Origin: a virus | Reading direction: 5' to 3' (one strand) | IMG/VR virus record: IMGVR_UViG_3300029305_001665 | DNA length: 64,000 bases | In this document: one piece after another, positions 1 through 64,000 of the stretch | Layout: each line of letters opens with the position of its first letter | Numbering within the stretch: position 1 is the first letter of the stretch | Made by a program: the position numbers and the translations under genes | Notes under the pieces: generated by a model | Told to the model about the DNA's origin: nothing | Databases searched by the model: none | The model's input: the letters and a program-made list of their open reading frames with translations, nothing else

Positions 1-557
1 CGCGGGCTAGACATACGTACTGCATCAGCGTAATCTTTAGTGTCACGTAAAATCTCGTATTCTTGTTTAGTGACGTCGTTTCTGATATATACAGAGTCGT
101 CTAGTTCGTCCTCAAAATAGCGTCCGACATCATCCCCAACAGTCCCTTTTAAATCAGTAATGATGTTTAAATCTTTGTCCGCTAGTACTCCGTCATTGAA
201 GTAAGTAAGAGTAACTAACTCGAAATCATCACTGAAATCGGCAGCGTCAACAACATAGGGCTTGCTAAGAACTTCTTCGGGCTCTTCAGTATTAGAATAA
301 TTGGTATAGCCGCTTTTGGCCAGCATAGCGGCATAATCTTTAATATTTTGTTCTGTGTTTTCTTTTTCAGGAGCAGGAAGTTCGGGCGTATTATTTTCTT
401 TTTTATCGCCATACAATTCCACGTATCTGGCTTTAACGTCTGCTATCTCCTGATCAGAGATTTGTTTATACTTATTTTTAAGTATTTGCCAGCTTACGAA
501 GGAACCGATAGCGGCCCCTAACGTAAACGACAATACTGTTCCTAACTTGCTATTCAA
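1..557 (-). CDS. hypothetical membrane-anchored protein, 3'-partial (runs off window start)
   Basis: Minus-strand frame opens with TTG at 557 behind a GGAGGATAGAAAGG RBS. N-terminal hydrophobic helix (LGTVLSFTLGAAIGSFVSW), then an acidic soluble part. No stop codon before position 1, so it is unterminated and absent from the ORF track. Confidence 0.4.
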   Translation of the reverse strand, partial: MNSKLGTVLSFTLGAAIGSFVSWQILKNKYKQISDQEIADVKARYVELYGDKKENNTPELPAPEKENTEQNIKDYAAMLAKSGYTNYSNTEEPEEVLSKPYVVDAADFSDDFELVTLTYFNDGVLADKDLNIITDLKGTVGDDVGRYFEDELDDSVYIRNDVTKQEYEILRDTKDYADAVRMSSP

Positions 558-795
558 CCTTTCTATCCTCCGTTCTTATGTTATTTAAATTTTCAGGTAT
601 AAATATCATACTACCAAGTACTATACAGTCCAAATATCCGAGATTCAACCAAGTTAGAACTGTAGCTGCACCTACCTCCAATTCTTCGGCAACTTCTCCG
701 ATAGTTTTGAATCCTGTTAGTTTACCATCTTTAAATATAGGTTCGTCTTCGAGATTATTATTCAGAATATGAATGATCAGTTCCCGACCTGTCAT
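550..795 (-). CDS. small HTH DNA-binding protein (excisionase/MerR-like helix-turn-helix)
   Basis: 81 aa. Segment TIGEVAEELEVGAATVLTWLNLGYL is a typical excisionase/MerR-type HTH. Confidence 0.45.
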   Translation of the reverse strand: MTGRELIIHILNNNLEDEPIFKDGKLTGFKTIGEVAEELEVGAATVLTWLNLGYLDCIVLGSMIFIPENLNNIRTEDRKVE

Positions 796-887
796 TATAA
801 AACTCCTTTCTAATCTTTAGAATCTATATAGTCCATCATGTCTTGGTAAGGGTCTCCGGTCCAAGAATATCCGGGACCGAGATCATT

Positions 888-1870
888 TCAAATCAAACGA
901 TGAGCCTCGCGCTCGATTCGTTCGATGTCGGTTAAGATATTACCGTCAATATTGAAATCGAGAATGATAGAACGTTCATAGCCGTTTACGAAATCCTTGT
1001 TAGATTCTCTAGTTATATCGAAAATGCCGAAATCAATATAGTTATCTCCACGAGGATTCTTCTCGTCGTAAACCCAACCATGTGATTGACCCAATGCTGT
1101 TTTAGGGAATCCTAGCATTTCGTATACGTCGTTAACCGTTACGTAATGTCGGTGCTTTAACAAATCATTAGCCCAATTTTGCTGTTGCAGTAAGAAGTAC
1201 TTATTCTGTTCCGGATCTTTGGTCCAACCAATACAGCCAATATCGTACAGTCTAGCGAAAATGCTGTAATCTTCGGGTTTAAAGTCTGCGGGGACCATAT
1301 TATCGACGGTTCTCTTTACTTTCTTTTCCTTGCCTTTTTCGTCGACAATAGTCTCTTCGATTTCTTTAGTCTTAAGATTATACTTTAATTCTCTATCGAG
1401 TTTTTCGCCGAAGCGTTCAACTACGCGGCCTCTGTATTGTTTGAATCCTTTATCCACAGCAGCATAAGCAGTAGCGAGAGCTATGTTACGTCCATGAAGT
1501 ATCTTATGAGAACCAAAGAAACATGCAAGCGATGCGGCTCCTAAAAGAACAGAGGGAGCATATTGTTTAGCAATGTCTAATGCCGTTCTAGTATAAACGA
1601 TTGTTAAATCCTTCTTAGCATCTTCTTGAGTATAGGTTTCTCCTGCTTCGGTAACACCGGTTTCGCTAGCAGTATGAATTTTTGCTATTTTTTCTTTGCT
1701 TTCTTTAGCTACTTCGTCTACTTTTAGAGTTGCTTTACAAGCTAATACAGCACTAGTTACAGTGCCGGCAGCGCCAAGACCCATTAGAATCTCGGGACTG
1801 TGCTTTTTAATTTGGAAGCCTACTTTGCAAGCGAAGTTAGCTAAATTATTTAAAAATTGACCATTTGCCA
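888..1870 (-). CDS. hypothetical protein, paralog A of the 3256..4020 gene
   Basis: True start is probably MANGQ at 1870; the track ORF extends further upstream. Shares PEILxGLGAAGxVxxAV, YxPxxLxGAASxACxxGS and YRxxVVExxGEK blocks with the 3256..4020 product. Confidence 0.5.
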
Positions 1871-1876
1871 TATTAG

Positions 1877-2037
1877 TTATTCTCCTTTTGTAATTAAATT
1901 TACTAAAAAATTTCCGACACCGATCATACCAGCAATACATAAGCCCATCGCTAATATTCCGCCCGGATGGGTATAATCGAATGCTGCTACGGCGTATTCT
2001 TTATTCTTATCCACAAAACCTACAAATTTTTGTTCCA
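1877..2037 (-). CDS. small hydrophobic membrane peptide (53 aa)
   Basis: ATG at 2037 after AAGGAGGTAA. Product MEQKFVGFVDKNKEYAVAAFDYTHPGGILAMGLCIAGMIGVGNFLVNLITKGE has one TM helix. Not in ORF track (<60 aa). Confidence 0.35.
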
Positions 2038-2048
2038 TAATTACCTCC

Positions 2049-2187
2049 TTAGAACAACCATAATAATAATTTAGTAGTTAAAGCGATTGCTGTGCCGCCT
2101 ATGCAGACCGCTATACAAGCGAGTAATATTGTACTTAGCACTGTGCCGATATAATAACCGACAACTTTATTTTTATCTTTATTCATA
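2049..2187 (-). CDS. small hydrophobic membrane peptide (46 aa)
   Basis: ATG at 2187 after an AAGGAGG RBS. Product MNKDKNKVVGYYIGTVLSTILLACIAVCIGGTAIALTTKLLLWLF. Confidence 0.35.
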
Positions 2188-2196
2188 AATACCTCC

Positions 2197-2811
2197 TTAA
2201 TCTAGTGGTGCGGCTTTTGGTAATTTTATAATATAGCCGCCCATTACTCTTTCTACTGACGCTGATGAAACATCATACCAGCCGTACTTATCGCTCGTAT
2301 ATGGAGCAGTCATGTCGGCCATATCATACAGGTCCATGACCGTTACATATCCATAGCGTTGAATCGAACCCCACATTTGGTCGAGTACAAGCTCGGCGTC
2401 AGCTCTATTTGCGAATACGATATTTTGGTAATCGAATCGCGAGCTAGCTGCTCTAGGCTGAGCTACCGTTTTTTGAGGAGCGAATCTGTCCGCATAATTT
2501 GTGTAATATGAAATATTAGATAGCGGGTTATGTTTTTGTAGATTATTCCTACCGCCACCAAATATCATAGTTGCGCCTTTAATAATAATGTCGAGAATCG
2601 TATCCTTTACAGCAGGAATTACAATGTCGTCACGCACATAGTTTTTAACGTTATGAGCGTCGTCAGAAATAAACTTGCTAGCAAGCTTGGATAGCTCGCC
2701 TTGCTTCTGTACACGAGCAGCACCTTTTACAACTTTTTGCGCACGTTCTTTCTGCTGCTGTTGCTCGCGTTTGTATTTGTGCGAATTTGGTTTAATATCA
2801 GGTATTTCCAT
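2197..2811 (-). CDS. hypothetical protein (204 aa)
   Basis: Intact ORF with RBS. No motif recognised. Confidence 0.5.
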   Translation of the reverse strand: MEIPDIKPNSHKYKREQQQQKERAQKVVKGAARVQKQGELSKLASKFISDDAHNVKNYVRDDIVIPAVKDTILDIIIKGATMIFGGGRNNLQKHNPLSNISYYTNYADRFAPQKTVAQPRAASSRFDYQNIVFANRADAELVLDQMWGSIQRYGYVTVMDLYDMADMTAPYTSDKYGWYDVSSASVERVMGGYIIKLPKAAPLD

Positions 2812-2908
2812 CTAGTTTTCTCCTTTCGGTAAATAAATCTAAGCAAACAGAAAAGAAGATACCTTGTTAAGATATCCTCTTTTTGTTTGAGTAAATTGTG
2901 ATAAAATT

Positions 2909-3193
2909 TTAGTCGCCATACTTCGTCTGATCGAAGCAATCATCGTGCGTGGCGTTAGTTTGCTCTCCGCTATTGGCCTGTTCCGGCTGGTTTTTGTTCC
3001 TGCGGTTTTTAATCCAAGCTCTAATCTTCTTGAAGCCTTTTACGGTTAGCTCGCCTGCTTTCCAGACGCCTAAGCCGAGAAGGGCTAATCCTCCAACTTT
3101 AGCTGCGGGACTTAAACCGTCGGTATTGGGTTCCACCATAACGGGACCTTCGGTGAGTTCAGTTGCTTCTACGGTTTCAATGATTTCGTTCAT
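2909..3193 (-). CDS. small membrane protein (94 aa)
   Basis: Central hydrophobic helix (VGGLALLGLGVW). Preceded by the conserved 44-nt element. Confidence 0.45.
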   Translation of the reverse strand: MNEIIETVEATELTEGPVMVEPNTDGLSPAAKVGGLALLGLGVWKAGELTVKGFKKIRAWIKNRRNKNQPEQANSGEQTNATHDDCFDQTKYGD

Positions 3194-3200
3194 TTAAAGT

Positions 3201-3244
3201 TTCTCCTTTAATTTTCTTTTAAGTTTCTCATATTAGGAAATGTA
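3201..3244 (-). promoter_or_regulatory. conserved 44-nt upstream element, copy 1 (identical to 4251..4294)
   Basis: aattttcttttaagtttctcatattaggaaatgtaaaatccgcg occurs identically twice. On the minus strand it reads CGCGGATTTTACATTTCCTAATATGAGAAA and lies just upstream of a small membrane-protein gene. Confidence 0.5.
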
Positions 3245-3255
3245 AAATCCGCGTG

Positions 3256-4020
3256 TTAGTATTTGTCATAACCATACTTAGGCGGATACCAGAATCCAAC
3301 TACAAGACACGGCGTTCTTCCGTCGTCGGCTAATTGAGTAGTAAAGTGCGGCTTGATTAGACTCCAATCGGCTCTCCAGCCTATGGTATAACCGATATCA
3401 GTGGGATACAAACCTAGTTCCGTATAAAAGTCGTTCAACGATATTTCTTCACCGTTATTCATTTTGCGGTTTAATACATTAGCGATGCTTTCTATTTCGA
3501 TCTTGCTCGAATAGAAGTAACGTCCGCAAGTATTGTCGTAACATAAAGTATCGCCTTTACCAGTCTGTATAATTTCACTACCACTAGGCGGGTTTTTGGT
3601 AACTTTTTCCCTCATTATAGCTTCGCGTACTTCCTGCTCCTTCTTTTCACCAACCGTTTCTACTACTTTTTCGCGATATTCTGCTATAGCAGTTTCGGAA
3701 AGCTTATAAGCTGCTGCTAATGCGCTATAACGTTTAGCGTGTACGGTGTTGGAGCCAAGAATACATGCGATAGACGCTGCTCCGGATAATGCTGCTGGCA
3801 CGTAATACTTCCAAGTGCATTTGATTGTTTCTTTCATAGGAAGTTTATCGGTGTGTAGTTCTCTCTTCTTCTCTTCAACTGCCTTTAAAGCTTTGGGCGT
3901 AGCTTTTGCCGAAAATACCGCAGTTACTACAACGCCGGCCGCTCCAAGTCCAGTTAAGATTTCAGGTGTGTGCTCGGATAGAAATCTTCGAGTTGCTTTG
4001 AATAAAGTGTGTTTGCTCAT
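3256..4020 (-). CDS. hypothetical protein, paralog B of the 888..1870 gene
   Basis: 254 aa. Shares conserved blocks with paralog A. N-terminal basic stretch followed by a Gly/Ala-rich helix. Confidence 0.5.
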   Translation of the reverse strand: MSKHTLFKATRRFLSEHTPEILTGLGAAGVVVTAVFSAKATPKALKAVEEKKRELHTDKLPMKETIKCTWKYYVPAALSGAASIACILGSNTVHAKRYSALAAAYKLSETAIAEYREKVVETVGEKKEQEVREAIMREKVTKNPPSGSEIIQTGKGDTLCYDNTCGRYFYSSKIEIESIANVLNRKMNNGEEISLNDFYTELGLYPTDIGYTIGWRADWSLIKPHFTTQLADDGRTPCLVVGFWYPPKYGYDKY

Positions 4021-4098
4021 TTGTTTCTCCTTTCAGTTTTTTAAATTAAAGAATAAGACCCACTGTTTATAGTGAGTCCCATCCTGTTGAGTTGCTTA

Positions 4099-4236
4099 TT
4101 AGTCTTTAGATAGTTTTTTTAAAACTTTCTTTACTACGTTGTCCTCCATTTGGGATTGCTTATTAGCTCTATCCTTGTTAGTACAGATAGTCGCTAATAC
4201 AGTAAGTCCAAGTGCCATTGCCGCTAGAAAAGACAT
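4099..4236 (-). CDS. small hydrophobic membrane peptide (46 aa)
   Basis: ATG at 4236 after GGAGGTAATTAAAT. Product MSFLAAMALGLTVLATICTNKDRANKQSQMEDNVVKKVLKKLSKD. Followed by a hairpin terminator. Confidence 0.3.
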   Translation of the reverse strand: MSFLAAMALGLTVLATICTNKDRANKQSQMEDNVVKKVLKKLSKD

Positions 4237-4250
4237 ATTTAATTACCTCC

Positions 4251-4294
4251 AATTTTCTTTTAAGTTTCTCATATTAGGAAATGTAAAATCCGCG
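4251..4294 (-). promoter_or_regulatory. conserved 44-nt upstream element, copy 2
   Basis: Exact duplicate of 3201..3244. Sits directly upstream of the 4099..4236 peptide gene. Confidence 0.5.
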
Positions 4295-4296
4295 GA

Positions 4297-4656
4297 TTAG
4301 ATATCTTTCCTGTCGAAACACGTCTCCCAACGTTCTTTTGGTAGTGGTTTTAATTTTAATGCCCACATTATTTGGCGTATCGTAACAGTAGGATATAATC
4401 CGTCCGTACATTCTCCAGCACGTTTATCGAAAAAGACCTTGAAACCAGGACTTAGATATAGTACGTCTGGAAGCCAAGGATCTAATTCGGTCCAGTATGT
4501 GACCTTATTAATAGGATCATAACGTTGTTGTATGACTGCTAGACCCAGATCGCCGATTGCGAATAACGTACACCGATCGTATACCACATGATCGCACTCG
4601 TAGGTTTCGCCATACATAGTCGAATAAATTTTAGGTCGTTCGTAGTGATATCGCAT
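4297..4656 (-). CDS. hypothetical protein (~119 aa)
   Basis: Track ORF starts at 4689, but that N-terminus is read through the terminator hairpin 4692..4713. A GAGGG RBS plus ATG at 4656 is the likelier start. Confidence 0.4.
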   Translation of the reverse strand: MRYHYERPKIYSTMYGETYECDHVVYDRCTLFAIGDLGLAVIQQRYDPINKVTYWTELDPWLPDVLYLSPGFKVFFDKRAGECTDGLYPTVTIRQIMWALKLKPLPKERWETCFDRKDI

Positions 4657-4681
4657 ATATGCCCTCGCAATCAAAAAGCAA

Positions 4682-4713
4682 AAGGGCATTCGCGTTTGCC
4701 CTTATACTTTAAA
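4682..4713 (-). terminator. rho-independent terminator
   Basis: AAGGGCA/TGCCCTT 7-bp stem followed by a T-run on the minus strand, after the 4702..4893 gene. Confidence 0.5.
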
Positions 4714-4893
4714 TCCTAGTGATTCCATAGGTAGTAATATAGAAATCGGTTCGTTGCTAATTCGTTTCACGCTAAGCGTTAGTTTGCATGTTTTCTTGTC
4801 GACTACCTCAACCTTTTCGAATTGGCGATGATATCGATTAGAAACATGTGCTTCTAGTTCTTTTTGTAATTTCTCTTTAGCTTTTTTCGTCAT
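4702..4893 (-). CDS. hypothetical protein (63 aa)
   Basis: ORF with upstream RBS. No recognisable motif. Confidence 0.3.
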   Translation of the reverse strand: MTKKAKEKLQKELEAHVSNRYHRQFEKVEVVDKKTCKLTLSVKRISNEPISILLPMESLGFKV

Positions 4894-5000
4894 TTTTTAA
4901 TCCTCCTTAACAGTTTCACTACTGTTCATAATAGGGAGGGTATTTTTCGCGAAAAGAAAGAGCCCTTGATAGAGCTCCGTCTTTTGGATTTGGTTATCGG

Positions 5001-5396
5001 TTACTTCTTGTGAAATAGGTTCTTAAAGAATTCTCGTCCAAATATTGTGGTTACGGTTCCTTCTTTTTCAAACTCCATAGTTTTGTAAGTTCCCCAGACA
5101 GTTAGTCCTGTGGTAACCAGTAGAGTAGTTCCTTGCAGAATATTAGATACCACTCGTCCTCGTTTTTCGCTTTTAAGCTGTTCACGTTTTAAAGCTAATT
5201 CTTGCGAACGTTGTGCTTCGGCTGTGACTTGCGAATTTGCTTGTTGTTTAAGCTTTTGGAGTTCGATGTATCGGTCTGTAAGTTTGGTTACTCCGTCAAT
5301 AGTTACCTTATACTCGTCTGTTCCGGCTTCCATGTCTTTTAGAAGTTTGACTTCTGAATTTATTTCGTCTTCCAACAATTTTGTATCTAAGCTCAT
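5001..5396 (-). CDS. coiled-coil protein with C-terminal TM helix (131 aa)
   Basis: N-terminal heptad-like charged sequence. C-terminal hydrophobic segment TTLLVTTGLTVWG. Confidence 0.4.
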   Translation of the reverse strand: MSLDTKLLEDEINSEVKLLKDMEAGTDEYKVTIDGVTKLTDRYIELQKLKQQANSQVTAEAQRSQELALKREQLKSEKRGRVVSNILQGTTLLVTTGLTVWGTYKTMEFEKEGTVTTIFGREFFKNLFHKK

Positions 5397-5448
5397 TTTG
5401 TTACCTCCTTATAATGAATTTTCGATACGTAGTCCATAATAGGACGTG

Positions 5449-5679
5449 TTACTTACGCGTTTCACTTGGAAACTCGGTGTCTACTTTTAGAACAATGTAG
5501 TTCTGTCTAGCTAGTGCGTCTAGGTCCATACTATTTAGTTCGAGTCTACAGATATCTTTTTCCGGATCGGTGCAGTCGATCTTAAAGACACCGTATAAGC
5601 GTCTAAACCAAATAAAATTCATCAGAGCAGTTCCAATGACGATTCCTAAACTAAAAGCTATTACTAAATATATTTCCAT
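5449..5679 (-). CDS. small membrane protein (76 aa)
   Basis: N-terminal TM helix (IYLVIAFSLGIVIGTALMNFIWF). Confidence 0.4.
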   Translation of the reverse strand: MEIYLVIAFSLGIVIGTALMNFIWFRRLYGVFKIDCTDPEKDICRLELNSMDLDALARQNYIVLKVDTEFPSETRK

Positions 5680-5785
5680 CGCATACCTCCTTTAAGTACG
5701 ATTTGTCACTCTACTAAAATATCATCTTTCAGCGTCACCTGCGTACGGCAAATGTATTCTAGAATAGAAAGATTTAATCTAAATT

Positions 5786-5810
5786 AAAAAGAAAGAGACT
5801 GTGTAGTCTC
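5786..5810 (-). terminator. rho-independent terminator
   Basis: GAGACT gtgt AGTCTC perfect stem followed by TTTCTTTTT on the minus strand, directly after the 5813..5970 gene. Confidence 0.5.
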
Positions 5811-5812
5811 AC

Positions 5813-5970
5813 TAGTCCCCTTCTTTTGAGTTTCTAATTCGTTTAATGATCCATATTATTATTAGCGTTGCTATTATAATATCGCCAAATGCTAACAGAA
5901 TAGACAGGCTATATATAGCCGCTATAATGAATAGCGTAACAGCGATAAATAAACAGACAGATAATATCAT
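5813..5970 (-). CDS. small hydrophobic membrane peptide (52 aa)
   Basis: ATG at 5970 after AAAGGAGAA. Product MILSVCLFIAVTLFIIAAIYSLSILLAFGDIIIATLIIIWIIKRIRNSKEGD. Confidence 0.35.
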
Positions 5971-5990
5971 ATAGAGTTCTCCTTTTATTA

Positions 5991-6020
5991 ATTTCTCATA
6001 TTAGAACATGAAAAAACCGC
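5991..6020 (-). promoter_or_regulatory. conserved upstream element, copy 3
   Basis: tctcatattagaacatgaaaaaaccgcgg, related to copies 1/2. About 20 nt upstream of the RBS of the 5813..5970 peptide gene. Confidence 0.4.
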
Positions 6021-6030
6021 GGCTAAAGCG

Positions 6031-6056
6031 AAAAGAAAGAGCCCTTGCCAGAGCTC
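6031..6056 (-). terminator. rho-independent terminator (possibly bidirectional)
   Basis: GAGC ccttgccaga GCTC hairpin flanked by T/A runs on both strands, at the 3' end of the 6055..6261 gene. Confidence 0.45.
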
Positions 6057-6261
6057 AGCCTTTTTTAGTATTTTTTTCTTTGATCCAATAATAAAATTTA
6101 AGCGCAAAAAATGCCGTCGATGAAGTCATAAATATACAACCTAATATACTGTAAGGTACTATCACCGCATAGTATACACCTGGTATGATGTTGACTATTA
6201 GTGTAGATACCAATACTAATATAAGTAATATATATGTAAGCTTCTCAAAAAACAGCTTCAT
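6055..6261 (-). CDS. small membrane protein (68 aa, two TM helices)
   Basis: Almost entirely hydrophobic product. Start is preceded by copy 4 of the conserved element. Confidence 0.4.
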   Translation of the reverse strand: MKLFFEKLTYILLILVLVSTLIVNIIPGVYYAVIVPYSILGCIFMTSSTAFFALKFYYWIKEKNTKKG

Positions 6262-6290
6262 ATTGTTACCTCCTTTTAATATTTCTTTTT

Positions 6291-6320
6291 ATCATAATAG
6301 AACATGAAAAAACCGCGGCT
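6291..6320 (-). promoter_or_regulatory. conserved upstream element, copy 4
   Basis: atcataatagaacatgaaaaaaccgcgg, upstream of the 6055..6261 gene. Confidence 0.4.
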
Positions 6321-6375
6321 AAAATGAAAAAGAACAGAGCCTGTGTTAGACCCTGTCCTTCTTGAATTAAATTAT

Positions 6376-6480
6376 TTTCTTAATTCACCAACAAGTTTAA
6401 TGATAAGTTCAACGATAAAGTATCCAGTTACGAGTTTTAATACCGTAGCAAGAATTCCTCCATTTTGATTATCCATAATT
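6376..6480 (-). CDS. mini hydrophobic peptide (34 aa)
   Basis: ATG at 6480 after GGAGGTAAGAAATT. Product MDNQNGGILATVLKLVTGYFIVELIIKLVGELRK. Confidence 0.25.
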
Positions 6481-6491
6481 TCTTACCTCCT

Positions 6492-6641
6492 TAAGATTCT
6501 AATGTTTCTTCATTTAAGGAGATGTTTACACCGCGTTCTTCGCGCTTGTCTAGATAATACTGAATTAACTTCTTAGTTCCGTAAGATGCTGCCAAAGAAA
6601 CCAATGCTGTAGTTGTTGAGATTAATAGTGATTTTTTCATA
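6492..6641 (-). CDS. small secreted/membrane peptide (49 aa)
   Basis: ATG at 6641 after GGAGGATGATATTT. Product MKKSLLISTTTALVSLAASYGTKKLIQYYLDKREERGVNISLNEETLES has a signal-peptide-like N-terminus. Confidence 0.3.
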
Positions 6642-6659
6642 AATATCATCCTCCAAATT

Positions 6660-7079
6660 TTATCCTCTTAATTTATTTAATAGCCAAAAGAATCGTCTAT
6701 ACCGATCATAGTACATGTCCTTACCACACGGTATACCCATCTTTGACTTTAAATACGAATATGATAGATTTTCAGTTACTGCTTTTAATATGTATTCAGA
6801 TAAATATCTGTCAGCTTCCATTGCGGCTTTCTCAACCAGATGCATTTTCTCAGCGTAATGAGTTTTCATTATTGCTCGCTTAGCAGTCGGATCGCCTGGA
6901 AGGTTGCTGGTTGAAACTCTCTCGATCATCGAAAGCGGCATCCCTTCGTCATCGAACTCAGCGTATGCTTGTTTCCAACTTGGGTACTGTAAACAAAAAT
7001 GTTTGAGTTCGTAATGTCGATGTTTATCAATACGATATTTGTTACGTATGGATAGTTCAGCTCGTAAATTCGTAGCCAT
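6660..7079 (-). CDS. hypothetical protein (~139 aa), possibly a small phage transcription regulator
   Basis: ORF begins TTG-ATG; the ATG at 7079 is the likely start. Size and position beside the switch are compatible with an ArpU/RinA-type regulator, but I see no confident motif. Confidence 0.3.
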   Translation of the reverse strand: MATNLRAELSIRNKYRIDKHRHYELKHFCLQYPSWKQAYAEFDDEGMPLSMIERVSTSNLPGDPTAKRAIMKTHYAEKMHLVEKAAMEADRYLSEYILKAVTENLSYSYLKSKMGIPCGKDMYYDRYRRFFWLLNKLRG

Positions 7080-7327
7080 CAATCTTCACCTCTTATGTAC
7101 TCTTCGTAAACTTCTATGTATTCTTCGATTCTTTTAATTTTTCTTTTAAGCGAATCAAGCTCTCTTTCTTGCAGTAGAATCAGCTCGACTAGTTCTGTGA
7201 TGATGTCGTCTTTTCTCATTTTCATCCTCCTTAAACTTAATTTGAATCTTAGCGTCGTGCTTCTGACTTAAAATTCGACTAAGTACCTCTTCTATTCTAG
7301 ATTTCATTTCTCGGCTCTCCTCACTCG

Positions 7328-7430
7328 GTGTCTAATTAAGACACTTTTACTTTACTACGCCCTAAAAGTGTATGTCAACACTAAAATTGATTTTTTAGAC
7401 ATAAAAGTTTATAATAAAGACACTCGAAGG
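7328..7430. promoter_or_regulatory. divergent promoter/operator region of the lysogeny switch
   Basis: Inverted repeat GTGTCTaattaAGACAC at 7329..7345 and a second IR GTGTatgtcaACAC. AGACA(T/C) half-sites are repeated. TTGATT-17-TATAAT lies upstream of the XRE gene, with a GGGAGG RBS before a TTG start. Confidence 0.45.
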
Positions 7431-7441
7431 GAGGTACACAG

Positions 7442-7777
7442 TTGGAAATAGGACAAAAAATTAAGAAAGCTAGATTAGAAAGGGGGCTTACACAGCAAGA
7501 ACTTGGAGATATAGTTGGCGTCCAGAAATCAGCCATAGCTAAATACGAAAATGGAAGAGTCGTAAATATAAAAAGAAGCACCTTACAGAAAATTGCAAGT
7601 GCTTTAAATATTAGACCATCAGAGCTCATCTTTACTGAGTCGCCAAGAGACGCCGCTGATCTTCATGTCAGGATAATTACAGATTTTGAGTTGATGGAAT
7701 CTATTAAGGATTATTATTTATTGAGTGAGGAGAACCAAAAAATGGTGCGAGACCTTATACGTAGCCTTAGAAAGTAA
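7442..7777 (+). CDS. XRE-family HTH transcriptional repressor (CI-like)
   Basis: N-terminal LTQQELGDIVGVQKSAIAKYENG is a canonical XRE HTH. Located at the switch, immediately upstream of the integrase. Confidence 0.8.
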   Translation: MEIGQKIKKARLERGLTQQELGDIVGVQKSAIAKYENGRVVNIKRSTLQKIASALNIRPSELIFTESPRDAADLHVRIITDFELMESIKDYYLLSEENQKMVRDLIRSLRK

Positions 7778-7984
7778 ATAACTTCTTAGCAAATTCGTAC
7801 AAGTATTCAATCTCGTCTTCAGTGAGTGTTTCTAATAGTTCGAGTAATTCTTGCTTCACGTGGTAATACGGCTCCTTTCAACCGGGGCAAGGTTTAGTTA
7901 GAACAAATGTTCTGAAAATATTATAAAAATTGTAAAATTGAAAATCAACGAGTAAATATTGGTAAAACTGGAGGAAATTACATC

Positions 7985-9349
7985 ATGAGCAGAATTATCA
8001 GAGTAGGTATTTATGGAAGGGTTAGTACGGAAGAGCAAGCACTTAGTGGTTATTCAATTGAAGCCCAAGTAGAAGCATTAGAGAAATACGCTAAAGAAAA
8101 CAATATGAAAGTCGTCGGGGTCTATCTGGACGAAGGGATATCTGGAGCAAAGCCGCCGTTAAAACGTCCTGATCTTAAACGTTTATTAGACGATGTGGAA
8201 GCTGGGAAGATTGATATGATATTATTCACCAAATTAGATCGTTGGTTCCGGTCCGTTAAAGAATATTTTAAAGTACAAGATGTTCTTGATAATAATAAAG
8301 TCGAATGGAAAGCTATTCAAGAAAACTACGATACTACTACAGCTAACGGTCAAATGGCTATTACGATTTTCTTGGCGGTCGCTCAGAATGAACGCGATAG
8401 AACAGCAGAGCGTATTAAAGTAGTGCTAGAACAAAAACGAAAAAATAAGATTGCATGTTTCGGAGGTAAAGCATTACCGTTTGGGTACAAGAAAGAAGAG
8501 GATGAAACCGGTATTAGTAGATTGGTGAAAGACCCAGAGACTCAAAAAGCAGTTCAAGAGTTTTGGGATATTTTGATCAAATCTAACAATCTCAACAAAG
8601 CTATCCGCCATATGGTTGATGTGTATGGTATAAATAAAGATTGGAAGTCTTGGAAACGAATGACCCAGAGTGACTTCTATTGCGGAATACATCGTGGTGT
8701 TCAGGACTTTTGTCCAGCGTACGTAACACCAGAAGATTTCCTTAAATTTCAAGAACGAGATACTATTAAAGGAACTCCTACTGGGGTACCATATTACTTC
8801 AGAGGGTTAATGCGATGCCATGAATGCGGACATAAATTATGTGGTGATTGTGACCGAAGATATGGTAGAATTAACAAATCATACCGTTGTGCTTGGAGAG
8901 GACGCGGTTGCGAAAATCATAAGGCGGTGACTGAAATTAAAACTGAGAAACAATTATTAGAACGTCTGGACGAGTTCATGAAAAATACTATTGCGGAAGT
9001 TGAAGTGGAAGCTAACCATCCTAAAAATAAATCTGACGTCGAGCGAGTGTTAAAGAATTTGAAAGAACGGTTAAGACGTTTGAACGTAACTTATATGGCT
9101 GGTAACAAAACTGACGAAGAATATTTCAAAGAAGATGCGGAGATTAAATTACTGATCGCCAAGGCCGAAAAAGAATATGCAGATACTAAGCCAAGGAATG
9201 TAGACCACCTTAAAGAATTGCTAGCTACTGATTTTAGAACAATGTACTCAACGTTAGAGCCCGAAGAGAAACAAGAGTTCTGGCAGGACCTTATCAAGGA
9301 GATAAAGCTTGATGGAAAGCGGGTTACGGACGTTATTTTTTATACGTGA
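7985..9349 (+). CDS. large serine recombinase (phage integrase)
   Basis: 454 aa. N-terminal resolvase catalytic domain (GIYGRVSTEEQ with catalytic Ser). Recombinase domain, Cys-rich zinc ribbon (CHECGHKLCGDC...C) and C-terminal coiled coil. Confidence 0.9.
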   Translation: MSRIIRVGIYGRVSTEEQALSGYSIEAQVEALEKYAKENNMKVVGVYLDEGISGAKPPLKRPDLKRLLDDVEAGKIDMILFTKLDRWFRSVKEYFKVQDVLDNNKVEWKAIQENYDTTTANGQMAITIFLAVAQNERDRTAERIKVVLEQKRKNKIACFGGKALPFGYKKEEDETGISRLVKDPETQKAVQEFWDILIKSNNLNKAIRHMVDVYGINKDWKSWKRMTQSDFYCGIHRGVQDFCPAYVTPEDFLKFQERDTIKGTPTGVPYYFRGLMRCHECGHKLCGDCDRRYGRINKSYRCAWRGRGCENHKAVTEIKTEKQLLERLDEFMKNTIAEVEVEANHPKNKSDVERVLKNLKERLRRLNVTYMAGNKTDEEYFKEDAEIKLLIAKAEKEYADTKPRNVDHLKELLATDFRTMYSTLEPEEKQEFWQDLIKEIKLDGKRVTDVIFYT

Positions 9350-9410
9350 TTTAACGGTGGAACCGGACATCATGGACTGAGATAGTCCATTTACACCCGA
9401 TTTTAGCAAA

Positions 9411-9447
9411 AAGAAGAGAGCCTGTAAATGGTTCTCCTCTTTTTTTG
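9411..9447 (+). terminator. terminator of the integrase transcript
   Basis: Imperfect hairpin agaagagagcc...ggttctcctct followed by TTTTTTT. Confidence 0.45.
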
Positions 9448-9448
9448 G

Positions 9449-9778
9449 TTAAATCAATCCTCTTATGTCGAATATACATAAATCAGGATGAATCTTTTCA
9501 ATCGTCCTAGCAAGTTCCTTGTACTGGCGTTTCGTGCATTGTACATTGAAAAACTTGTTTTCATATTCGTCTGTATCCTTTATGGCGTTCTCCTCAGAGT
9601 CTGCGAAACCCATTAATCCTTCACCTAATTTAGGTGTCTTATTATCGAGTTTTGCTCCTTTGATTGGAACACTTCCAGTAATCATACGAGATATTCCGTA
9701 AAGTTCTCCGAGCGTAAATGCGTCGGTGCCAAGTTTGTGCTTAACTTTAATAGTTACTTTAAAAAGTTCATTTTTCAT
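9449..9778 (-). CDS. hypothetical protein (109 aa)
   Basis: Intact ORF. Preceded by copy 5 of the conserved element and a terminator. Confidence 0.5.
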   Translation of the reverse strand: MKNELFKVTIKVKHKLGTDAFTLGELYGISRMITGSVPIKGAKLDNKTPKLGEGLMGFADSEENAIKDTDEYENKFFNVQCTKRQYKELARTIEKIHPDLCIFDIRGLI

Positions 9779-9810
9779 AATTGTATTTCTCCTATAATTT
9801 ATTGTTTTCC

Positions 9811-9836
9811 ATATTATAGGATGTTTATAACGCGAA
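9811..9836 (-). promoter_or_regulatory. conserved upstream element, copy 5 (diverged)
   Basis: ccatattataggatgtttataacgcg, related to the 3201/4251/5991/6291 copies. About 25 nt upstream of the 9449..9778 start. Confidence 0.35.
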
Positions 9837-9845
9837 CAAAAAAGA

Positions 9846-9872
9846 AGAGGGGTTGTATAATACGCGCCCTCT
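9846..9872 (-). terminator. rho-independent terminator
   Basis: AGAGGG/CCCTCT stem followed by TCTTCTTTTTTG on the minus strand, after the 9880..10260 gene. Confidence 0.5.
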
Positions 9873-9879
9873 TTCTCTA

Positions 9880-10260
9880 TTAACTTTCGAATATATTTTG
9901 TATGCCTTGATCCATTATGAAATCTTTTTCTTCATTTTGAATCTTATTGGCTAACTCTAATGCTGCGTGCATATCGCCATTACAGTGAGCATCGGGAATA
10001 CGTTGCACAGCCTTGGCAGTCGCTTCAGCTAATACATTCGTAGCCCGACTGGTTTGCATAATATAGAGCATTAGTTTTTCAACTTTCTTTTCACGCTCAA
10101 TACGTTGCTTTTCTGCTTCTTTACGTTCTTCCTCTCGTCTATATTCTTCTTCTCTACGTTTTTCATCTTTCAATTCAATCGAACGTTTAAAATACCAAAC
10201 GATGAAACCCATAACAGCGGACGGTATACCACCAGCAATGAGAAATTCTAATATTGTCAT
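9880..10260 (-). CDS. holin-like membrane protein (N-terminal TM, charged coiled coil)
   Basis: 126 aa. N-terminal TM helix (ILEFLIAGGIPSAVMGFIVWYF), then a highly charged R/E/K-rich helix. Sits at the end of the tail-fibre module, where BhlA/XhlA-type lysis accessory genes occur. Confidence 0.4.
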   Translation of the reverse strand: MTILEFLIAGGIPSAVMGFIVWYFKRSIELKDEKRREEEYRREEERKEAEKQRIEREKKVEKLMLYIMQTSRATNVLAEATAKAVQRIPDAHCNGDMHAALELANKIQNEEKDFIMDQGIQNIFES

Positions 10261-10284
10261 GTCGATTACTTCCTTTTAAACATT

Positions 10285-12243
10285 TTATACGCCGTACACA
10301 TAGCGTAAAACATACTTATTATTTGCGTATACGATACCGCTTGTGCCGGTGCCGGTTGCGGAATTATTCGCATGACCGGATATATACGTATCATTTATAT
10401 ATAGATATTTGTGACAAATTTGTCCAAAGTTGATATCCATCATGGTAAAAGCGTTGCCGTACCCTTTATGACTCGTGATGAATAATTTGGGAACGAAGAA
10501 GCTATTAAAATTGTTTTCTTCTGCTGCTCCAGTTGTAGAATTATACTTACTAAATACCAACACAATACCATTTGGCTGGAGACTAACGGCTTCGGCCAAA
10601 TTTATGGTATGATCAGCAGTCATATATCTAGTGCCTTCCCATAATATTTTTTGCTCGTGATAGACTTTACTAGATGCATCTGGAGTAAGGGTTGTTCGAT
10701 ACCAATCGTAATACGTCCAAACATTGTCCGAATTTCTAGTAATATCTCTTTCCCATACAGCGTTCGTGATGTTATACGGAACGAATCTTTGGCGTAAGTA
10801 GGACCACTGTTCACTACGAATTCCCTCACCGGTTGCCGACCACACTTCTAAACGTCCAGCTCTTGCTACGGGCATATTCGCTATGGTAGAAGCATTATCA
10901 TTTCGATAAACCGCATAGCAACCAGTTTCCATATAGTTATTAAAATCTGCATTAGCAGGAATTTCGGGAAGTCTACCCATACCCAAAGCGTTACCATATA
11001 CGGCGCTATTAAATTTACCTTCAAATTCAAATTCGGCGACGCCATCTAACTCGGCAGCTTTACCAAAGGCTACGCCTTTACCACCAGCTAAGAAGTCTAC
11101 AACAAATCTCATACTAGTTAAAGTACCAACCGCATAAGAACTACCACCACCGTCGGTAACAGTAATATGTATATCATAAGACGATTCCGTACTTAAAGCA
11201 TTCGAACCAATTACGTGAGAGACAGTACCGCTCGTTCCACTAGCAGTTACAGTAGAACTCGTCCATGTCGTATCCGAGGGCAATTTCCACTTGATCACTA
11301 TTGAACTTACGGTTTGATCGCATTCCCAGTCAAATACGACTAGGCCGTTCGTGCCGTCATCTGCTGCAGTTCCGCTAGAGTCGCTTCTAACAATAGACAC
11401 ATTGGATATCCTTGGTTTTATATAAGCTATTTCCCATACTGCGTATAGTGTTATTCCTGCATTGGCCGTATAACTTGCACCAGACGCGTAAGATACAGTA
11501 GTTGCAGATGCTGACGTACCCCAACCTTTGAAATTATAGTTAGCTCTAGTAGGTTTTGTACTTGATAGAGTGAGGGCTACGCCATATGTTTTAGTCTGAT
11601 TACCTGGTGCTCCTGAGCCGCCGTTTGCGTTATATTTAACGGTGTATGTGTTAGCCTTCCATACTGCATAAAGAGTTGCTGCAGCGTCTGTGGTGTAATT
11701 TGCTCCTGCTGCCCATGAAGCAGATGTTGCAGTTGATGACGTAGACCATCCTAAGAACGAGTAACCAGTCCTAGTAGGTTTTGTGCTGGAGAGCACGAGT
11801 GTTTGACCTTTCCATTTAGTCTGATTACTAGGTGCGCCTGAACCACCGTTTGCGTTATACTTAATCGTATAAGAAGTCCAAGCGGGGACAGTTACGTTGA
11901 ATGTTACGTTCTTGGTAGCAGAATCGCCGTTATCAGTATTAAAGTTTCTAAAAGTAACTGTAATAGATTTAGTGGCCGATCCGTTACCACTTATCGAATA
12001 TGTGCCTGTAAACGAGCCGCTACCACTACTTCTCTTCGTTCCATTAAATGCGCTTATCGTATGCGTAACGCCGCCAGAAGCAGCGGTCATACCATAATTG
12101 GTTTGTGCTCCGGAGTAATAAGTCTCCCAGGAAGCATTAATTACTACTTTGTATTGAGTAGCTGATGTTCTAGTCACGGTCCCCGCAGTTGCAGTGACAT
12201 CTAAAGCGACACCAAATGGCGTCCATTTTGAAACAGTTGCCAT
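10285..12243 (-). CDS. tail fibre / receptor-binding protein with two Listeria-Bacteroides (Flg_new-type) repeats
   Basis: 652 aa, Ser/Thr/Gly-rich. Two repeats YT(I/V)KYNANGGSGAP.NQTK...L.LSSTKPTR.GY.F.GW.TS...LYAVW fit the List_Bact repeat. Confidence 0.55.
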   Translation of the reverse strand: MATVSKWTPFGVALDVTATAGTVTRTSATQYKVVINASWETYYSGAQTNYGMTAASGGVTHTISAFNGTKRSSGSGSFTGTYSISGNGSATKSITVTFRNFNTDNGDSATKNVTFNVTVPAWTSYTIKYNANGGSGAPSNQTKWKGQTLVLSSTKPTRTGYSFLGWSTSSTATSASWAAGANYTTDAAATLYAVWKANTYTVKYNANGGSGAPGNQTKTYGVALTLSSTKPTRANYNFKGWGTSASATTVSYASGASYTANAGITLYAVWEIAYIKPRISNVSIVRSDSSGTAADDGTNGLVVFDWECDQTVSSIVIKWKLPSDTTWTSSTVTASGTSGTVSHVIGSNALSTESSYDIHITVTDGGGSSYAVGTLTSMRFVVDFLAGGKGVAFGKAAELDGVAEFEFEGKFNSAVYGNALGMGRLPEIPANADFNNYMETGCYAVYRNDNASTIANMPVARAGRLEVWSATGEGIRSEQWSYLRQRFVPYNITNAVWERDITRNSDNVWTYYDWYRTTLTPDASSKVYHEQKILWEGTRYMTADHTINLAEAVSLQPNGIVLVFSKYNSTTGAAEENNFNSFFVPKLFITSHKGYGNAFTMMDINFGQICHKYLYINDTYISGHANNSATGTGTSGIVYANNKYVLRYVYGV

Positions 12244-15200
12244 TAACTATTGCCTCCCTTCCATATAAGTCCTAAATTTCCGTTAGCTCTGGCTTTCCAA
12301 ACAAATCCGCCTTGTTGTAATTCTTCCTCTACGACCACTTTTTTTGAGTGGAACGATTGGTTAGTAAAATATGCTAGTACGACGGAACCTTCAGTAAACA
12401 TCATTCGCGTGTTCGTAATACGCAGCTTGAAGTCACTGTCTAATTCTCCTAATTCTATACAAGGCTCGTCTTCGTACGTAGTGATCTGTATGTATTCGCC
12501 AAGTATGCCTAAATCGTCTACTGCTTGCTGCAAAATCGAAACAGTATTGTCAACATCGCCAACATCATCCGATAGTGTGGATAAGTCTTCAGAAATACGA
12601 TTTACGGTATTTTGAATATTTTCCGTACTGAACACCCATCCCGTATCGGTTTGCGTCATGAGTGAAGTACCATTACCGTCCGTAACGAGCATGGATATAC
12701 TATGCGATAACTGCTCGATAAGACTTTCCGCAGTCGTAACTCGTGAGCTCAATTCGGCAGACGATGTCTGTAGTTTACTCGTCTCCTCGTTAGTCGTCAT
12801 ATCTTCGGGGGCTGGCGACCATCTAGTTGGTTTGTTACCTATCTCCAATTTAGCGTTTTTAATTGTTCCGCCTTTCGTATAACCTCGCAATTCAAGATAT
12901 GCTTTACTTACTGTAACTGTATATTGATCCGGGTTCGCATAGAATGATCGTAATATTGTGGGTCCTTCATTGGCAGACATGACACAATAGCCAGCGTAAT
13001 GTCCTTTGAAACTGACTACTTCATCTCCTACAGAAAATAAAGAATTACCCGTGCCGAACACATTTGATGTAGCACTTATTCCAGAGCTATGTGTGCCATA
13101 CCATGCCGTCATAGCTCCGGTTTCTGTATTTGTAAAGTTAAATGTGAAATATCCACCAGCTCTATTTAGAGTTTTATCAGGATTTTTATATATTTCAGAT
13201 ACATTAATATCGTAAGAGAACACTAAATATGAATTTTCGATACTTAATAGAAACGCTTTCGGATCATTAGTAATCTCTTCGCATAGCGTATACATCACAG
13301 TTTTTTCACTATATGCAAAATCTGTAGTATTATCAACGAGCAGTGTGTTGGATGTTCCGAGCAATAAATTTCTTCCACCTACTTCTAAATTCTTAACTTC
13401 TGTTCGAACTGTTGCAACGGTGGAGTTTATTCCCTCTGCTGTTTGATTAATTATACTGTTCATTTGTTCTGTGGTTGAATAATTATTAAACTTATCTTCC
13501 ACAACCGTAGTTCTATTAGCCACCGATGTAATGTCAGTTTCTGTTTGCGAAACTCTAGTTTCAATGGCTCTATATTCGTCTTTACCAGTTAAATCTTCAG
13601 GAGCTGGTGTCCAGTCCGTAGCCATATTTCCACGTTCTATTTTAACGTCTTTAAAATATAGTATAGTACCGGAAGGAATCCCTTCTGTACCATAAACAGC
13701 AACATCGACGAAACCATTATATGATCCATTATCATAGTAATTTTCCGGTATCGCAGTGAACGTGATTTTTTTAGGATTATTATCCACTGTGAAAGTAGTA
13801 TTTCCACGGTCGCATATATCCATATTAATTCGTACACTATCGCCGTTTGTATAAACTGTACTTGAAAATGTATAACTTTCCCCAGCAACACCGTTAAAAC
13901 CTAATCTGTGCGCACGAGCAATAATCATTGCGTTAGGCGCATCTGCAAGAATAGTAACCACAAAACCATTAATGGATTTATCGAACGTATTTCTGGCATA
14001 TGCGGTATTAGCTAAAGGCTCAATAACTACATTTTTATTAAATCCGAATAAATTTCTTCCGCCAATTTTGATATTGTCAACTTCTGTTTTTGTTGCGTAC
14101 GTTTCGCTAACAGTCGTCTGAAATCCGCTAAGACTCTGTTCGAGTTCTGAATACTTTGTTGATAATTCCGTAGTGGTTTCACCAATTTCGTTTTTAGCAG
14201 TATCTATATCCTGCTGCCAAATTTTAGTATTGATTGCTTCGGTATTGGCCGCTATTTGAGTTCCTTGAGATGTAACTGTTTCGGATAATCCGTCAACAGA
14301 TTCCGTAGTAGCCAAAGTAGTAAGCTTCGCCTCTAAAGTTTGACCCTCGTCATCCACTGTTATTTTGGTAGATTTAATAGTGTTAGTACTACCGTCGATT
14401 TCTTCAAATAAACTAACAATATCTAATTTACTAGCATGTATATTAGCGGTTTCGCTAACCATGTCGTTAACTATTATGTTATCGGGAATGCCGTTTTCGG
14501 TAATACCGTCTTCGCTAAATATAACATTCCCTTCCTTATCGCAAATGGTTACCGAGTAATTCCCAGCACCATCTTTACCGATCTGAACGCGAACCGTATC
14601 GCCTTCTTTAATTTGTAGACGATTGTCTGCTATTACGAAACTTCCGTCATTCGATTTGATATCGACTTTGTTGGTGTCTATCGAACCAGATTGGATTTTA
14701 CTAGCATCGATATTCTGTATTTGCGCCGATTTAATCTGAGCGTCTCCGACCTGAGATATTACGCTGTTGGAGAATTCGGATGTTATATTGTCGGTTGTTA
14801 TGACCTTACTAGTAATGGTTTCTATATCGCCAACCCTGGTCTTTAAATTTGTAATTTCGCCATTTACGGCTTCCAAATTCACAGCGCCAAGCTCTTCAAT
14901 CCTTCCTTCTGCTGCAGTCAAGCGTTCTTTTATATTTATGTTGTCGGAGTAAAGAACACCTACGTCTATCTCTATCGATTCCAGAGTACCGATTTGCGCA
15001 TACTTTAGGTCCGCTTCATCTGCTGTTAACTTTTTCGTTAACGTTTCTTCAGCAACTTTTAACTTTTTATTAACTGTTACGACATCCGTTTCCAATGTTT
15101 CTACGCGTCCATTCGTAGCCGTCAAGTCTTTTGTATCTACTTTATCGCTAAGAACAGTCCCCATTTCAACTACACTGTTAGTTAAATCGGTTACATTTTT

Positions 15201-15497
15201 ATGGATAACCGTTACGGTTGCTGCTCCTTGGCTTACAGACTGTCTGTCTAGGTTCGAAGTAATAATCGCGGCGTGATTTTTAATCGTCACTATTACTCTA
15301 TCGCCTTTAATAACCTCTACTGTTTCCGAGACAGGTAATTCCGTATATGCACCGGTTGCGCCATCTAGTTTTACATATACTTGCCCGGCTTCGATTTTAC
15401 TTACAGTTCCATATACAGTGCTCTCTTTTTTAACATTGGAGGTATCGTTTTTTGACATCTTTACAAATTTAGATATAACATCGTTTGACAAACTCAC
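12243..15497 (-). CDS. tail fibre / host-specificity protein with two carbohydrate-binding-like repeats
   Basis: 1084 aa. N-terminal coiled-coil-like region. Two ~150-aa repeats starting GGRNL and ending W(T/S)PAPED(L/M). Position is downstream of the tape measure and distal tail genes. Confidence 0.55.
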   Translation of the reverse strand: MSLSNDVISKFVKMSKNDTSNVKKESTVYGTVSKIEAGQVYVKLDGATGAYTELPVSETVEVIKGDRVIVTIKNHAAIITSNLDRQSVSQGAATVTVIHKNVTDLTNSVVEMGTVLSDKVDTKDLTATNGRVETLETDVVTVNKKLKVAEETLTKKLTADEADLKYAQIGTLESIEIDVGVLYSDNINIKERLTAAEGRIEELGAVNLEAVNGEITNLKTRVGDIETITSKVITTDNITSEFSNSVISQVGDAQIKSAQIQNIDASKIQSGSIDTNKVDIKSNDGSFVIADNRLQIKEGDTVRVQIGKDGAGNYSVTICDKEGNVIFSEDGITENGIPDNIIVNDMVSETANIHASKLDIVSLFEEIDGSTNTIKSTKITVDDEGQTLEAKLTTLATTESVDGLSETVTSQGTQIAANTEAINTKIWQQDIDTAKNEIGETTTELSTKYSELEQSLSGFQTTVSETYATKTEVDNIKIGGRNLFGFNKNVVIEPLANTAYARNTFDKSINGFVVTILADAPNAMIIARAHRLGFNGVAGESYTFSSTVYTNGDSVRINMDICDRGNTTFTVDNNPKKITFTAIPENYYDNGSYNGFVDVAVYGTEGIPSGTILYFKDVKIERGNMATDWTPAPEDLTGKDEYRAIETRVSQTETDITSVANRTTVVEDKFNNYSTTEQMNSIINQTAEGINSTVATVRTEVKNLEVGGRNLLLGTSNTLLVDNTTDFAYSEKTVMYTLCEEITNDPKAFLLSIENSYLVFSYDINVSEIYKNPDKTLNRAGGYFTFNFTNTETGAMTAWYGTHSSGISATSNVFGTGNSLFSVGDEVVSFKGHYAGYCVMSANEGPTILRSFYANPDQYTVTVSKAYLELRGYTKGGTIKNAKLEIGNKPTRWSPAPEDMTTNEETSKLQTSSAELSSRVTTAESLIEQLSHSISMLVTDGNGTSLMTQTDTGWVFSTENIQNTVNRISEDLSTLSDDVGDVDNTVSILQQAVDDLGILGEYIQITTYEDEPCIELGELDSDFKLRITNTRMMFTEGSVVLAYFTNQSFHSKKVVVEEELQQGGFVWKARANGNLGLIWKGGNS

Positions 15498-15503
15498 GAT
15501 TCG

Positions 15504-17135
15504 TTACCTCCATAATTTATTAGTGAACACCGCTTTCTCAGAAACCTGGCAGCCGGTCTTACATTTAATATTTTGATATATTACTTTAGCTTTTATATTT
15601 CTTAATCCAGCACGCTCGTAATTCAGCATTATACAATCCCCTAGTTTCACGGGGCAATAACCGTGAGTATAGGAAATAGTGTACTCTACTGATGAAAGCG
15701 CACTTAATAAATCCTCGGCGTACTTATCGACTACCGCTTGGGTAGCTTCGCCGTGAATATCCGGATTAACTGCTCTATGAATTATGCGCCTGCCTCTATT
15801 GATTATTGATGTCGGACTATTAGGGTCGTTATTTTCGATCACGGATATTATATTTTTATCTTTAGTCGAATATACAACCTCAACAACATTCGGGACGCCA
15901 TATAAATCATGATTAACCGATATCGAAGCGTCTAAAATAGAGCTGTTGTCGTCCGTGAATGTCCATTTAGGTTGCATGTATTTAGCGTCTAATTTGGGTA
16001 CGAAAGTTACTTGTCCCATTTCGTCAACTTCAAACTCGTATTGAGCTACACCAGTTTCGGTTATAGTAAAATAGTTGGTTATACCTTCGTCGTCAACATA
16101 ACTAAAATATTTATTATTTAAATCGCTCCCATTAATCGCGGTAACCTCTTTGCCAAATGGGTAATCCACTTCTTCTTTAGTAATAAAATAACTATCAATC
16201 TTGCAGCAATATTCCGTTTGATCGTTTTCGGTATATACGTACAAAGGATATTCGGTAAATTGACCAAGATTTTCTTTTACTTCATTAACAGTAATAGGGG
16301 CAACAATGTCGTTTGTTTTTTCATATGAACCGTCATTGTTTTCAATTACTTTATAAAAATCGTAAGAATAGTTTACTTTATAGCATTTCGTAGTTGTGGC
16401 TACACCGATAAGATCTTTTAACATTGTCATGTAAGTATCATCGGTATCTGCTATGAAATCGTAATATAAAGTAGTCGAAGGAGTAACCGGTTCGGACACA
16501 GGACATCTAACATTATCTTTGGTTAAGCTATACGCCATCCCCATAACATCTGCGCCCTTCTTAATAAAATATCCGAAAGGCGGCGACTTCTCTGTTAACT
16601 CTAGCAACGGACTATACGCGTCCATTGAAACAGTACGTACTTTTCCGTCAAAGCTAGACGAAGGGGTTTGCACCAGGAAAGTACCAAGCGCATGGCGTTC
16701 CTTAAATCCATTTTGAACTGTTATCAAATATACTCGGATATAGCATTCACCAACAGATTCGGTTACATCAAAAGTTGCGGAAACTTTGGTGTCTGAATCA
16801 TAGTCCCTAGTAATAGTACAGCTTTTAATGTTGTCTAATTTACGTTTGTCTCTCCATGTAGCTGATTCAACCCCGGTAGTTTTTTCAGAACAAAATAACA
16901 CATCTACCGAAGCATCGCCCTCGCCGTCTGTATAGTTGTAAATCGTTAAGCCGTCTTCCGTTGTGTCGATAATTTTAACGTCCTTGTCTTTTGGGTAGGG
17001 TATTTCGTTACCTTTTATATAACCATTATCTATAGTGTGAGTAATGGCATAATATATAGTGCGCTCGGTAATACCTACCGAATCAACTTCATAAAATTCG
17101 AAGTATTGTTGCATTGAGGCGGTCCAATCGACCAT
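15504..17135 (-). CDS. tail-tip / baseplate structural protein
   Basis: 543 aa. Third gene after the tape measure protein. No catalytic motif recognised. Confidence 0.45.
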   Translation of the reverse strand: MVDWTASMQQYFEFYEVDSVGITERTIYYAITHTIDNGYIKGNEIPYPKDKDVKIIDTTEDGLTIYNYTDGEGDASVDVLFCSEKTTGVESATWRDKRKLDNIKSCTITRDYDSDTKVSATFDVTESVGECYIRVYLITVQNGFKERHALGTFLVQTPSSSFDGKVRTVSMDAYSPLLELTEKSPPFGYFIKKGADVMGMAYSLTKDNVRCPVSEPVTPSTTLYYDFIADTDDTYMTMLKDLIGVATTTKCYKVNYSYDFYKVIENNDGSYEKTNDIVAPITVNEVKENLGQFTEYPLYVYTENDQTEYCCKIDSYFITKEEVDYPFGKEVTAINGSDLNNKYFSYVDDEGITNYFTITETGVAQYEFEVDEMGQVTFVPKLDAKYMQPKWTFTDDNSSILDASISVNHDLYGVPNVVEVVYSTKDKNIISVIENNDPNSPTSIINRGRRIIHRAVNPDIHGEATQAVVDKYAEDLLSALSSVEYTISYTHGYCPVKLGDCIMLNYERAGLRNIKAKVIYQNIKCKTGCQVSEKAVFTNKLWR

Positions 17136-17136
17136 A

Positions 17137-19794
17137 TTATTTACCTCCTTCTACCCTCGTGATGTTAAATGTTACTGGAACCGTTAAGTCCCTATGCTTT
17201 AACGGAAACGTCACTTGTACATTCGCCCAGTAACCCATTCCCGAAGGTTCTCTAACGTATACGTCGCCCATCCATTTTGAAAGGCGATGTAACTTATATA
17301 TGGTTTCAGTATCATCTTTACGGATTACTGCGTTCCACGTAGCGGATTCGCCGACATGGGTACCGTAATAACTGACAGGATTTTTACGTCCCGCATATTC
17401 CATAAACGCTACGTCCGGAGATATCTTCGGTTGCACGTCAACATTATACGGAAAATTAAGTACAGTTCCTTCGTAAGTAATATCTTCGTCTGTAGAGTCC
17501 TCATCGATTATGCCGCAGTCTTCTCCCCATTGAATAATAATCGATTTACATCCAACGGGGTATCCCGCTATATCGGCGTATAAAGTCAAGTCAGTTGCGG
17601 TATTAATAGCAACGACTCTATAACGAGCATAATCCAGCGCAGGATGCGGGTCGATTACCCACGTATTAGATAAGTTGTCGATATCGCCAGCTATTAATGT
17701 AAACGAGCCGTCGTATTCCCGTCTGTATACATATAGAGAAATATTTTCGACTAATTCGTCGTCTCTATCGGTACAATACGGCCGTATGCTAGCCGTATAT
17801 CCCTCAGTGTCTACCGAGATTTCAGCATCAACCGTATAATATTCCGGTTGGTCCCACGTTAAAACTGCCGTGAATGATTTGGATACCGTTAAACCAGAAT
17901 CCATAGCAACCGTGCAAGTAATAATGTAAGATGTATCGGAACTTAAGGTGGTTTCCCCAGCAGATATACTAATGTCAACTTTATTATCCGTGATAAAGCT
18001 ATCGTAATGTTTGGAATATATAACTTCCCCTTTTGCTATCCTAATCGTATCGCCAAAATTATTTACGACGCTGTGCGTACGGTTGGCTTTTATTTCTACA
18101 TGATAGCCAATTGCATTCTGCGCGTCTGGACCAGCAACAGCTTCGATATAAAGGGGTAATTCTTCAATATTGTAAGTAGTGTCGGCGGTTAACTCATCTC
18201 CAGCCCTATTTCGCAGTGTTAAAGTGGGATTCGTATATACTTCGAGAGTCCTAACTGCTGACCATTCACCGAACGATCCGGTCTCCTCTGCTGTTCTAAC
18301 GCGCCATCTAATGCGACAACCGTTTTCGCATACTATATCGTATTCGCTACGGTCGTTTTCGCTTAATTGACTCAGTATGCATAGAGTATAGGAATGTTGA
18401 GTATATTCTTCTACTTTATTATTTCTATCCATATGTACTATGGTAGGAATTATTTTTCTTACGAAACCGCTACCGCTTCCATCATCTACATACAAATCTA
18501 TCTGCGAATATTTTGGGTACTTTTGTTTATTATTGGTATTATTTCCACCGGTTTCGCTATTGGTTTCAATTTTTTGATTATGAATCCATTTTAAAGTAAT
18601 CAGTTCGTTAAGTTCGTATCTGGCTTTATCAGTAAAACTAGTCGGCGATAAAGGAGCGCCATCAACGTGCGTGCATGACGTCTCTGACCACTCCGATTTA
18701 TTACCGTTGTTTTGACCATTAGTGGCCATAATGCGAACATACCAATATCCTGTAGTGACACCGTCTCTCAATATAGCCGAACACGAAGTTATGCTCTGTA
18801 CGGTATATTCTTTTTTGACGCTATCTTCGCCAGCATTATCTGGATCATCGAAACATTTTAAATCGTTAGTGTATTCGACAATATAACCAGTCGCCGACGG
18901 AACTGCATCCCAGGCAATTTCAATAGAAGAATCATCCGCTCCTAATTGGCATTTCGTCATCGTAGGCGGCTTGGGAGCTATGGCTATTTTTTCGGAGTAT
19001 TGAGTCCACGCGCTTACTTTTTCTGCTTTGCATGCTCTAGCACGTATCTGATATACAGAGCCAAGCTCTACAGTGACCTGAGTGCTAACGTAGCTAGCTT
19101 TTTTAAGGTCTACCGCTACTTTAATTACGTTAGAAAGAGGAGCACCATCTTTAATCAAATTAAATTGAATCGAGGTTGCGTTAAGATCCTCAGTAATATT
19201 AGATAACGAAATTGTTATTTTTTTGGTATCAATACTGGTGTCGTATTCCCAGCCAATATCGCCAACAGAAGGAACCTTAGGCGGGTTTTTACTGAACGAA
19301 TAAGTCTGTCTAGTTGACCAGGCCGAATTCGTCCAGTGTGATACTTCCCTGCCTTTAGTGTTCTGGTATGTTTTAGAAATCGGCTTAACTCTGACGCGCA
19401 CACTAGTAGCTGCATCACTAGCTTGAAACTCGGCGCCATAATTAGAAACGCCGCTAGTAGCTTCTATAGTTTGCGTAGTGTAGTGCCAGTAGTTATTATA
19501 ATACTGCGACCATTCGACACTAAATTCTTTAGTATTGGGTTTTGACCACGACCAAGTTGCATATACATCTCTATCACCAGCATTAGTCTGTAAGCCTATT
19601 TTAAGACCACTAACTTTGGTGTTAGTCGCGGACACAGTGGTTTTATCGCCGCTTAGCTTGAGGACTTGCCCTACATATATCTTATCGGGGTCCGCAATAT
19701 TGTTTAATTTTACCAAGGTATTGACAGTTGTTTTATAATCTAACGCTATTTGGCTAAGCGTGTCTCCCCATTTTACGGTATATGTAGTAGCCAT
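17137..19794 (-). CDS. distal tail protein with N-terminal LysM domain
   Basis: 885 aa. N-terminal [43 protein letters not shown] is a LysM peptidoglycan-binding motif. Immediately downstream of the tape measure gene. Confidence 0.55.
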
Positions 19795-19796
19795 TA

Positions 19797-22700
19797 TTAA
19801 GTCCTCCTTGCCATATTTACTGCTCTTATGATTGTATTAAATGCTTCCTCAACTTCTTGGTCGCCAGTAAGACTTACGTTACCAATGCTATAGGAAGCGG
19901 TTTCCATTTGTTTTACATCTTTACGGAGTGCGTCTATAGCCGAAACTATATCTTCGTTTGCTCCATTTTGATTATATCTGCTCATTAACGCGCTGATATT
20001 GCCGACATTTGCCGACACACCGAGCGTGGTAGAATTGAACAGACCATTTATAACTCCTGCACCAGACTTAACGTCAGTTAAATCCAATACAGGTCGAATA
20101 GTAGGTTGCGAATCGATATCGTTAGTAATTATATCGCCGAGTTTATTTATAGTATTGCATAGTCCTTCTTTAGCTGAGTTGGCCATTTCAGAACTCATAC
20201 CATATGCTTTATCAACGTTTTCGGCTATACCATTAACGAAACCAATACCAAAGTAATCACCTATCTCAACACCAACCCGTGAGGGAGAATGTTCTTTAAG
20301 TTCCGCTTTGGCTGCTTCTGCTGCGGCTGCCGCCATCGACCTAGCTGCCTTGGTAGCAACTGATTGATTCAAACTAATACCATTCGCAAATCCTGATACT
20401 AGGTTTTTACCAGCAGTTTCGAACGAACTTTTCTTTTCACCTATAGCGTCAACGCAAGCATCGAGCGCTGTTTTGCATGCTTTAGTCGCAGACGATGTAT
20501 TACCTTCGATACCCTTAACAAATGCTTCAATCGCTTCTTTTCCGGCTTTCTTAAGATCATCTTTAATGTCCGTAGCCATTTGCTTAATTGCTTTAGTAAG
20601 CTCTTTAATTGCATTTGCCACTGACTTGATATTGCCAGCATTTATACTCGCTATCTCTTTTACTTCGTCCACCGCCTTAGAAGCCGCGGATATAGTATCG
20701 CCGCTAATTGCTTTTACAGCGTTGAAGTATTCCTTCAACTTCGTTCCGAACGATTTTAAATTAGTACCAAAGTTTATGATATTTTTAGAATCTTTCGGAG
20801 CAGTTTTAGCCATTTCAGCCAATGATTTAGCTGCGCTAGCTGCTGCTTTAACATTATCGGGGTTAATATCACCCACTTCTTTAGCGAATCCGGCTAACCC
20901 TTTACCCAAACCCGGAAGTTTGTCTGCGAATTTACTTACTGAGTTTTCGCCGCTAAACCAAGCTTTGATACCCCCTTCGGAGGGAATAACCTTAACCATT
21001 TTTGCTATCGATTCGCCTGCGATAGCCGCTGCGGTTACGTTATCTTTGTTTATATCCGTTACTTTTTCCGAGAAACCGGATAAACCTTCTCCTAACTTAG
21101 GTAATTCGCCGGCGTATTTCGAAACACTTTGCTCGCCCGAAATCCATTTTTTGAGACCACCTTCGGATGGGATTACTGCGACCATAGCCGCAATATCTTT
21201 AGCTGCTGCGGCTGCTGCGGTAACACTTTCCGGAGTAATACCAGCAGTTTTATCAGCGAAACCTTTTATTCCTTGACCAAGGGCACTTAAATCGGTACCA
21301 AATTTGGACACGCTAGATTCGCCCGAAATCCATTTTTTGAGACCACCTTCGTTAGGAATAACGCTAGTCATCTCGGCTAAAGTTTTGCATGCGGTTGAAG
21401 CGGCACTTACAGCTTCGCAATTGATGCCTGTAACAGCTTGGGCAAAACCTTTTATTCCTTGACCTAATGAAAGTATATCGGTACTAAACTTCGATAACGA
21501 GCTTTCGCCACTAAACCAAGCCTTAACACCGCCTTCCTTAGGAATAACGTTAGTCATTTCAGCTAATACCTTAGCTGCTTCGGCGGCTGCTATAACTGCT
21601 TCGACAGAAATGCCCGAAGTAGCATAAGCAAAGCCTTTAATACCATTACCCAAAGCGGGGAGTGAATCTGCGAAACTGGTTACACTGTTTTCACCAGTAA
21701 ACCAAGCAACGACACCACCTTCAGAAGGTATAACACTAGTTAATTCTGCTAATGCTTTACCTGCATTGACGGCCGCAGTTACTGCTACCGGATCAACTCC
21801 TGCTGATTCTATGGCAAAGTCTTTAATACCACGACCTAATCCAGCTAATTCGCTAGAGAAGGATGCGATATTATTTTCGCCAGTAAACCAAGCTACTACA
21901 CCACCTTGGTTAGGTATATTATTCGATAGCTCAACAATCGATTTTGCTGCACTTACAGCGGCGTCCATACTGCCGTCATCGACTAAACCAGATACCTCAG
22001 TAGCGAAACTCTTAATTCCCCTACCAAAACCGGCTAATTGTTCGCCAAATACGTCCATGGTGTTATCGCCAGAGAAGAACGCGATTAAACCGCCAGTATT
22101 CGGCAAGTTATTGGCAAGTTCCGAAAGCGACTTTGCAGCGGGTATTACATTTGCAATAGCTTCAGTGTCGACGTCCACAACAGTTTTTGAGAATTCAGCT
22201 AAGCCTCTACCAAAGGGTACGAGCATTTCGCCAAAATCACTTATGTCATTTTCGCCAGCAAGCCAGCCTACAAGACCGCCGCTATTCGGTAAATTATGGG
22301 CTAATTCTGATAAACATCTAGCCGCATTAGCGGATGCTTCTACGGCAGCGGTATCAATCCCTTTTACTATTTCGGAGTATTCCTTTATTTTCGGCGCAAA
22401 TGAAACAAGTTCGTCACCGAAAGAAGATATCGACGATTTACCAGTAAGCCAGCTAGCGATCGATTCCAAAATATTCGCACCGGTCAACGCTAAAATAACG
22501 CTAACTAAGTTCTTTGTGCTGGTCAGAACGGATTCGTCTACATTTTTTATTCCTTCTATGAATGCGGTCGCATTATTCATAAATCCGGACAGGTATTCGC
22601 CTATCTGCGGTAATGTCGATGCTGCTCCAGAAGCCACACCGCCAATGATTCCGCCTATGAACTTACCGATCGCAACACCAATGATGCGAAGGAATTCGCC

Positions 22701-25700
22701 GCCGCCTTCTACGAGTTCACCTAAATAAGGTATTTTATAAAGTAAACCGAATGCCGCTAATACTAAAGCTAATTCAGCGACGACAGCGCCCATATATAGA
22801 ACGCCTTGCATAGCTGCTTTACCTAAAATTTTCAAAGCAGCCAACATGACCATGAAACCGCTCAGTTTTAATACTACTGTTAATAGACTGTTCAGCGTTT
22901 CAGGATTAAAGTTAATTTTGCTAAATATCTCCGGTAATTTATCAATTATCGTTTGTATAATACCGGCGATTATATCTATTAAATAACCTACAATTTGAGG
23001 TATAAATTCTGCGATAGACGCTAATACTTCCGTGAGTACGACAAGTAATGTCTGTACAATTCTCGGAACATTATCTACTATTACTTCGCATAGCTCGACT
23101 ATAAGAACGCTTATAAGTTCTGCTAATTTTCCGACTGCGTTTATAAGCAGCTCTATTATAGAAACAATGAGGAGATCAAGTATTTTGATTATGCCGGCTA
23201 CTATTAGACCAGCAGAACCGATTATACCTGCAAGTACGCCAACTAAAGCTAACAAACCTGCAGCTATATACTTAAATCCCCAGCCCATTAGAGCCAACGA
23301 TACGCTTATACCGAGCGCCGCAGCGGCAAAGAGAGCCATTGCTCCAGCAATTGTTACTAGGGAAGGCGCTAATGCTTTAAGAGCCCATGCGGTTCCTATA
23401 AAAAGACCGAATGTTACAACTAATGTTCCTAATGCCGCTAATAACATTGGGAACGGAACTAACGCCAGTGCTATTAAAGCAGGTGTTAATATATTTAAGG
23501 CAGCGGCCATTATAACCATAGCCGTAGCAGCTAGTATCATGCTAGTTCCGCCTTTTTCTACACCTTGCGTCATCTTTACCATCACTATTAATGCGGCTGA
23601 AAATACGCCTAACACACCAAGAAGACCGCCTATACCTTGTAACATGGCTTGCCACGGCATTACACCCAATAGTAATAATGTGGGTAATACCATGTTTAGT
23701 ACGGCTATCATTATAGCTATAGCGCCAGCGCCTGCTAACATACGTTTTCCAGCATTATCGCCTAGCAAACCAAAAGCCACTTCAACGCCGCCTAAAGCGA
23801 TTAATATGAGAGCTAATCCGCCAATACCTTTCAATATAATTTTGAACGGGATAATACCAAGCATTAACAACATTGGCATTACCGTCCATAAGGTAGCAGC
23901 CATTATAGCTACTGCCCCAGCGCCTGCTAACATTGTCTTTCCTGATTTGCCGAGTCTGGATAAACCTATTTCGACGCCCATCATTGCCGCCAATATCATA
24001 GCTAAACCGCCAATACCTTTGAGTATGATCGGGAACGGAATGATACCTAACAATAATAATGTAGGTATTATCATGTTTATTGCGGAAGCCATTATAGCTA
24101 CTGCGCCAGAACCAGCAAGCATTGTCTTTCCGGACTGACCGAGTCTGGATAAACCTATTTCGACGCCCATCATTGCCGCTAAAAGTATAACAATACCGCC
24201 AACTGCTCTAGCCCATGCGTCCCATTCCATACTTCCGAGAACCTTAAGCGGAACTGAAAGAATCAATAGCGCAAACGCCATCGTAACCATGCCTTTGATT
24301 TGGTTAGTGTATTTTATAGACATTTTGTCGTTGCCTTGCTGCAGAGTCTCTTTACTAGCTATTTGGAACTTAGACAAAGCGATCATTACGCCGGTCATTG
24401 CAGCAAGTAATATCGTAGTTGCCGTCACGCCCTTAATTAGCGTATCAACATCCAAGTTGCCCATTCGTTGAATTACCCAGGTCATACCCAACAACGCAAC
24501 CATCATTGACACCATGGTGTTTATGCTTGCTATCGAATCTGTAACACCCTTTATGGCATTAACAAACCCGCCTTTGCCGTCTTTGACCATACTGGCTTTA
24601 CCTATTTTGCTCATCATAGCGAACATAAACAGTAACTCGCCAAATGCTAAAGTAATTGCGGCTAAGGATTTCTCTAATTTATCCGCCGGAATAAACGCTA
24701 ACGCAATTAATGCTAAAGTTAATATACCGATAGCATCTGCGATTTTCTTTAATGTGCCAGCGTTTATATTTTTCGATAATGCTCCAAAGTATTGGCTAAC
24801 ACTTTCGCAAACATTTTTAATTGTTTTAACGAGACCCGACCCACCAAGTAAATCTACAATTTTCTTTACTAGCATGCCAAGTCCGACTAGAATACCGCCG
24901 TCAAGCAATTTGCTAAGCATTTCGAATAAACCGCCTACGTCGCCTGACATAATAGCAGAACCGATACCTTTAAAGATATTGACGATGCCTTTAACTAGAC
25001 CTACCGCCATGCCTTTAATTCCGATCAATAAAGACGATATTATTTTAAAGAATTCGCTATTTTTAATAGCAGAACCAAGGTTCTTGAATGCCATTTTGAA
25101 TCTTTCGCCGAAATCCGTAGACGAGTCAGCAAGTTCTGCTAACTTAGTGCTTATACCGTCTAACAGTCCGGAAAATATTTCTAACGGACCGCATTCGAAG
25201 CCTTCGACTAATGATTGTACGAGAGTGCCTAGAATCGATAATATAAATTTAATAGTTTTACCAACTACTATGAATGCATTTTTGATAATTTTAGTTTCTT
25301 TTATGAAATCGGCCAATGAGGAAAGCATATCGCCAACTATTGCTAGTAAGCCTAACAGTCCATCAGCTAAACCGTTAGAATCTTCGGTAACTATTCCTAT
25401 AGCCGCGCCAAAGCCTTTAAATATTTCTACTACTATACTAAGTACGGAGAAAACGCCTTTGAAAACACGTTTTAGATTTTCCGCCGTTCCTTCTGATAGT
25501 ATTAAGCTTTGAGTAAAGTTTCTTATTCCCTCAGTGAAACTTTTAAGTCCTTCGGAAGTAAGCGGATTAAATATCTCACCCCAGGCTTCTTTAATTGGCG
25601 CTATGAACGAGCCTATTGCCTTAACGAGATTGCGGAAAGTTTCGATGATGTCATCTCTACCGCCCATTACTTTCCAGTTTTCAAGTAATTCGTTACGAGC

Positions 25701-26747
25701 GTCCGCAGCTTTTCCGATTAAACCACCCAACGTGTTGTTGAGTTCGGACATAAACTTTTTGGCTTCTTCGAAGTCACCGACAATAATTTCCCAAGTTTGA
25801 GCCCAACCAGATTGTGCTGCTTCTTTTAATGTATCGTATAATTGACTGAGGGTCTTAACTTCGGTCGCTGCTTGCGTAGCTTTTTTGCCAATTTCCGTAT
25901 TCGTATCGGAATACTTTTTTAAGGTTTTAGTAAGAACTTCAGATGTCATCCACTGTTCCTGTAACGAATCGTTAAACATCTTCGTCGCAGATATGGTTGT
26001 GCCCTTAAGGGTCTTATACATGCCGTTCGAAGTCTTAGTTAACTTACCTTCGGCTACGGCAGTCTCAAGTAACTGATTCTTGAAATCTACAGTCGCCATA
26101 TTAGCGTTTTCGATAGATTTCCAGTCAATTAATTTAACATAACCAGATGACATCGCTTGGGCAAAGTTATACATAGCCCTAGATGCTTCGTTAGCGTTTG
26201 CGCCTGAAATCGCAGCTACGTTAGCGACACCTTGGATAGCGGATACAGAATCGTCAAGACTAACGCCGGCGTTGGTGAATTTACCGATATTCGAAGTCAT
26301 ATCTTGGAACGAGTATATGGTCTTATCCGAATATTCGTTCAACTCTTGTAACTTCTGGTTAACCTTTTCCATGCTTTCGCCAGTACCAGCCATGATGGTT
26401 TGAATTGAGCCCATCTTAAGTTCGTACTCGCCGAAACCAGCTTTACTTGCAACGCCGCCAAATAACTCGCTAAATGTGCGAGGAAGAACTGTAACTAACG
26501 GATAAATTAACTTATTATTAATCCAATTAGCTATATCAAACTCACGAAGCCATTCAGCTCTGCGTCTTACGTCATCTAAATCCTCGCCTAATTTAGATAG
26601 TCCACCATTTTTGCTGGAGATGGAATTTAAACCGTCTAAATTTTTATTAAGTTTATCGACCGAATTCATGGTAGTGGTAACGTTTTTCTCGAACTGCCTG
26701 TTATCAAACTGCATCTCGACAACTTTACGGTCAATTACATTACTCAT
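19797..26747 (-). CDS. tail tape measure protein (2316 aa)
   Basis: Giant ORF after the tail chaperone genes. N-terminal coiled coil. Long central block of hydrophobic Gly/Ala/Ile/Leu-rich helices. About ten tandem ~57-aa repeats (W(F/I)SGE.S.S.F...L..LG.G(I/L).GFA......I.......AA..A...L.E......P.EGG). Confidence 0.85.
20800..22600. repeat. in-frame tandem ~171-bp coding repeats within the tape measure gene
   Basis: Repeated peptide unit seen about ten times. Produces long spurious plus-strand ORFs (20473..21276, 21766..22728). Confidence 0.6.
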
Positions 26748-27121
26748 ACTTTAGTTACCTCCTTCCATGCGTTATTTGCTATTTCATCAAAAATAGGCTG
26801 GACAACAGGATTAATATAATCTCGACCCTGTACCCAACCTCCTGTTCCTGTTCCGTGCCCATACTGCAGTATGATAGCAATCGGAATTCCATTTTGAACA
26901 TTTGAATTTAAAAAAGAGAGTGTTACTCTCCCTTCAGTGTGTTCTATCTGGTAATACCACGAAGCCGCAGTTTTACCAGTATCGACAGGGGTCGCAGACG
27001 CAAGGGCTGCAACGCCTTGTTTACCATATTTATCTAGTCCGCTCAAATGAGCTCTTCCTTTTACTCGTTCTAGATAACTGGTTAGTTTGGAGAAGTCGCC
27101 CTTTTGTCTGAACTTGATCAT
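26744..27121 (-). CDS. hypothetical protein (125 aa) preceding the tape measure gene
   Basis: Start of the tape measure gene overlaps its stop by 4 nt (translational coupling). Confidence 0.45.
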   Translation of the reverse strand: MIKFRQKGDFSKLTSYLERVKGRAHLSGLDKYGKQGVAALASATPVDTGKTAASWYYQIEHTEGRVTLSFLNSNVQNGIPIAIILQYGHGTGTGGWVQGRDYINPVVQPIFDEIANNAWKEVTKV

Positions 27122-27133
27122 GTGTCGTTCCCC

Positions 27134-27856
27134 TTAAATTTTTGTAGTGTATTTTAGCGAAATCCATCCTGTTCCGCTCTTTAATTTGCCCCAGCCTTCT
27201 TGTTCTTTCACTATAGTGAAGACTCCTTTTCCTGTGTATTCACCAGTCTTACTATATTTGGTCCCTGGTCCTTTTCGTATGTTTAAATCTTTGATATCTA
27301 CTTTTACTTTATATGGCACGCCAGTTAGTTTAGCGTTTACCTCCGATGCTATTTGGCCGTGACGCTTGTATAAGTAGTCTCCGGGGCAGGCTTTGTTAGC
27401 AAACCATCTATGAACCGTCATGTTCTGTTTTTCAGGTCTGCCTATTAGATTTCTGTTAGCTTTCCATTTAAGCTGTTCGATACCATTACGCTTACATATG
27501 TCTACTAATAACTCGATTAGAGCAGTATAAGCCGCTTTAGTAACTTTGTATGGGTGCTTGGCTTCAGACGCCACTTCTATGGTAATCGCTCGATGGTCAT
27601 TCGAACGACTGGAGGTGCACCATGATCTGTCTTTTTCCTCTACACCCATACCAATTGACCCATCATAACCGATGGCATAATTGCAAGAAGACCCATTCTT
27701 GGAATCGGCCTTAGTGAAATTACTCAAATTTAAAAGTTCCTTTGCTGTAAACTGACCGACAGCACAATGGATGCTGACCGTGTCAATTTTATGATTTCTA
27801 GGACTTGTCTTATTAGGACTAATCTTCGTATAACTCACCAAAGGACTGTTACTCAT
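27134..27856 (-). CDS. endolysin: N-acetylmuramoyl-L-alanine amidase (Amidase_2/PGRP) with C-terminal SH3b cell-wall-binding domain
   Basis: Amidase_2 signature blocks IDTVSIHCAVGQ, NYAIGYDGS, NDHRAITIEVAS and VHRWFANKACPG (Zn ligands His/His/Cys). C-terminal ~60 aa, YKVKVD...LNIRKGPGT.Y...GEY..G..F, is SH3b-like. Confidence 0.85.
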   Translation of the reverse strand: MSNSPLVSYTKISPNKTSPRNHKIDTVSIHCAVGQFTAKELLNLSNFTKADSKNGSSCNYAIGYDGSIGMGVEEKDRSWCTSSRSNDHRAITIEVASEAKHPYKVTKAAYTALIELLVDICKRNGIEQLKWKANRNLIGRPEKQNMTVHRWFANKACPGDYLYKRHGQIASEVNAKLTGVPYKVKVDIKDLNIRKGPGTKYSKTGEYTGKGVFTIVKEQEGWGKLKSGTGWISLKYTTKI

Positions 27857-27861
27857 TTAAA

Positions 27862-28176
27862 TCATCCTTTCTTGTTGTTTTTAACTTGTGCTATGACTTG
27901 AGTAACCTTATCGTAGCCGACCATAGAGCATAGCCAGCTTAATACCGCTAAGATAGCGATATATACAATAGAATGTGAAGTGAAACCCAGATTATTTAAT
28001 ACGACATATCCAACGCCAATACCTATAGCCAGAACGAATGATACTATGCCAGCTACGATATTAGAGTGGTACTTCACTTCAAGGTCGTTTAAGATTTTCT
28101 TAACTGCTTCGGTCATAAGACCAGCAAAGGTTGCCGTTACGAACAACCCTAGCATGAAGATTTCAAAGTTAATCAT
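27862..28176 (-). CDS. holin (three TM helices)
   Basis: About 104 aa with three hydrophobic helices and a basic C-terminus (KNNKKG). Directly upstream of the amidase. ATG at 28176 after AAGGGTGA is preferred over the GTG at 28185. Confidence 0.6.
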   Translation of the reverse strand: MINFEIFMLGLFVTATFAGLMTEAVKKILNDLEVKYHSNIVAGIVSFVLAIGIGVGYVVLNNLGFTSHSIVYIAILAVLSWLCSMVGYDKVTQVIAQVKNNKKG

Positions 28177-28181
28177 ATAAA

Positions 28182-28739
28182 TCACCCTTTTGAATTTAAT
28201 TGTTTTCTGCGAGCAGCATTTAACTCAGCGTAACGATTAGCAGTAGCTTGGCTATTTCCTTTCTTTTTCTTAGGAGGTTTGTTTTCAATATTACAAACTC
28301 GTATTAATGTAAGTAACCGATTTAAATGCCACTTTTCGTACTGAGGAGGTATATTCAGCGCTATCATCCAATAATAAATAAGCTCGGATGTTACAGTTTT
28401 GCGAGATCCCTTTTTGCCATCATTGTCATAAACTTTGGTAGCTGTCATAGGATTCTTAATGTATTCGTTAATCTCGGCAAAATTCTCATTGGTAAGATAG
28501 TTATATGTCTCGGGATCGACGTTTTGTGTAATTGTCATGCATTTAATATAATCAATGACTTCCTCAGTCGTTTTATCATTGTTAGTAAGAAATGCTTTAT
28601 GCCATTTCGATTCCCATTTTGAAAGTGAGACGAGGGAATGCTCCAGTTGCAACGTTTGTTCTTTTCTACTAACGAACTCTTCCTTCTTTTCATCCCATAA
28701 GTCTATGGCAGGTATGGTAATTCGAAGCATATCCCTCAT
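28182..28739 (-). CDS. hypothetical protein (185 aa), possible tail assembly chaperone partner
   Basis: Position between the gpG-like gene and the lysis cassette. Basic C-terminal tail. Confidence 0.35.
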   Translation of the reverse strand: MRDMLRITIPAIDLWDEKKEEFVSRKEQTLQLEHSLVSLSKWESKWHKAFLTNNDKTTEEVIDYIKCMTITQNVDPETYNYLTNENFAEINEYIKNPMTATKVYDNDGKKGSRKTVTSELIYYWMIALNIPPQYEKWHLNRLLTLIRVCNIENKPPKKKKGNSQATANRYAELNAARRKQLNSKG

Positions 28740-28759
28740 CCCCTTCTGTGTTTTCTAAT

Positions 28760-29149
28760 TTATTTCTGTTGTGAAGCAAGTTGTTTGCTCATATCGGCAG
28801 GAACGATGCCGTTAATGAATGCAGAAGCTGCATCAGCATTAGTAGAAAGTTCCATAAAGATAGTAGAGTATGCTTCAGTTTGCTCGAACTCAGCTCTAAC
28901 TTCGTCGTTCTTGATAAAGCGCCTACCGTCGGGACTCTTTACGCCGTAAGCTTTAAGTACGAGTTCTTTGAAAATTTTGATAATTGCGGGCATGTCTTGC
29001 GCACCTACGATTCTCTTGATCATTTCAGCGAGACCGCCAGTAGTGCCCATTTCCATTTCCATAATTTCAGCTTTAGTTAAATTGAAGTGGAAATCTTCAG
29101 TTCTTTCAACGCCGTTATAATCGGTATAAGTTACAGTTTTCTTTAACAT
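28760..29149 (-). CDS. putative tail assembly chaperone (gpG-like)
   Basis: 129 aa, acidic. Immediately downstream of the major tail protein gene, as in siphoviral synteny. Confidence 0.4.
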   Translation of the reverse strand: MLKKTVTYTDYNGVERTEDFHFNLTKAEIMEMEMGTTGGLAEMIKRIVGAQDMPAIIKIFKELVLKAYGVKSPDGRRFIKNDEVRAEFEQTEAYSTIFMELSTNADAASAFINGIVPADMSKQLASQQK

Positions 29150-29238
29150 AGTTTAAAATTCTCCTTTTCTTTTAAAATTAAATAGGAGACGCCAGCCTAC
29201 ACTGAGTACGTCTCCTTAAATGTTATTTGGTTAAGTTA

Positions 29239-29943
29239 TTAAGTAGCGTCAGGGAATAAAGCAAGAACTTCGTCAATGCTGGGAAGTTTAGCTGCTACTG
29301 CAGGGGTTGTTACAGTTTCTCCTTCCATAACTGCTGCGGTTCCGTAAAGTATATTTTCTAACTCTCCAAGTTTAGCAGCGTCTGCTTTAGTGCTATCAAT
29401 TACAAGATGAGCAGTAGCTTTGGAAAGAGCTGCGTTTTCAACAGGAGTAGTAGAGAAATCCCAAGACATGGTTTCGGGTTCGTTTTCTTCGCCAATGGTT
29501 TGGTTAGATTTTTCCGATACACCGGCAAGCGCGTTATAAACAATATGGATTTTGTATCCATACTTGGTACCTTCGGTGTCGTTGCCAATTAAACTGCGAT
29601 AAGTGAAACCGAAAGGTTTACGTACTTGTTGAGTTGCGAATACGCCGGGTTTAACCGCTACTTGTCCGAGGCATACAGCAAAGCTATCGGGATAAGTATA
29701 TGCTTCAATGCTACCGTTGAAATCTTCGTCAGACATGATTTCTAAGTATTTGTGGTTGTTGGCATATAAGGGAGTAGCTTCAGCACCTTCGGGAGATTCA
29801 GTAACATTAACTAAACCGTTCCAAGCTTCACCATCGCCATATGCGCCACTAGCGCCAGTCTTAGGATATACTACACCACGATCGACGCCGGTTTCATATA
29901 ACTTCTTAGTATCTTCATCCCATGCAAGTTTAAAATTTGCCAT
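29239..29943 (-). CDS. major tail protein
   Basis: 234 aa. Follows the connector genes and precedes the chaperone and tape measure genes. Strong RBS. Confidence 0.55.
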   Translation of the reverse strand: MANFKLAWDEDTKKLYETGVDRGVVYPKTGASGAYGDGEAWNGLVNVTESPEGAEATPLYANNHKYLEIMSDEDFNGSIEAYTYPDSFAVCLGQVAVKPGVFATQQVRKPFGFTYRSLIGNDTEGTKYGYKIHIVYNALAGVSEKSNQTIGEENEPETMSWDFSTTPVENAALSKATAHLVIDSTKADAAKLGELENILYGTAAVMEGETVTTPAVAAKLPSIDEVLALFPDAT

Positions 29944-29962
29944 AGTAGTTTTATCTCCTTAA

Positions 29963-30280
29963 TTAATAATATAAAGTAAATACAAAGTGATATAGATTTT
30001 CAGCGATATACGGACGATCAAATCTACACATCGGGAAATGCTTAATAATATCGTCATATATAGGGCTGTCTGGATCGTAATCGATCACAGTTACCTCGTA
30101 TTTTTTAGTAGAGGTATAAGTCATATTGTCTGCGTACGTTTGATCTATAGCAGCTAACTGATACCTAATACAAGGGTATTTCATTCTTACTGACTCAGGG
30201 GGATTGTAATACACGTTTCTAGTTCCGAGGATATTACAGAATTCCTCATGCAGTTTAAGCCTGCTTGCCATTGTATACAC
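29963..30280 (-). CDS. head-tail connector / tail completion protein
   Basis: 105 aa. Lies between the capsid and major tail genes. Confidence 0.4.
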   Translation of the reverse strand: MYTMASRLKLHEEFCNILGTRNVYYNPPESVRMKYPCIRYQLAAIDQTYADNMTYTSTKKYEVTVIDYDPDSPIYDDIIKHFPMCRFDRPYIAENLYHFVFTLYY

Positions 30281-30584
30281 CCCCTAAAGTAAGAATCAGT
30301 CTTGGATGCTTGGGTTCAACACTCGAAATCTTCCATTTAGCACCCATGATTTCGACGTATTTCATGGAGCTGTAATGGTTAAGTACGTATGAATCGGCTA
30401 TGATGCTGATTTGTCCGCTAAACTTCAAGTTATCATTGGTGCTCTCAGAATTTTCAGACATATTGCTCGGCATGCGGAGAATGTCCCCCACCGCAAAGTG
30501 CTCCACAATGTCCGGAGACCAAACGCCAGGACTGATTTCTTCTATCTCGGCAGCATAACCGATAGGTCCATAGAACTTAGCCAT
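30255..30584 (-). CDS. head-tail adaptor protein
   Basis: 109 aa. Lies between the capsid and tail genes. Overlaps its neighbour. Confidence 0.4.
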   Translation of the reverse strand: MAKFYGPIGYAAEIEEISPGVWSPDIVEHFAVGDILRMPSNMSENSESTNDNLKFSGQISIIADSYVLNHYSSMKYVEIMGAKWKISSVEPKHPRLILTLGGVYNGKQA

Positions 30585-30613
30585 AATTATTCACTCCATT
30601 TTGATTTTTTAGA

Positions 30614-32518
30614 TTAACCAGCAGTAGCTACAGGTTCTTCAAGTGCAATTGCAGAGAAGGGTTCGGTTAATGAACCTGAAAGTCTGGTTTCCAAGAGATA
30701 TTTATATTTGTTGAAGTCGATATCGAAATCTTCAAACTTGGTGAGTTGACCACCCTTAGCGCAACCGAAAGTATAGTCAGCAAGGTTAACGAAGAGACCA
30801 AGGAGTTTCTTGTTACCAGCTTCGGTTTCTCTGATTTGACCTTCGAGTTGTTCGATTTCTACGATTTCAGCAACGTTAAGAGCTGCAGTAAGGTCAGCCT
30901 TAGAATTGTAGATGCGTCTACCGTTTAAGTCACGAGCAAGGAGCATTACGTTTACAAGGTGAGGAGTGCAGTAAAGGGTGGGAAGACCAGTGCCTTTGAA
31001 CTTTTCTCTAGAATAGAGAGCTGCAGTGATGATAGCTTCAGAGTAAATGTAGTTTTCACCGAAGTTAGCACCAGTGTTGGTACCTTGAAGTTCTGCTTTT
31101 GCTTTAGCGATGTCTACGTCACAGTGCATGCAGTAGAAATCTTCATCGTGATAGATTGAACGAATGTTAGCTTCGTGAATCTTATCGGGATCAGTCTCTT
31201 CACGACCATCACCAATTAATGCTGCTAAAGCAAGGGTTTCATACATCTGGTCGTTCATGACTTTGAGTTGGAAAGCAGTTACGTCCCAATCGATATCGAT
31301 GATGTCGTCTCTGTGGAGTTCATCTTTGATATAAACAGTTTGAGGAGAGGTTTCTCTCTTCAAGAGTTTGATTTGGTTCATAATTTCTTTCTTGTCGCCT
31401 TTCTTTTGGTAACCTTTAGCGTTGAGATCAACTGCTCTAGCGTCAGCTTTACGGGTACGAATCTTAGAGAAAGGACTCTTATGGATCTTGTTGATTACCT
31501 TCATAACCCAACTTTGGTCAAAGTCTCTGATGATTTCAGGCGCACCAGGATTGATGAGATGGGGTTCAGGGAAGAGTAATGCAACAGTTTCAGCGTCAGA
31601 TTGGTCAAAAGCGTGAGCTAATTCTTCGTTGTCGCTGATGTACATTTGGATAGCAGACTTTAAGCTAGCAACACCGGGTTGTTTAGCAAGAGCGATAATC
31701 GCTTCTTTGTCAGCATGGGTAAGTACTGCTTCTTTCTTGGTAGCTTCGTTGTTATCGAATACATTGTGCTTCATGGTTTCGTTTCCTCCTTCGGAAGTAT
31801 CATTGTCCGTTTTTTTGTTTTTGTTTTCAGTGTCTTCTATTGCCTTCGCAACGAATGCGTGTAATAGATCTTTTTGTTCGTCGTTGAGAGTGTTATACAC
31901 ATCTTCGACGGTCTTTTCAGCGGCTTCATCAGCGTGTTGTACTTCTTCTGCCACTTCAGTGGGTTGTGTTTCTTCTACAACTTCAGGGTCAACCTGTTGG
32001 CTGTTTTCTTCACCTTCTTCAGCATGTTCGAGGTTGCTTTCGAGGTTAGGAATATCAAGGGGTTCCCCGTTGAATATGATTGCTTCTTCCTCTTCGTCAG
32101 CACCTTCGCCATGCTTAACAACGGTGTCGATAAGTGCACCAGGATTTGCTCCTGCTAAGACGAGGCTTACTTCACGGATTTTACCATGCGTAACGCCGCG
32201 CTTATTGTCATGCTTAAGCTGGTTAGCACAGATAGAAAGTGAACAAATATCGCCATGTAAAACAATTTTCTTGGCTTCTCGTCCGCTTTCGGTATCGTTG
32301 AACATACAGTATGCATACATTCCGCCGTCGCGACTATGTAACAATGCTTTACCTAAGATGTTATGCACATCGTTGTGTTGATGGTTCCACACAAGAGGAA
32401 CTATATCACCATCATGATGTTTAAACGCATCAGGTAAAATGGTACGGCCGTCAGAACATAATTTGTTGCTGCATGTCGCCCACCCAGCGAAATCGTAGTT
32501 GTTTACGCTAAGCTCCAT
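30614..32518 (-). CDS. prohead protease - major capsid protein fusion (HK97-like)
   Basis: 634 aa. The N-terminal ~150 aa resemble the HK97-family prohead protease, followed by an acidic linker and a ~380-aa capsid-like domain. Start overlaps the portal gene end. Confidence 0.65.
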   Translation of the reverse strand: MELSVNNYDFAGWATCSNKLCSDGRTILPDAFKHHDGDIVPLVWNHQHNDVHNILGKALLHSRDGGMYAYCMFNDTESGREAKKIVLHGDICSLSICANQLKHDNKRGVTHGKIREVSLVLAGANPGALIDTVVKHGEGADEEEEAIIFNGEPLDIPNLESNLEHAEEGEENSQQVDPEVVEETQPTEVAEEVQHADEAAEKTVEDVYNTLNDEQKDLLHAFVAKAIEDTENKNKKTDNDTSEGGNETMKHNVFDNNEATKKEAVLTHADKEAIIALAKQPGVASLKSAIQMYISDNEELAHAFDQSDAETVALLFPEPHLINPGAPEIIRDFDQSWVMKVINKIHKSPFSKIRTRKADARAVDLNAKGYQKKGDKKEIMNQIKLLKRETSPQTVYIKDELHRDDIIDIDWDVTAFQLKVMNDQMYETLALAALIGDGREETDPDKIHEANIRSIYHDEDFYCMHCDVDIAKAKAELQGTNTGANFGENYIYSEAIITAALYSREKFKGTGLPTLYCTPHLVNVMLLARDLNGRRIYNSKADLTAALNVAEIVEIEQLEGQIRETEAGNKKLLGLFVNLADYTFGCAKGGQLTKFEDFDIDFNKYKYLLETRLSGSLTEPFSAIALEEPVATAG

Positions 32519-33770
32519 TTTGATTTTCTCCTTCTAAAATTGGTTCTTCAGTCACCTCTTTAACTGGTGTAGGTGCCTCGCCTTCCGGATGGCTTATGTT
32601 ACTGTTGATAAGTTTGTCCGCCTTGGGATCGGTTGAAGGCTTTCTACCCATGATTTGCCTAATCTCATTCTTAGTTAAGATCTCATTTCTAGTTAACGTG
32701 TCTGCAGTTTTAGCAAGTTCAGAAGCAGGCATAAGAGCAAAGGGATCTCTGAAGTAGGAAATCGACTGGTTCTGTGACCGAGCAGTTTTGGTTAAAAATT
32801 TTCTTTTGAATTCGTTAACAATAGCCATTACCATAACTTTTACGGTGCGGTTAGTATAGTTAAGCATTGTTTTTTCGTCTGCGGTACCATCTAATATCGA
32901 CTGATGAAACGATAACTGGCTGTATAGCATGCTCGTTAGGTATTCAATCTGCTTCAATAGATTGTTCTCTACAGGTCGGTTCAATTGAGTGATACGCTCA
33001 GTACCGTCGGTATAAGCAATACCATACTTAGAACCGGACAATTGCACTTCTATATCTTTACGCCTTTTTTCGGCTTGTTCACGTCTTGCCTCTGATTTAA
33101 CAATGTATGGTAACTGGATGATTAAATCCAATTTACCCGAACCGCTTTGCTCATCTATTGCGTCCAACAATGTTAATTTCTTAACAAGTCGTTTCATAGT
33201 TGAGTTCGGTTCGTTCATGACCGCATAGAACGGGTTCTGGATGATAGCTACGCTCTCTTTAGGGAGTGTGACATCTTCATGCTTACCCGTGCGATCATTA
33301 TAAAGTTTTATTTTTACGTGACGAGGATACCATTGAATAATTTTGCCGGTTCGCATAGTCTTAATATCATACGATCCGGTTTTAGTGGGATCAACGTCAG
33401 TATCCACAGGGACCACCGCAACGACACCTTCATCAATCATTGACATAACAATATCTTGTATGAAGTCTTTATGCGTTTGGTCTATGTTAGCTTCAGTGTT
33501 CAAACAGTAATCTAATCCGCTCTTATAGTAGTCATTAAATCTACCTTCTTCGTCCAATACAACATGGCGAATATCCACATCTGCGACATCTAGAGCGATA
33601 CGGTTTGTAATAGCGGTTACAACAGTCTTTTCGTTACCACCGCTAAGTCGGACTCTGTCAGGTCGCGTGAAGTAACTTTGACCGAGGTCCATGGTATTAT
33701 AGTACATAGTGGGATCTCTGTTATTTACAAAGGCATTCCATCCATGTTTAATTCTGTCTAGTAATCCCAT
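32508..33770 (-). CDS. portal protein
   Basis: 420 aa. Immediately downstream of the terminase large subunit gene. Acidic C-terminal tail. Synteny-based call. Confidence 0.65.
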   Translation of the reverse strand: MGLLDRIKHGWNAFVNNRDPTMYYNTMDLGQSYFTRPDRVRLSGGNEKTVVTAITNRIALDVADVDIRHVVLDEEGRFNDYYKSGLDYCLNTEANIDQTHKDFIQDIVMSMIDEGVVAVVPVDTDVDPTKTGSYDIKTMRTGKIIQWYPRHVKIKLYNDRTGKHEDVTLPKESVAIIQNPFYAVMNEPNSTMKRLVKKLTLLDAIDEQSGSGKLDLIIQLPYIVKSEARREQAEKRRKDIEVQLSGSKYGIAYTDGTERITQLNRPVENNLLKQIEYLTSMLYSQLSFHQSILDGTADEKTMLNYTNRTVKVMVMAIVNEFKRKFLTKTARSQNQSISYFRDPFALMPASELAKTADTLTRNEILTKNEIRQIMGRKPSTDPKADKLINSNISHPEGEAPTPVKEVTEEPILEGENQNGA

Positions 33771-33784
33771 TTGGTGTTCTCCTT

Positions 33785-35530
33785 TTATTCAAAAGCATCT
33801 TTGTTAAGCTTATAAGCGATATACGCGTCCATCATTGCTGCAACAGCGTCGATTTTCTGGTCATAGCGCTTCTTGTATAATTTACGGTTTCCGTTGGTAT
33901 CTTCTATCGTGATACAGTTACCCATAGTAAAAGTCATTAGTGCTTCGTCGAAGAACAGCATTCTATCTTCTGCTAATTTCTTAAGTTCCCCTAAAGGAAC
34001 TGATTCTGTTCTAGAACCTTGAATGACTTTTTCAACTCCATAAGTACCATTCTCAGTTACCCAACGGTCGACGAAATCTTTGGCATTATACGGGTCATAT
34101 CCGAAGCAACGAACGTCGTATTGACTATTAATTATAAACGCATCTAAATCGTCGAATACTTCCATTGGGTCTAAAATAGTACCTTCTAAAACTATCAAAC
34201 TACCTTCTTTTATAAACTCTTCGTATTTCAAGCGCATTGCTCCGGGGAGTTTCATCATAGTTCTGGTTGTTATATAGTTTCTGGTCTTTACGCCGAATGC
34301 TCCATTTCCCAACGGGAATAAGAACGTAAATGCACAGAAGTCGTCACCTTGCGATAAGTCCGCGCCCAACGCGCATGGCATTTGCCAGAATTCTCTTTTT
34401 CTATGAGGCAACGTTTCTTCATAAGTGAAGTAGTACGTATAACCTTCTGCGGGTATACCGAAACGTTTAGCTAACGTATCATTCCTAACAGCAGGGTTAT
34501 TTTCCATTCTTTCTACTTCATCTTGGTACGTTTCGTAACTAACGGTCTTTCCTAAATTAGGATTTGCTTTAACCCACATTCTGGGGTCAGCTACTTCGTC
34601 GATTGAATCGAGTTTGTACCAAAAGATTGAAGTATGGATATCAGGATAGTCACCTTTAAGAATGCTAGCTAACTCCATTTTGATTGAATCGCCAGGTCCA
34701 TTACGTACAGTACCTTCTGAGCTAATAGCTAAGATGAGGAACTCCTCGTTCTTAGAAGCGCCTTGTTTTGCTGCACCGACGACATCTTCGGAGATGTCAC
34801 CAGACAACCATTCGTCCACTGATACAACTTTATCTTTACGACCTTGGTATTTATCAATAGTCATCGGGACGATTTCCAACAAAGAATTTGTCAGGAAATT
34901 CTGGATACCTTTTTTAGTACTTGCTAACTTCAAACGGTCAGCTTTTGAACCGGTGGTATTTTGTAATGATCCCTCGGTTAAGAACTTAAATAAAGGTCCT
35001 CTAGCCCTAGTTATTGATGTTTTTATCGGTCCTAATACTTCTTCTGCCTGTCTAGTTGTGGGTGCAGTAGTTGACTGTTGAGTAGTCGATGTGTCAATAT
35101 TAAGGAAGTAGCTATGTATGCATGACGCGTACATCGATTTGGCAGCGCCACGTCCTACTATTAAATATTGTCTATTGATTAGACGCTTCTTTATGGTTTT
35201 CTTGACATAGCGACCACCATGTCCATCTTTGCCAGGGACGTATACACTTCTGTCAACAAAGTAATACCAACCGAATATCTGCTCTGCCCAAAGTTTAAAC
35301 GAATCTAATAAGTGAAGATCGTCACCATTGGTTAATGTTAATTCGTTTTCACAATACGAAATAAACCCATCGATAGCTTGGTCGTCGTACCAAACACCTG
35401 GGTTTTTAATGAGTGCATCTATTCGGTTCATCTCCATAGAGATTTCACGGTTAACTGGTATTTCTCCTCTAAGTACGGCATCTCGAAACATGCCGTAATA
35501 CTTAGGGGTAGCTGTATTCGACAATGCCAT
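33785..35530 (-). CDS. terL: terminase large subunit
   Basis: 581 aa. Walker A-like LIVGRGAAKS and Walker B DEWL. C-terminal RNaseH-like nuclease acidic residues (GADLSQGDD, DQKIDAVAAMMDA). Confidence 0.9.
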   Translation of the reverse strand: MALSNTATPKYYGMFRDAVLRGEIPVNREISMEMNRIDALIKNPGVWYDDQAIDGFISYCENELTLTNGDDLHLLDSFKLWAEQIFGWYYFVDRSVYVPGKDGHGGRYVKKTIKKRLINRQYLIVGRGAAKSMYASCIHSYFLNIDTSTTQQSTTAPTTRQAEEVLGPIKTSITRARGPLFKFLTEGSLQNTTGSKADRLKLASTKKGIQNFLTNSLLEIVPMTIDKYQGRKDKVVSVDEWLSGDISEDVVGAAKQGASKNEEFLILAISSEGTVRNGPGDSIKMELASILKGDYPDIHTSIFWYKLDSIDEVADPRMWVKANPNLGKTVSYETYQDEVERMENNPAVRNDTLAKRFGIPAEGYTYYFTYEETLPHRKREFWQMPCALGADLSQGDDFCAFTFLFPLGNGAFGVKTRNYITTRTMMKLPGAMRLKYEEFIKEGSLIVLEGTILDPMEVFDDLDAFIINSQYDVRCFGYDPYNAKDFVDRWVTENGTYGVEKVIQGSRTESVPLGELKKLAEDRMLFFDEALMTFTMGNCITIEDTNGNRKLYKKRYDQKIDAVAAMMDAYIAYKLNKDAFE

Positions 35531-35543
35531 ATGTTATCACCGT

Positions 35544-36392
35544 TTATTTCTTTTTCTTTTTCTTTTCGGTTTCTTTTTTAGCTAATTTTACGCTGTTTCC
35601 GACGTATCGAGTGTTGAGCCAGCTACTTCCGCGATCGGAGCTATCTTTAACGTGATTATAAGGGTCTTCCATCGAGTACTCGCTAGATTCGGTCTTATAT
35701 TCGTAAGATGCTTCAGACTTGGTTTCTTTCTTAGGTTCTTCTTTCGGCTTTTCGTCAGATTTCTTCGGTTCTTCCTTCTTAGGTTTCTCTTCGGATTTCT
35801 TAGGCTCTTCTTTCGGCTTTTCGTCAGATTTCTTAGGCTCTTCTTTCGGCTTTTCGTCAGATTTCTTCGGTTCTTCCTCAGCCTCTTCCTCAGCCTTCTT
35901 TTCTTTCTTACCGAAAATCGCATCGTGCGCTTTCCTTGTCTTATCTAATGTCAGATCCTTTGCCTTACGCTTCTGCTCGGCCTTTTCCCTAAGTCCAAAT
36001 AAATTACCAAAGGGAGTCTTTTCATCGATTACGTCAGTAAGAGCATCTACGCCAGCATTGGCATAGTGATCCACGAATCTTTTAGCGGAGTTCTTACCGG
36101 TGTCGATCATTAGACCTTTAAACCATTCAGCTACTTTTTCTTTATTAGACATAGTAGCTTTTCTGTATCTTTCTTCCGCTTCTATACGAGACGTCACGTC
36201 GTTAATTTCCTTAGTGCTCATGGCTTTAAGGCTTTTGCGTTCTAACGTCTTCTTATAATCAGCATGTTCTTCGTCGTCATCGTTATCGGCTTTAGCTTGG
36301 GCACGTTTCTGGTTGAGCTCATACTGCTGCTTCTTTCTGTGACCCCATCGCATGCCGGGAACGCCATAATGGAGAAGTTCTTTATCATCCAT
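35544..36392 (-). CDS. Lys/Glu-rich tandem-repeat protein in the position where a terminase small subunit is expected
   Basis: 282 aa. C-terminal tandem repeats SDEKPKEEPKK, which are 33-bp DNA repeats around 35700..35890. No recognisable terminase-small-subunit HTH. Confidence 0.4.
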   Translation of the reverse strand: MDDKELLHYGVPGMRWGHRKKQQYELNQKRAQAKADNDDDEEHADYKKTLERKSLKAMSTKEINDVTSRIEAEERYRKATMSNKEKVAEWFKGLMIDTGKNSAKRFVDHYANAGVDALTDVIDEKTPFGNLFGLREKAEQKRKAKDLTLDKTRKAHDAIFGKKEKKAEEEAEEEPKKSDEKPKEEPKKSDEKPKEEPKKSEEKPKKEEPKKSDEKPKEEPKKETKSEASYEYKTESSEYSMEDPYNHVKDSSDRGSSWLNTRYVGNSVKLAKKETEKKKKKK

Positions 36393-36427
36393 TTTGAATT
36401 TCCTCCTTGATTAATAGTGTGATTATA

Positions 36428-37315
36428 TTAGCAGAAAATGTCCTGCCAAAACACAGGTTTATGAGTTGCTTTTAATCTATTATATGATGCAACAAATGCT
36501 GATTTAATACCATCAGTTAATTGATTTTCATGAGTGAAAAATTCTACGAATTTGTTAACATTAGCGTACTCAATATCAGTATTATATGAACCTGTATTAT
36601 ATAAGTTGCTACCTTCTTGTGTTCTCACAAAATGTAATTGAGTTGATGGGTCAAATAGATAATCGTGTTTATTAATATAAGTATTAAATTCTTCTTCTAA
36701 ATAATATGACTGTCTAATTCCACCATCTGATGCATTAATTGCTGCTAAAAACCCACGACAGCCGCAAGGCGCATCTCTCATCGCCTTACAAGCTTCTAAC
36801 GAACCTGCAAAGTTGTGTAAACGCGGTATTCTATCAATACATTCAGACGAACCGGTAATATTAATTAATGCGTTGATAGTTTTCGAGTAAGCTTCAGTCG
36901 CAGTTTCGGCAGTTGCAGAGGCGTAATTAATACCACTATACAATGCGTGAAAACCAAATTTTAACCAGCTACTATTCGCTTTAAATTCTGAACGCCAAGT
37001 AGTAGGAACCATATCAAGAGTGAAAGTTGGATTGCTCGATGCGTTCTGATAGAAGCAATAACAGCTAATAGTTACGCCAGTATCTTCATGAAATTTCTTT
37101 AGCCAAGCAAACATTGAATTGTCAAAAATCGACGCTGGTTTATTGTTTGTTAAATCTTCAAAAGCTAAATAAAAATCGTCTATTGAAAAATGACTATATT
37201 TGTTGTATTCGTCAGCAACAATCCAGTCTTCAATGTGATTGAAATGCTCAGCTTTTAACACTGTTCCCTCAGTAGTTTCTGTTTTATCTACAAATGTCTG
37301 ACGTTTATAAGCCAT
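36428..37315 (-). CDS. hypothetical protein (295 aa)
   Basis: Intact ORF with RBS. Confidence 0.45.
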   Translation of the reverse strand: MAYKRQTFVDKTETTEGTVLKAEHFNHIEDWIVADEYNKYSHFSIDDFYLAFEDLTNNKPASIFDNSMFAWLKKFHEDTGVTISCYCFYQNASSNPTFTLDMVPTTWRSEFKANSSWLKFGFHALYSGINYASATAETATEAYSKTINALINITGSSECIDRIPRLHNFAGSLEACKAMRDAPCGCRGFLAAINASDGGIRQSYYLEEEFNTYINKHDYLFDPSTQLHFVRTQEGSNLYNTGSYNTDIEYANVNKFVEFFTHENQLTDGIKSAFVASYNRLKATHKPVFWQDIFC

Positions 37316-37326
37316 ATACTACCACC

Positions 37327-38061
37327 TTATAATAATGTGAAATCAGCTAATGTTACAGTTGAGCTTGTAAAATTCGTATACATAAAGCCTGCGCATTTTT
37401 TCCAAGTTTCGTTCGCAACATACGTGCTGCAGTCAAAAGATGATTGAGTAACGCCGTTGACCGATAAAGTTGCGGTATTTCCACTCCATGTCACACTTAG
37501 AGTATCTCCTTGCGCGAATGTGCTTGTAGCGGCAGCATCAGTCGTTAATACTCCGCCGCCAAACGTTGTATAGTCATAACGTTGTAAGTTGGTGCCAATA
37601 TCAGCACCACGAGGACGAAACGCAAGTATGTTGCTATCGTATCTGCCGATGATAACCATACGTCCACCGTCGCTAGCAGATGCCGCGGGTGAAACAAAAC
37701 TAAAGTTTTGGTTAGTATTCTTCATAAATACGACAGCTTTATTATTAGTCGCTGTAACAGTAGGAACACCGTTTTCTTCTGTTACAGTGGCCAATCCGTC
37801 GGGCGAGTATACTTCCCATTCGGCTTCGCCTTCTTCTACTATATAAACAACCTCATTTGAATAATCGCTATCTTCATAACCATCTGCTTTTGCTTTAACA
37901 ACTAAAGTGTGTGAACCTGCTTCTAGATTTAATGCCGACACTTCAAAATTTATTTCACTTGAAGTTGTGAGTTCTGAATAAGTACCATCCGATGCTTTTT
38001 CATTGAGACTATACTGAGTCGCATTGGATACCGGATTTCCTTTTATATATGTTTTTGCCAT
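37327..38061 (-). CDS. Ig/FN3-like domain protein (244 aa)
   Basis: N-terminal beta-sandwich-like sequence (TLVVKAKADGYEDSDYSNEVVY). Confidence 0.4.
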   Translation of the reverse strand: MAKTYIKGNPVSNATQYSLNEKASDGTYSELTTSSEINFEVSALNLEAGSHTLVVKAKADGYEDSDYSNEVVYIVEEGEAEWEVYSPDGLATVTEENGVPTVTATNNKAVVFMKNTNQNFSFVSPAASASDGGRMVIIGRYDSNILAFRPRGADIGTNLQRYDYTTFGGGVLTTDAAATSTFAQGDTLSVTWSGNTATLSVNGVTQSSFDCSTYVANETWKKCAGFMYTNFTSSTVTLADFTLL

Positions 38062-38078
38062 TTTGATTTTTATCTCCT

Positions 38079-39227
38079 TTATTTATAAGTTACTTTAATT
38101 TCAATAGTTACTGTCTCGCCAACATATGACCCATATACCGTGCCAGAAACTTGATATATTCCTGAAGAGGTTTTAGAATACGAAAAATTATCGATGTTGT
38201 CGCCTATGGGTTCGAACGATTCGACCTCTCTATCAGTGTTAAACTGCGCCAATAACGCGCCCGTATAAAGTTGTGCAGCGCCAGGCACTTGAGTATCAAT
38301 CGTTACTGTATATGTTAATATTTCGCTACCTTCAAGTTCTTCAAGATATATTACAGGTGCTTCTAATTTCGGTAACGTGTCTTCTGTGGTTTCGAGATAA
38401 ATAACCGGAGTATCTAATTTAGTTACTATTGGTTCATCCGGTTCATCAGGAATTTCTTCCTCTATGGTTTCGAGGTAGATTTCAGGAGTATCTAATTTAG
38501 TTACTATTGGTTCATCGGGTTCATCAGGTTCGTCAGGTTCATCGGGAATTTCCTCCTCTATGGTTTCAAGGTAAATTACCGGTGTTTCCAATTTCAGAAC
38601 TTCAGGTTCATCTGGTTCATCAGGAATTTCTTCCTCTATGGTTTCAAGGTAAATTACCGGAGTTTCCAATTTCAGAACTTCAGGTTCATCTGGTTCTTCG
38701 TTAGATATAGTTTCGAGATAGATTTCAGGAGTATCTAATTTCAGAACTTCAGGTTCGCCCGGAGTTTCATCATATATATGTTCAAGGTAAATTACCGGTG
38801 TATCTAATTTTTCAAGCCCGGATATTTCGCTGTTACCCAGAACCGCACGGCCAAGTATAGCTCTACCTAGAATAGCACTAGAATTCGGTTGAACTTCTTC
38901 GTCAGTTTCAAGATAAATACTAGGCGTGTCTAGTTTTCTAAGTTCTACTTTCGCGAGCTCCAGTATCTTATCTGACAGGTCTAATACCGAGACATTAGCG
39001 TTAGTTTTTGATTTAACCCTATACGCATTAGCAATGTCGACCAATGTTTGGTGCTTTATTGCGTAAAACTCGTGCGTTGCTTCCTCGGCACTTCCCGTTA
39101 CTGTCCCGTCAATTAAAGTATTCGCCAAAGAGGATACTGGAATGTTCTCCGTTATACCGTATACTTGACGAATAGCATCGGCGATAGAAACAAGAGTTGA
39201 GCGCTGTATAAGGTAAATCGTAGACAT
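38079..39227 (-). CDS. acidic tandem-repeat protein
   Basis: 382 aa. Eight or more repeats of KLDTPVIYLETIEEEIPDEPDEP(E/I)V(L/T). Confidence 0.5.
   Translation of the reverse strand: MSTIYLIQRSTLVSIADAIRQVYGITENIPVSSLANTLIDGTVTGSAEEATHEFYAIKHQTLVDIANAYRVKSKTNANVSVLDLSDKILELAKVELRKLDTPSIYLETDEEVQPNSSAILGRAILGRAVLGNSEISGLEKLDTPVIYLEHIYDETPGEPEVLKLDTPEIYLETISNEEPDEPEVLKLETPVIYLETIEEEIPDEPDEPEVLKLETPVIYLETIEEEIPDEPDEPDEPDEPIVTKLDTPEIYLETIEEEIPDEPDEPIVTKLDTPVIYLETTEDTLPKLEAPVIYLEELEGSEILTYTVTIDTQVPGAAQLYTGALLAQFNTDREVESFEPIGDNIDNFSYSKTSSGIYQVSGTVYGSYVGETVTIEIKVTYK
38370..38830. repeat. imperfect tandem DNA repeats (~60-78 bp units) encoding the acidic peptide repeat
   Basis: Recurring ggtttcgaggta(g/a)at...tctaatttcagaacttcaggttcatc units. 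Confidence 0.6.
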
Positions 39228-39520
39228 TAGACGCTAACCTCCTCGGCATTATGTACTTCTATTGGCTCTAATTCGCCATTAGCATTTACTTTGTAGTAGT
39301 TGCCTTCTTCGTCAGATGCGACTTTAAGCGGCACATCGACGACAATAGTAGCTTTATATATTCCGTTATACTCTACATCAGGATACATATTGAATGTTCC
39401 GTTTTTGGTAATAGAGGTGGATTTTTCTTGTACTTTAAATTCTATTTCGCCAGTTCCCGCATGTCTATCCAATGCGGGCTTGGCTTCTTTTATAAATAAT
39501 TTTTCTAACCAATTGCTCAT
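39227..39520 (-). CDS. hypothetical protein (97 aa)
   Basis: Intact ORF with RBS. Its stop overlaps the next gene start. Confidence 0.45.
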   Translation of the reverse strand: MSNWLEKLFIKEAKPALDRHAGTGEIEFKVQEKSTSITKNGTFNMYPDVEYNGIYKATIVVDVPLKVASDEEGNYYKVNANGELEPIEVHNAEEVSV

Positions 39521-39523
39521 AAA

Positions 39524-41764
39524 TCACCTCTTAAATTTCCAGGGAACATAATCTTTTTTGCCGGTATAAAGAATATCGTGTTCTACAATATTATGAATGA
39601 TATGTTCTCTGAGAGTATCGTAGAATTGTACGGAGCCGTTCGCGTTTTGTGCTTCGCTTTGTTCTGCGATACGCAAACCGTAGAAAATTCTATCGGGAAC
39701 TTCGAGGTAGTCCTCTCTATTATTAAGAGATTTATCATGTTTAATAAATTTCATATCTTCAATATGATACATATTACTAAACCGATTGCCTACTAAAATA
39801 CCATTTGCGAAGAAACCGATATTATGTTCGGTCATCATATTAAAATATCTAACTGTTTTATCAGTCATAGGTTCGCAAGATACTACAATGGGCATACTAC
39901 CATCTTGTTTAAAGGTGTGTTCGCTTCCCATTTTGAAATTATTCGCATATATGAACTTTCCTTGCTCATAGTTAAAGAATCTATGGGAATTATGTTTTGC
40001 GCCAACAAGATCGATTTCAGTTCCGTCGCTAAGCACCGTATGCCAATATTTTGGCGAAACTCCCGGCGTCATAATCCAACACGGTTTTCTTGATTCTAAT
40101 TTACCTTCATCGAAGTTCCAAGTTAATAACTCATCATCGTAGGTAATTTCTTCGATAGGTTTAGTGCTACCGTCAGCAAGCGTAACCAGACTACCTTCTA
40201 CTATACATTCGTTGTATGCCGAACAAGATCCATCTGCGGTGACCTTTAATAAAGTCCAACCACTACCGGCGTCTTCCTCTGTTACACCAGAAGCATCTGA
40301 AATTATTACTCCGTAAGAGGAGGAATTGCCGACTAAATAAAGATATCCTGATGTACAGTCAACGGTGGTTGTACTAGAAATCGTTCCAAGAGAAGTTCCT
40401 GAAGCATCAGTTCCGTCATACACCGTAATTGAATTATATGTAGGGGTTATCGCAACCTTATATACAGTTCCAGTTTCACCTTCGTAGGTTCCCGTTACAC
40501 CTAAAATAACCACACCTTTTTTAATGTTTGCGGATAGTATATTAGGGTCTATCGCGGAAGTAACTCCTCTTATCGTTATTTTGTTAAATCCATCTACAGT
40601 AAAATTAGAAGAATCTATTGTATTATCCGATGTGCTGGGATCGACGTTAATTGCAGTTAAATTCATTTTATTAACAGTAACCGTCCCCAAACCGTCATAG
40701 CCTTCGTCAGCAGTTATTGTTTGGTCAGAAGTGGAAGGGCTTACCGTTTTGTCTTGTAATACCGGATCACCACTGGAAGGAACCGCTATAGTTGCGGTTA
40801 CTTTGCCAATGCCGTAATAACCTTCGGGAGTTTCTATAACATATTCTCCGTTTTCGGTTATTTCACCCGCATCGATATCTGTTAATTCGTGAACAGGCGG
40901 TTCGACATTTACCGTTACTTTACTCAGCCCATCGTAGCCTTCGTCTGCGGTATATTCTCCGTTGACCGTAGCGGTCTTTGTCTGTAAATTAGGATTAGGA
41001 TGCTGAACATGCACTATTACTTCTCCAAGACCGCAATAGCCGTTGTCTGGAGTAATTGTTACGTCCTCTTGTGTTATCGTTTCTTTATTTTGAAGTGAGG
41101 GTAGGATTAGTAAGGAATTGCGACACTGTTTATCTTCGGATGCTAACTCTACGCCATTTGTACTTGTTAAAGGTACTATATGCTCGAATAGCAATGCGAA
41201 GTATTCCGGATAAAATATCTCGGAAAATGAATTAGTAGAGACGCTTATCGGTTCATCGTGTTTTACTGCGCTGCAATAATGTCCAATCGTATCAAATTCT
41301 ACTTTATACCATCCTTCCTCAGTGTATGAAGTTCCTAAATCCTCGTTCACTTCGGGAAGATGCGCTGATGTAAAATACCAGTACGCATATTCAAAACCGT
41401 CACTCCTCACGGATAGCGTTGCTCTCGCTATACCGCTTTCTAATGCTCCTTGAGTGAAGTATATATAACCGTCAGAACGACCGTTAATCGTTAAATACCT
41501 TGCGACGCGTCTTTCGGCTTGTCCATCGTCATATTTAAATGTCGGTTTTTCGGGCATATTTGCCGATCGCAGATATCCATGAAAATAGTCAGTATAATCA
41601 AGCGCGCCGCCGTGGGTTGTATATTCGCCATTGTATACGGGTATATCGATAGTGACCGAATTTAACCCATACCAATGTTCGTCTGCCGTAACTACAGTGC
41701 CGTTTTCGGAAATTGTTTTATCCTGTAGTTTAGGCTCTATTAATAATTTTTTAAATGTTGCCAT
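39524..41764 (-). CDS. fibre-like repeat protein with C-terminal Hint (Hedgehog/intein-like, BIL-type) domain
   Basis: 746 aa. Internal (D/E)GYDGLG.VTV.V repeats. C-terminal block CIVEGSLVTLADGSTKPIEEI matches intein block A, Cys codon at 40205..40207. TPGVSPKYWHTVL is a TxxH-like block. FFANGILVGN is a degenerate C-terminal block with no downstream nucleophile. Confidence 0.55.
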   Translation of the reverse strand: MATFKKLLIEPKLQDKTISENGTVVTADEHWYGLNSVTIDIPVYNGEYTTHGGALDYTDYFHGYLRSANMPEKPTFKYDDGQAERRVARYLTINGRSDGYIYFTQGALESGIARATLSVRSDGFEYAYWYFTSAHLPEVNEDLGTSYTEEGWYKVEFDTIGHYCSAVKHDEPISVSTNSFSEIFYPEYFALLFEHIVPLTSTNGVELASEDKQCRNSLLILPSLQNKETITQEDVTITPDNGYCGLGEVIVHVQHPNPNLQTKTATVNGEYTADEGYDGLSKVTVNVEPPVHELTDIDAGEITENGEYVIETPEGYYGIGKVTATIAVPSSGDPVLQDKTVSPSTSDQTITADEGYDGLGTVTVNKMNLTAINVDPSTSDNTIDSSNFTVDGFNKITIRGVTSAIDPNILSANIKKGVVILGVTGTYEGETGTVYKVAITPTYNSITVYDGTDASGTSLGTISSTTTVDCTSGYLYLVGNSSSYGVIISDASGVTEEDAGSGWTLLKVTADGSCSAYNECIVEGSLVTLADGSTKPIEEITYDDELLTWNFDEGKLESRKPCWIMTPGVSPKYWHTVLSDGTEIDLVGAKHNSHRFFNYEQGKFIYANNFKMGSEHTFKQDGSMPIVVSCEPMTDKTVRYFNMMTEHNIGFFANGILVGNRFSNMYHIEDMKFIKHDKSLNNREDYLEVPDRIFYGLRIAEQSEAQNANGSVQFYDTLREHIIHNIVEHDILYTGKKDYVPWKFKR

Positions 41765-41765
41765 T

Positions 41766-43679
41766 TTATTCCTCCGTTATGCTCTCCGACGTACCCTGGA
41801 CTGCGTATACTATGTCATCTCCGGTAACTTTGATTACACGATAATTTTCATTATCTTCTATTTTTTCAGTATTTTCATATAGACTAATGAATGTGTACCA
41901 ATCATACGTATCGGTAGTAATTTTACGAGCCTGATCGAAATATATAGTATGATACTCTTCACCTTTATATGACGGTATTAATGCGTAATTCGAATCAGAA
42001 AGTATATTACCGCCTATAGTAGCTGAAAAACTACCTAAAGTTTCGTCCGGATTATCGTAAACTTTGAATTCTTTAGTTCCGGACTCTCCAATTACTAACA
42101 CTTTATATGAGTCGCTGGCAGGCTTTTGATCTTGCCCTGTTTCCGGTACGATGGTGATCTCTCCATCGCTTTCGACTAAAAATATAGCGCTGTCATTAGT
42201 CACATCCAAATAAGTAATATTTCCGGTTATATTTTGTATGTTTAACCAGCTATATTCATCCATAGGGTTTTCTAACTTAACGCATAAAAGTTTACTAGAA
42301 CAAGAAACCGTAGCAATATCTTGTCCATTATAACCTAAAGGACCTTGCAATAGATTTATTAGCTCCGAATGCAATATATCTTCGGTATCCATAGCATAGA
42401 CGCCTATTTCGCCCCATGTATCTTCGGGTACATTTATCGTTACGATATACTCGTTCGAGTCGGATACATTATCATCGTCGATTTTCATAATACCTGTTTC
42501 GACATGAATTGTTGCTTCGCCGTTAACGTTAAATTTAATAGCTGACGTACCGGTTGTTGACTCAGTCTCAATGTCTCCTGTACAATTAAAGTCGGAGAAA
42601 AATGGATGATAATCATCATTTCGGTCTTTCATTACTATATATAAGCATCCAGAAGTACATGTTACCTCAACGTTTGTTTTGTAATATGGATACTCTTCCA
42701 ATTTACCAACCAATGTTTCTTCTGATATACCATCTGGAGACGATGTATCGTAAACAAATATCGTTCCTTTGCGAGTATTTCCAGAAGTTATAGATACAGA
42801 ATGTTCGAACATTTCCGGATCTTCCGTCTCCTCTTCTTTTCGATTAGTAGTTGCGACGGCAGTTATACTGGCATCGCTATTAACTTTGAATAGTCGTCCG
42901 ATTCTACTCGATGAAATAAGAGTCATGTTCCCTGAAGTTACGTTTACTGTTTCCCATTCTACGGCATCGGTTACATCTAATTCGAAATATAAGTAGCCAG
43001 TTTTGCAAATTACGCCCGCTTTTGCGTAAACGGACTCTTTACCTCCGCCGAACACTGCGACGCAGTTTTCTTCTCTTGCCTGAAGATTATCATCGGTATC
43101 GTATACTCGGAATTTACCGGAGTTTATGTTCTCGGCGTCAATAATAACAACATATGCGGGGTCGTCACTTGGAACGATGATTTTCTCAGTCGAAACGTAG
43201 ACATCACCGTCAGTATTTACCTTTATTATTTTATAGTTAGACTCGTCTTCGATTAATTCTAGATCTCCGTTTCTAATGGATATGCTTTTAATTTCATTAT
43301 CGTACCCATCTTTGACTTTGATAAATAAATATCCTGATATACATTCGACAATATCCTTTGTTACTATATCTAATTTACCATTAGGAAGAAATGTTAACGG
43401 ATCTCTTAAAGCTCGCACTCCATCGCTATCATATATCTCAAATGGAGTACATGAAATGTTAGTTGTTATGGCGACCTCTGGTCTTAACATATAATATGTA
43501 TACTGAATGTATTTGTCGGTAGTCTGACCAATATAGTAATATACGCGTTCGAAATTTTTTTTGGTATATCTTTCTAATATTTCATCCATTTTATACGCGC
43601 TGTCTATTACTATCGGCACACCTTCAGGAGGCGAGACTAGACTTGCGAAAAAATATTTTTTGTCGTTAAAATAAATCAT
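41766..43679 (-). CDS. multi-domain repeat protein, paralog of the 43722..44525 gene
   Basis: 637 aa. Shares the N-terminus MIY(F/Y)NDKK with its neighbour. About six copies of a ~90-aa module ending in (V/I).C(T/K/I)(S/T)G(Y/F/C)L(Y/F). Confidence 0.5.
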   Translation of the reverse strand: MIYFNDKKYFFASLVSPPEGVPIVIDSAYKMDEILERYTKKNFERVYYYIGQTTDKYIQYTYYMLRPEVAITTNISCTPFEIYDSDGVRALRDPLTFLPNGKLDIVTKDIVECISGYLFIKVKDGYDNEIKSISIRNGDLELIEDESNYKIIKVNTDGDVYVSTEKIIVPSDDPAYVVIIDAENINSGKFRVYDTDDNLQAREENCVAVFGGGKESVYAKAGVICKTGYLYFELDVTDAVEWETVNVTSGNMTLISSSRIGRLFKVNSDASITAVATTNRKEEETEDPEMFEHSVSITSGNTRKGTIFVYDTSSPDGISEETLVGKLEEYPYYKTNVEVTCTSGCLYIVMKDRNDDYHPFFSDFNCTGDIETESTTGTSAIKFNVNGEATIHVETGIMKIDDDNVSDSNEYIVTINVPEDTWGEIGVYAMDTEDILHSELINLLQGPLGYNGQDIATVSCSSKLLCVKLENPMDEYSWLNIQNITGNITYLDVTNDSAIFLVESDGEITIVPETGQDQKPASDSYKVLVIGESGTKEFKVYDNPDETLGSFSATIGGNILSDSNYALIPSYKGEEYHTIYFDQARKITTDTYDWYTFISLYENTEKIEDNENYRVIKVTGDDIVYAVQGTSESITEE

Positions 43680-43721
43680 TAAAAAACCTCCTGAAGTACT
43701 CTAAACACATAATTATTATGT

Positions 43722-44525
43722 TTATCGTTCATAATGTGTATTTGTTTCGACGTGTATCGCACAGCCATCTGCAGTGATATAAAATATTAACCGATTATAT
43801 TCCGGTGTCATTCCGAAATGCACGTTTTCGCTGTAAGAATATTTAGAAAACCATAAATACTCTTCGTTAACGGGCAACGTGATACACAAAACATTTTTTG
43901 TGCACTGCAATGTTATTTCAGTAATATAATCTGGATAACTTTCCAGCGTTGCAACTAGATTTTCTTCATTATCTAATCCGTCATATATAAATATAGATCC
44001 AAAACGAGTATTTGCAGATGTTATCGTTACCGTAGGATATTTAGTATGCATAACAATCGAAACTGGACAATTAATTTTCGTGCACCAATAACGATTATTG
44101 ACGCCGCCGAATATAGAAATTATACTGTCTTGATCGGTCGCTATGTGCTCGCTAAAATATCCGGCTTCATCTTTTGCTATTTCGAAATACAAGAAACCGG
44201 ACGTACACGAAACGGTTATACTTTCTAGACCATTAACAGTGCCCAACAACGTTCCAGCATTTGAAGTTCCATCGTATATATTAAACGACGGAGTATCGGT
44301 GTCAAATTTAGAAATTGTTACATCCGGAAATAACTTATACCAACTGTTTTGCTCATATTGCTCGGTAGAAGGTCCGCAATAATGGTATATTTTATAATAG
44401 TTTTCTTTTTCAGTACCATTTAATAATGCTGTCATTTCAGCTTCGGTAAGAACCGGTTTAGTCATGCCCAGAACGTCTTTCGTATATTTTATTAGTGCGG
44501 TTTTTTTGTCGTTATAATAAATCAT
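43722..44525 (-). CDS. repeat-domain protein, short paralog of the 41766..43679 gene
   Basis: 267 aa. Two copies of the CTSGxLY-type module. Confidence 0.5.
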   Translation of the reverse strand: MIYYNDKKTALIKYTKDVLGMTKPVLTEAEMTALLNGTEKENYYKIYHYCGPSTEQYEQNSWYKLFPDVTISKFDTDTPSFNIYDGTSNAGTLLGTVNGLESITVSCTSGFLYFEIAKDEAGYFSEHIATDQDSIISIFGGVNNRYWCTKINCPVSIVMHTKYPTVTITSANTRFGSIFIYDGLDNEENLVATLESYPDYITEITLQCTKNVLCITLPVNEEYLWFSKYSYSENVHFGMTPEYNRLIFYITADGCAIHVETNTHYER

Positions 44526-44543
44526 GTAATACCGTCCTATATA

Positions 44544-47354
44544 TCATGTTTTTATCATACTATCAAATAAACAGTAATACATATCATAGTCACTTGGATC
44601 GCCTAAATATGCCGGTATGAATTCGAGATCTAAAGAGAAGTATTCGCCCACCTTATCGCGATCCGCTACGTTTCCTTTAATTCCGATATTCAAATTTACA
44701 CATTCTATTTCAAGGGTATGATTTTCATCGATCGGTTTTCCTTCGTTCAATACCCTTGTCGCAATTGTTATTGACAATACTTCGGAACTATTATATGCAC
44801 CACTTGAATCGCCCCGCACCATCTTTAATATTTTTACCCTATATTGCGTATCGGGGTACGGAACTACGTAATTATCTGTCGGATTTAGACGTAATGTCGT
44901 AGTCTTTTTTGTAAAACCGCTAAACCAAATAGGCTTTGTAGTAACAACTTTTCTAGAACCTGGTATTAGTGTTTGTTTAAACTCTTCTAATTCATACTGT
45001 CTGCTGATTCTTAGTAATTTCGCGATACCGTTATTTGGCACTGATAGTACTTTATATAATTCTTTTATTCTAGGATCCATAATGTAATCTCCCAGCGAGA
45101 CATTATCGACTATATGAGGATAGACTATTTCATTTAATGGTTTTTCAAACGCCTCATATGTTGGGGTAATTCCTTCTAGTTTATTAACCGGGGCGTCGCT
45201 AGCTCCCCAATATACAGTTAACGTAGCGGATTTAGATGGGGCGCCCATCTCGTAATAATACGATTTTACTTTAATATCGATTGACTTATCTACAATACCT
45301 AATGGATCGTAATCATATGTCGTTTCTTTATTACAAAATTTCACAACGTCATCGACATTATATTCACTTCCTTGAAAACCTTTAGAATATATAGAAGTAC
45401 ATATGTAACCATATAAAGTGTATACAAGTTTATTGAGATAATACTGACCTGATGGATGCAGTTCGCCGTACACTGCATCAACTCCTACTTGGCAACAAAT
45501 ATCTCTCATGATACCGTCGCCGTCATATTGATCAGGTCTTGTTAAATCGTTTTTCTTGTTTTTGAAACGGGTGTATGCATTCGATTTAGTGGAGAAACCT
45601 CTGAGTTCTACTGGTTTTGTCTCTCCATCCATGGTTACGAATACTGCTTTTGGCATGTAATTACTGGGTAATTGACTATACGTTGACGTCGTTAGAAATA
45701 TTTCAGCAGATCTATTGGCGAAAGAACTCTTATTTTTGTTTTTCATGTCCTTATATTCAGTTACATGCTGTATTATTGGCTCCGTGCCATTAGCATCATA
45801 GTAAAAACGTTTTGTCCAGTATCTTCCCGAATTGTCAGTATTCGAATCGTTGCTCGGTTGCGGTCTCGTAGATTCTGGGAATTTGATGTACGTATTGGAT
45901 CTTAGACCGTTATTGTCGTAAATATATAGTGGATTACCGTTGGCGTCATAATATTGATAACAGACCAGTTCATCTTTTATTGGCGAAACTTCTGGGAACT
46001 CAAAATCATAAGTAGTTACCATATAACTCGATGAATTATTGTTATACATCACATGCTGTTTATATTCGTCAACCACGATACCTTTCTCTAAGTAATCTAC
46101 CGTGTTCATGGTATTACTTAAATGTTCACGTGTCGTTTCTAATGATGTTTGTATATTCTCGTAGTTTTTATCAAGTTTTTCGATAGTTTCCGTAATGTAA
46201 TTCACGTCACTGTAATCGTCCGTAACAACACTAAGAATGTTCATATTATTAACGACGGCTTCGCCGTGTTTATTTTTTAAATCGTTGATTTCTTTCTCAT
46301 ATTGTTTACTTGTACCCGCGAACATCCATACGTCAGTTCCGTCAATTGTTTCTACATGATCATTCGGAGGATTTGGTAGTCTGAAATCTATTACGGGACT
46401 AGCCGGATTAGCGTTGTTAATATCAATGCTGGCAACCGGATTTTCTGCAGTCACATACTCTACTCTACCAACAGATAATTTAGGCGTTTCGCCGGTATCA
46501 CCCTTCTCGCCCTTTAGCGAAGAAATCGCTATTAAGTTTGTCCAGTTTTCGGGAGCATCTTCAGCATCACAGAGTTTCCATTGAATGTAGCCATCTGATG
46601 CTCTTAATTCGATATTATCGCCTTGTTCACCTTTTAGAGATAAGGACTCAACGACGGTACCGTCTATTTTATTTGTTATCTGGAGGATATTCTTCTCGCC
46701 GTAACCAGGATCGGTGGGATCTAAACTCAAATCTTCGACCCAGTCAAAGCTAGGAACAACTAATTTATTAAAACCTACGATATAATCGGGTGTTTCATCG
46801 GTTAATAAATCGTTATTGTTCATTCCTTTCATAACTTGAAGTACTTCGCAAATAGCGGTTGACCAGTTATAAAGAATTACACCATAAGTAGAAGGATCTT
46901 TGGGATCTGCGTTTGCACCAGCGTCAGTGCATATAAAATGAACTACGAATTCTATGTTACCAGCATATTGGGTAGCATTATTTGATATGTCCCATGAGAA
47001 ACGAAGCACTTCTTCGCCGTCATAATCTGTGGTATTGGGGTATACTTCAAGGTCCGTGACGTTGTATATATCTCTCCTCTTTTCGCTAGTAGTGGCTCCG
47101 GAATTGCGATAGTGAATTTGTACTATATTACACTCGCGCATGTCGTGGCCGTTAATATATCTTGGGATATCAAATACCATTTTAGTACTATTGGTTTCGT
47201 ACTGCATCAACGTATGTTTTTCAGTTTCTACAAATTCTTGCTCAGCTTTATCCCAAACAACGTGTATGATGCTTCTATCTTCGGGATTTATCGTGAAATC
47301 GAGTTCTTCGAATTTCATTATATCGACATTTTTAGTGTGTCCGTCTAAAGGCAT
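44544..47354 (-). CDS. large fibre-like protein with collagen-like Gly-X-Y triplets
   Basis: 936 aa. LKGEQGDNIE and LKGEKGDTGETPK collagen-like triplet runs, as often seen in phage fibres. Confidence 0.5.
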   Translation of the reverse strand: MPLDGHTKNVDIMKFEELDFTINPEDRSIIHVVWDKAEQEFVETEKHTLMQYETNSTKMVFDIPRYINGHDMRECNIVQIHYRNSGATTSEKRRDIYNVTDLEVYPNTTDYDGEEVLRFSWDISNNATQYAGNIEFVVHFICTDAGANADPKDPSTYGVILYNWSTAICEVLQVMKGMNNNDLLTDETPDYIVGFNKLVVPSFDWVEDLSLDPTDPGYGEKNILQITNKIDGTVVESLSLKGEQGDNIELRASDGYIQWKLCDAEDAPENWTNLIAISSLKGEKGDTGETPKLSVGRVEYVTAENPVASIDINNANPASPVIDFRLPNPPNDHVETIDGTDVWMFAGTSKQYEKEINDLKNKHGEAVVNNMNILSVVTDDYSDVNYITETIEKLDKNYENIQTSLETTREHLSNTMNTVDYLEKGIVVDEYKQHVMYNNNSSSYMVTTYDFEFPEVSPIKDELVCYQYYDANGNPLYIYDNNGLRSNTYIKFPESTRPQPSNDSNTDNSGRYWTKRFYYDANGTEPIIQHVTEYKDMKNKNKSSFANRSAEIFLTTSTYSQLPSNYMPKAVFVTMDGETKPVELRGFSTKSNAYTRFKNKKNDLTRPDQYDGDGIMRDICCQVGVDAVYGELHPSGQYYLNKLVYTLYGYICTSIYSKGFQGSEYNVDDVVKFCNKETTYDYDPLGIVDKSIDIKVKSYYYEMGAPSKSATLTVYWGASDAPVNKLEGITPTYEAFEKPLNEIVYPHIVDNVSLGDYIMDPRIKELYKVLSVPNNGIAKLLRISRQYELEEFKQTLIPGSRKVVTTKPIWFSGFTKKTTTLRLNPTDNYVVPYPDTQYRVKILKMVRGDSSGAYNSSEVLSITIATRVLNEGKPIDENHTLEIECVNLNIGIKGNVADRDKVGEYFSLDLEFIPAYLGDPSDYDMYYCLFDSMIKT

Positions 47355-47368
47355 TCTATCTATCCTCC

Positions 47369-47704
47369 TTAATTGCTTTCTGCGTTTATGTTTAATCTAA
47401 ATTCATACTCTTTAAGTTGGTCTTTTAACGCTTCGACCACAAATGAACTTGAAGGCGGATCAAATATTAATCTACATTTAATATAAATGTAAGTTTTAAC
47501 CGCCGTCATTTTACTATAACTTTCTTCGAGGAAGTCGGTCCAAGTCTCGCCCTCTCCAGTTACCATAAAACCTTCTTTGCCGACACCGATTTGGTTCAAC
47601 GCCATGATAGCAGAGTTAATTTCTATAATGATGTCTTCATCGAAATAGGTGTATTCTTGTACAGGACCGAGTTTCTTTTTAATTGATAAAAGTATTGACT
47701 CCAT
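47369..47704 (-). CDS. hypothetical protein (~111 aa)
   Basis: Internal ATG (MESILLS) with an AGGAGAAA RBS is preferred over the upstream in-frame start. Confidence 0.4.
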   Translation of the reverse strand: MESILLSIKKKLGPVQEYTYFDEDIIIEINSAIMALNQIGVGKEGFMVTGEGETWTDFLEESYSKMTAVKTYIYIKCRLIFDPPSSSFVVEALKDQLKEYEFRLNINAESN

Positions 47705-47717
47705 TTTGAATTTCTCC

Positions 47718-48146
47718 TTACTTCTTCCATGGACAGGTGTCGTTTTTAGTCCTCTCAACTGGATCTTTCACCAGTAAATCTTCTGTTCCATAATGTATAG
47801 CATTATGGGTATTATGAGATACGCAAATTAGATACTCAGGGTTGTAGACTAAATCGCTGTCGTTTTCGATATCTTCAAGGGTTATAGGGTTCATATGATG
47901 GACTATGATTTTGTCGTAGATTTCTCTATCTTTGATTCCAAGATCGCACCCGTTGTCCCTGATAATTACTTTACGTCTAGATTCTTGCCACTTTTTAGAT
48001 CGCTGGTATAGATATTGATTGATTGCTCTGTCCCAACCAAACGTGTCTTGACCAACGACACCTCTGAGTTGTAAGTATCTAAAACGTTCTTCGAAAGTTG
48101 GCAACCTGCGGAGTTCAGAGTATGTTCTAATATACATCGTCTTCAT
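47718..48146 (-). CDS. HNH endonuclease
   Basis: 142 aa. C-terminal VHHMNPITL...CVSHNTHNAIHYG matches the HNH motif (His-Asn-His with flanking Cys/His). Confidence 0.75.
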   Translation of the reverse strand: MKTMYIRTYSELRRLPTFEERFRYLQLRGVVGQDTFGWDRAINQYLYQRSKKWQESRRKVIIRDNGCDLGIKDREIYDKIIVHHMNPITLEDIENDSDLVYNPEYLICVSHNTHNAIHYGTEDLLVKDPVERTKNDTCPWKK

Positions 48147-48462
48147 CCTCAGTATTACCGCTGTATCTTTTCATAGCAGCAAGTGCATCTTTATAAAGCT
48201 CTTTAACCTCTTTCTGAGATTCTAATGCTTCTGTTTTAGCTCTGAGGAGTTTGTTCTCTTCTTCTAGTCGTTCCTTTTCTAGCTTAGCTGTGGTTGAACC
48301 TAGCTTAAGATAGTGAGTTATGACTTGTGAAGAGGCTGTACCCTCTCTTAATTGTTTCTCGGCCAAGTCTACCGCCAGAGAGATGAGCTGATTCTCTCTA
48401 GTTTCGGGATTTATGGCCGGTCTTTTGACTTGAACGGATTTCGAGTCTATTACTTTAGCCAT
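48127..48462 (-). CDS. small DNA-binding-like protein with coiled coil, candidate terminase small subunit or late regulator
   Basis: 111 aa. Sits just downstream of the GC-rich repeat region and just upstream of the HNH gene; HNH and terminase small-subunit genes are a common pairing. Sequence support is weak. Confidence 0.3.
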   Translation of the reverse strand: MAKVIDSKSVQVKRPAINPETRENQLISLAVDLAEKQLREGTASSQVITHYLKLGSTTAKLEKERLEEENKLLRAKTEALESQKEVKELYKDALAAMKRYSGNTEDEDDVY

Positions 48463-48738
48463 ACTCTCAGCCTCCTTTGTATGGTTTTAGTATTAGTTGT
48501 TAAGTAGTTTGTGACAGTACTTACTAAGATCCACATGACTTTCACATGATTTATTTACCGAAAGGAGAAAGAAAAGTCCTACACCACTAATTAGCCATGT
48601 GGACCTTGGTAAATACTGCCTTTCCGCCGGGGAAAATATAGAAAAGTTTTCTGAAAATATACCCCCGGGGAAAAATATAAGACCGGCGCGATGCTAGGAG
48701 GGGGTGTATTTTTGGCGACCCCCCCCTATGTTTAATGG
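48463..48738. promoter_or_regulatory. GC-rich repeat/palindrome region at the head of the late gene block (candidate cos/pac site or late promoter)
   Basis: In otherwise AT-rich DNA: ccgccggggaaaatatagaaaag and cccccggggaaaaatataagacc direct repeats, a palindromic CCCCGGGG, and a G8...C5 hairpin (ggagggggtg...gacccccccc). Confidence 0.35.
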
Positions 48739-49017
48739 TCACTCATCGTCGCCTTCATCTGTCATTTCTGCAGTATTCATGTAGATTTTCTTGTAAATAT
48801 GTAAAGGATCGTGATAAATTATTTCATCAATTGCTCTTTCTGTTTCGATTTTTACTTCTTCTTCAGTCATGTTATCTTTAATCTTTGCGATTCGATCTAA
48901 GTAACCACAAGAATTGTAACCTTTTTCAATGTCAAACAAGAACCAAGCTTTAAAGTCATCGAAAGGATTGAAAGGATTGTCAATTGTAGTTAACATACAT
49001 TGTTTTCTCATAATCAT
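48739..49017 (-). CDS. hypothetical protein (92 aa)
   Basis: Start overlaps the stop of the polymerase-like gene by 4 nt. Confidence 0.4.
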   Translation of the reverse strand: MIMRKQCMLTTIDNPFNPFDDFKAWFLFDIEKGYNSCGYLDRIAKIKDNMTEEEVKIETERAIDEIIYHDPLHIYKKIYMNTAEMTDEGDDE

Positions 49018-52000
49018 TTAACTCCTTTCAAGTATTTCGAAACAGTTGAAGGCGATTTGCCCATCTTTTTAGCAATCTCTTCTAAACTATAGTTAGAAGC
49101 AGCTAAAGCTTTCATTCTACTAATTTGATTCTGTGTAACAGTAGTAGTTGCTTTAGGGGTGGCCCTTTCTCTAAGCTTATCTATATCAGTGTTAGCTAGT
49201 ATAGCATTCAATGTACTGGCACCAATAGCACCGGCTTGAATAGCTTCCCATTCTCTATCACTAATGTCTATATTACGATCTTTTCTAGAAACGGAACCAA
49301 CTTCTGCTCTAGCATTCTGTAATACTTGTGTTTTACGCTTTGATAATTCTTTAGCTTTGATGTTGGGGTCATCTAACTTCATTAGAGCCCCTGCTGCATC
49401 CGCTTGGCGCTGAGCATAGCGTTCACGGGGGGCATTCTTTAACGCCTCGTTCAGACTAGCTTTAAGGGTGGCTATCTCGTTAGCATAAGTCTTCTTAGCT
49501 TCCTTATTTACTTGTATATCTTTCTCAAAGTAGAGTGTCTTTCTAGCTTCATTAGCTAGGGCCTTCATTTCATTGGCATAGTTAGCGTATGCTTTTTCTT
49601 TAACGTCACCTTTAGGTGAAAGTAAACTAAGGGCGTCATCGGTTTCCATCATGGCGGTACTCTTTTGAGTACGAGCCTTAGCTCTATAGAAGATTGTTCT
49701 GTCCTTATTTGAATAAGCGGGTTCTCCAGTTGCGGGGTCCGTAGTTAGAACGGGCGCATACTTACCAGTTTTGGGGTCCTTCTCTTCAAGTAGGGCATAC
49801 TTCTCTACAGCAGCGGGGTCTTTAGTATTATAAGATAGCTTCTTACCATTAGTAGTCCTAAGGGTCTGCATGCTTGTATTCTTATCATAGTGTCTATCTT
49901 CAGGATAGTATAAATCATCCGCTAGTTTATAAACATTAGCACCTTCAGGCTTAGTAGGATCATACCAATCAGTACCTTTGATGTTAATCTTAGGAGAACC
50001 TTGACGTTTAAGTACCGATACCTCACTCTTGGCTCTTGATAATAAAGTAGATGCTCCACCATACTTTATTTCACCGTTATCCATAACTTTAATTTGATAA
50101 GTAGCTCTTAACGATTTAATATCGTTATCTTTTTCGCTCTTTTTATAATCAAGTTTGTGTTTACCGGCATCTATAACAACCATTGAATGACGAACGGCTC
50201 TGGCTAATTCATCTTCAGAAGCACCATTCAAATTCATATCTGTAATTAGGTTAGAAATCTTACCCATTTCCATTTGAGTATTATCTTTACCTGTCTTTGG
50301 GTCCTTCATATAACGCATCCCTGGAACTTCAGGATACGCTAACTTAGGATCAAATCCTTCGAGATCTTTCAAAGGAGGTCTATGAACTATTTTAACTTTG
50401 CCAGTGGGATCGTGTGTAGGAATACACATTACAGTATCACCATCGAAGTCTGCTCCTGATAGCTGATCAGCAATCTTTTTATTAATACCAACAGCATCTA
50501 TGCTTTGTTTGCCAATCCATTTCGAACCCAATGCGTTCTTGTTATTAACAGTAAGTACTGGGATTTCGAATGTGCCAGCATGCGGATAACGAATTAAAGC
50601 TAATTTAGTACCATTTTCATATTGAGGCGCAAATACTTCGTTATCTTTCAATGTATTAATAGGAAGAATAACGTGATATTTTTGCCCAGGTAAAGCAGCA
50701 GCCTTTAAATGTACTGCAGCAGAGTCGCATTCATCAGCAAACTTAGCTAGGAAATACTTTTTAATAGTAGGATTCTCTAGAGCACATATTTCTTCAAATT
50801 CAGCTCTCTTATCAGTCTTGGCTAAATCTAATTGTTTGTTAATAAGGGCTAAACTTTGTTTACCTAAGAATTGTGAAGGTAAAGCATCTTGCCATTCGGA
50901 CCAATCACCTTCTGAAGACTTCTTATTGATAAGAGATAGCTGTTCTTTACCATTTTCGTCTGTATAATAGCTTTGACCTTCCGGCATAATAAGAGCACCA
51001 AACGGGTTGTCTGGATTCTTCTTATCTATTTCCTTAAGAACTTCCATCTTAGACTTAGTGCTCGGTTTATTGGTGTTAAATATAATATCGACACCTTCAG
51101 GCATTTCATCATCAGTATGAACAGCCATACCTTTTACATAGTGTGTGCCATCTACTAATATGCGAACTTGCGCATAGTGATCATTTCCTAAAGAAACATC
51201 TTTTACACCTCTTCTGATTTCGACAGTGCCATCTTTATCACCGCCAGTGAAACCATCGGGACCAACTTCATCGACATATCTTATTTTTATACGACTAGAG
51301 TCCATTGAAGCAGGATACTCAAACTTTTTAAATTTAGTTCCACCTTCTTTAGCTACATAATGTTCTTCGTTTAAAGGATGGATATCCGCACCAGGCTTAT
51401 ATACTTCTGCATATTCAGTACCAGGCGAACAAATGATTTTATTTGTGGTTTGGAATCCTGCATTAGTAGATTGTTCAACTCTTCTGTTATAAACAGGATA
51501 TCCTTCTCTTTGCAAAGCATGTAAAGCTAAATCAAGCCTTTCTTCGGAAATATGAAGTTCTTTATCAACGCCTTTGCCTACGTCAACCATTTTATTTTTG
51601 TCAACTTGGGTACGAATATGGTCAATAAGCGCTACACATTCTTTTATTTTTGCATCCGAATTCGGTTCGAGCCAACCCCTAACAGTAGATTCGCTTCTTC
51701 CCATTCGGCGGCCTATCTCAGTAGGTCCAAGACCGTCTTCGCTTAAAGATTTAGCTCTGTCGATTAAAAGACTGTCTCTTTCGTATTGTGCTAAAGCTTT
51801 TTCATTACGATATTGTTTCATAGTAATGCCGAATTCTCTTTTGATACTTTCTGCATTTTCTTTGAAACCTTGTTTCTTTAATTCTTCTACTCTGGCGAGG
51901 AAGTCTTCACCATGCTGATAGGGTGTATCACCTGAGCCCCAAGGATATCTTCCTGAACGGAATTTAACTCCATAGTGCATCAATATGTCTTCCGCTATTG

Positions 52001-52040
52001 GATTCATAATGTTAGCCCTCCTCGTTTTCGATTTTGTCAA
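49014..52040 (-). CDS. YonO-like single-subunit RNA polymerase (two double-psi beta-barrel domains), fused to N- and C-terminal HTH domains
   Basis: 1008 aa. Residues ~530 contain SGADFDGDTVMCIPTHD, which matches the universal beta-prime catalytic NADFDGD (approx. nt 50434..50448). Residues ~300-330, VDGTHYVKGMAVHTDDEMPEGVDIIFNTNKPSTKSKM, parallel the beta-subunit motif GNKGV.SKI.P.EDMPY...G.PVDIVLNPLGVPSRMN. An HTH lies at ~100-125 (LGPTEIGRRMGRSESTVRGWL) and another at the C-terminus (YSLEEIAKKMGKSPSTVSKYLKG). Confidence 0.55.
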   Translation of the reverse strand: MTKSKTRRANIMNPIAEDILMHYGVKFRSGRYPWGSGDTPYQHGEDFLARVEELKKQGFKENAESIKREFGITMKQYRNEKALAQYERDSLLIDRAKSLSEDGLGPTEIGRRMGRSESTVRGWLEPNSDAKIKECVALIDHIRTQVDKNKMVDVGKGVDKELHISEERLDLALHALQREGYPVYNRRVEQSTNAGFQTTNKIICSPGTEYAEVYKPGADIHPLNEEHYVAKEGGTKFKKFEYPASMDSSRIKIRYVDEVGPDGFTGGDKDGTVEIRRGVKDVSLGNDHYAQVRILVDGTHYVKGMAVHTDDEMPEGVDIIFNTNKPSTKSKMEVLKEIDKKNPDNPFGALIMPEGQSYYTDENGKEQLSLINKKSSEGDWSEWQDALPSQFLGKQSLALINKQLDLAKTDKRAEFEEICALENPTIKKYFLAKFADECDSAAVHLKAAALPGQKYHVILPINTLKDNEVFAPQYENGTKLALIRYPHAGTFEIPVLTVNNKNALGSKWIGKQSIDAVGINKKIADQLSGADFDGDTVMCIPTHDPTGKVKIVHRPPLKDLEGFDPKLAYPEVPGMRYMKDPKTGKDNTQMEMGKISNLITDMNLNGASEDELARAVRHSMVVIDAGKHKLDYKKSEKDNDIKSLRATYQIKVMDNGEIKYGGASTLLSRAKSEVSVLKRQGSPKINIKGTDWYDPTKPEGANVYKLADDLYYPEDRHYDKNTSMQTLRTTNGKKLSYNTKDPAAVEKYALLEEKDPKTGKYAPVLTTDPATGEPAYSNKDRTIFYRAKARTQKSTAMMETDDALSLLSPKGDVKEKAYANYANEMKALANEARKTLYFEKDIQVNKEAKKTYANEIATLKASLNEALKNAPRERYAQRQADAAGALMKLDDPNIKAKELSKRKTQVLQNARAEVGSVSRKDRNIDISDREWEAIQAGAIGASTLNAILANTDIDKLRERATPKATTTVTQNQISRMKALAASNYSLEEIAKKMGKSPSTVSKYLKGVK

Positions 52041-52587
52041 ATAGTCTGTCTAAGTATGTAACACGATCCATAATTGGCAATATATTTGCAGCGGTCGGTG
52101 TATGGTATATGACTTCATCGTTTTGATATATTCTAAGTTCAAAGTCTATATCGCCCGGCTTAATTTTATATTCCAAACAAAAGAAAGCAGCATATACTTC
52201 AAGCTGCTCCATACGTGCTGGTGTGGTACCAGTCTTTAAATCGTGTATTCTTAATATCATTCTTCCGGTAGCAGGATTTTTTCTAAAAGAAATGGCGTCT
52301 GCTGTACCAAAGAATCTGTGAGAAACAAACAGAACAACCTCTGTCTGCATTTTAAAACCTATAGCATCATTAACATATGAATACAAGGTCTTTTTAGATT
52401 TCGGTTGTTTTATTTTTAAATCAATAGTTTTCTTAGCCCATTCATGTAATTGAGTTCCTCTTTCAGTAGCTTTCATTTCGGTAAACACTTCTACTGCTTT
52501 TTCATCAGGATATCTCAACCAATGAGATTTGCTAGGACTGAATGGGGCATGAAGCCCTGCTAGTTTTGAGTGATCATTAAAGCGCAT
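52012..52587 (-). CDS. PD-(D/E)xK-superfamily nuclease (RecB/Cas4-like fold)
   Basis: 191 aa. FGTADAISF...ILRIHDLKTG fits the D...(D/E)xK-TG pattern of RecB-family nuclease motifs II-III. Confidence 0.45.
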   Translation of the reverse strand: MRFNDHSKLAGLHAPFSPSKSHWLRYPDEKAVEVFTEMKATERGTQLHEWAKKTIDLKIKQPKSKKTLYSYVNDAIGFKMQTEVVLFVSHRFFGTADAISFRKNPATGRMILRIHDLKTGTTPARMEQLEVYAAFFCLEYKIKPGDIDFELRIYQNDEVIYHTPTAANILPIMDRVTYLDRLFDKIENEEG

Positions 52588-52599
52588 GTATTATCACCT

Positions 52600-52890
52600 T
52601 TAAATTGTAAAATGTAAATATAATGCATCTAATACCGCATCTTTATTCTCGGGATAAATAAATGATGCAAACGACATTTGATCCATTAATTCAACATAAT
52701 ATGGTTGATTAGGCCGAGCAGGTGCAGTTGCGCTCTTTTTACCTTCAAGCGCGGCCCAGCGATTTCTGTACAAAATTAAAAGATCAGGTATTCCCTGATA
52801 CTCGTTAGGGTCCATATGTAATATAATGCAGCCAGGAAACATACTTTCTAACTCATTAACCAAATTTGTTTTAAATCTGTTTTCTAACAT
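52600..52890 (-). CDS. VRR-NUC domain nuclease
   Basis: 96 aa. GIPDLLILYRNRWAALEGKK matches the VRR-NUC PD...(E)xK core. Confidence 0.5.
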   Translation of the reverse strand: MLENRFKTNLVNELESMFPGCIILHMDPNEYQGIPDLLILYRNRWAALEGKKSATAPARPNQPYYVELMDQMSFASFIYPENKDAVLDALYLHFTI

Positions 52891-53035
52891 AGAAACCCTC
52901 CTTAAAATAGTAAAAACATGAGAGTATGCGCTAAAAACGCATTATTTTTCTCTCTCATAAAAGGGGATGTTTTTTCCGCGAATTTTTAAGCCAAAATAAA
53001 AAGAAAGAGAGCATGTATAGCTCCCGAATCTTTTT

Positions 53036-53341
53036 TTATTTAATAAACGGACTGATAAGAATATATTTCTCAGGAGGTAATATACTTTTACAACTCCACG
53101 ATTTCATATCATGAACATAGTCATACCAATTTCGCATATCTTTATATAGCACATCTATATCCACCCAATCTAAATTTAGTTGAGATAGTATATGCATATG
53201 GTAACGATATATTGCTTCTATTATTTTTTCGTAGTTTCTATTGGCGACTATATTTCGTATTCCAAATAATATAGCGTAAAGAAGTAAGACGCTCGATACA
53301 GCTATTATTAAATTTAAAAATATTGTTGCGAGTAATTCCAT
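53036..53341 (-). CDS. small membrane protein (101 aa)
   Basis: N-terminal TM helix (LLATIFLNLIIAVSSVLLLYAILFGI). Confidence 0.4.
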   Translation of the reverse strand: MELLATIFLNLIIAVSSVLLLYAILFGIRNIVANRNYEKIIEAIYRYHMHILSQLNLDWVDIDVLYKDMRNWYDYVHDMKSWSCKSILPPEKYILISPFIK

Positions 53342-53351
53342 AATTCCTCCT

Positions 53352-53762
53352 TTACTCTATATATAAATCATTTGGTGTGCATCCGAGCGCTTTTGCTAGT
53401 TTAGTAACAAAGCGAAAACCCGGCATATTTTTGCCAGTTAAATATCCGTTAAGAGTGCATCTATTGATGCCTAACTCTGCTGCTAGTTCTTCTTGGGTAT
53501 ATCCCTTACGATGTAATCTCCATTTAACTCGTCTAGCAAATTCTCTTTTCCAAATTTCGTCAGTAACATTTCCGCTATTGTAACTAACGATTCTGATACT
53601 TCTGTTTAAATCGTCATAGACCTTCACTGTTCCATCCGGATATTTAATTATCAGTTCGAATGGATTATAGTTCTCGTTGCACTCGAAATCCGTCCCTTCT
53701 ATATTCTCGGTAGGGAAATATAGAAAGAAATTATCGATTAAATTATCAAGTTGCTCACTCAT
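53352..53762 (-). CDS. XRE-family HTH regulator (C-terminal HTH)
   Basis: 136 aa. C-terminal YTQEELAAELGINRCTLNGYLTGKNMPGFRFVTKLAKALGCTPNDLY is an XRE HTH. Confidence 0.6.
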   Translation of the reverse strand: MSEQLDNLIDNFFLYFPTENIEGTDFECNENYNPFELIIKYPDGTVKVYDDLNRSIRIVSYNSGNVTDEIWKREFARRVKWRLHRKGYTQEELAAELGINRCTLNGYLTGKNMPGFRFVTKLAKALGCTPNDLYIE

Positions 53763-53940
53763 GTTTTTTTTTTCTCCTTTCTAATTAAAATTTGTGCGAT
53801 TTTTAGTCTTTGGTCAAAAACCCACTTTTTTTGGCTATTATTATTTATAAATCGTAAAATGTTGTATATTTGTAACATTTTTAATTTTTTCAATTAATTA
53901 AAGAAAATAAATGGGTTTTTGGGCAGAACGTCCTTAGCGA

Positions 53941-54175
53941 CCCTCGAAAGTCACTCAAATCACCTCAAAACACCCCAAAAAGGGCCTAAAATGACCGTTT
54001 TTAGCCACTTCAAGCCCATTTTTAAGCATTTTTCTCTGCCCGTTTTTTCTAAAATTTTTGGGCTTTTGCCCACTTTTTTTGTCCATAGCCCATTTTCAGT
54101 TTTTCTTGCCCGTTTTTTCTGCCCACTTTTTTCGGGCTTTTGCCCGTTTTTTCTAAACTTTTTGGGCAAGGATTT
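53941..54175. repeat. iteron-like direct repeat array in a 440-bp non-coding gap (candidate replication origin or regulator-binding array)
   Basis: TGCCCGTTTTTTCT occurs three times, GCCCACTTTTTT twice, GGGCTTTTGCCC twice and AAA(A/C)TTTTTGGGC twice, interleaved with T-tracts. Both ORFs drawn over it are low-complexity artefacts. Confidence 0.45.
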
Positions 54176-54202
54176 TAGTCGTCCGTAGCGCTAACTAGCA
54201 GT

Positions 54203-54607
54203 CTAACTCTCCGACTTATAATGGCAATCTAGGATATCATCGATGACTCCATGTACGTCCTTCAAGGCCATCTTTTCATCGGGAACATCAATCCAAAGTA
54301 CTGATTTCAAGGTTTTAGCGAAAGCTCTAACAGCATCGTTGGACGACTTCCCAGTCGCTACATAGTTGTTTAGTTCCAACTTATATTCCCCTTCAGACAT
54401 TACTCTAACTACGTTGTCGCCTTGAAAAGTGACTTCCCCGCACTCTTTTATAAATAACAGTGCTCGACCGTCTTTTAAGTAAATAAGTGGATTATCTTTA
54501 ACACTTTTTACAGTGTCAATTAAAGGTTCACATGCGTTCCAGGTGTACATATGCAAGAAATGTTCAGTGTTACTATTAGAACATAAAATAATATAATTTT
54601 TAACCAT
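54203..54607 (-). CDS. hypothetical protein (134 aa)
   Basis: Intact ORF with RBS. Confidence 0.4.
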   Translation of the reverse strand: MVKNYIILCSNSNTEHFLHMYTWNACEPLIDTVKSVKDNPLIYLKDGRALLFIKECGEVTFQGDNVVRVMSEGEYKLELNNYVATGKSSNDAVRAFAKTLKSVLWIDVPDEKMALKDVHGVIDDILDCHYKSES

Positions 54608-54830
54608 TCTTATTCTCTCCTTTCAAATATACATCGCCATTCCAGAAACGTTGGAAGAAGGTTCTAAATACCCACTGCAAGAATCGATTGCAAGTCAACT
54701 CTACTTCGCTATTAATAACGTCATATCTGACTTTAAAGCATTTGAACATTATATAGCCGTCTTCATAATAAATAAATTTTGGATTTTCTAACATTCTTAA
54801 ATACTCCTCATAAGTTGTTAGGTACGCCAT
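54600..54830 (-). CDS. hypothetical protein (76 aa)
   Basis: Intact ORF overlapping its neighbours. Confidence 0.35.
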   Translation of the reverse strand: MAYLTTYEEYLRMLENPKFIYYEDGYIMFKCFKVRYDVINSEVELTCNRFLQWVFRTFFQRFWNGDVYLKGENKNG

Positions 54831-55353
54831 TAACTACCTGCCTGACCGTTATAGGATCTAAAGAATCAAGATCGACATTATAATATCTAGAAAAAGAGCC
54901 ATAAGTAGCTTTACTAGCTTTTGCGTTCGCTAACCACTTGTTTTGTTCGATTATAGTTTGAGTTATAGCTATATTTTCAAGACCTTCGCCATTATTAACA
55001 GCCATCTCAACATATTCTTTTTGTGATATAAAATAGTTAGCTTCTCTCTGAGCGTTCAAAGGTAGAAATATAGAAAGCGGAATCAATGTCATCACAACAA
55101 TAGCCATCAATATACTAATACCCCAGCCAATACAATCTGCATCGTCCCATTTGTCATGTAACCGATCGTATTTCATATATTGATACTTTAATTTATCATC
55201 GTCGACACTTAACCATGTACTATGATATTCGTTATACGATTCCTTGTATCGTCTCAAATAATATCGTGCGAGTTTCTTAAATATGATTCCTAATATTAAA
55301 CCTACAATGCCCAATGCTAAACAACCAAAAGTAATATACCAAAGTCCGTACAT
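54808..55353 (-). CDS. membrane protein (181 aa, two TM helices)
   Basis: Hydrophobic segments near the N-terminus and mid-protein. Confidence 0.4.
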   Translation of the reverse strand: MYGLWYITFGCLALGIVGLILGIIFKKLARYYLRRYKESYNEYHSTWLSVDDDKLKYQYMKYDRLHDKWDDADCIGWGISILMAIVVMTLIPLSIFLPLNAQREANYFISQKEYVEMAVNNGEGLENIAITQTIIEQNKWLANAKASKATYGSFSRYYNVDLDSLDPITVRQVVNGVPNNL

Positions 55354-55362
55354 ATCAACCTC

Positions 55363-55572
55363 CTAAAATTTTAAATGAACGATATATGCTATAAGAAAGA
55401 ATATCGCATATATAGCTAGCACAAGCGCAAGGGGAATCCAAAGCGGTGACAATACCCACCACCAAGACCACTGAATTACGTTGAGAAGTTTTAAAACTAT
55501 AAATACAATGGTCAGCAATCCGCTAAAGCCGATTCCGCCATTTACAACCGTAGTATTTTTTTCTTTACTCAT
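55363..55572 (-). CDS. small membrane protein (69 aa)
   Basis: Two TM helices with Trp-rich loops. Confidence 0.4.
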   Translation of the reverse strand: MSKEKNTTVVNGGIGFSGLLTIVFIVLKLLNVIQWSWWWVLSPLWIPLALVLAIYAIFFLIAYIVHLKF

Positions 55573-56230
55573 AATTTACCTCCATGTATTTAATGAGTTC
55601 TTTCATTTTCTTTAAAGTAGTACACTCTTTTAACAAACTAAGAGGAACATATACTTCCTTGTCAGTATCGATAGCACCGTGTTTTTTAAAAGTGTTATAG
55701 TAGTTACCTTTATTACCGAGAACTTTCTTAGATATAGCCATAGCTAAACCCTTTTCTTTGTCAAAGTATTCATCGTTACCGGCTTTCACAACAGTTTTAG
55801 TACCATCCTTCCAGAAGACAATAGTAGCCGGATCGTTAAAGATTACTTTGTCGATTTGGACTAGGGGTTTTTCTGCGGGTTTATGTAAGTGTCCTATTAA
55901 ACTACAGTCGCGTAACAAATACGCATAAGCGTCTAACTGATCCAGGTATTTACCCGAGCATCTAGAAGATAAGAAGATTGAGTCGTATTTGAGCCCATCT
56001 CTAATAACAACCGAATCTATGTCTGTATATAACCAACCCCAACACTTATTATCTTCTTTTATTCTGAATCCGTAGTAACCATACTCACAGTCTATAGTAA
56101 CTACTTGTCCAGCGTACTTGTCCATCTCACCAAGAGAATTCCAATGTCCCGGACGTCCGCCATCGATCTTTTTAATTCTAACCTTATCTCCAGGTTCCAA
56201 TGCTTTAAATTCGTTTAATGTTATAGACAT
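55565..56230 (-). CDS. hypothetical protein (221 aa)
   Basis: Intact ORF with RBS. Confidence 0.45.
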   Translation of the reverse strand: MSITLNEFKALEPGDKVRIKKIDGGRPGHWNSLGEMDKYAGQVVTIDCEYGYYGFRIKEDNKCWGWLYTDIDSVVIRDGLKYDSIFLSSRCSGKYLDQLDAYAYLLRDCSLIGHLHKPAEKPLVQIDKVIFNDPATIVFWKDGTKTVVKAGNDEYFDKEKGLAMAISKKVLGNKGNYYNTFKKHGAIDTDKEVYVPLSLLKECTTLKKMKELIKYMEVNYE

Positions 56231-56247
56231 TTTCTTTCTCCTTTCGC

Positions 56248-56682
56248 TTAATCAATTTTATATATTTCAAAATCTACACTTTCAGAATAATAACCGTTAC
56301 TTTCTCCGTACCAACGCATAAAATCATAACCTTTATTAGTTCTAAATTTGTAGAATGTCCAAGTGTAGCTATCGGGTTCATATGTGTATTTTCCAATGGT
56401 GTAACCTTTTCCTGGAACGCCTTCTGAGCTTACCGCTTCAATTTCGCACCAGTCACAACCCGTGAAAACATCTTCTTCGTTAACAAGACCATCGGCGCAC
56501 TCTAATTGTACACATTCGCAACAATCTTGATCGTGATACATTTTGACAACGAATCCGTCTTTACAATAGAAAAAAATTTCGTCTGTATCTGGCTTATAGC
56601 CATCTATTTTTACAATACCAGACTTCAAATGTTCCTTAACGTCTTCTAAATCGCATTCATAATATCTTTTAACTAATACCAT
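56248..56682 (-). CDS. Cys-rich hypothetical protein (144 aa)
   Basis: CxxC pairs (CCECVQLEC and CDWC) suggest a metal-binding fold. Confidence 0.4.
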   Translation of the reverse strand: MVLVKRYYECDLEDVKEHLKSGIVKIDGYKPDTDEIFFYCKDGFVVKMYHDQDCCECVQLECADGLVNEEDVFTGCDWCEIEAVSSEGVPGKGYTIGKYTYEPDSYTWTFYKFRTNKGYDFMRWYGESNGYYSESVDFEIYKID

Positions 56683-56694
56683 ATTATTTTTCTC

Positions 56695-57354
56695 CTATTC
56701 AAAATCACAGACTTTTATTTTAGTAATAATGCGCTTACCGTCTCTAGAACATAGCTCTAAAGCAGGTCTAGCAACTACCCCTTCCATAGGAGCTCTACCG
56801 CTTAAAAACGAAACGGGTTTGCTCTTTACGTACTTTACTAATTCAGGAAGAATACCAGTTTTAACAATAGGAACCACTTCAAGATTAAGCGCCCCGGCAA
56901 TCTGTACTACATTCTTACGTTCTAAATAGAGCCCGTTATCCATAGAGCCAACCCAAATATCAAACAAAATAAAACCTACATCATCACGATATAGGTCTCC
57001 GACTTTCTGTATTCTAGTTCCGTATCCTTCGCCGAATAAGATAACTTCTTTTTCACCAAACATCTGCTCAAAGAGTTGTTCAGTTTCTGGGTTCTGGAAC
57101 ATTTCGTTAAGTTTAGCCAATAAGTGACTGGGAATTTCTGATTTTTCAGTTCTACCACCAAAGGTAATGGCATGACCATCCCAATATACTCTGATACCAG
57201 TGCCGTCTACTTTTTCAGTAGCAATCCATAAACAATATTGAAGATATTCTATAGTGGGATTGTTATAAACACCTTCCAATAACTTCTTCGTTCCGGTAGT
57301 TTCTCTTTGAAATATGTTTTCTATTTTATGATATTTTTTCATACACACCTCCAA
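56695..57354 (-). CDS. ATP-dependent RNA/DNA ligase-like nucleotidyltransferase (RNA ligase family)
   Basis: 219 aa. ATEKVDGTGIRV carries the KxDG adenylylation motif I. Downstream EGYG and KIKV resemble motifs IV/V. Confidence 0.5.
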   Translation of the reverse strand: MEVCMKKYHKIENIFQRETTGTKKLLEGVYNNPTIEYLQYCLWIATEKVDGTGIRVYWDGHAITFGGRTEKSEIPSHLLAKLNEMFQNPETEQLFEQMFGEKEVILFGEGYGTRIQKVGDLYRDDVGFILFDIWVGSMDNGLYLERKNVVQIAGALNLEVVPIVKTGILPELVKYVKSKPVSFLSGRAPMEGVVARPALELCSRDGKRIITKIKVCDFE

Positions 57355-57364
57355 TACTTAAATA

Positions 57365-57619
57365 TCATTTCGATAACGCTTCGGCTAAGAGCCTGATAAT
57401 GTCTTCTATATACTGGTCCGAATAATCCGAGTCACCACAGCCTCTAAGTTCTATGGCTTTTACATATGCTCTTGATATTAATTCGTCCTTATCGTTAACC
57501 TCGACGGTCTCGGTCTTAGCCTCCCAATTTACCCTGTCAGGAGTACCTATGCAACCAACGCAGGGTTCTCTTGCCGGCCCAACATCATAGTGTTTACACG
57601 TGTAACAATGTTTTTCCAT
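57365..57619 (-). CDS. small Cys-rich protein (84 aa)
   Basis: Start MEKHCYTCKHY after a GGAGGTG RBS is preferred over the upstream start, which overlaps the SPFH gene by 67 nt. Cys pairs are present. Confidence 0.35.
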   Translation of the reverse strand: MEKHCYTCKHYDVGPAREPCVGCIGTPDRVNWEAKTETVEVNDKDELISRAYVKAIELRGCGDSDYSDQYIEDIIRLLAEALSK

Positions 57620-57633
57620 AGTTTCACCTCCGA

Positions 57634-58689
57634 TTACGGCATGGGAACGACCACAGTGGCCGAACCCTCCGTAACAACGCTGGGAAGTTTGCCATCCCAT
57701 TTAGCTAAATATTCGAGATATTGTAAGTAGTCGGTGATGAGCTTAATTTCTTCAACCGTCTTACCTTCGAAGTCGATAGTGTATTCAATATAAGTTTCAT
57801 TGGTTTCTTCGTCCGTAACGACCTCTTCAATAATCTTGAAACCTAATGCTCTAGCTACTTCTATAGACTTTAATTGGGTCGCTAAAGCCTCTGCTCTGGC
57901 TATTTCGAGTTGAGCTTCAGCGTCAGCTTTTGCTGCCTCTAAACGCGCTTGAGCGGCTAATTTAGCTACCTCAAGTTCTTTCTCCGCGTTTACGATTGCG
58001 GTTTCTTTTTCATATTCAGCTTTAAGCTTTTCTTGTTCTGCGATCATTTTATTCTCTACGGTTTGTTCGAAAGCATCTGAGAAATCGATGTTAGTGAGAA
58101 CTACTGCGACAATATCAATATAGTATTCTTCTGTAACCGCACTCTTGATAGCTTCTTCAACTTGGGGAGATATAGAGGAGCGAGTTTCGATGATATTCAT
58201 AGCGGAATATGCGGATAAAGTGGATTTGGTTTTTTCTATAGCAATAGATTGTATTCTGCTAGCAAGAACTTCTAATGAGCCATAATGTTTAGATATGCTG
58301 AGAGCATCGTCTTGTTTGATTTGATATTGAACGCTCATCATTATGGTCATCGTTTGCGCGTCTTTAGAATACGCCATGGTTTGAATTTCCATAGTCTGTA
58401 CTTTGGCGTCATACTTCTCGTATTTTTCAGTCATCCAGAAATCAAAATGAAGTCCTGCTTCTCTGATTTCTTTAGCTTCGCCTAAATGTTTTACAACAGC
58501 TACTTCACCAGTCTCTACTTGGTGGAAGCTGAAAGGTATGACTGCGAAAGCGATGAGAAAACTTAAGCCAAGAACTACAAGTAAAGTTCCTGCGCCGTTC
58601 TTTTTGTCTTCGAATTCAAAGTAGCATCCAACAAAGCATACGATAGCGAGTATAAATAATATAATTGCGGTTATTATGATAATTCCCAT
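57634..58689 (-). CDS. SPFH/band-7 (prohibitin/stomatin/HflK-like) membrane protein
   Basis: 351 aa. N-terminal TM helices, then a typical SPFH core (ETGEVAVVKHLGEAKEIREAGLHF) and a long Ala/Glu/Lys coiled coil. Confidence 0.7.
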   Translation of the reverse strand: MGIIIITAIILFILAIVCFVGCYFEFEDKKNGAGTLLVVLGLSFLIAFAVIPFSFHQVETGEVAVVKHLGEAKEIREAGLHFDFWMTEKYEKYDAKVQTMEIQTMAYSKDAQTMTIMMSVQYQIKQDDALSISKHYGSLEVLASRIQSIAIEKTKSTLSAYSAMNIIETRSSISPQVEEAIKSAVTEEYYIDIVAVVLTNIDFSDAFEQTVENKMIAEQEKLKAEYEKETAIVNAEKELEVAKLAAQARLEAAKADAEAQLEIARAEALATQLKSIEVARALGFKIIEEVVTDEETNETYIEYTIDFEGKTVEEIKLITDYLQYLEYLAKWDGKLPSVVTEGSATVVVPMP

Positions 58690-58721
58690 AGTTTTTTTCT
58701 CCTTTCGGTCCGCCTAAGCGG

Positions 58722-59684
58722 TTATTTAAAGTTTTTATAATCGTCCTTAACGCTAGAATAGAATGGTATGAATGAAGGTTCGAATCTTTGAATTGTTCCG
58801 AACTGATCAACGCGCATAGTTACGATCCAGCCACCAAGTGATATGGATATACCTTTTCCTCTAGTAAAAGGCGTTTGTCCCTGGAAGCAACCGGTCTGTA
58901 GGCAGTGAACATTTCTATGGAAGAGATATTCAGCTTTATGATAATGACCGATTGCTAAAATGTTAGGCTTAGATTCTGGTTCCATAGCCTCTATCATTTT
59001 TTGAGATTTGTAACTCAATGCGTACGATGTGCCATCCCAGGGGTGTCTGAGCTCCAACGTACAGTTAGGTGTCAGGTTAACCACGGCGCAGTCTCTACCT
59101 AAATATTTCATGTCAGGTCTTTCTCTTGCTATAGCCTGACCAATGTCGTAGCCGACTTGCTTGTAGATGCTGGCGTCATGATTACCTGTGATAAAGTGAG
59201 TAGTAATTCCAGGTCTATACGGATAGTTTTTCACAACGTCGTCTCTCATATCATCGGCAGACACTGCATATAATTCGTACTCGTGTCCAGTCCTCATTTT
59301 TAACCCTTCGGTTAGGTCACCAGTGTGATAAACGTCCGTAATGCCCTCCGCTTCGCAAATATCATAAAAGCGGTGTAAATGGCTAATCTGGGCGTATTTA
59401 CTGCCCAATTGAGTGTCTCCCATAATAGCGAACTTTATAACTCGTGTGCCGTCCCAAAAGTTATCATAATGGCTAGGCTCGTAGTTCTGAAGTGCTACTC
59501 GTTTCTCTTGTTTTTCTGTTGAAAGAGCTTTAGCTGCTACGTCGTTGCGATGACGGTGAATATAAGATTTTACAGTTTGACGATTAAAAAGTGCGTCATA
59601 TTCTTTCGAGAGAATATTAGTAATTTCTTTGGGTTGCATCCCTTGGTTAGCTAACTCTAAAGCTCTTTCGTGCCAATGTTTCAT
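58722..59684 (-). CDS. calcineurin-like metallophosphoesterase with N-terminal HTH-like segment
   Basis: 320 aa. Phosphoesterase motifs GDTQ, GDLTE, GNHD and GHYH appear in order. Confidence 0.65.
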   Translation of the reverse strand: MKHWHERALELANQGMQPKEITNILSKEYDALFNRQTVKSYIHRHRNDVAAKALSTEKQEKRVALQNYEPSHYDNFWDGTRVIKFAIMGDTQLGSKYAQISHLHRFYDICEAEGITDVYHTGDLTEGLKMRTGHEYELYAVSADDMRDDVVKNYPYRPGITTHFITGNHDASIYKQVGYDIGQAIARERPDMKYLGRDCAVVNLTPNCTLELRHPWDGTSYALSYKSQKMIEAMEPESKPNILAIGHYHKAEYLFHRNVHCLQTGCFQGQTPFTRGKGISISLGGWIVTMRVDQFGTIQRFEPSFIPFYSSVKDDYKNFK

Positions 59685-59751
59685 TAAGGTTTAATCCTCC
59701 AAAATATAAATAGTCTTTTCTCCTTTCTATTTATTTTTTGTTATTTAGTTG

Positions 59752-59970
59752 TTATTTTTCTAAAGCTCTTGATATTTTTTCTTTAAGTTCTTCATAAGAT
59801 TCGATACAGTCAATAGTTTTACCGTCTTCGAAACCTACTAACTTATTCCAAAAAACTGCAATACGGTTTGCTTTTACCATCATTGCGCGACCTTCTTTAT
59901 CGTGAATTTCGATAAATTCTTTTAAAGTATTTTTCTTTACTGTTTCATGTGACGTATATAATGTTTTCAT
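59752..59970 (-). CDS. hypothetical protein (72 aa)
   Basis: Intact ORF with RBS. Confidence 0.4.
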   Translation of the reverse strand: MKTLYTSHETVKKNTLKEFIEIHDKEGRAMMVKANRIAVFWNKLVGFEDGKTIDCIESYEELKEKISRALEK

Positions 59971-59985
59971 ACTTCTCCTTTCTAT

Positions 59986-61200
59986 TTATTCTTTTTCGAT
60001 TATGTCGTCGAGTACTTTGCCCATTCTAGTTATCATAGGCACCACCAAAGCATTACCCATACAGAAATATCTAGGCTGATGATTCATGCCCGTATTTGTC
60101 CAATCGTCGTCAAATCCGTTCAGACGTTCGGCTTCTATAGGTGTAAGCACTCGTAATCGCAGTGTTTTAGGATCTTTAACCACATGCGATGAACGGTTAA
60201 TCATAGATTCGCTAGTTAGCATCGTACGTGCAGGTTTATCCCAAGGATCTGGAAAGTCTATAGCTCCTTCCGAAAACGTATATTCGAATCCGGTTTTGGA
60301 TACCCTTGGAATGCTTTTTGCTCCTTTTAAATAAATCCATCTTTCCATTTTATCTTCGGGAATATAATATCGCTCGTCCGTAACGCTCTCTAAAATAGAT
60401 CCGAGAGTTATATACGGCTCTCGCTTACTAAACACCATTGAAGTTGTTATTAGACCATCGCGCATTAAGCCAACGTTACCAAAATTGAAAGAGAAATCGT
60501 TGCTTATATTCAAAATGTCTGAGCTTATGGCATAGTCTGTAAAAGAAGTATTTTTATATATAGGAAAAGCTTTGGCCATGAAACCATCTTTCAAAATAAT
60601 ATCCATACTCCCGATATCAGTAGTACATTTTTTATAGTTAGTAGTGTTCTTATAAGCGAATATGAATGTTCTTCGTCGCCGTTGCGCTCCACCATATTCA
60701 GCAGCGTTGATTATTCTCCATTCGACAGTATAGTCTTGTTTATAGAAGCAGCTTAGTATAATACCGAAGTCACGTCCTTTTTGGTATGCTGGAGACTTTA
60801 TCAAACGGTCGACATTTTCTAAAAGAACAAATGGCGGTTTTTTCGTCGATATAGTATCGTAAATATCCCACCATAAAACGCCCTTCTTTCCTTCGATACC
60901 GTTGGATGATGATAATGTTTTTGCTACACTATAGTCTTGGCAAGGAAATCCCGCGACAAGAAGAGAATGGTCAGGTATGGTATGTTTGTTTATTGTGCTG
61001 ATGTCTTTGTTAGTGCTTGACTCGCCGTTAATATCAAGACAATCTCCGAAATGTTTGACATAACATTCATGCGCCCATTGCGCTTTAGTTAACGGCTCCC
61101 ATTGCGAGAACCATACTGTTTTCCATCCGGAATTCAATCTTTCAAAGCCTAATCGAAACCCTCCAACACCAGCAAATAACTCGCATATGGTCTTATTCAT
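59986..61200 (-). CDS. DNA (cytosine-5)-methyltransferase
   Basis: 404 aa. Motif I ELFAGVGGF, motif IV GFPCQDYS and motif VI LLENV are all present. Confidence 0.9.
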   Translation of the reverse strand: MNKTICELFAGVGGFRLGFERLNSGWKTVWFSQWEPLTKAQWAHECYVKHFGDCLDINGESSTNKDISTINKHTIPDHSLLVAGFPCQDYSVAKTLSSSNGIEGKKGVLWWDIYDTISTKKPPFVLLENVDRLIKSPAYQKGRDFGIILSCFYKQDYTVEWRIINAAEYGGAQRRRRTFIFAYKNTTNYKKCTTDIGSMDIILKDGFMAKAFPIYKNTSFTDYAISSDILNISNDFSFNFGNVGLMRDGLITTSMVFSKREPYITLGSILESVTDERYYIPEDKMERWIYLKGAKSIPRVSKTGFEYTFSEGAIDFPDPWDKPARTMLTSESMINRSSHVVKDPKTLRLRVLTPIEAERLNGFDDDWTNTGMNHQPRYFCMGNALVVPMITRMGKVLDDIIEKE

Positions 61201-61447
61201 CAGGCGCCCCTTTCAGAAAATCGTAAATAGTTAATTGAACGCTATGGTCGGCGTCCTTATCGTTCGTTTTAAGTTCGTACTTAGGTTTCTTGGCAGGCCC
61301 TTTTTCGAACCTGCCAGTTTCTAAGAAGCTATGATATATAGCTATAATTTGATCGTTAGGCATCTTATCGACTCGCTCTCGCCATTCTCTAGAAGGATAT
61401 ACATCAGATATGGCCGAACGCATGTATTCTACAGTTACACTGCTCAT
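61193..61447 (-). CDS. hypothetical protein (84 aa)
   Basis: Intact ORF translationally coupled to the methyltransferase gene. Confidence 0.4.
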   Translation of the reverse strand: MSSVTVEYMRSAISDVYPSREWRERVDKMPNDQIIAIYHSFLETGRFEKGPAKKPKYELKTNDKDADHSVQLTIYDFLKGAPDE

Positions 61448-61647
61448 TTAGTAGTTACCTCCAAAAGAAACTCTTTGCTTCGCAAACACCACCATTTAGG
61501 ACTGCGATATTCGAATATGAGCTCGTCCTTGCGGCTTGTAATTTTAATTTCGATAATATTCTTACCAGCAGGTTTCCATTGATAAATATCGCTTGCCCAT
61601 CCAGGAAATATTTCTTTGAACTTTTCCAAAATCTTATGATGGAACAT
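61444..61647 (-). CDS. hypothetical protein (67 aa)
   Basis: Intact ORF. Confidence 0.35.
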   Translation of the reverse strand: MFHHKILEKFKEIFPGWASDIYQWKPAGKNIIEIKITSRKDELIFEYRSPKWWCLRSKEFLLEVTTK

Positions 61648-62363
61648 TATTTGTTTTCACCGTCCTCGGGGTTGTAGTTTTCAAGAACTACGTATTCGTC
61701 ATGAGCAATAAAAAGAGAAGTAATGTTTTCGACATAAACGCCAGTACGTTTGCCGTAGTTTTTAGGCTCTCTAACTTTTAAAATGTCACCATTTTTATAC
61801 TTACCCAAAGTGAAATCGGCATCTACAATCTTAATCCATTCACCAACTTCGGCTTCACGCTTAACTTCCTTTACTTCGGGTTTCTTGGGAGGTTCATAGT
61901 TTTCCAATACAACGTATTCTTTTTCCCAAATAAAAGGCCAAGTGAATTTTGTTACGTTTACCATGGGCTTTGCACAACAAGTTCCCGTAGATTCCACTTG
62001 AAGAACATCACCGTTTTTGTATGCTCCAACGTTATCGCATGCTTCAACAATCTTAATATATTCACCAACTTTAGCAGGACGTTTAACTTCTTTTACTTCA
62101 GGTTTAGCTAAATCAACACCTATAATAAAACTACATTTTTCCATAGGATACGCTAAATTTATGAGAGCAGAAACGCCATCTCTGCGCTTAGGTTCGACTT
62201 TAAGTTCTATATTCCAGTCGTCTTCGTAGCTCGTTTTTATTTCATCAAAAGTACCTTCGGTCTTGAGATATCCCTTTAATTCTGCCGCGCTAACTAAATC
62301 ATATTTTTTCATGATTTTTTCGAGGGCTTCTTGCTTCAAAGTTAAAATAATTTTTGCTTCCAT
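61647..62363 (-). CDS. hypothetical protein with internal ~70-aa duplication
   Basis: PEVKEVKR.A.VGE(Y/W)IKIV...KNGD(V/I)L.V...EYVVLENY occurs twice. Confidence 0.45.
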   Translation of the reverse strand: MEAKIILTLKQEALEKIMKKYDLVSAAELKGYLKTEGTFDEIKTSYEDDWNIELKVEPKRRDGVSALINLAYPMEKCSFIIGVDLAKPEVKEVKRPAKVGEYIKIVEACDNVGAYKNGDVLQVESTGTCCAKPMVNVTKFTWPFIWEKEYVVLENYEPPKKPEVKEVKREAEVGEWIKIVDADFTLGKYKNGDILKVREPKNYGKRTGVYVENITSLFIAHDEYVVLENYNPEDGENK

Positions 62364-62388
62364 AGATTCTCCTTTCTATTTAAATTTT

Positions 62389-63066
62389 TTATTTTTCTTC
62401 ACCAGTTATTAATTCAGAATAAGGCAGGGTTTCGATCCATTTACAGAAGTTAACCCACTCGTCGAGTTTGTGATTTTTTCTGTCATGGTATATATTAGCC
62501 AGAACTTCGTAATTAAGCATTACTGTACGTTTCTGGTTGTAGCTGCTGGGCAAAAGTTGAATCAATTGCCACCAATATTTTTTCTTTTCGTGTTCGCCAT
62601 AAATATGTTTGAATCCGTCAAAACCTAAATATAAGTCTCGACATTCATTGAGTGTACCTATGGTTGTTTTTAACACATCAACACTATGAGGCAATAAATG
62701 ATCTGTCGAGAAATCGTCCAACGTAAACTTCTTAGCATGAATCTTGTGCATAGTTGAGCATGAGTTCGCAACCGTTCCCACCTTATAAGTGTCAAATTCC
62801 TTCCACCAATACAAAGGCGCTGTGATATCTACATATACAGTTATCATACGTAAGTATTTGCGGTGACTCGAACCAGCTTTTGCTAATCTTTTCATGAGAT
62901 CGAGATCGTTAGGACCGATTACAAATCTGTCAGGATATTCGGGGTAGTCCCAATAGCTATCGCTCTTATCCCAACTATTAAGGGGATTGCGCATACCTCT
63001 TATAGCCGACTCAAAGCCATATATTTCATGATATTCAATATCAATCATCTTCGTACTCCCTACCAC
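62389..63066 (-). CDS. hypothetical protein (225 aa)
   Basis: Intact ORF. Loose ThyX-like pattern considered and not accepted. Confidence 0.45.
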   Translation of the reverse strand: MVGSTKMIDIEYHEIYGFESAIRGMRNPLNSWDKSDSYWDYPEYPDRFVIGPNDLDLMKRLAKAGSSHRKYLRMITVYVDITAPLYWWKEFDTYKVGTVANSCSTMHKIHAKKFTLDDFSTDHLLPHSVDVLKTTIGTLNECRDLYLGFDGFKHIYGEHEKKKYWWQLIQLLPSSYNQKRTVMLNYEVLANIYHDRKNHKLDEWVNFCKWIETLPYSELITGEEK

Positions 63067-63388
63067 AGTCAGCGCAGGTAAAGACCTTATATAATAATCC
63101 GGTTTCTTCGTCCTCTAAGATATTAACAGCGCAAACGGTGTTGCCGCATACGGGACAGGGCGGAACATGCTTGCTGCGTCTAAGGGCTTGATTATGGTTG
63201 TTTTTATATTTTCTACTGTGTTCAATATATAGCTTCTTGAAGGATTCATTAACCTCAGCTTCGAATTCAACAGTGTAGAAAACATGCTCGCATTCAGTGC
63301 ATACCTTTTTGCGGTATTTTTCTTGGTTTTCGGGTACGTCAGCTACATCAATAACTTTGGCTTGAGCGCCGCATTTTGGACATTTCAT
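63041..63388 (-). CDS. zinc-ribbon protein (four CxxC pairs)
   Basis: CPKCG, CTEC, CPVCG and CADCG. Confidence 0.5.
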   Translation of the reverse strand: MKCPKCGAQAKVIDVADVPENQEKYRKKVCTECEHVFYTVEFEAEVNESFKKLYIEHSRKYKNNHNQALRRSKHVPPCPVCGNTVCAVNILEDEETGLLYKVFTCADCGREYEDD

Positions 63389-63402
63389 ACTTTTCTTTCT
63401 CC

Positions 63403-64000
<598 letters not shown>

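What the first reader, a model, noticed from the sequence alone, without database searches (positions are those of the whole stretch)
49014..52040. Phage-encoded single-polypeptide RNA polymerase of the YonO type, fused to HTH domains at both ends
The 1008-aa product carries a beta-like motif (KGMAVHTDDEMPEGVDIIFNTNKPSTKSKM) and a beta-prime-like catalytic motif (GADFDGDTVMC). These are the hallmarks of the two double-psi beta-barrels of multisubunit RNA polymerases, here joined in one chain as in Bacillus phage SPbeta YonO. Unlike what I recall for YonO, this protein also has two sigma region-4-like HTH modules, at the N-terminus and at the extreme C-terminus. That could give built-in promoter recognition. 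It sits at the head of the late block, next to two nucleases.
Basis: partly seen in the sequence, partly recalled or inferred. Interest (0 to 1): 0.85.

Follow-up and report, generated by a model that had tools for sequence, protein, structure and literature searches.

The report
Phage two-barrel RNA polymerase with HTHs
This temperate phage gene encodes a single-chain relative of cellular RNA polymerases with DNA-binding modules at both ends; the prediction is sound, but the family (typified by Lactococcus phage 1706 ORF75) and its HTH ends were already described computationally, and nobody has yet tested what it does.

Summary

It is not a YonO-family member: BLASTP E 0.8, a different PHROG, and YonO lacks HTHs. 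It is a full-length ortholog (38% identity) of Lactococcus phage 1706 ORF75, the type of one of five published "YonO-like" families. Koert et al. (bioRxiv 842583) already reported the double HTH and DxDGD. The family has about 1,210 clusters at 50% identity, all with this architecture, and always lies endonuclease-exonuclease-polymerase-small ORF-cos.

Most likely function, by inference only: a DNA-dependent RNA polymerase for late genes that finds its site through its own HTHs. No experimental work was found.

New leads:
- The invariant N-terminal peptide is a divergent DUF7211 motif. It is shared with proteins beside terminase/portal, one labelled structural in 1706.
- The cos-proximal non-coding block is more conserved than flanking genes.

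Verdict: new member of a known, uncharacterised kind.

The parts
49014..52007 (-). Polymerase gene, 997 aa from ATG 52007.
   Evidence: GGAGG RBS; 997-aa gene call in a 99%-identical contig. phrog_4291 at 1096 bits. 38% full-length identity to phage 1706 ORF75.
51930..51992 (-). Invariant N-terminal peptide EDILMHYGVKFRSGRYPWGSG, a divergent DUF7211-type motif that is disordered in the model.
   Evidence: Invariant H11, G13, S18-G19-R20, G24-S25-G26. pLDDT below 50. Weak DUF7211 hit at 12.2 bits. Same peptide type in other phage proteins. Tandem canonical plus divergent copies in P0064.
51594..51917 (-). N-terminal helical DNA-binding region. The Pfam HTH_23 core maps to about 51669-51746.
50913..51245 (-). 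First (beta-like, DPBB-B) barrel, residues ~255-365. It contains QVRI...Y-V-KGMA...DIIFNTNK.
   Evidence: Strand pattern in the model. Invariant D259, D270, R282, K292, D299, D307, N311, K314. Aligns to YonO FMVRLPWVKGLL at E 0.036. Long alignments to single-chain two-barrel RNAPs.
50415..50681 (-). Second (beta'-like, DPBB-A) catalytic barrel, residues ~443-531, with R473-Y-P475-H476 and G-A-D520-F-D522-G-D524.
50097..50279 (-). Post-barrel helices with invariant MGxISNLITDM and VVIDAxKH motifs, shared with YonO.
   Evidence: hhalign pairs them with YonO IGEYSNNITKIW and FTIDFAKT (E 0.0027 over 157 columns).
49656..50093 (-). Beta-rich domain containing a lineage-specific insertion (residues ~690-775) that is absent from the actinophage branch.
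   Evidence: Conservation drops to 0.02-0.36. Secondary structure.
49026..49259 (-). C-terminal pair of three-helix units. The last (about 49026-49124) is the HTH_38 / Sigma70_r4_2-type HTH.
   Evidence: Helices 917-993. Invariant E919, W920, Q924, G926, A927, L933, L937, N939.
48739..49017 (-). Small acidic-tailed ORF (92 aa, phrog_4303). Its ATG overlaps the polymerase stop (ATGA). It is always the last gene before the genome end.
   Evidence: Homologs are CaptnMurica gp88, 1706 orf76, and the ORFs in L004, L006, L007 and L008.
48463..48738 (.). Hyper-conserved non-coding region. It holds a cos-type GC-rich block (about 48685-48735) and a ~65-bp invariant block just upstream of the first late gene. 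It is a candidate site for the polymerase's HTHs or a promoter.
   Evidence: It is 80-84% identical against 64-76% for flanking coding DNA. The 65.6-kb contig L008 ends inside the block. The block is kept in L003.
52012..52587 (-). RecB/Cas4-like exonuclease (phrog_3953), immediately upstream and co-conserved.
   Evidence: Synteny.
52600..52890 (-). Small endonuclease (phrog_93), co-conserved upstream.
   Evidence: Synteny.
47369..48462 (-). First late genes after cos: phrog_4259 (48127-48462), HNH endonuclease (47718-48146) and head-tail connector (47369-47758).
   Evidence: Phage_connect_2 in relatives.
35544..36392 (-). 282-aa protein with a canonical DUF7211 N-terminal peptide, next to the terminase large subunit (33785-35530). 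It links the polymerase's N-terminal peptide to the head-morphogenesis module.
   Evidence: Pfam DUF7211 at 33.4 bits against a cut-off of 27, and the TerL assignment.

Best explanation
The gene encodes a single-polypeptide nucleotide polymerase built on two double-psi beta-barrels. It belongs to the QDE-1 / YonO-like clade and, within it, to the Lactococcus phage 1706 ORF75 family.

Catalysis would use a Mg2+ held by D520/D522/D524 in the beta'-like barrel. R473/P475 and basic residues of the beta-like barrel (most likely R282 and K292) would complete the active site.

[quoted passage not shown] I also infer that, unlike YonO, it finds its start site through its own HTH modules. The most plausible target is the unusually conserved non-coding block next to cos. 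From there it would transcribe the structural (late) genes that follow once the cos ends are joined.

Shown: the fold, the catalytic-motif invariance, the HTH domains, the uniform architecture and the conserved genome position. Inferred: RNA synthesis, DNA template, promoter specificity, timing and target genes.
For: - Motifs: R-x-P-H...DFDGD and the first-barrel residues are invariant across 52 sequences at 42-88% identity. The protein satisfies the [RK]xPx{20,100}DxDxD filter used for two-barrel RNAPs.
- Shared motifs with YonO beyond the triad. YonO is a proven DNA-dependent RNAP for SPbeta late genes (PMC5467207).
- HTHs are present in all 150 best of 1,210 family clusters.
- Position: always endonuclease-exonuclease-polymerase-small ORF-genome end, directly upstream of the late genes on the circular map.
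- The non-coding block downstream is more conserved than the flanking genes.
- No dispersed promoter motif was found, which fits one or a few sites, as for YonO.
Against: - No biochemical or genetic data for any family member were found.
- The closest solved structures are RNAi RdRPs, and databases label the family 'RNA-dependent RNA polymerase'.
- The conserved non-coding block may be explained entirely by cos and terminase recognition.
- No terminator separates the polymerase operon from the late genes, so host RNAP read-through could suffice.
- First-barrel catalytic residues are assigned only through weak alignments (E 0.036).
- The structural evidence rests on a predicted model.
Confidence: 0.5

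Rival explanations
1. Replication primase or origin-activating RNA polymerase. The two-barrel enzyme, tethered by its HTHs to a specific site, makes RNA primers or an origin transcript for phage DNA replication, or for processing and replicating the cos-proximal end. It would work with the adjacent exonuclease and endonuclease.
For: Relatives place it at the end of the replication/recombination module: helicase, endonuclease, exonuclease, polymerase. CaptnMurica and 1706 have a DNA polymerase and a helicase but no annotated primase. The two nucleases are tightly co-conserved.
Against: The window phage keeps the nuclease-polymerase module although no DNA polymerase or helicase-sized gene is detectable in its early region. 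No primase fold appeared among the structural hits. The only characterised phage homolog class, YonO, is a processive transcriptase.
Confidence: 0.15
2. Virion-packaged, co-injected RNA polymerase, like N4 vRNAP, crAss gp66 or P23-45 gp96. The invariant N-terminal DUF7211-type peptide targets it into the capsid together with other DUF7211-headed cargo proteins. It would transcribe the incoming genome.
For: - The N-terminal peptide is invariant yet disordered in the model.
- Canonical DUF7211 heads proteins encoded beside terminase and portal: window 35544-36392 and CaptnMurica gp8-gp11.
- 1706 orf7 carries the motif and is labelled 'structural protein'. phrog_35934 is labelled 'virion structural protein'.
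- P0064 has canonical and polymerase-type peptides in tandem.
- The conserved-head, variable-cargo pattern resembles capsid-targeting signals. This comparison rests on my own knowledge of T4 internal proteins.
Against: 1706 ORF75 is not labelled structural, although small unexpected proteins are. The target scores only 12 bits on DUF7211, below the cut-off of 27. In P0177/P0161 the peptide is internal, after a 2H domain. The window phage is temperate (integrase), so induction must work without a packaged enzyme. No function is known for DUF7211.
Confidence: 0.1
3. True RNA-dependent RNA polymerase, as annotated in PHROGs and GenBank. It would copy or amplify phage or host RNA, for example to make dsRNA or regulatory RNA.
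For: The best structural matches are QDE-1 and RDR2. There is a weak Pfam PF05183 hit. The phrog_4291 label and the record annotations say so. An RNA ligase-like gene is in the window, and some homologs carry 2H phosphoesterase fusions.
Against: The label is transferred from remote homology only. YonO has the same ancestry and is DNA-dependent. QDE-1 itself also uses DNA templates (PMC9508822 abstract). Two DNA-binding HTH modules and a fixed position beside cos argue for a DNA substrate.
Confidence: 0.06
4. Catalytically dead scaffold: essentially an HTH transcription factor or cos-binding packaging accessory that retains a relic polymerase fold.
For: SEA-PHAGES records annotate it only as 'helix-turn-helix DNA binding protein'. 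There are weak HTH resemblances to terminase small-subunit families. It lies adjacent to cos.
Against: All catalytic-site residues are invariant across 52 diverse sequences, and the architecture is uniform over about 1,210 clusters. Such purifying selection on a metal-binding triad implies activity.
Confidence: 0.03

Closest known systems
Lactococcus phage 1706 ORF75 family. This is one of the five 'YonO-like' families of Ruprich-Robert & Thuriaux 2010. It is the same as phrog_4291 and the 'HTH domain-containing protein / putative RNA polymerase' of Koert et al. (FP_oengus AUV56548.1, Streptomyces BI, Arthrobacter AM/AU/AW, Gordonia DJ and others).
   Same: Full-length homology at 38% identity over residues 6-997. 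Shared features are the N-terminal peptide, the N-terminal HTH, both barrels, the DFDGD triad, the C-terminal HTH, and the synteny endonuclease-exonuclease-polymerase-small ORF-genome end.
   Different: It comes from a temperate gut-type phage (serine integrase, 39% GC), while the characterised isolates appear lytic. It carries a ~85-aa beta-rich insertion (residues ~690-775) that the actinophage branch lacks. No DNA polymerase or helicase gene was detected in the window.
Bacillus prophage SPbeta YonO (phrog_8308), a proven single-chain DNA-dependent RNAP for late genes
   Same: Single chain with two barrels in beta-then-beta' order. Shared motifs are R-x-P-H, DxDGD, 'G.ISN.IT' and 'ID..K'. 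Both are temperate Firmicutes phages. In both, the gene lies just upstream of the late/structural operon, with an exonuclease nearby.
   Different: There is no significant pairwise similarity (E 0.8) and whole-profile hhalign probability is 1.5%. YonO is 839 aa with no HTH. Instead it has four invariant C-terminal cysteines, a likely zinc ribbon. The triad is DNDGD versus DFDGD.
Neurospora QDE-1 and plant RDR2 (eukaryotic RNAi RNA-dependent/DNA-dependent RNA polymerases; Pfam PF05183)
   Different: Sequence identity is about 10-16%. The Pfam RdRP score is below threshold (12.6 bits against 23.8). They have no HTH modules, and their biology is eukaryotic RNA silencing.
Other phage single-chain two-barrel RNAPs: Thermus phage P23-45 gp64 / P74-26 gp62 and TMP-fused gp96; crAss-like phi14:2 gp66
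   Different: They are unrelated outside the core. None has flanking HTH modules. gp96 and gp66 are virion-packaged and gp64 transcribes early genes (PMC10770324).

Membership tests
Two-double-psi-beta-barrel (two-barrel) polymerase superfamily | Two DPBB domains in one catalytic unit, here in one chain | tested here: met
   The AF2 model (pLDDT 80) gives long alignments to QDE-1 (423 aa), RDR2 (439), crAss gp66 (428) and P74 gp62 (376). It also hits isolated DPBBs at rmsd 2.1 A. This rests on a predicted structure, not a solved one.
Two-double-psi-beta-barrel (two-barrel) polymerase superfamily | beta'-type signature [RK]-x-P followed 20-100 residues later by the DxDxD metal triad (5 of the 8 universally invariant residues) | tested here: met
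   R473-Y-P475, then 44 residues, then D520-F-D522-G-D524. All are invariant in 52 sequences. The criterion comes from PMC2919709 and PMC10770324 Supplementary Data 4.
Two-double-psi-beta-barrel (two-barrel) polymerase superfamily | beta-type barrel residues: one Asp and two basic residues (QDE-1 D709, R738, K743) | tested here: inconclusive
   Invariant candidates exist: D259 or D270, R282 and K292. The assignment rests on a weak alignment to YonO R266/K271 (E 0.036).
YonO family proper (SPbeta YonO, phrog_8308) | Significant full-length sequence similarity to YonO | tested here: not met
   BLASTP E 0.8. hhalign probability 1.5%, with only 78 columns aligned. PHROG 4291 versus 8308.
YonO family proper (SPbeta YonO, phrog_8308) | Architecture: ~840 aa, no HTH, C-terminal four-Cys cluster | tested here: not met
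   The target is 997 aa with HTHs at both ends and no Cys cluster.
YonO family proper (SPbeta YonO, phrog_8308) | DNA-dependent, processive RNA synthesis that transcribes phage late genes | not testable with these tools
   This needs biochemistry and genetics. Only positional analogy is available.
Phage 1706 ORF75-type 'YonO-like' family (phrog_4291) | Full-length homology to 1706 ORF75 and its actinophage orthologs | tested here: met
   38% identity over residues 6-997, E = 0. phrog_4291 at 1096 bits. 250 phage records, nearly all full length.
Phage 1706 ORF75-type 'YonO-like' family (phrog_4291) | [quoted passage not shown] | tested here: met
   All 150 best of 1,210 clusters align to profile positions ~7-898 of 900.
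Phage 1706 ORF75-type 'YonO-like' family (phrog_4291) | Conserved position: endonuclease, exonuclease, polymerase, small ORF, physical genome end | tested here: met
   A contig end falls inside the cos block.
Eukaryotic-type RdRP (Pfam PF05183) | Pfam gathering score | tested here: not met
   12.6 bits against a cut-off of 23.8, covering only the DFDGD region. The fold is nevertheless closest to QDE-1 and RDR2.
Sigma-70 region 4 | HTH matching sigma region 4 models, in the context of other sigma regions | tested here: inconclusive
   The C-terminal HTH passes Sigma70_r4_2 (28.0 bits against 25.7), but HTH_38 scores higher (37.7). The N-terminal HTH matches HTH_23/HTH_29 only. No sigma region 2 or 3 is present. 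Structural sub-hits are transposase-type HTHs.
Primases (DnaG, archaeo-eukaryotic primase, PrimPol) | Toprim or AEP catalytic fold | tested here: not met
DUF7211 (PF23847) N-terminal peptide proteins | Pfam gathering score for the 25-aa motif | tested here: not met
   The target scores 12.2 bits against a cut-off of 27. The motif is visibly related: HYG-x-K/R...WG preceded by an acidic-L segment. It stands in tandem with a canonical copy in P0064.

The most novel reading that the evidence does not exclude
The enzyme is a self-sufficient, promoter-specific two-barrel RNA polymerase in which the HTH modules replace a sigma factor. Its invariant N-terminal DUF7211-type peptide is a capsid- or portal-targeting signal. 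That signal would load the polymerase into the virion for co-injection, together with a variable set of DUF7211-headed cargo proteins encoded beside terminase and portal. This would define a new delivery system for internal proteins in a very large group of Gram-positive siphophages.
Probability: 0.1. Interest if true: 0.8.

Novelty: new member of a known kind. Interest (0 to 1): 0.4.

Why it matters
Two-barrel RNA polymerases are the enzymes of all cellular transcription. Minimal single-chain versions such as YonO are studied as models of their ancestor, yet how YonO finds its promoter is still unknown (PMC5467207).

This family is far more abundant than is generally appreciated: at least 8,000 clusters at 90% identity and about 1,210 at 50%. 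It occurs in easily cultured Arthrobacter, Gordonia, Streptomyces and Lactococcus phages. It has DNA-binding modules built in, so it could offer a tractable case of factor-independent promoter recognition by a two-barrel enzyme. Most database records still call it merely an 'HTH DNA-binding protein' or, misleadingly, an 'RNA-dependent RNA polymerase'.

The window itself adds only another member. The additional value lies in two leads that, as far as I could find, are not in the literature:
- the DUF7211-type N-terminal peptide, shared with proteins of the head-morphogenesis module;
- the hyper-conserved non-coding block between the polymerase module and the late genes.

Tried and rejected
- **PDB by sequence.** The single protein gave no hit. 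The family profile gave only marginal HTH matches.
- **Megablast of the 11-kb neighbourhood against phage records.** No match.
- **AFDB Foldseek, intended to hit the YonO model directly.** The library was unavailable. BFVD gave only other 'RdRP'-labelled phage proteins.
- **Dispersed phage-specific promoter in the window's intergenic regions.** Only Shine-Dalgarno motifs recur. The TATATTTT(T)CCCCGG repeat is confined to the cos region and is not enriched.
- **Sigma-70 promoter and terminator scan.** Promoter-like sites are barely above shuffled expectation. No terminator lies between the polymerase and the late genes.
- **Genome-contig scan.** It returned one locus, a MAG contig that is itself phage-like, so there is no host assignment.
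- **P23-45 paper's family table.** It covers only viruses with two RNAPs and could not be mapped to this family.
- **Arthrobacter phage survey.** It says nothing about the gene.
- **Literature searches for DUF7211 and the peptide.** Nothing found.
- **Pfam on the small co-conserved ORFs and nucleases.** No hits.
- **Primase fold.** Considered and rejected on the structural hits.


Full report
**1. The observation**

The ORF reported at 49014-52040 exists on the minus strand, 1008 aa from a TTG. The likely true start is the ATG at 52007. It has a GGAGG ribosome-binding site 9 nt upstream and lies 4 nt after the stop of the upstream exonuclease gene. A 99%-identical metagenomic protein is called at 997 aa. 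I number residues from this Met.

Pfam finds HTH_23 near the N-terminus and HTH_38 / Sigma70_r4_2 at the extreme C-terminus (E about 1e-9 to 1e-6). It also gives a sub-threshold RdRP (PF05183) hit over the DFDGD region. PHROGs places the protein in phrog_4291, 'RNA-dependent RNA polymerase', at 1096 bits.

**2. What the core is**

Sequence searches against solved structures find nothing, either with the single sequence or the family profile. I therefore built a 52-sequence alignment at 42-88% identity to the query. It combines the gut/Firmicutes branch and the actinophage branch. I used it for AlphaFold2, which gave mean pLDDT 80.1 and pTM 0.67.

- AR9 and phiKZ beta', ASFV and vaccinia RPB1 homologs.
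- crAss phi14:2 virion RNAP: 428 residues aligned.
- Maize RDR2: 439 residues aligned.
- PolD DP2.
- Isolated or designed DPBB domains at 2.1 A rmsd.

In Foldseek, the only significant PDB hits are QDE-1 (E 4.7e-8) and RDR2 (E 1.4e-6 to 2e-3), all at probability 1.00. No primase or right-hand polymerase fold appears. The core is a paired-DPBB polymerase.

**3. Catalytic residues**

The literature defines eight residues invariant in all two-barrel RNAPs (PMC2919709). Five of them are unambiguous here and invariant in all 52 sequences: R473, P475, D520, D522 and D524.

For the beta-like barrel there are invariant candidates: D259 or D270, R282 and K292. A region-restricted profile comparison aligns target QVRI...Y-x-KGMA to YonO FMVRLPWVKGLL, but only at E 0.036. 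I rate this part inconclusive.

**4. Relation to YonO**

I fetched YonO from the SPbeta record. The comparison gives:
- BLASTP against the target: E 0.8. The best segment does pair LIRYPH...GADFDGD with ILRSPH...QFDNDGD.
- YonO has no Pfam domain and belongs to phrog_8308.
- None of 120 YonO homologs has an HTH domain.
- The YonO family instead has four invariant C-terminal cysteines.
- Whole-profile hhalign: 78 aligned columns, E 0.034, probability 1.5%.
- Restricted to the second barrel, the alignment extends to 157 columns (E 0.0027). It pairs two further invariant motifs: MGxISNLITDM with IGEYSNNITKIW, and VVIDAxKH with FTIDFAKT.

The two proteins therefore share ancestry within the single-chain clade, but the target is not a YonO-family member.

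**5. The family it does belong to**

tblastn finds 250 phage records from Arthrobacter, Gordonia, Streptomyces, Lactococcus, Faecalibacterium and gut siphoviruses. Nearly all cover residues ~17-1005. The window protein is 38% identical to Lactococcus phage 1706 ORF75 over residues 6-997.

Ruprich-Robert and Thuriaux (2010) named the 1706 protein as the type of one of five distantly related 'YonO-like' families. Koert et al. (bioRxiv 10.1101/842583) studied exactly this supercluster. They reported an HHpred hit to PF05183, HTH domains at both ends and the DxDGD motif, and suggested RNA polymerase activity.

I found no experimental study of the family.

An exhaustive profile search finds 1,210 clusters at 50% identity with E at or below 1e-30. 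All 150 best hits match the profile end to end. The architecture is therefore uniform.

**6. Context**

Almost all genes in the window are on the minus strand. Reading in the direction of transcription, the order is:
- an XRE-type regulator, 53352-53762;
- a 101-aa ORF;
- an endonuclease, 52600-52890;
- a RecB-like exonuclease, 52012-52587;
- the polymerase;
- a translationally coupled 92-aa ORF, 48739-49017;
- a 276-bp non-coding stretch;
- the late genes: phrog_4259, HNH, head-tail connector, and later a DUF7211 protein, TerL, portal and the protease-capsid fusion.

The same order, ending at the physical genome end, is seen in CaptnMurica (gp85-88 of 88) and 1706 (orf68-76 of 76, with some intervening genes).

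A 65.6-kb metagenomic contig ends inside the GC-rich block of the non-coding stretch. A relative whose polymerase is only 55% identical keeps that block. The block is therefore the cos region, and the window represents the circular or integrated form.

The phage is temperate: a serine integrase lies at 7985-9349 on the plus strand. I detected no DNA polymerase, helicase or primase in the window. CaptnMurica and 1706 have a DNA polymerase and a helicase but no annotated primase.

**7. Mechanism**

[quoted passage not shown] It rests on:
- analogy with YonO, a proven late-gene DdRP that also sits just upstream of its late operon;
- the DNA-binding modules;
- the fixed position of the gene.

The non-coding stretch between the module and the late genes is 80-84% identical between phages whose flanking genes are 64-76% identical. 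Besides the cos block, it contains a ~65-bp invariant block directly upstream of the first late gene. That block is a candidate recognition site, although cos and terminase functions could explain the conservation. No dispersed promoter motif exists in the window.

None of this shows activity, so my confidence is about 0.5. The rivals are:
- a primase or origin-transcribing enzyme (0.15);
- a virion-packaged polymerase (0.10);
- a true RdRP (0.06);
- an inactive DNA-binding scaffold (0.03).

**8. An unexpected lead**

The first ~26 residues are disordered in the model, yet they contain the most invariant stretch of the protein, HYG-x3-RSGRYPWGSG.

A related peptide, acidic-x-L-x-HYG-V-K-G-M-K-W-G, is Pfam DUF7211. 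It heads:
- a 282-aa protein encoded next to TerL in the window (33.4 bits against a cut-off of 27);
- CaptnMurica gp8-gp11, between TerL and portal (46-56 bits);
- a weaker, sub-threshold match in CaptnMurica gp6 (13.8 bits).

Phage 1706 orf7, directly upstream of TerL and labelled 'structural protein', has it too. One matching PHROG is labelled 'virion structural protein'. Homolog P0064 has a canonical DUF7211 peptide, a ~170-aa domain, and then the polymerase-type peptide and the polymerase.

A conserved head with variable cargo suggests a targeting signal, possibly for packaging into the capsid. This comparison rests on my own knowledge of T4 capsid-targeting sequences.

Evidence against this reading:
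- 1706 ORF75 is not labelled structural.
- The target is below the Pfam threshold.
- In P0177/P0161 the peptide follows an N-terminal 2H phosphoesterase domain.
- No literature on the motif was found.

**9. Verdict**

'YonO type' holds only at the clade level. The HTH fusion is real, but it is a known, family-wide feature. The window adds a new member, from a temperate gut-type phage, to a known but biochemically uncharacterised kind. Interest is moderate. The family as a whole deserves experiments, and the two leads above are the new content.

Noticed in passing
window 48463-48738: This non-coding stretch is more conserved than the flanking genes: 80-84% against 64-76% identity to L007. It has a cos-type block, GGGGGGGTCGCCAAAAATACACCCCCTCCTAGCAT|CGCGCCGGTC, where a 65.6-kb contig ends. 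It also has two local copies of TATATTTT(T)CCCCGG and a ~65-bp invariant block (GGACTTTTCTTTTCTCCTTTCGGTAAATAAATCATG..AAAGT.ATGTGGATCTTAGTAAGTACTG) containing a TCATGTG direct repeat just upstream of the first late gene.
   Followed up: partly
window 35544-36392 (-); L005 (CaptnMurica) gp6, gp8-gp11; L009 (1706) orf7: DUF7211, an uncharacterised ~25-aa N-terminal peptide (DDFLxHYGVKGMKWG), heads several otherwise unrelated small proteins clustered around terminase and portal. The polymerase carries a divergent copy. This looks like a shared targeting signal on variable cargo.
   Followed up: partly
homologs P0177, P0161, P0170: Some actinophage-branch polymerases carry an N-terminal 2H phosphoesterase domain (PF13563, two HxTL motifs; faint resemblance to anti-CBASS Acb1) fused ahead of the conserved peptide.
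   Followed up: partly
homolog P0064, 1183 aa: This is a fusion of a canonical DUF7211-headed ~200-aa module (with a GDAPGAD motif and an unidentified domain) to the polymerase. It gives two DUF7211-type peptides in tandem in one chain.
   Followed up: partly
L002:11356-13875 (YonO) and alignment A2: The YonO family has four invariant C-terminal cysteines (C799, C802, C816, C819), a likely zinc ribbon, where the 1706-type family has an HTH. Some JGI records mislabel YonO homologs as 'ribosomal protein L37E'.
   Followed up: no
window 7985-9349 (+): A large serine recombinase/integrase is the only sizeable plus-strand gene, so the phage is temperate. The whole 64-kb window appears to be phage, probably a near-complete circularly permuted or integrated genome. 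Relatives have 56-68-kb contigs.
   Followed up: partly
window 44544-47354 (-) and 39524-44525 (-): A 936-aa protein with a collagen-like G-x-y stretch, plus several large ORFs with no PHROG hit, sit between the head-tail connector and the terminase. They are tail-fibre-like genes placed ahead of the packaging genes, an arrangement also noted for some Arthrobacter phages.
   Followed up: no
window 53982-54146 and 54491-54519: A cluster of strong terminator-like hairpins on both strands, and an 11/12 sigma-70-like promoter (TTGACA-17-GATAAT), lie just upstream of the operon that contains the regulator, the nucleases and the polymerase. They mark a likely transcription-unit boundary.
   Followed up: no
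window 888-1940 (-) and 3256-4020 (-): Two paralogous DUF6353 (phrog_2152) genes of unknown function lie in the early region.
   Followed up: no
window 56695-57354, 58722-59684, 59986-61200, 57634-58689 (all -): The early region encodes an RNA ligase-like protein, a calcineurin-type/SbcD-like phosphoesterase, a DNA methyltransferase and an SPFH/Band-7 protein. No DNA polymerase, helicase or primase is recognisable.
   Followed up: partly
window 49656-50093 (-), protein residues ~690-775: This beta-rich insertion is specific to the gut/Firmicutes branch of the polymerase family. Column conservation there is about 0.02. Its function is unknown.
   Followed up: no
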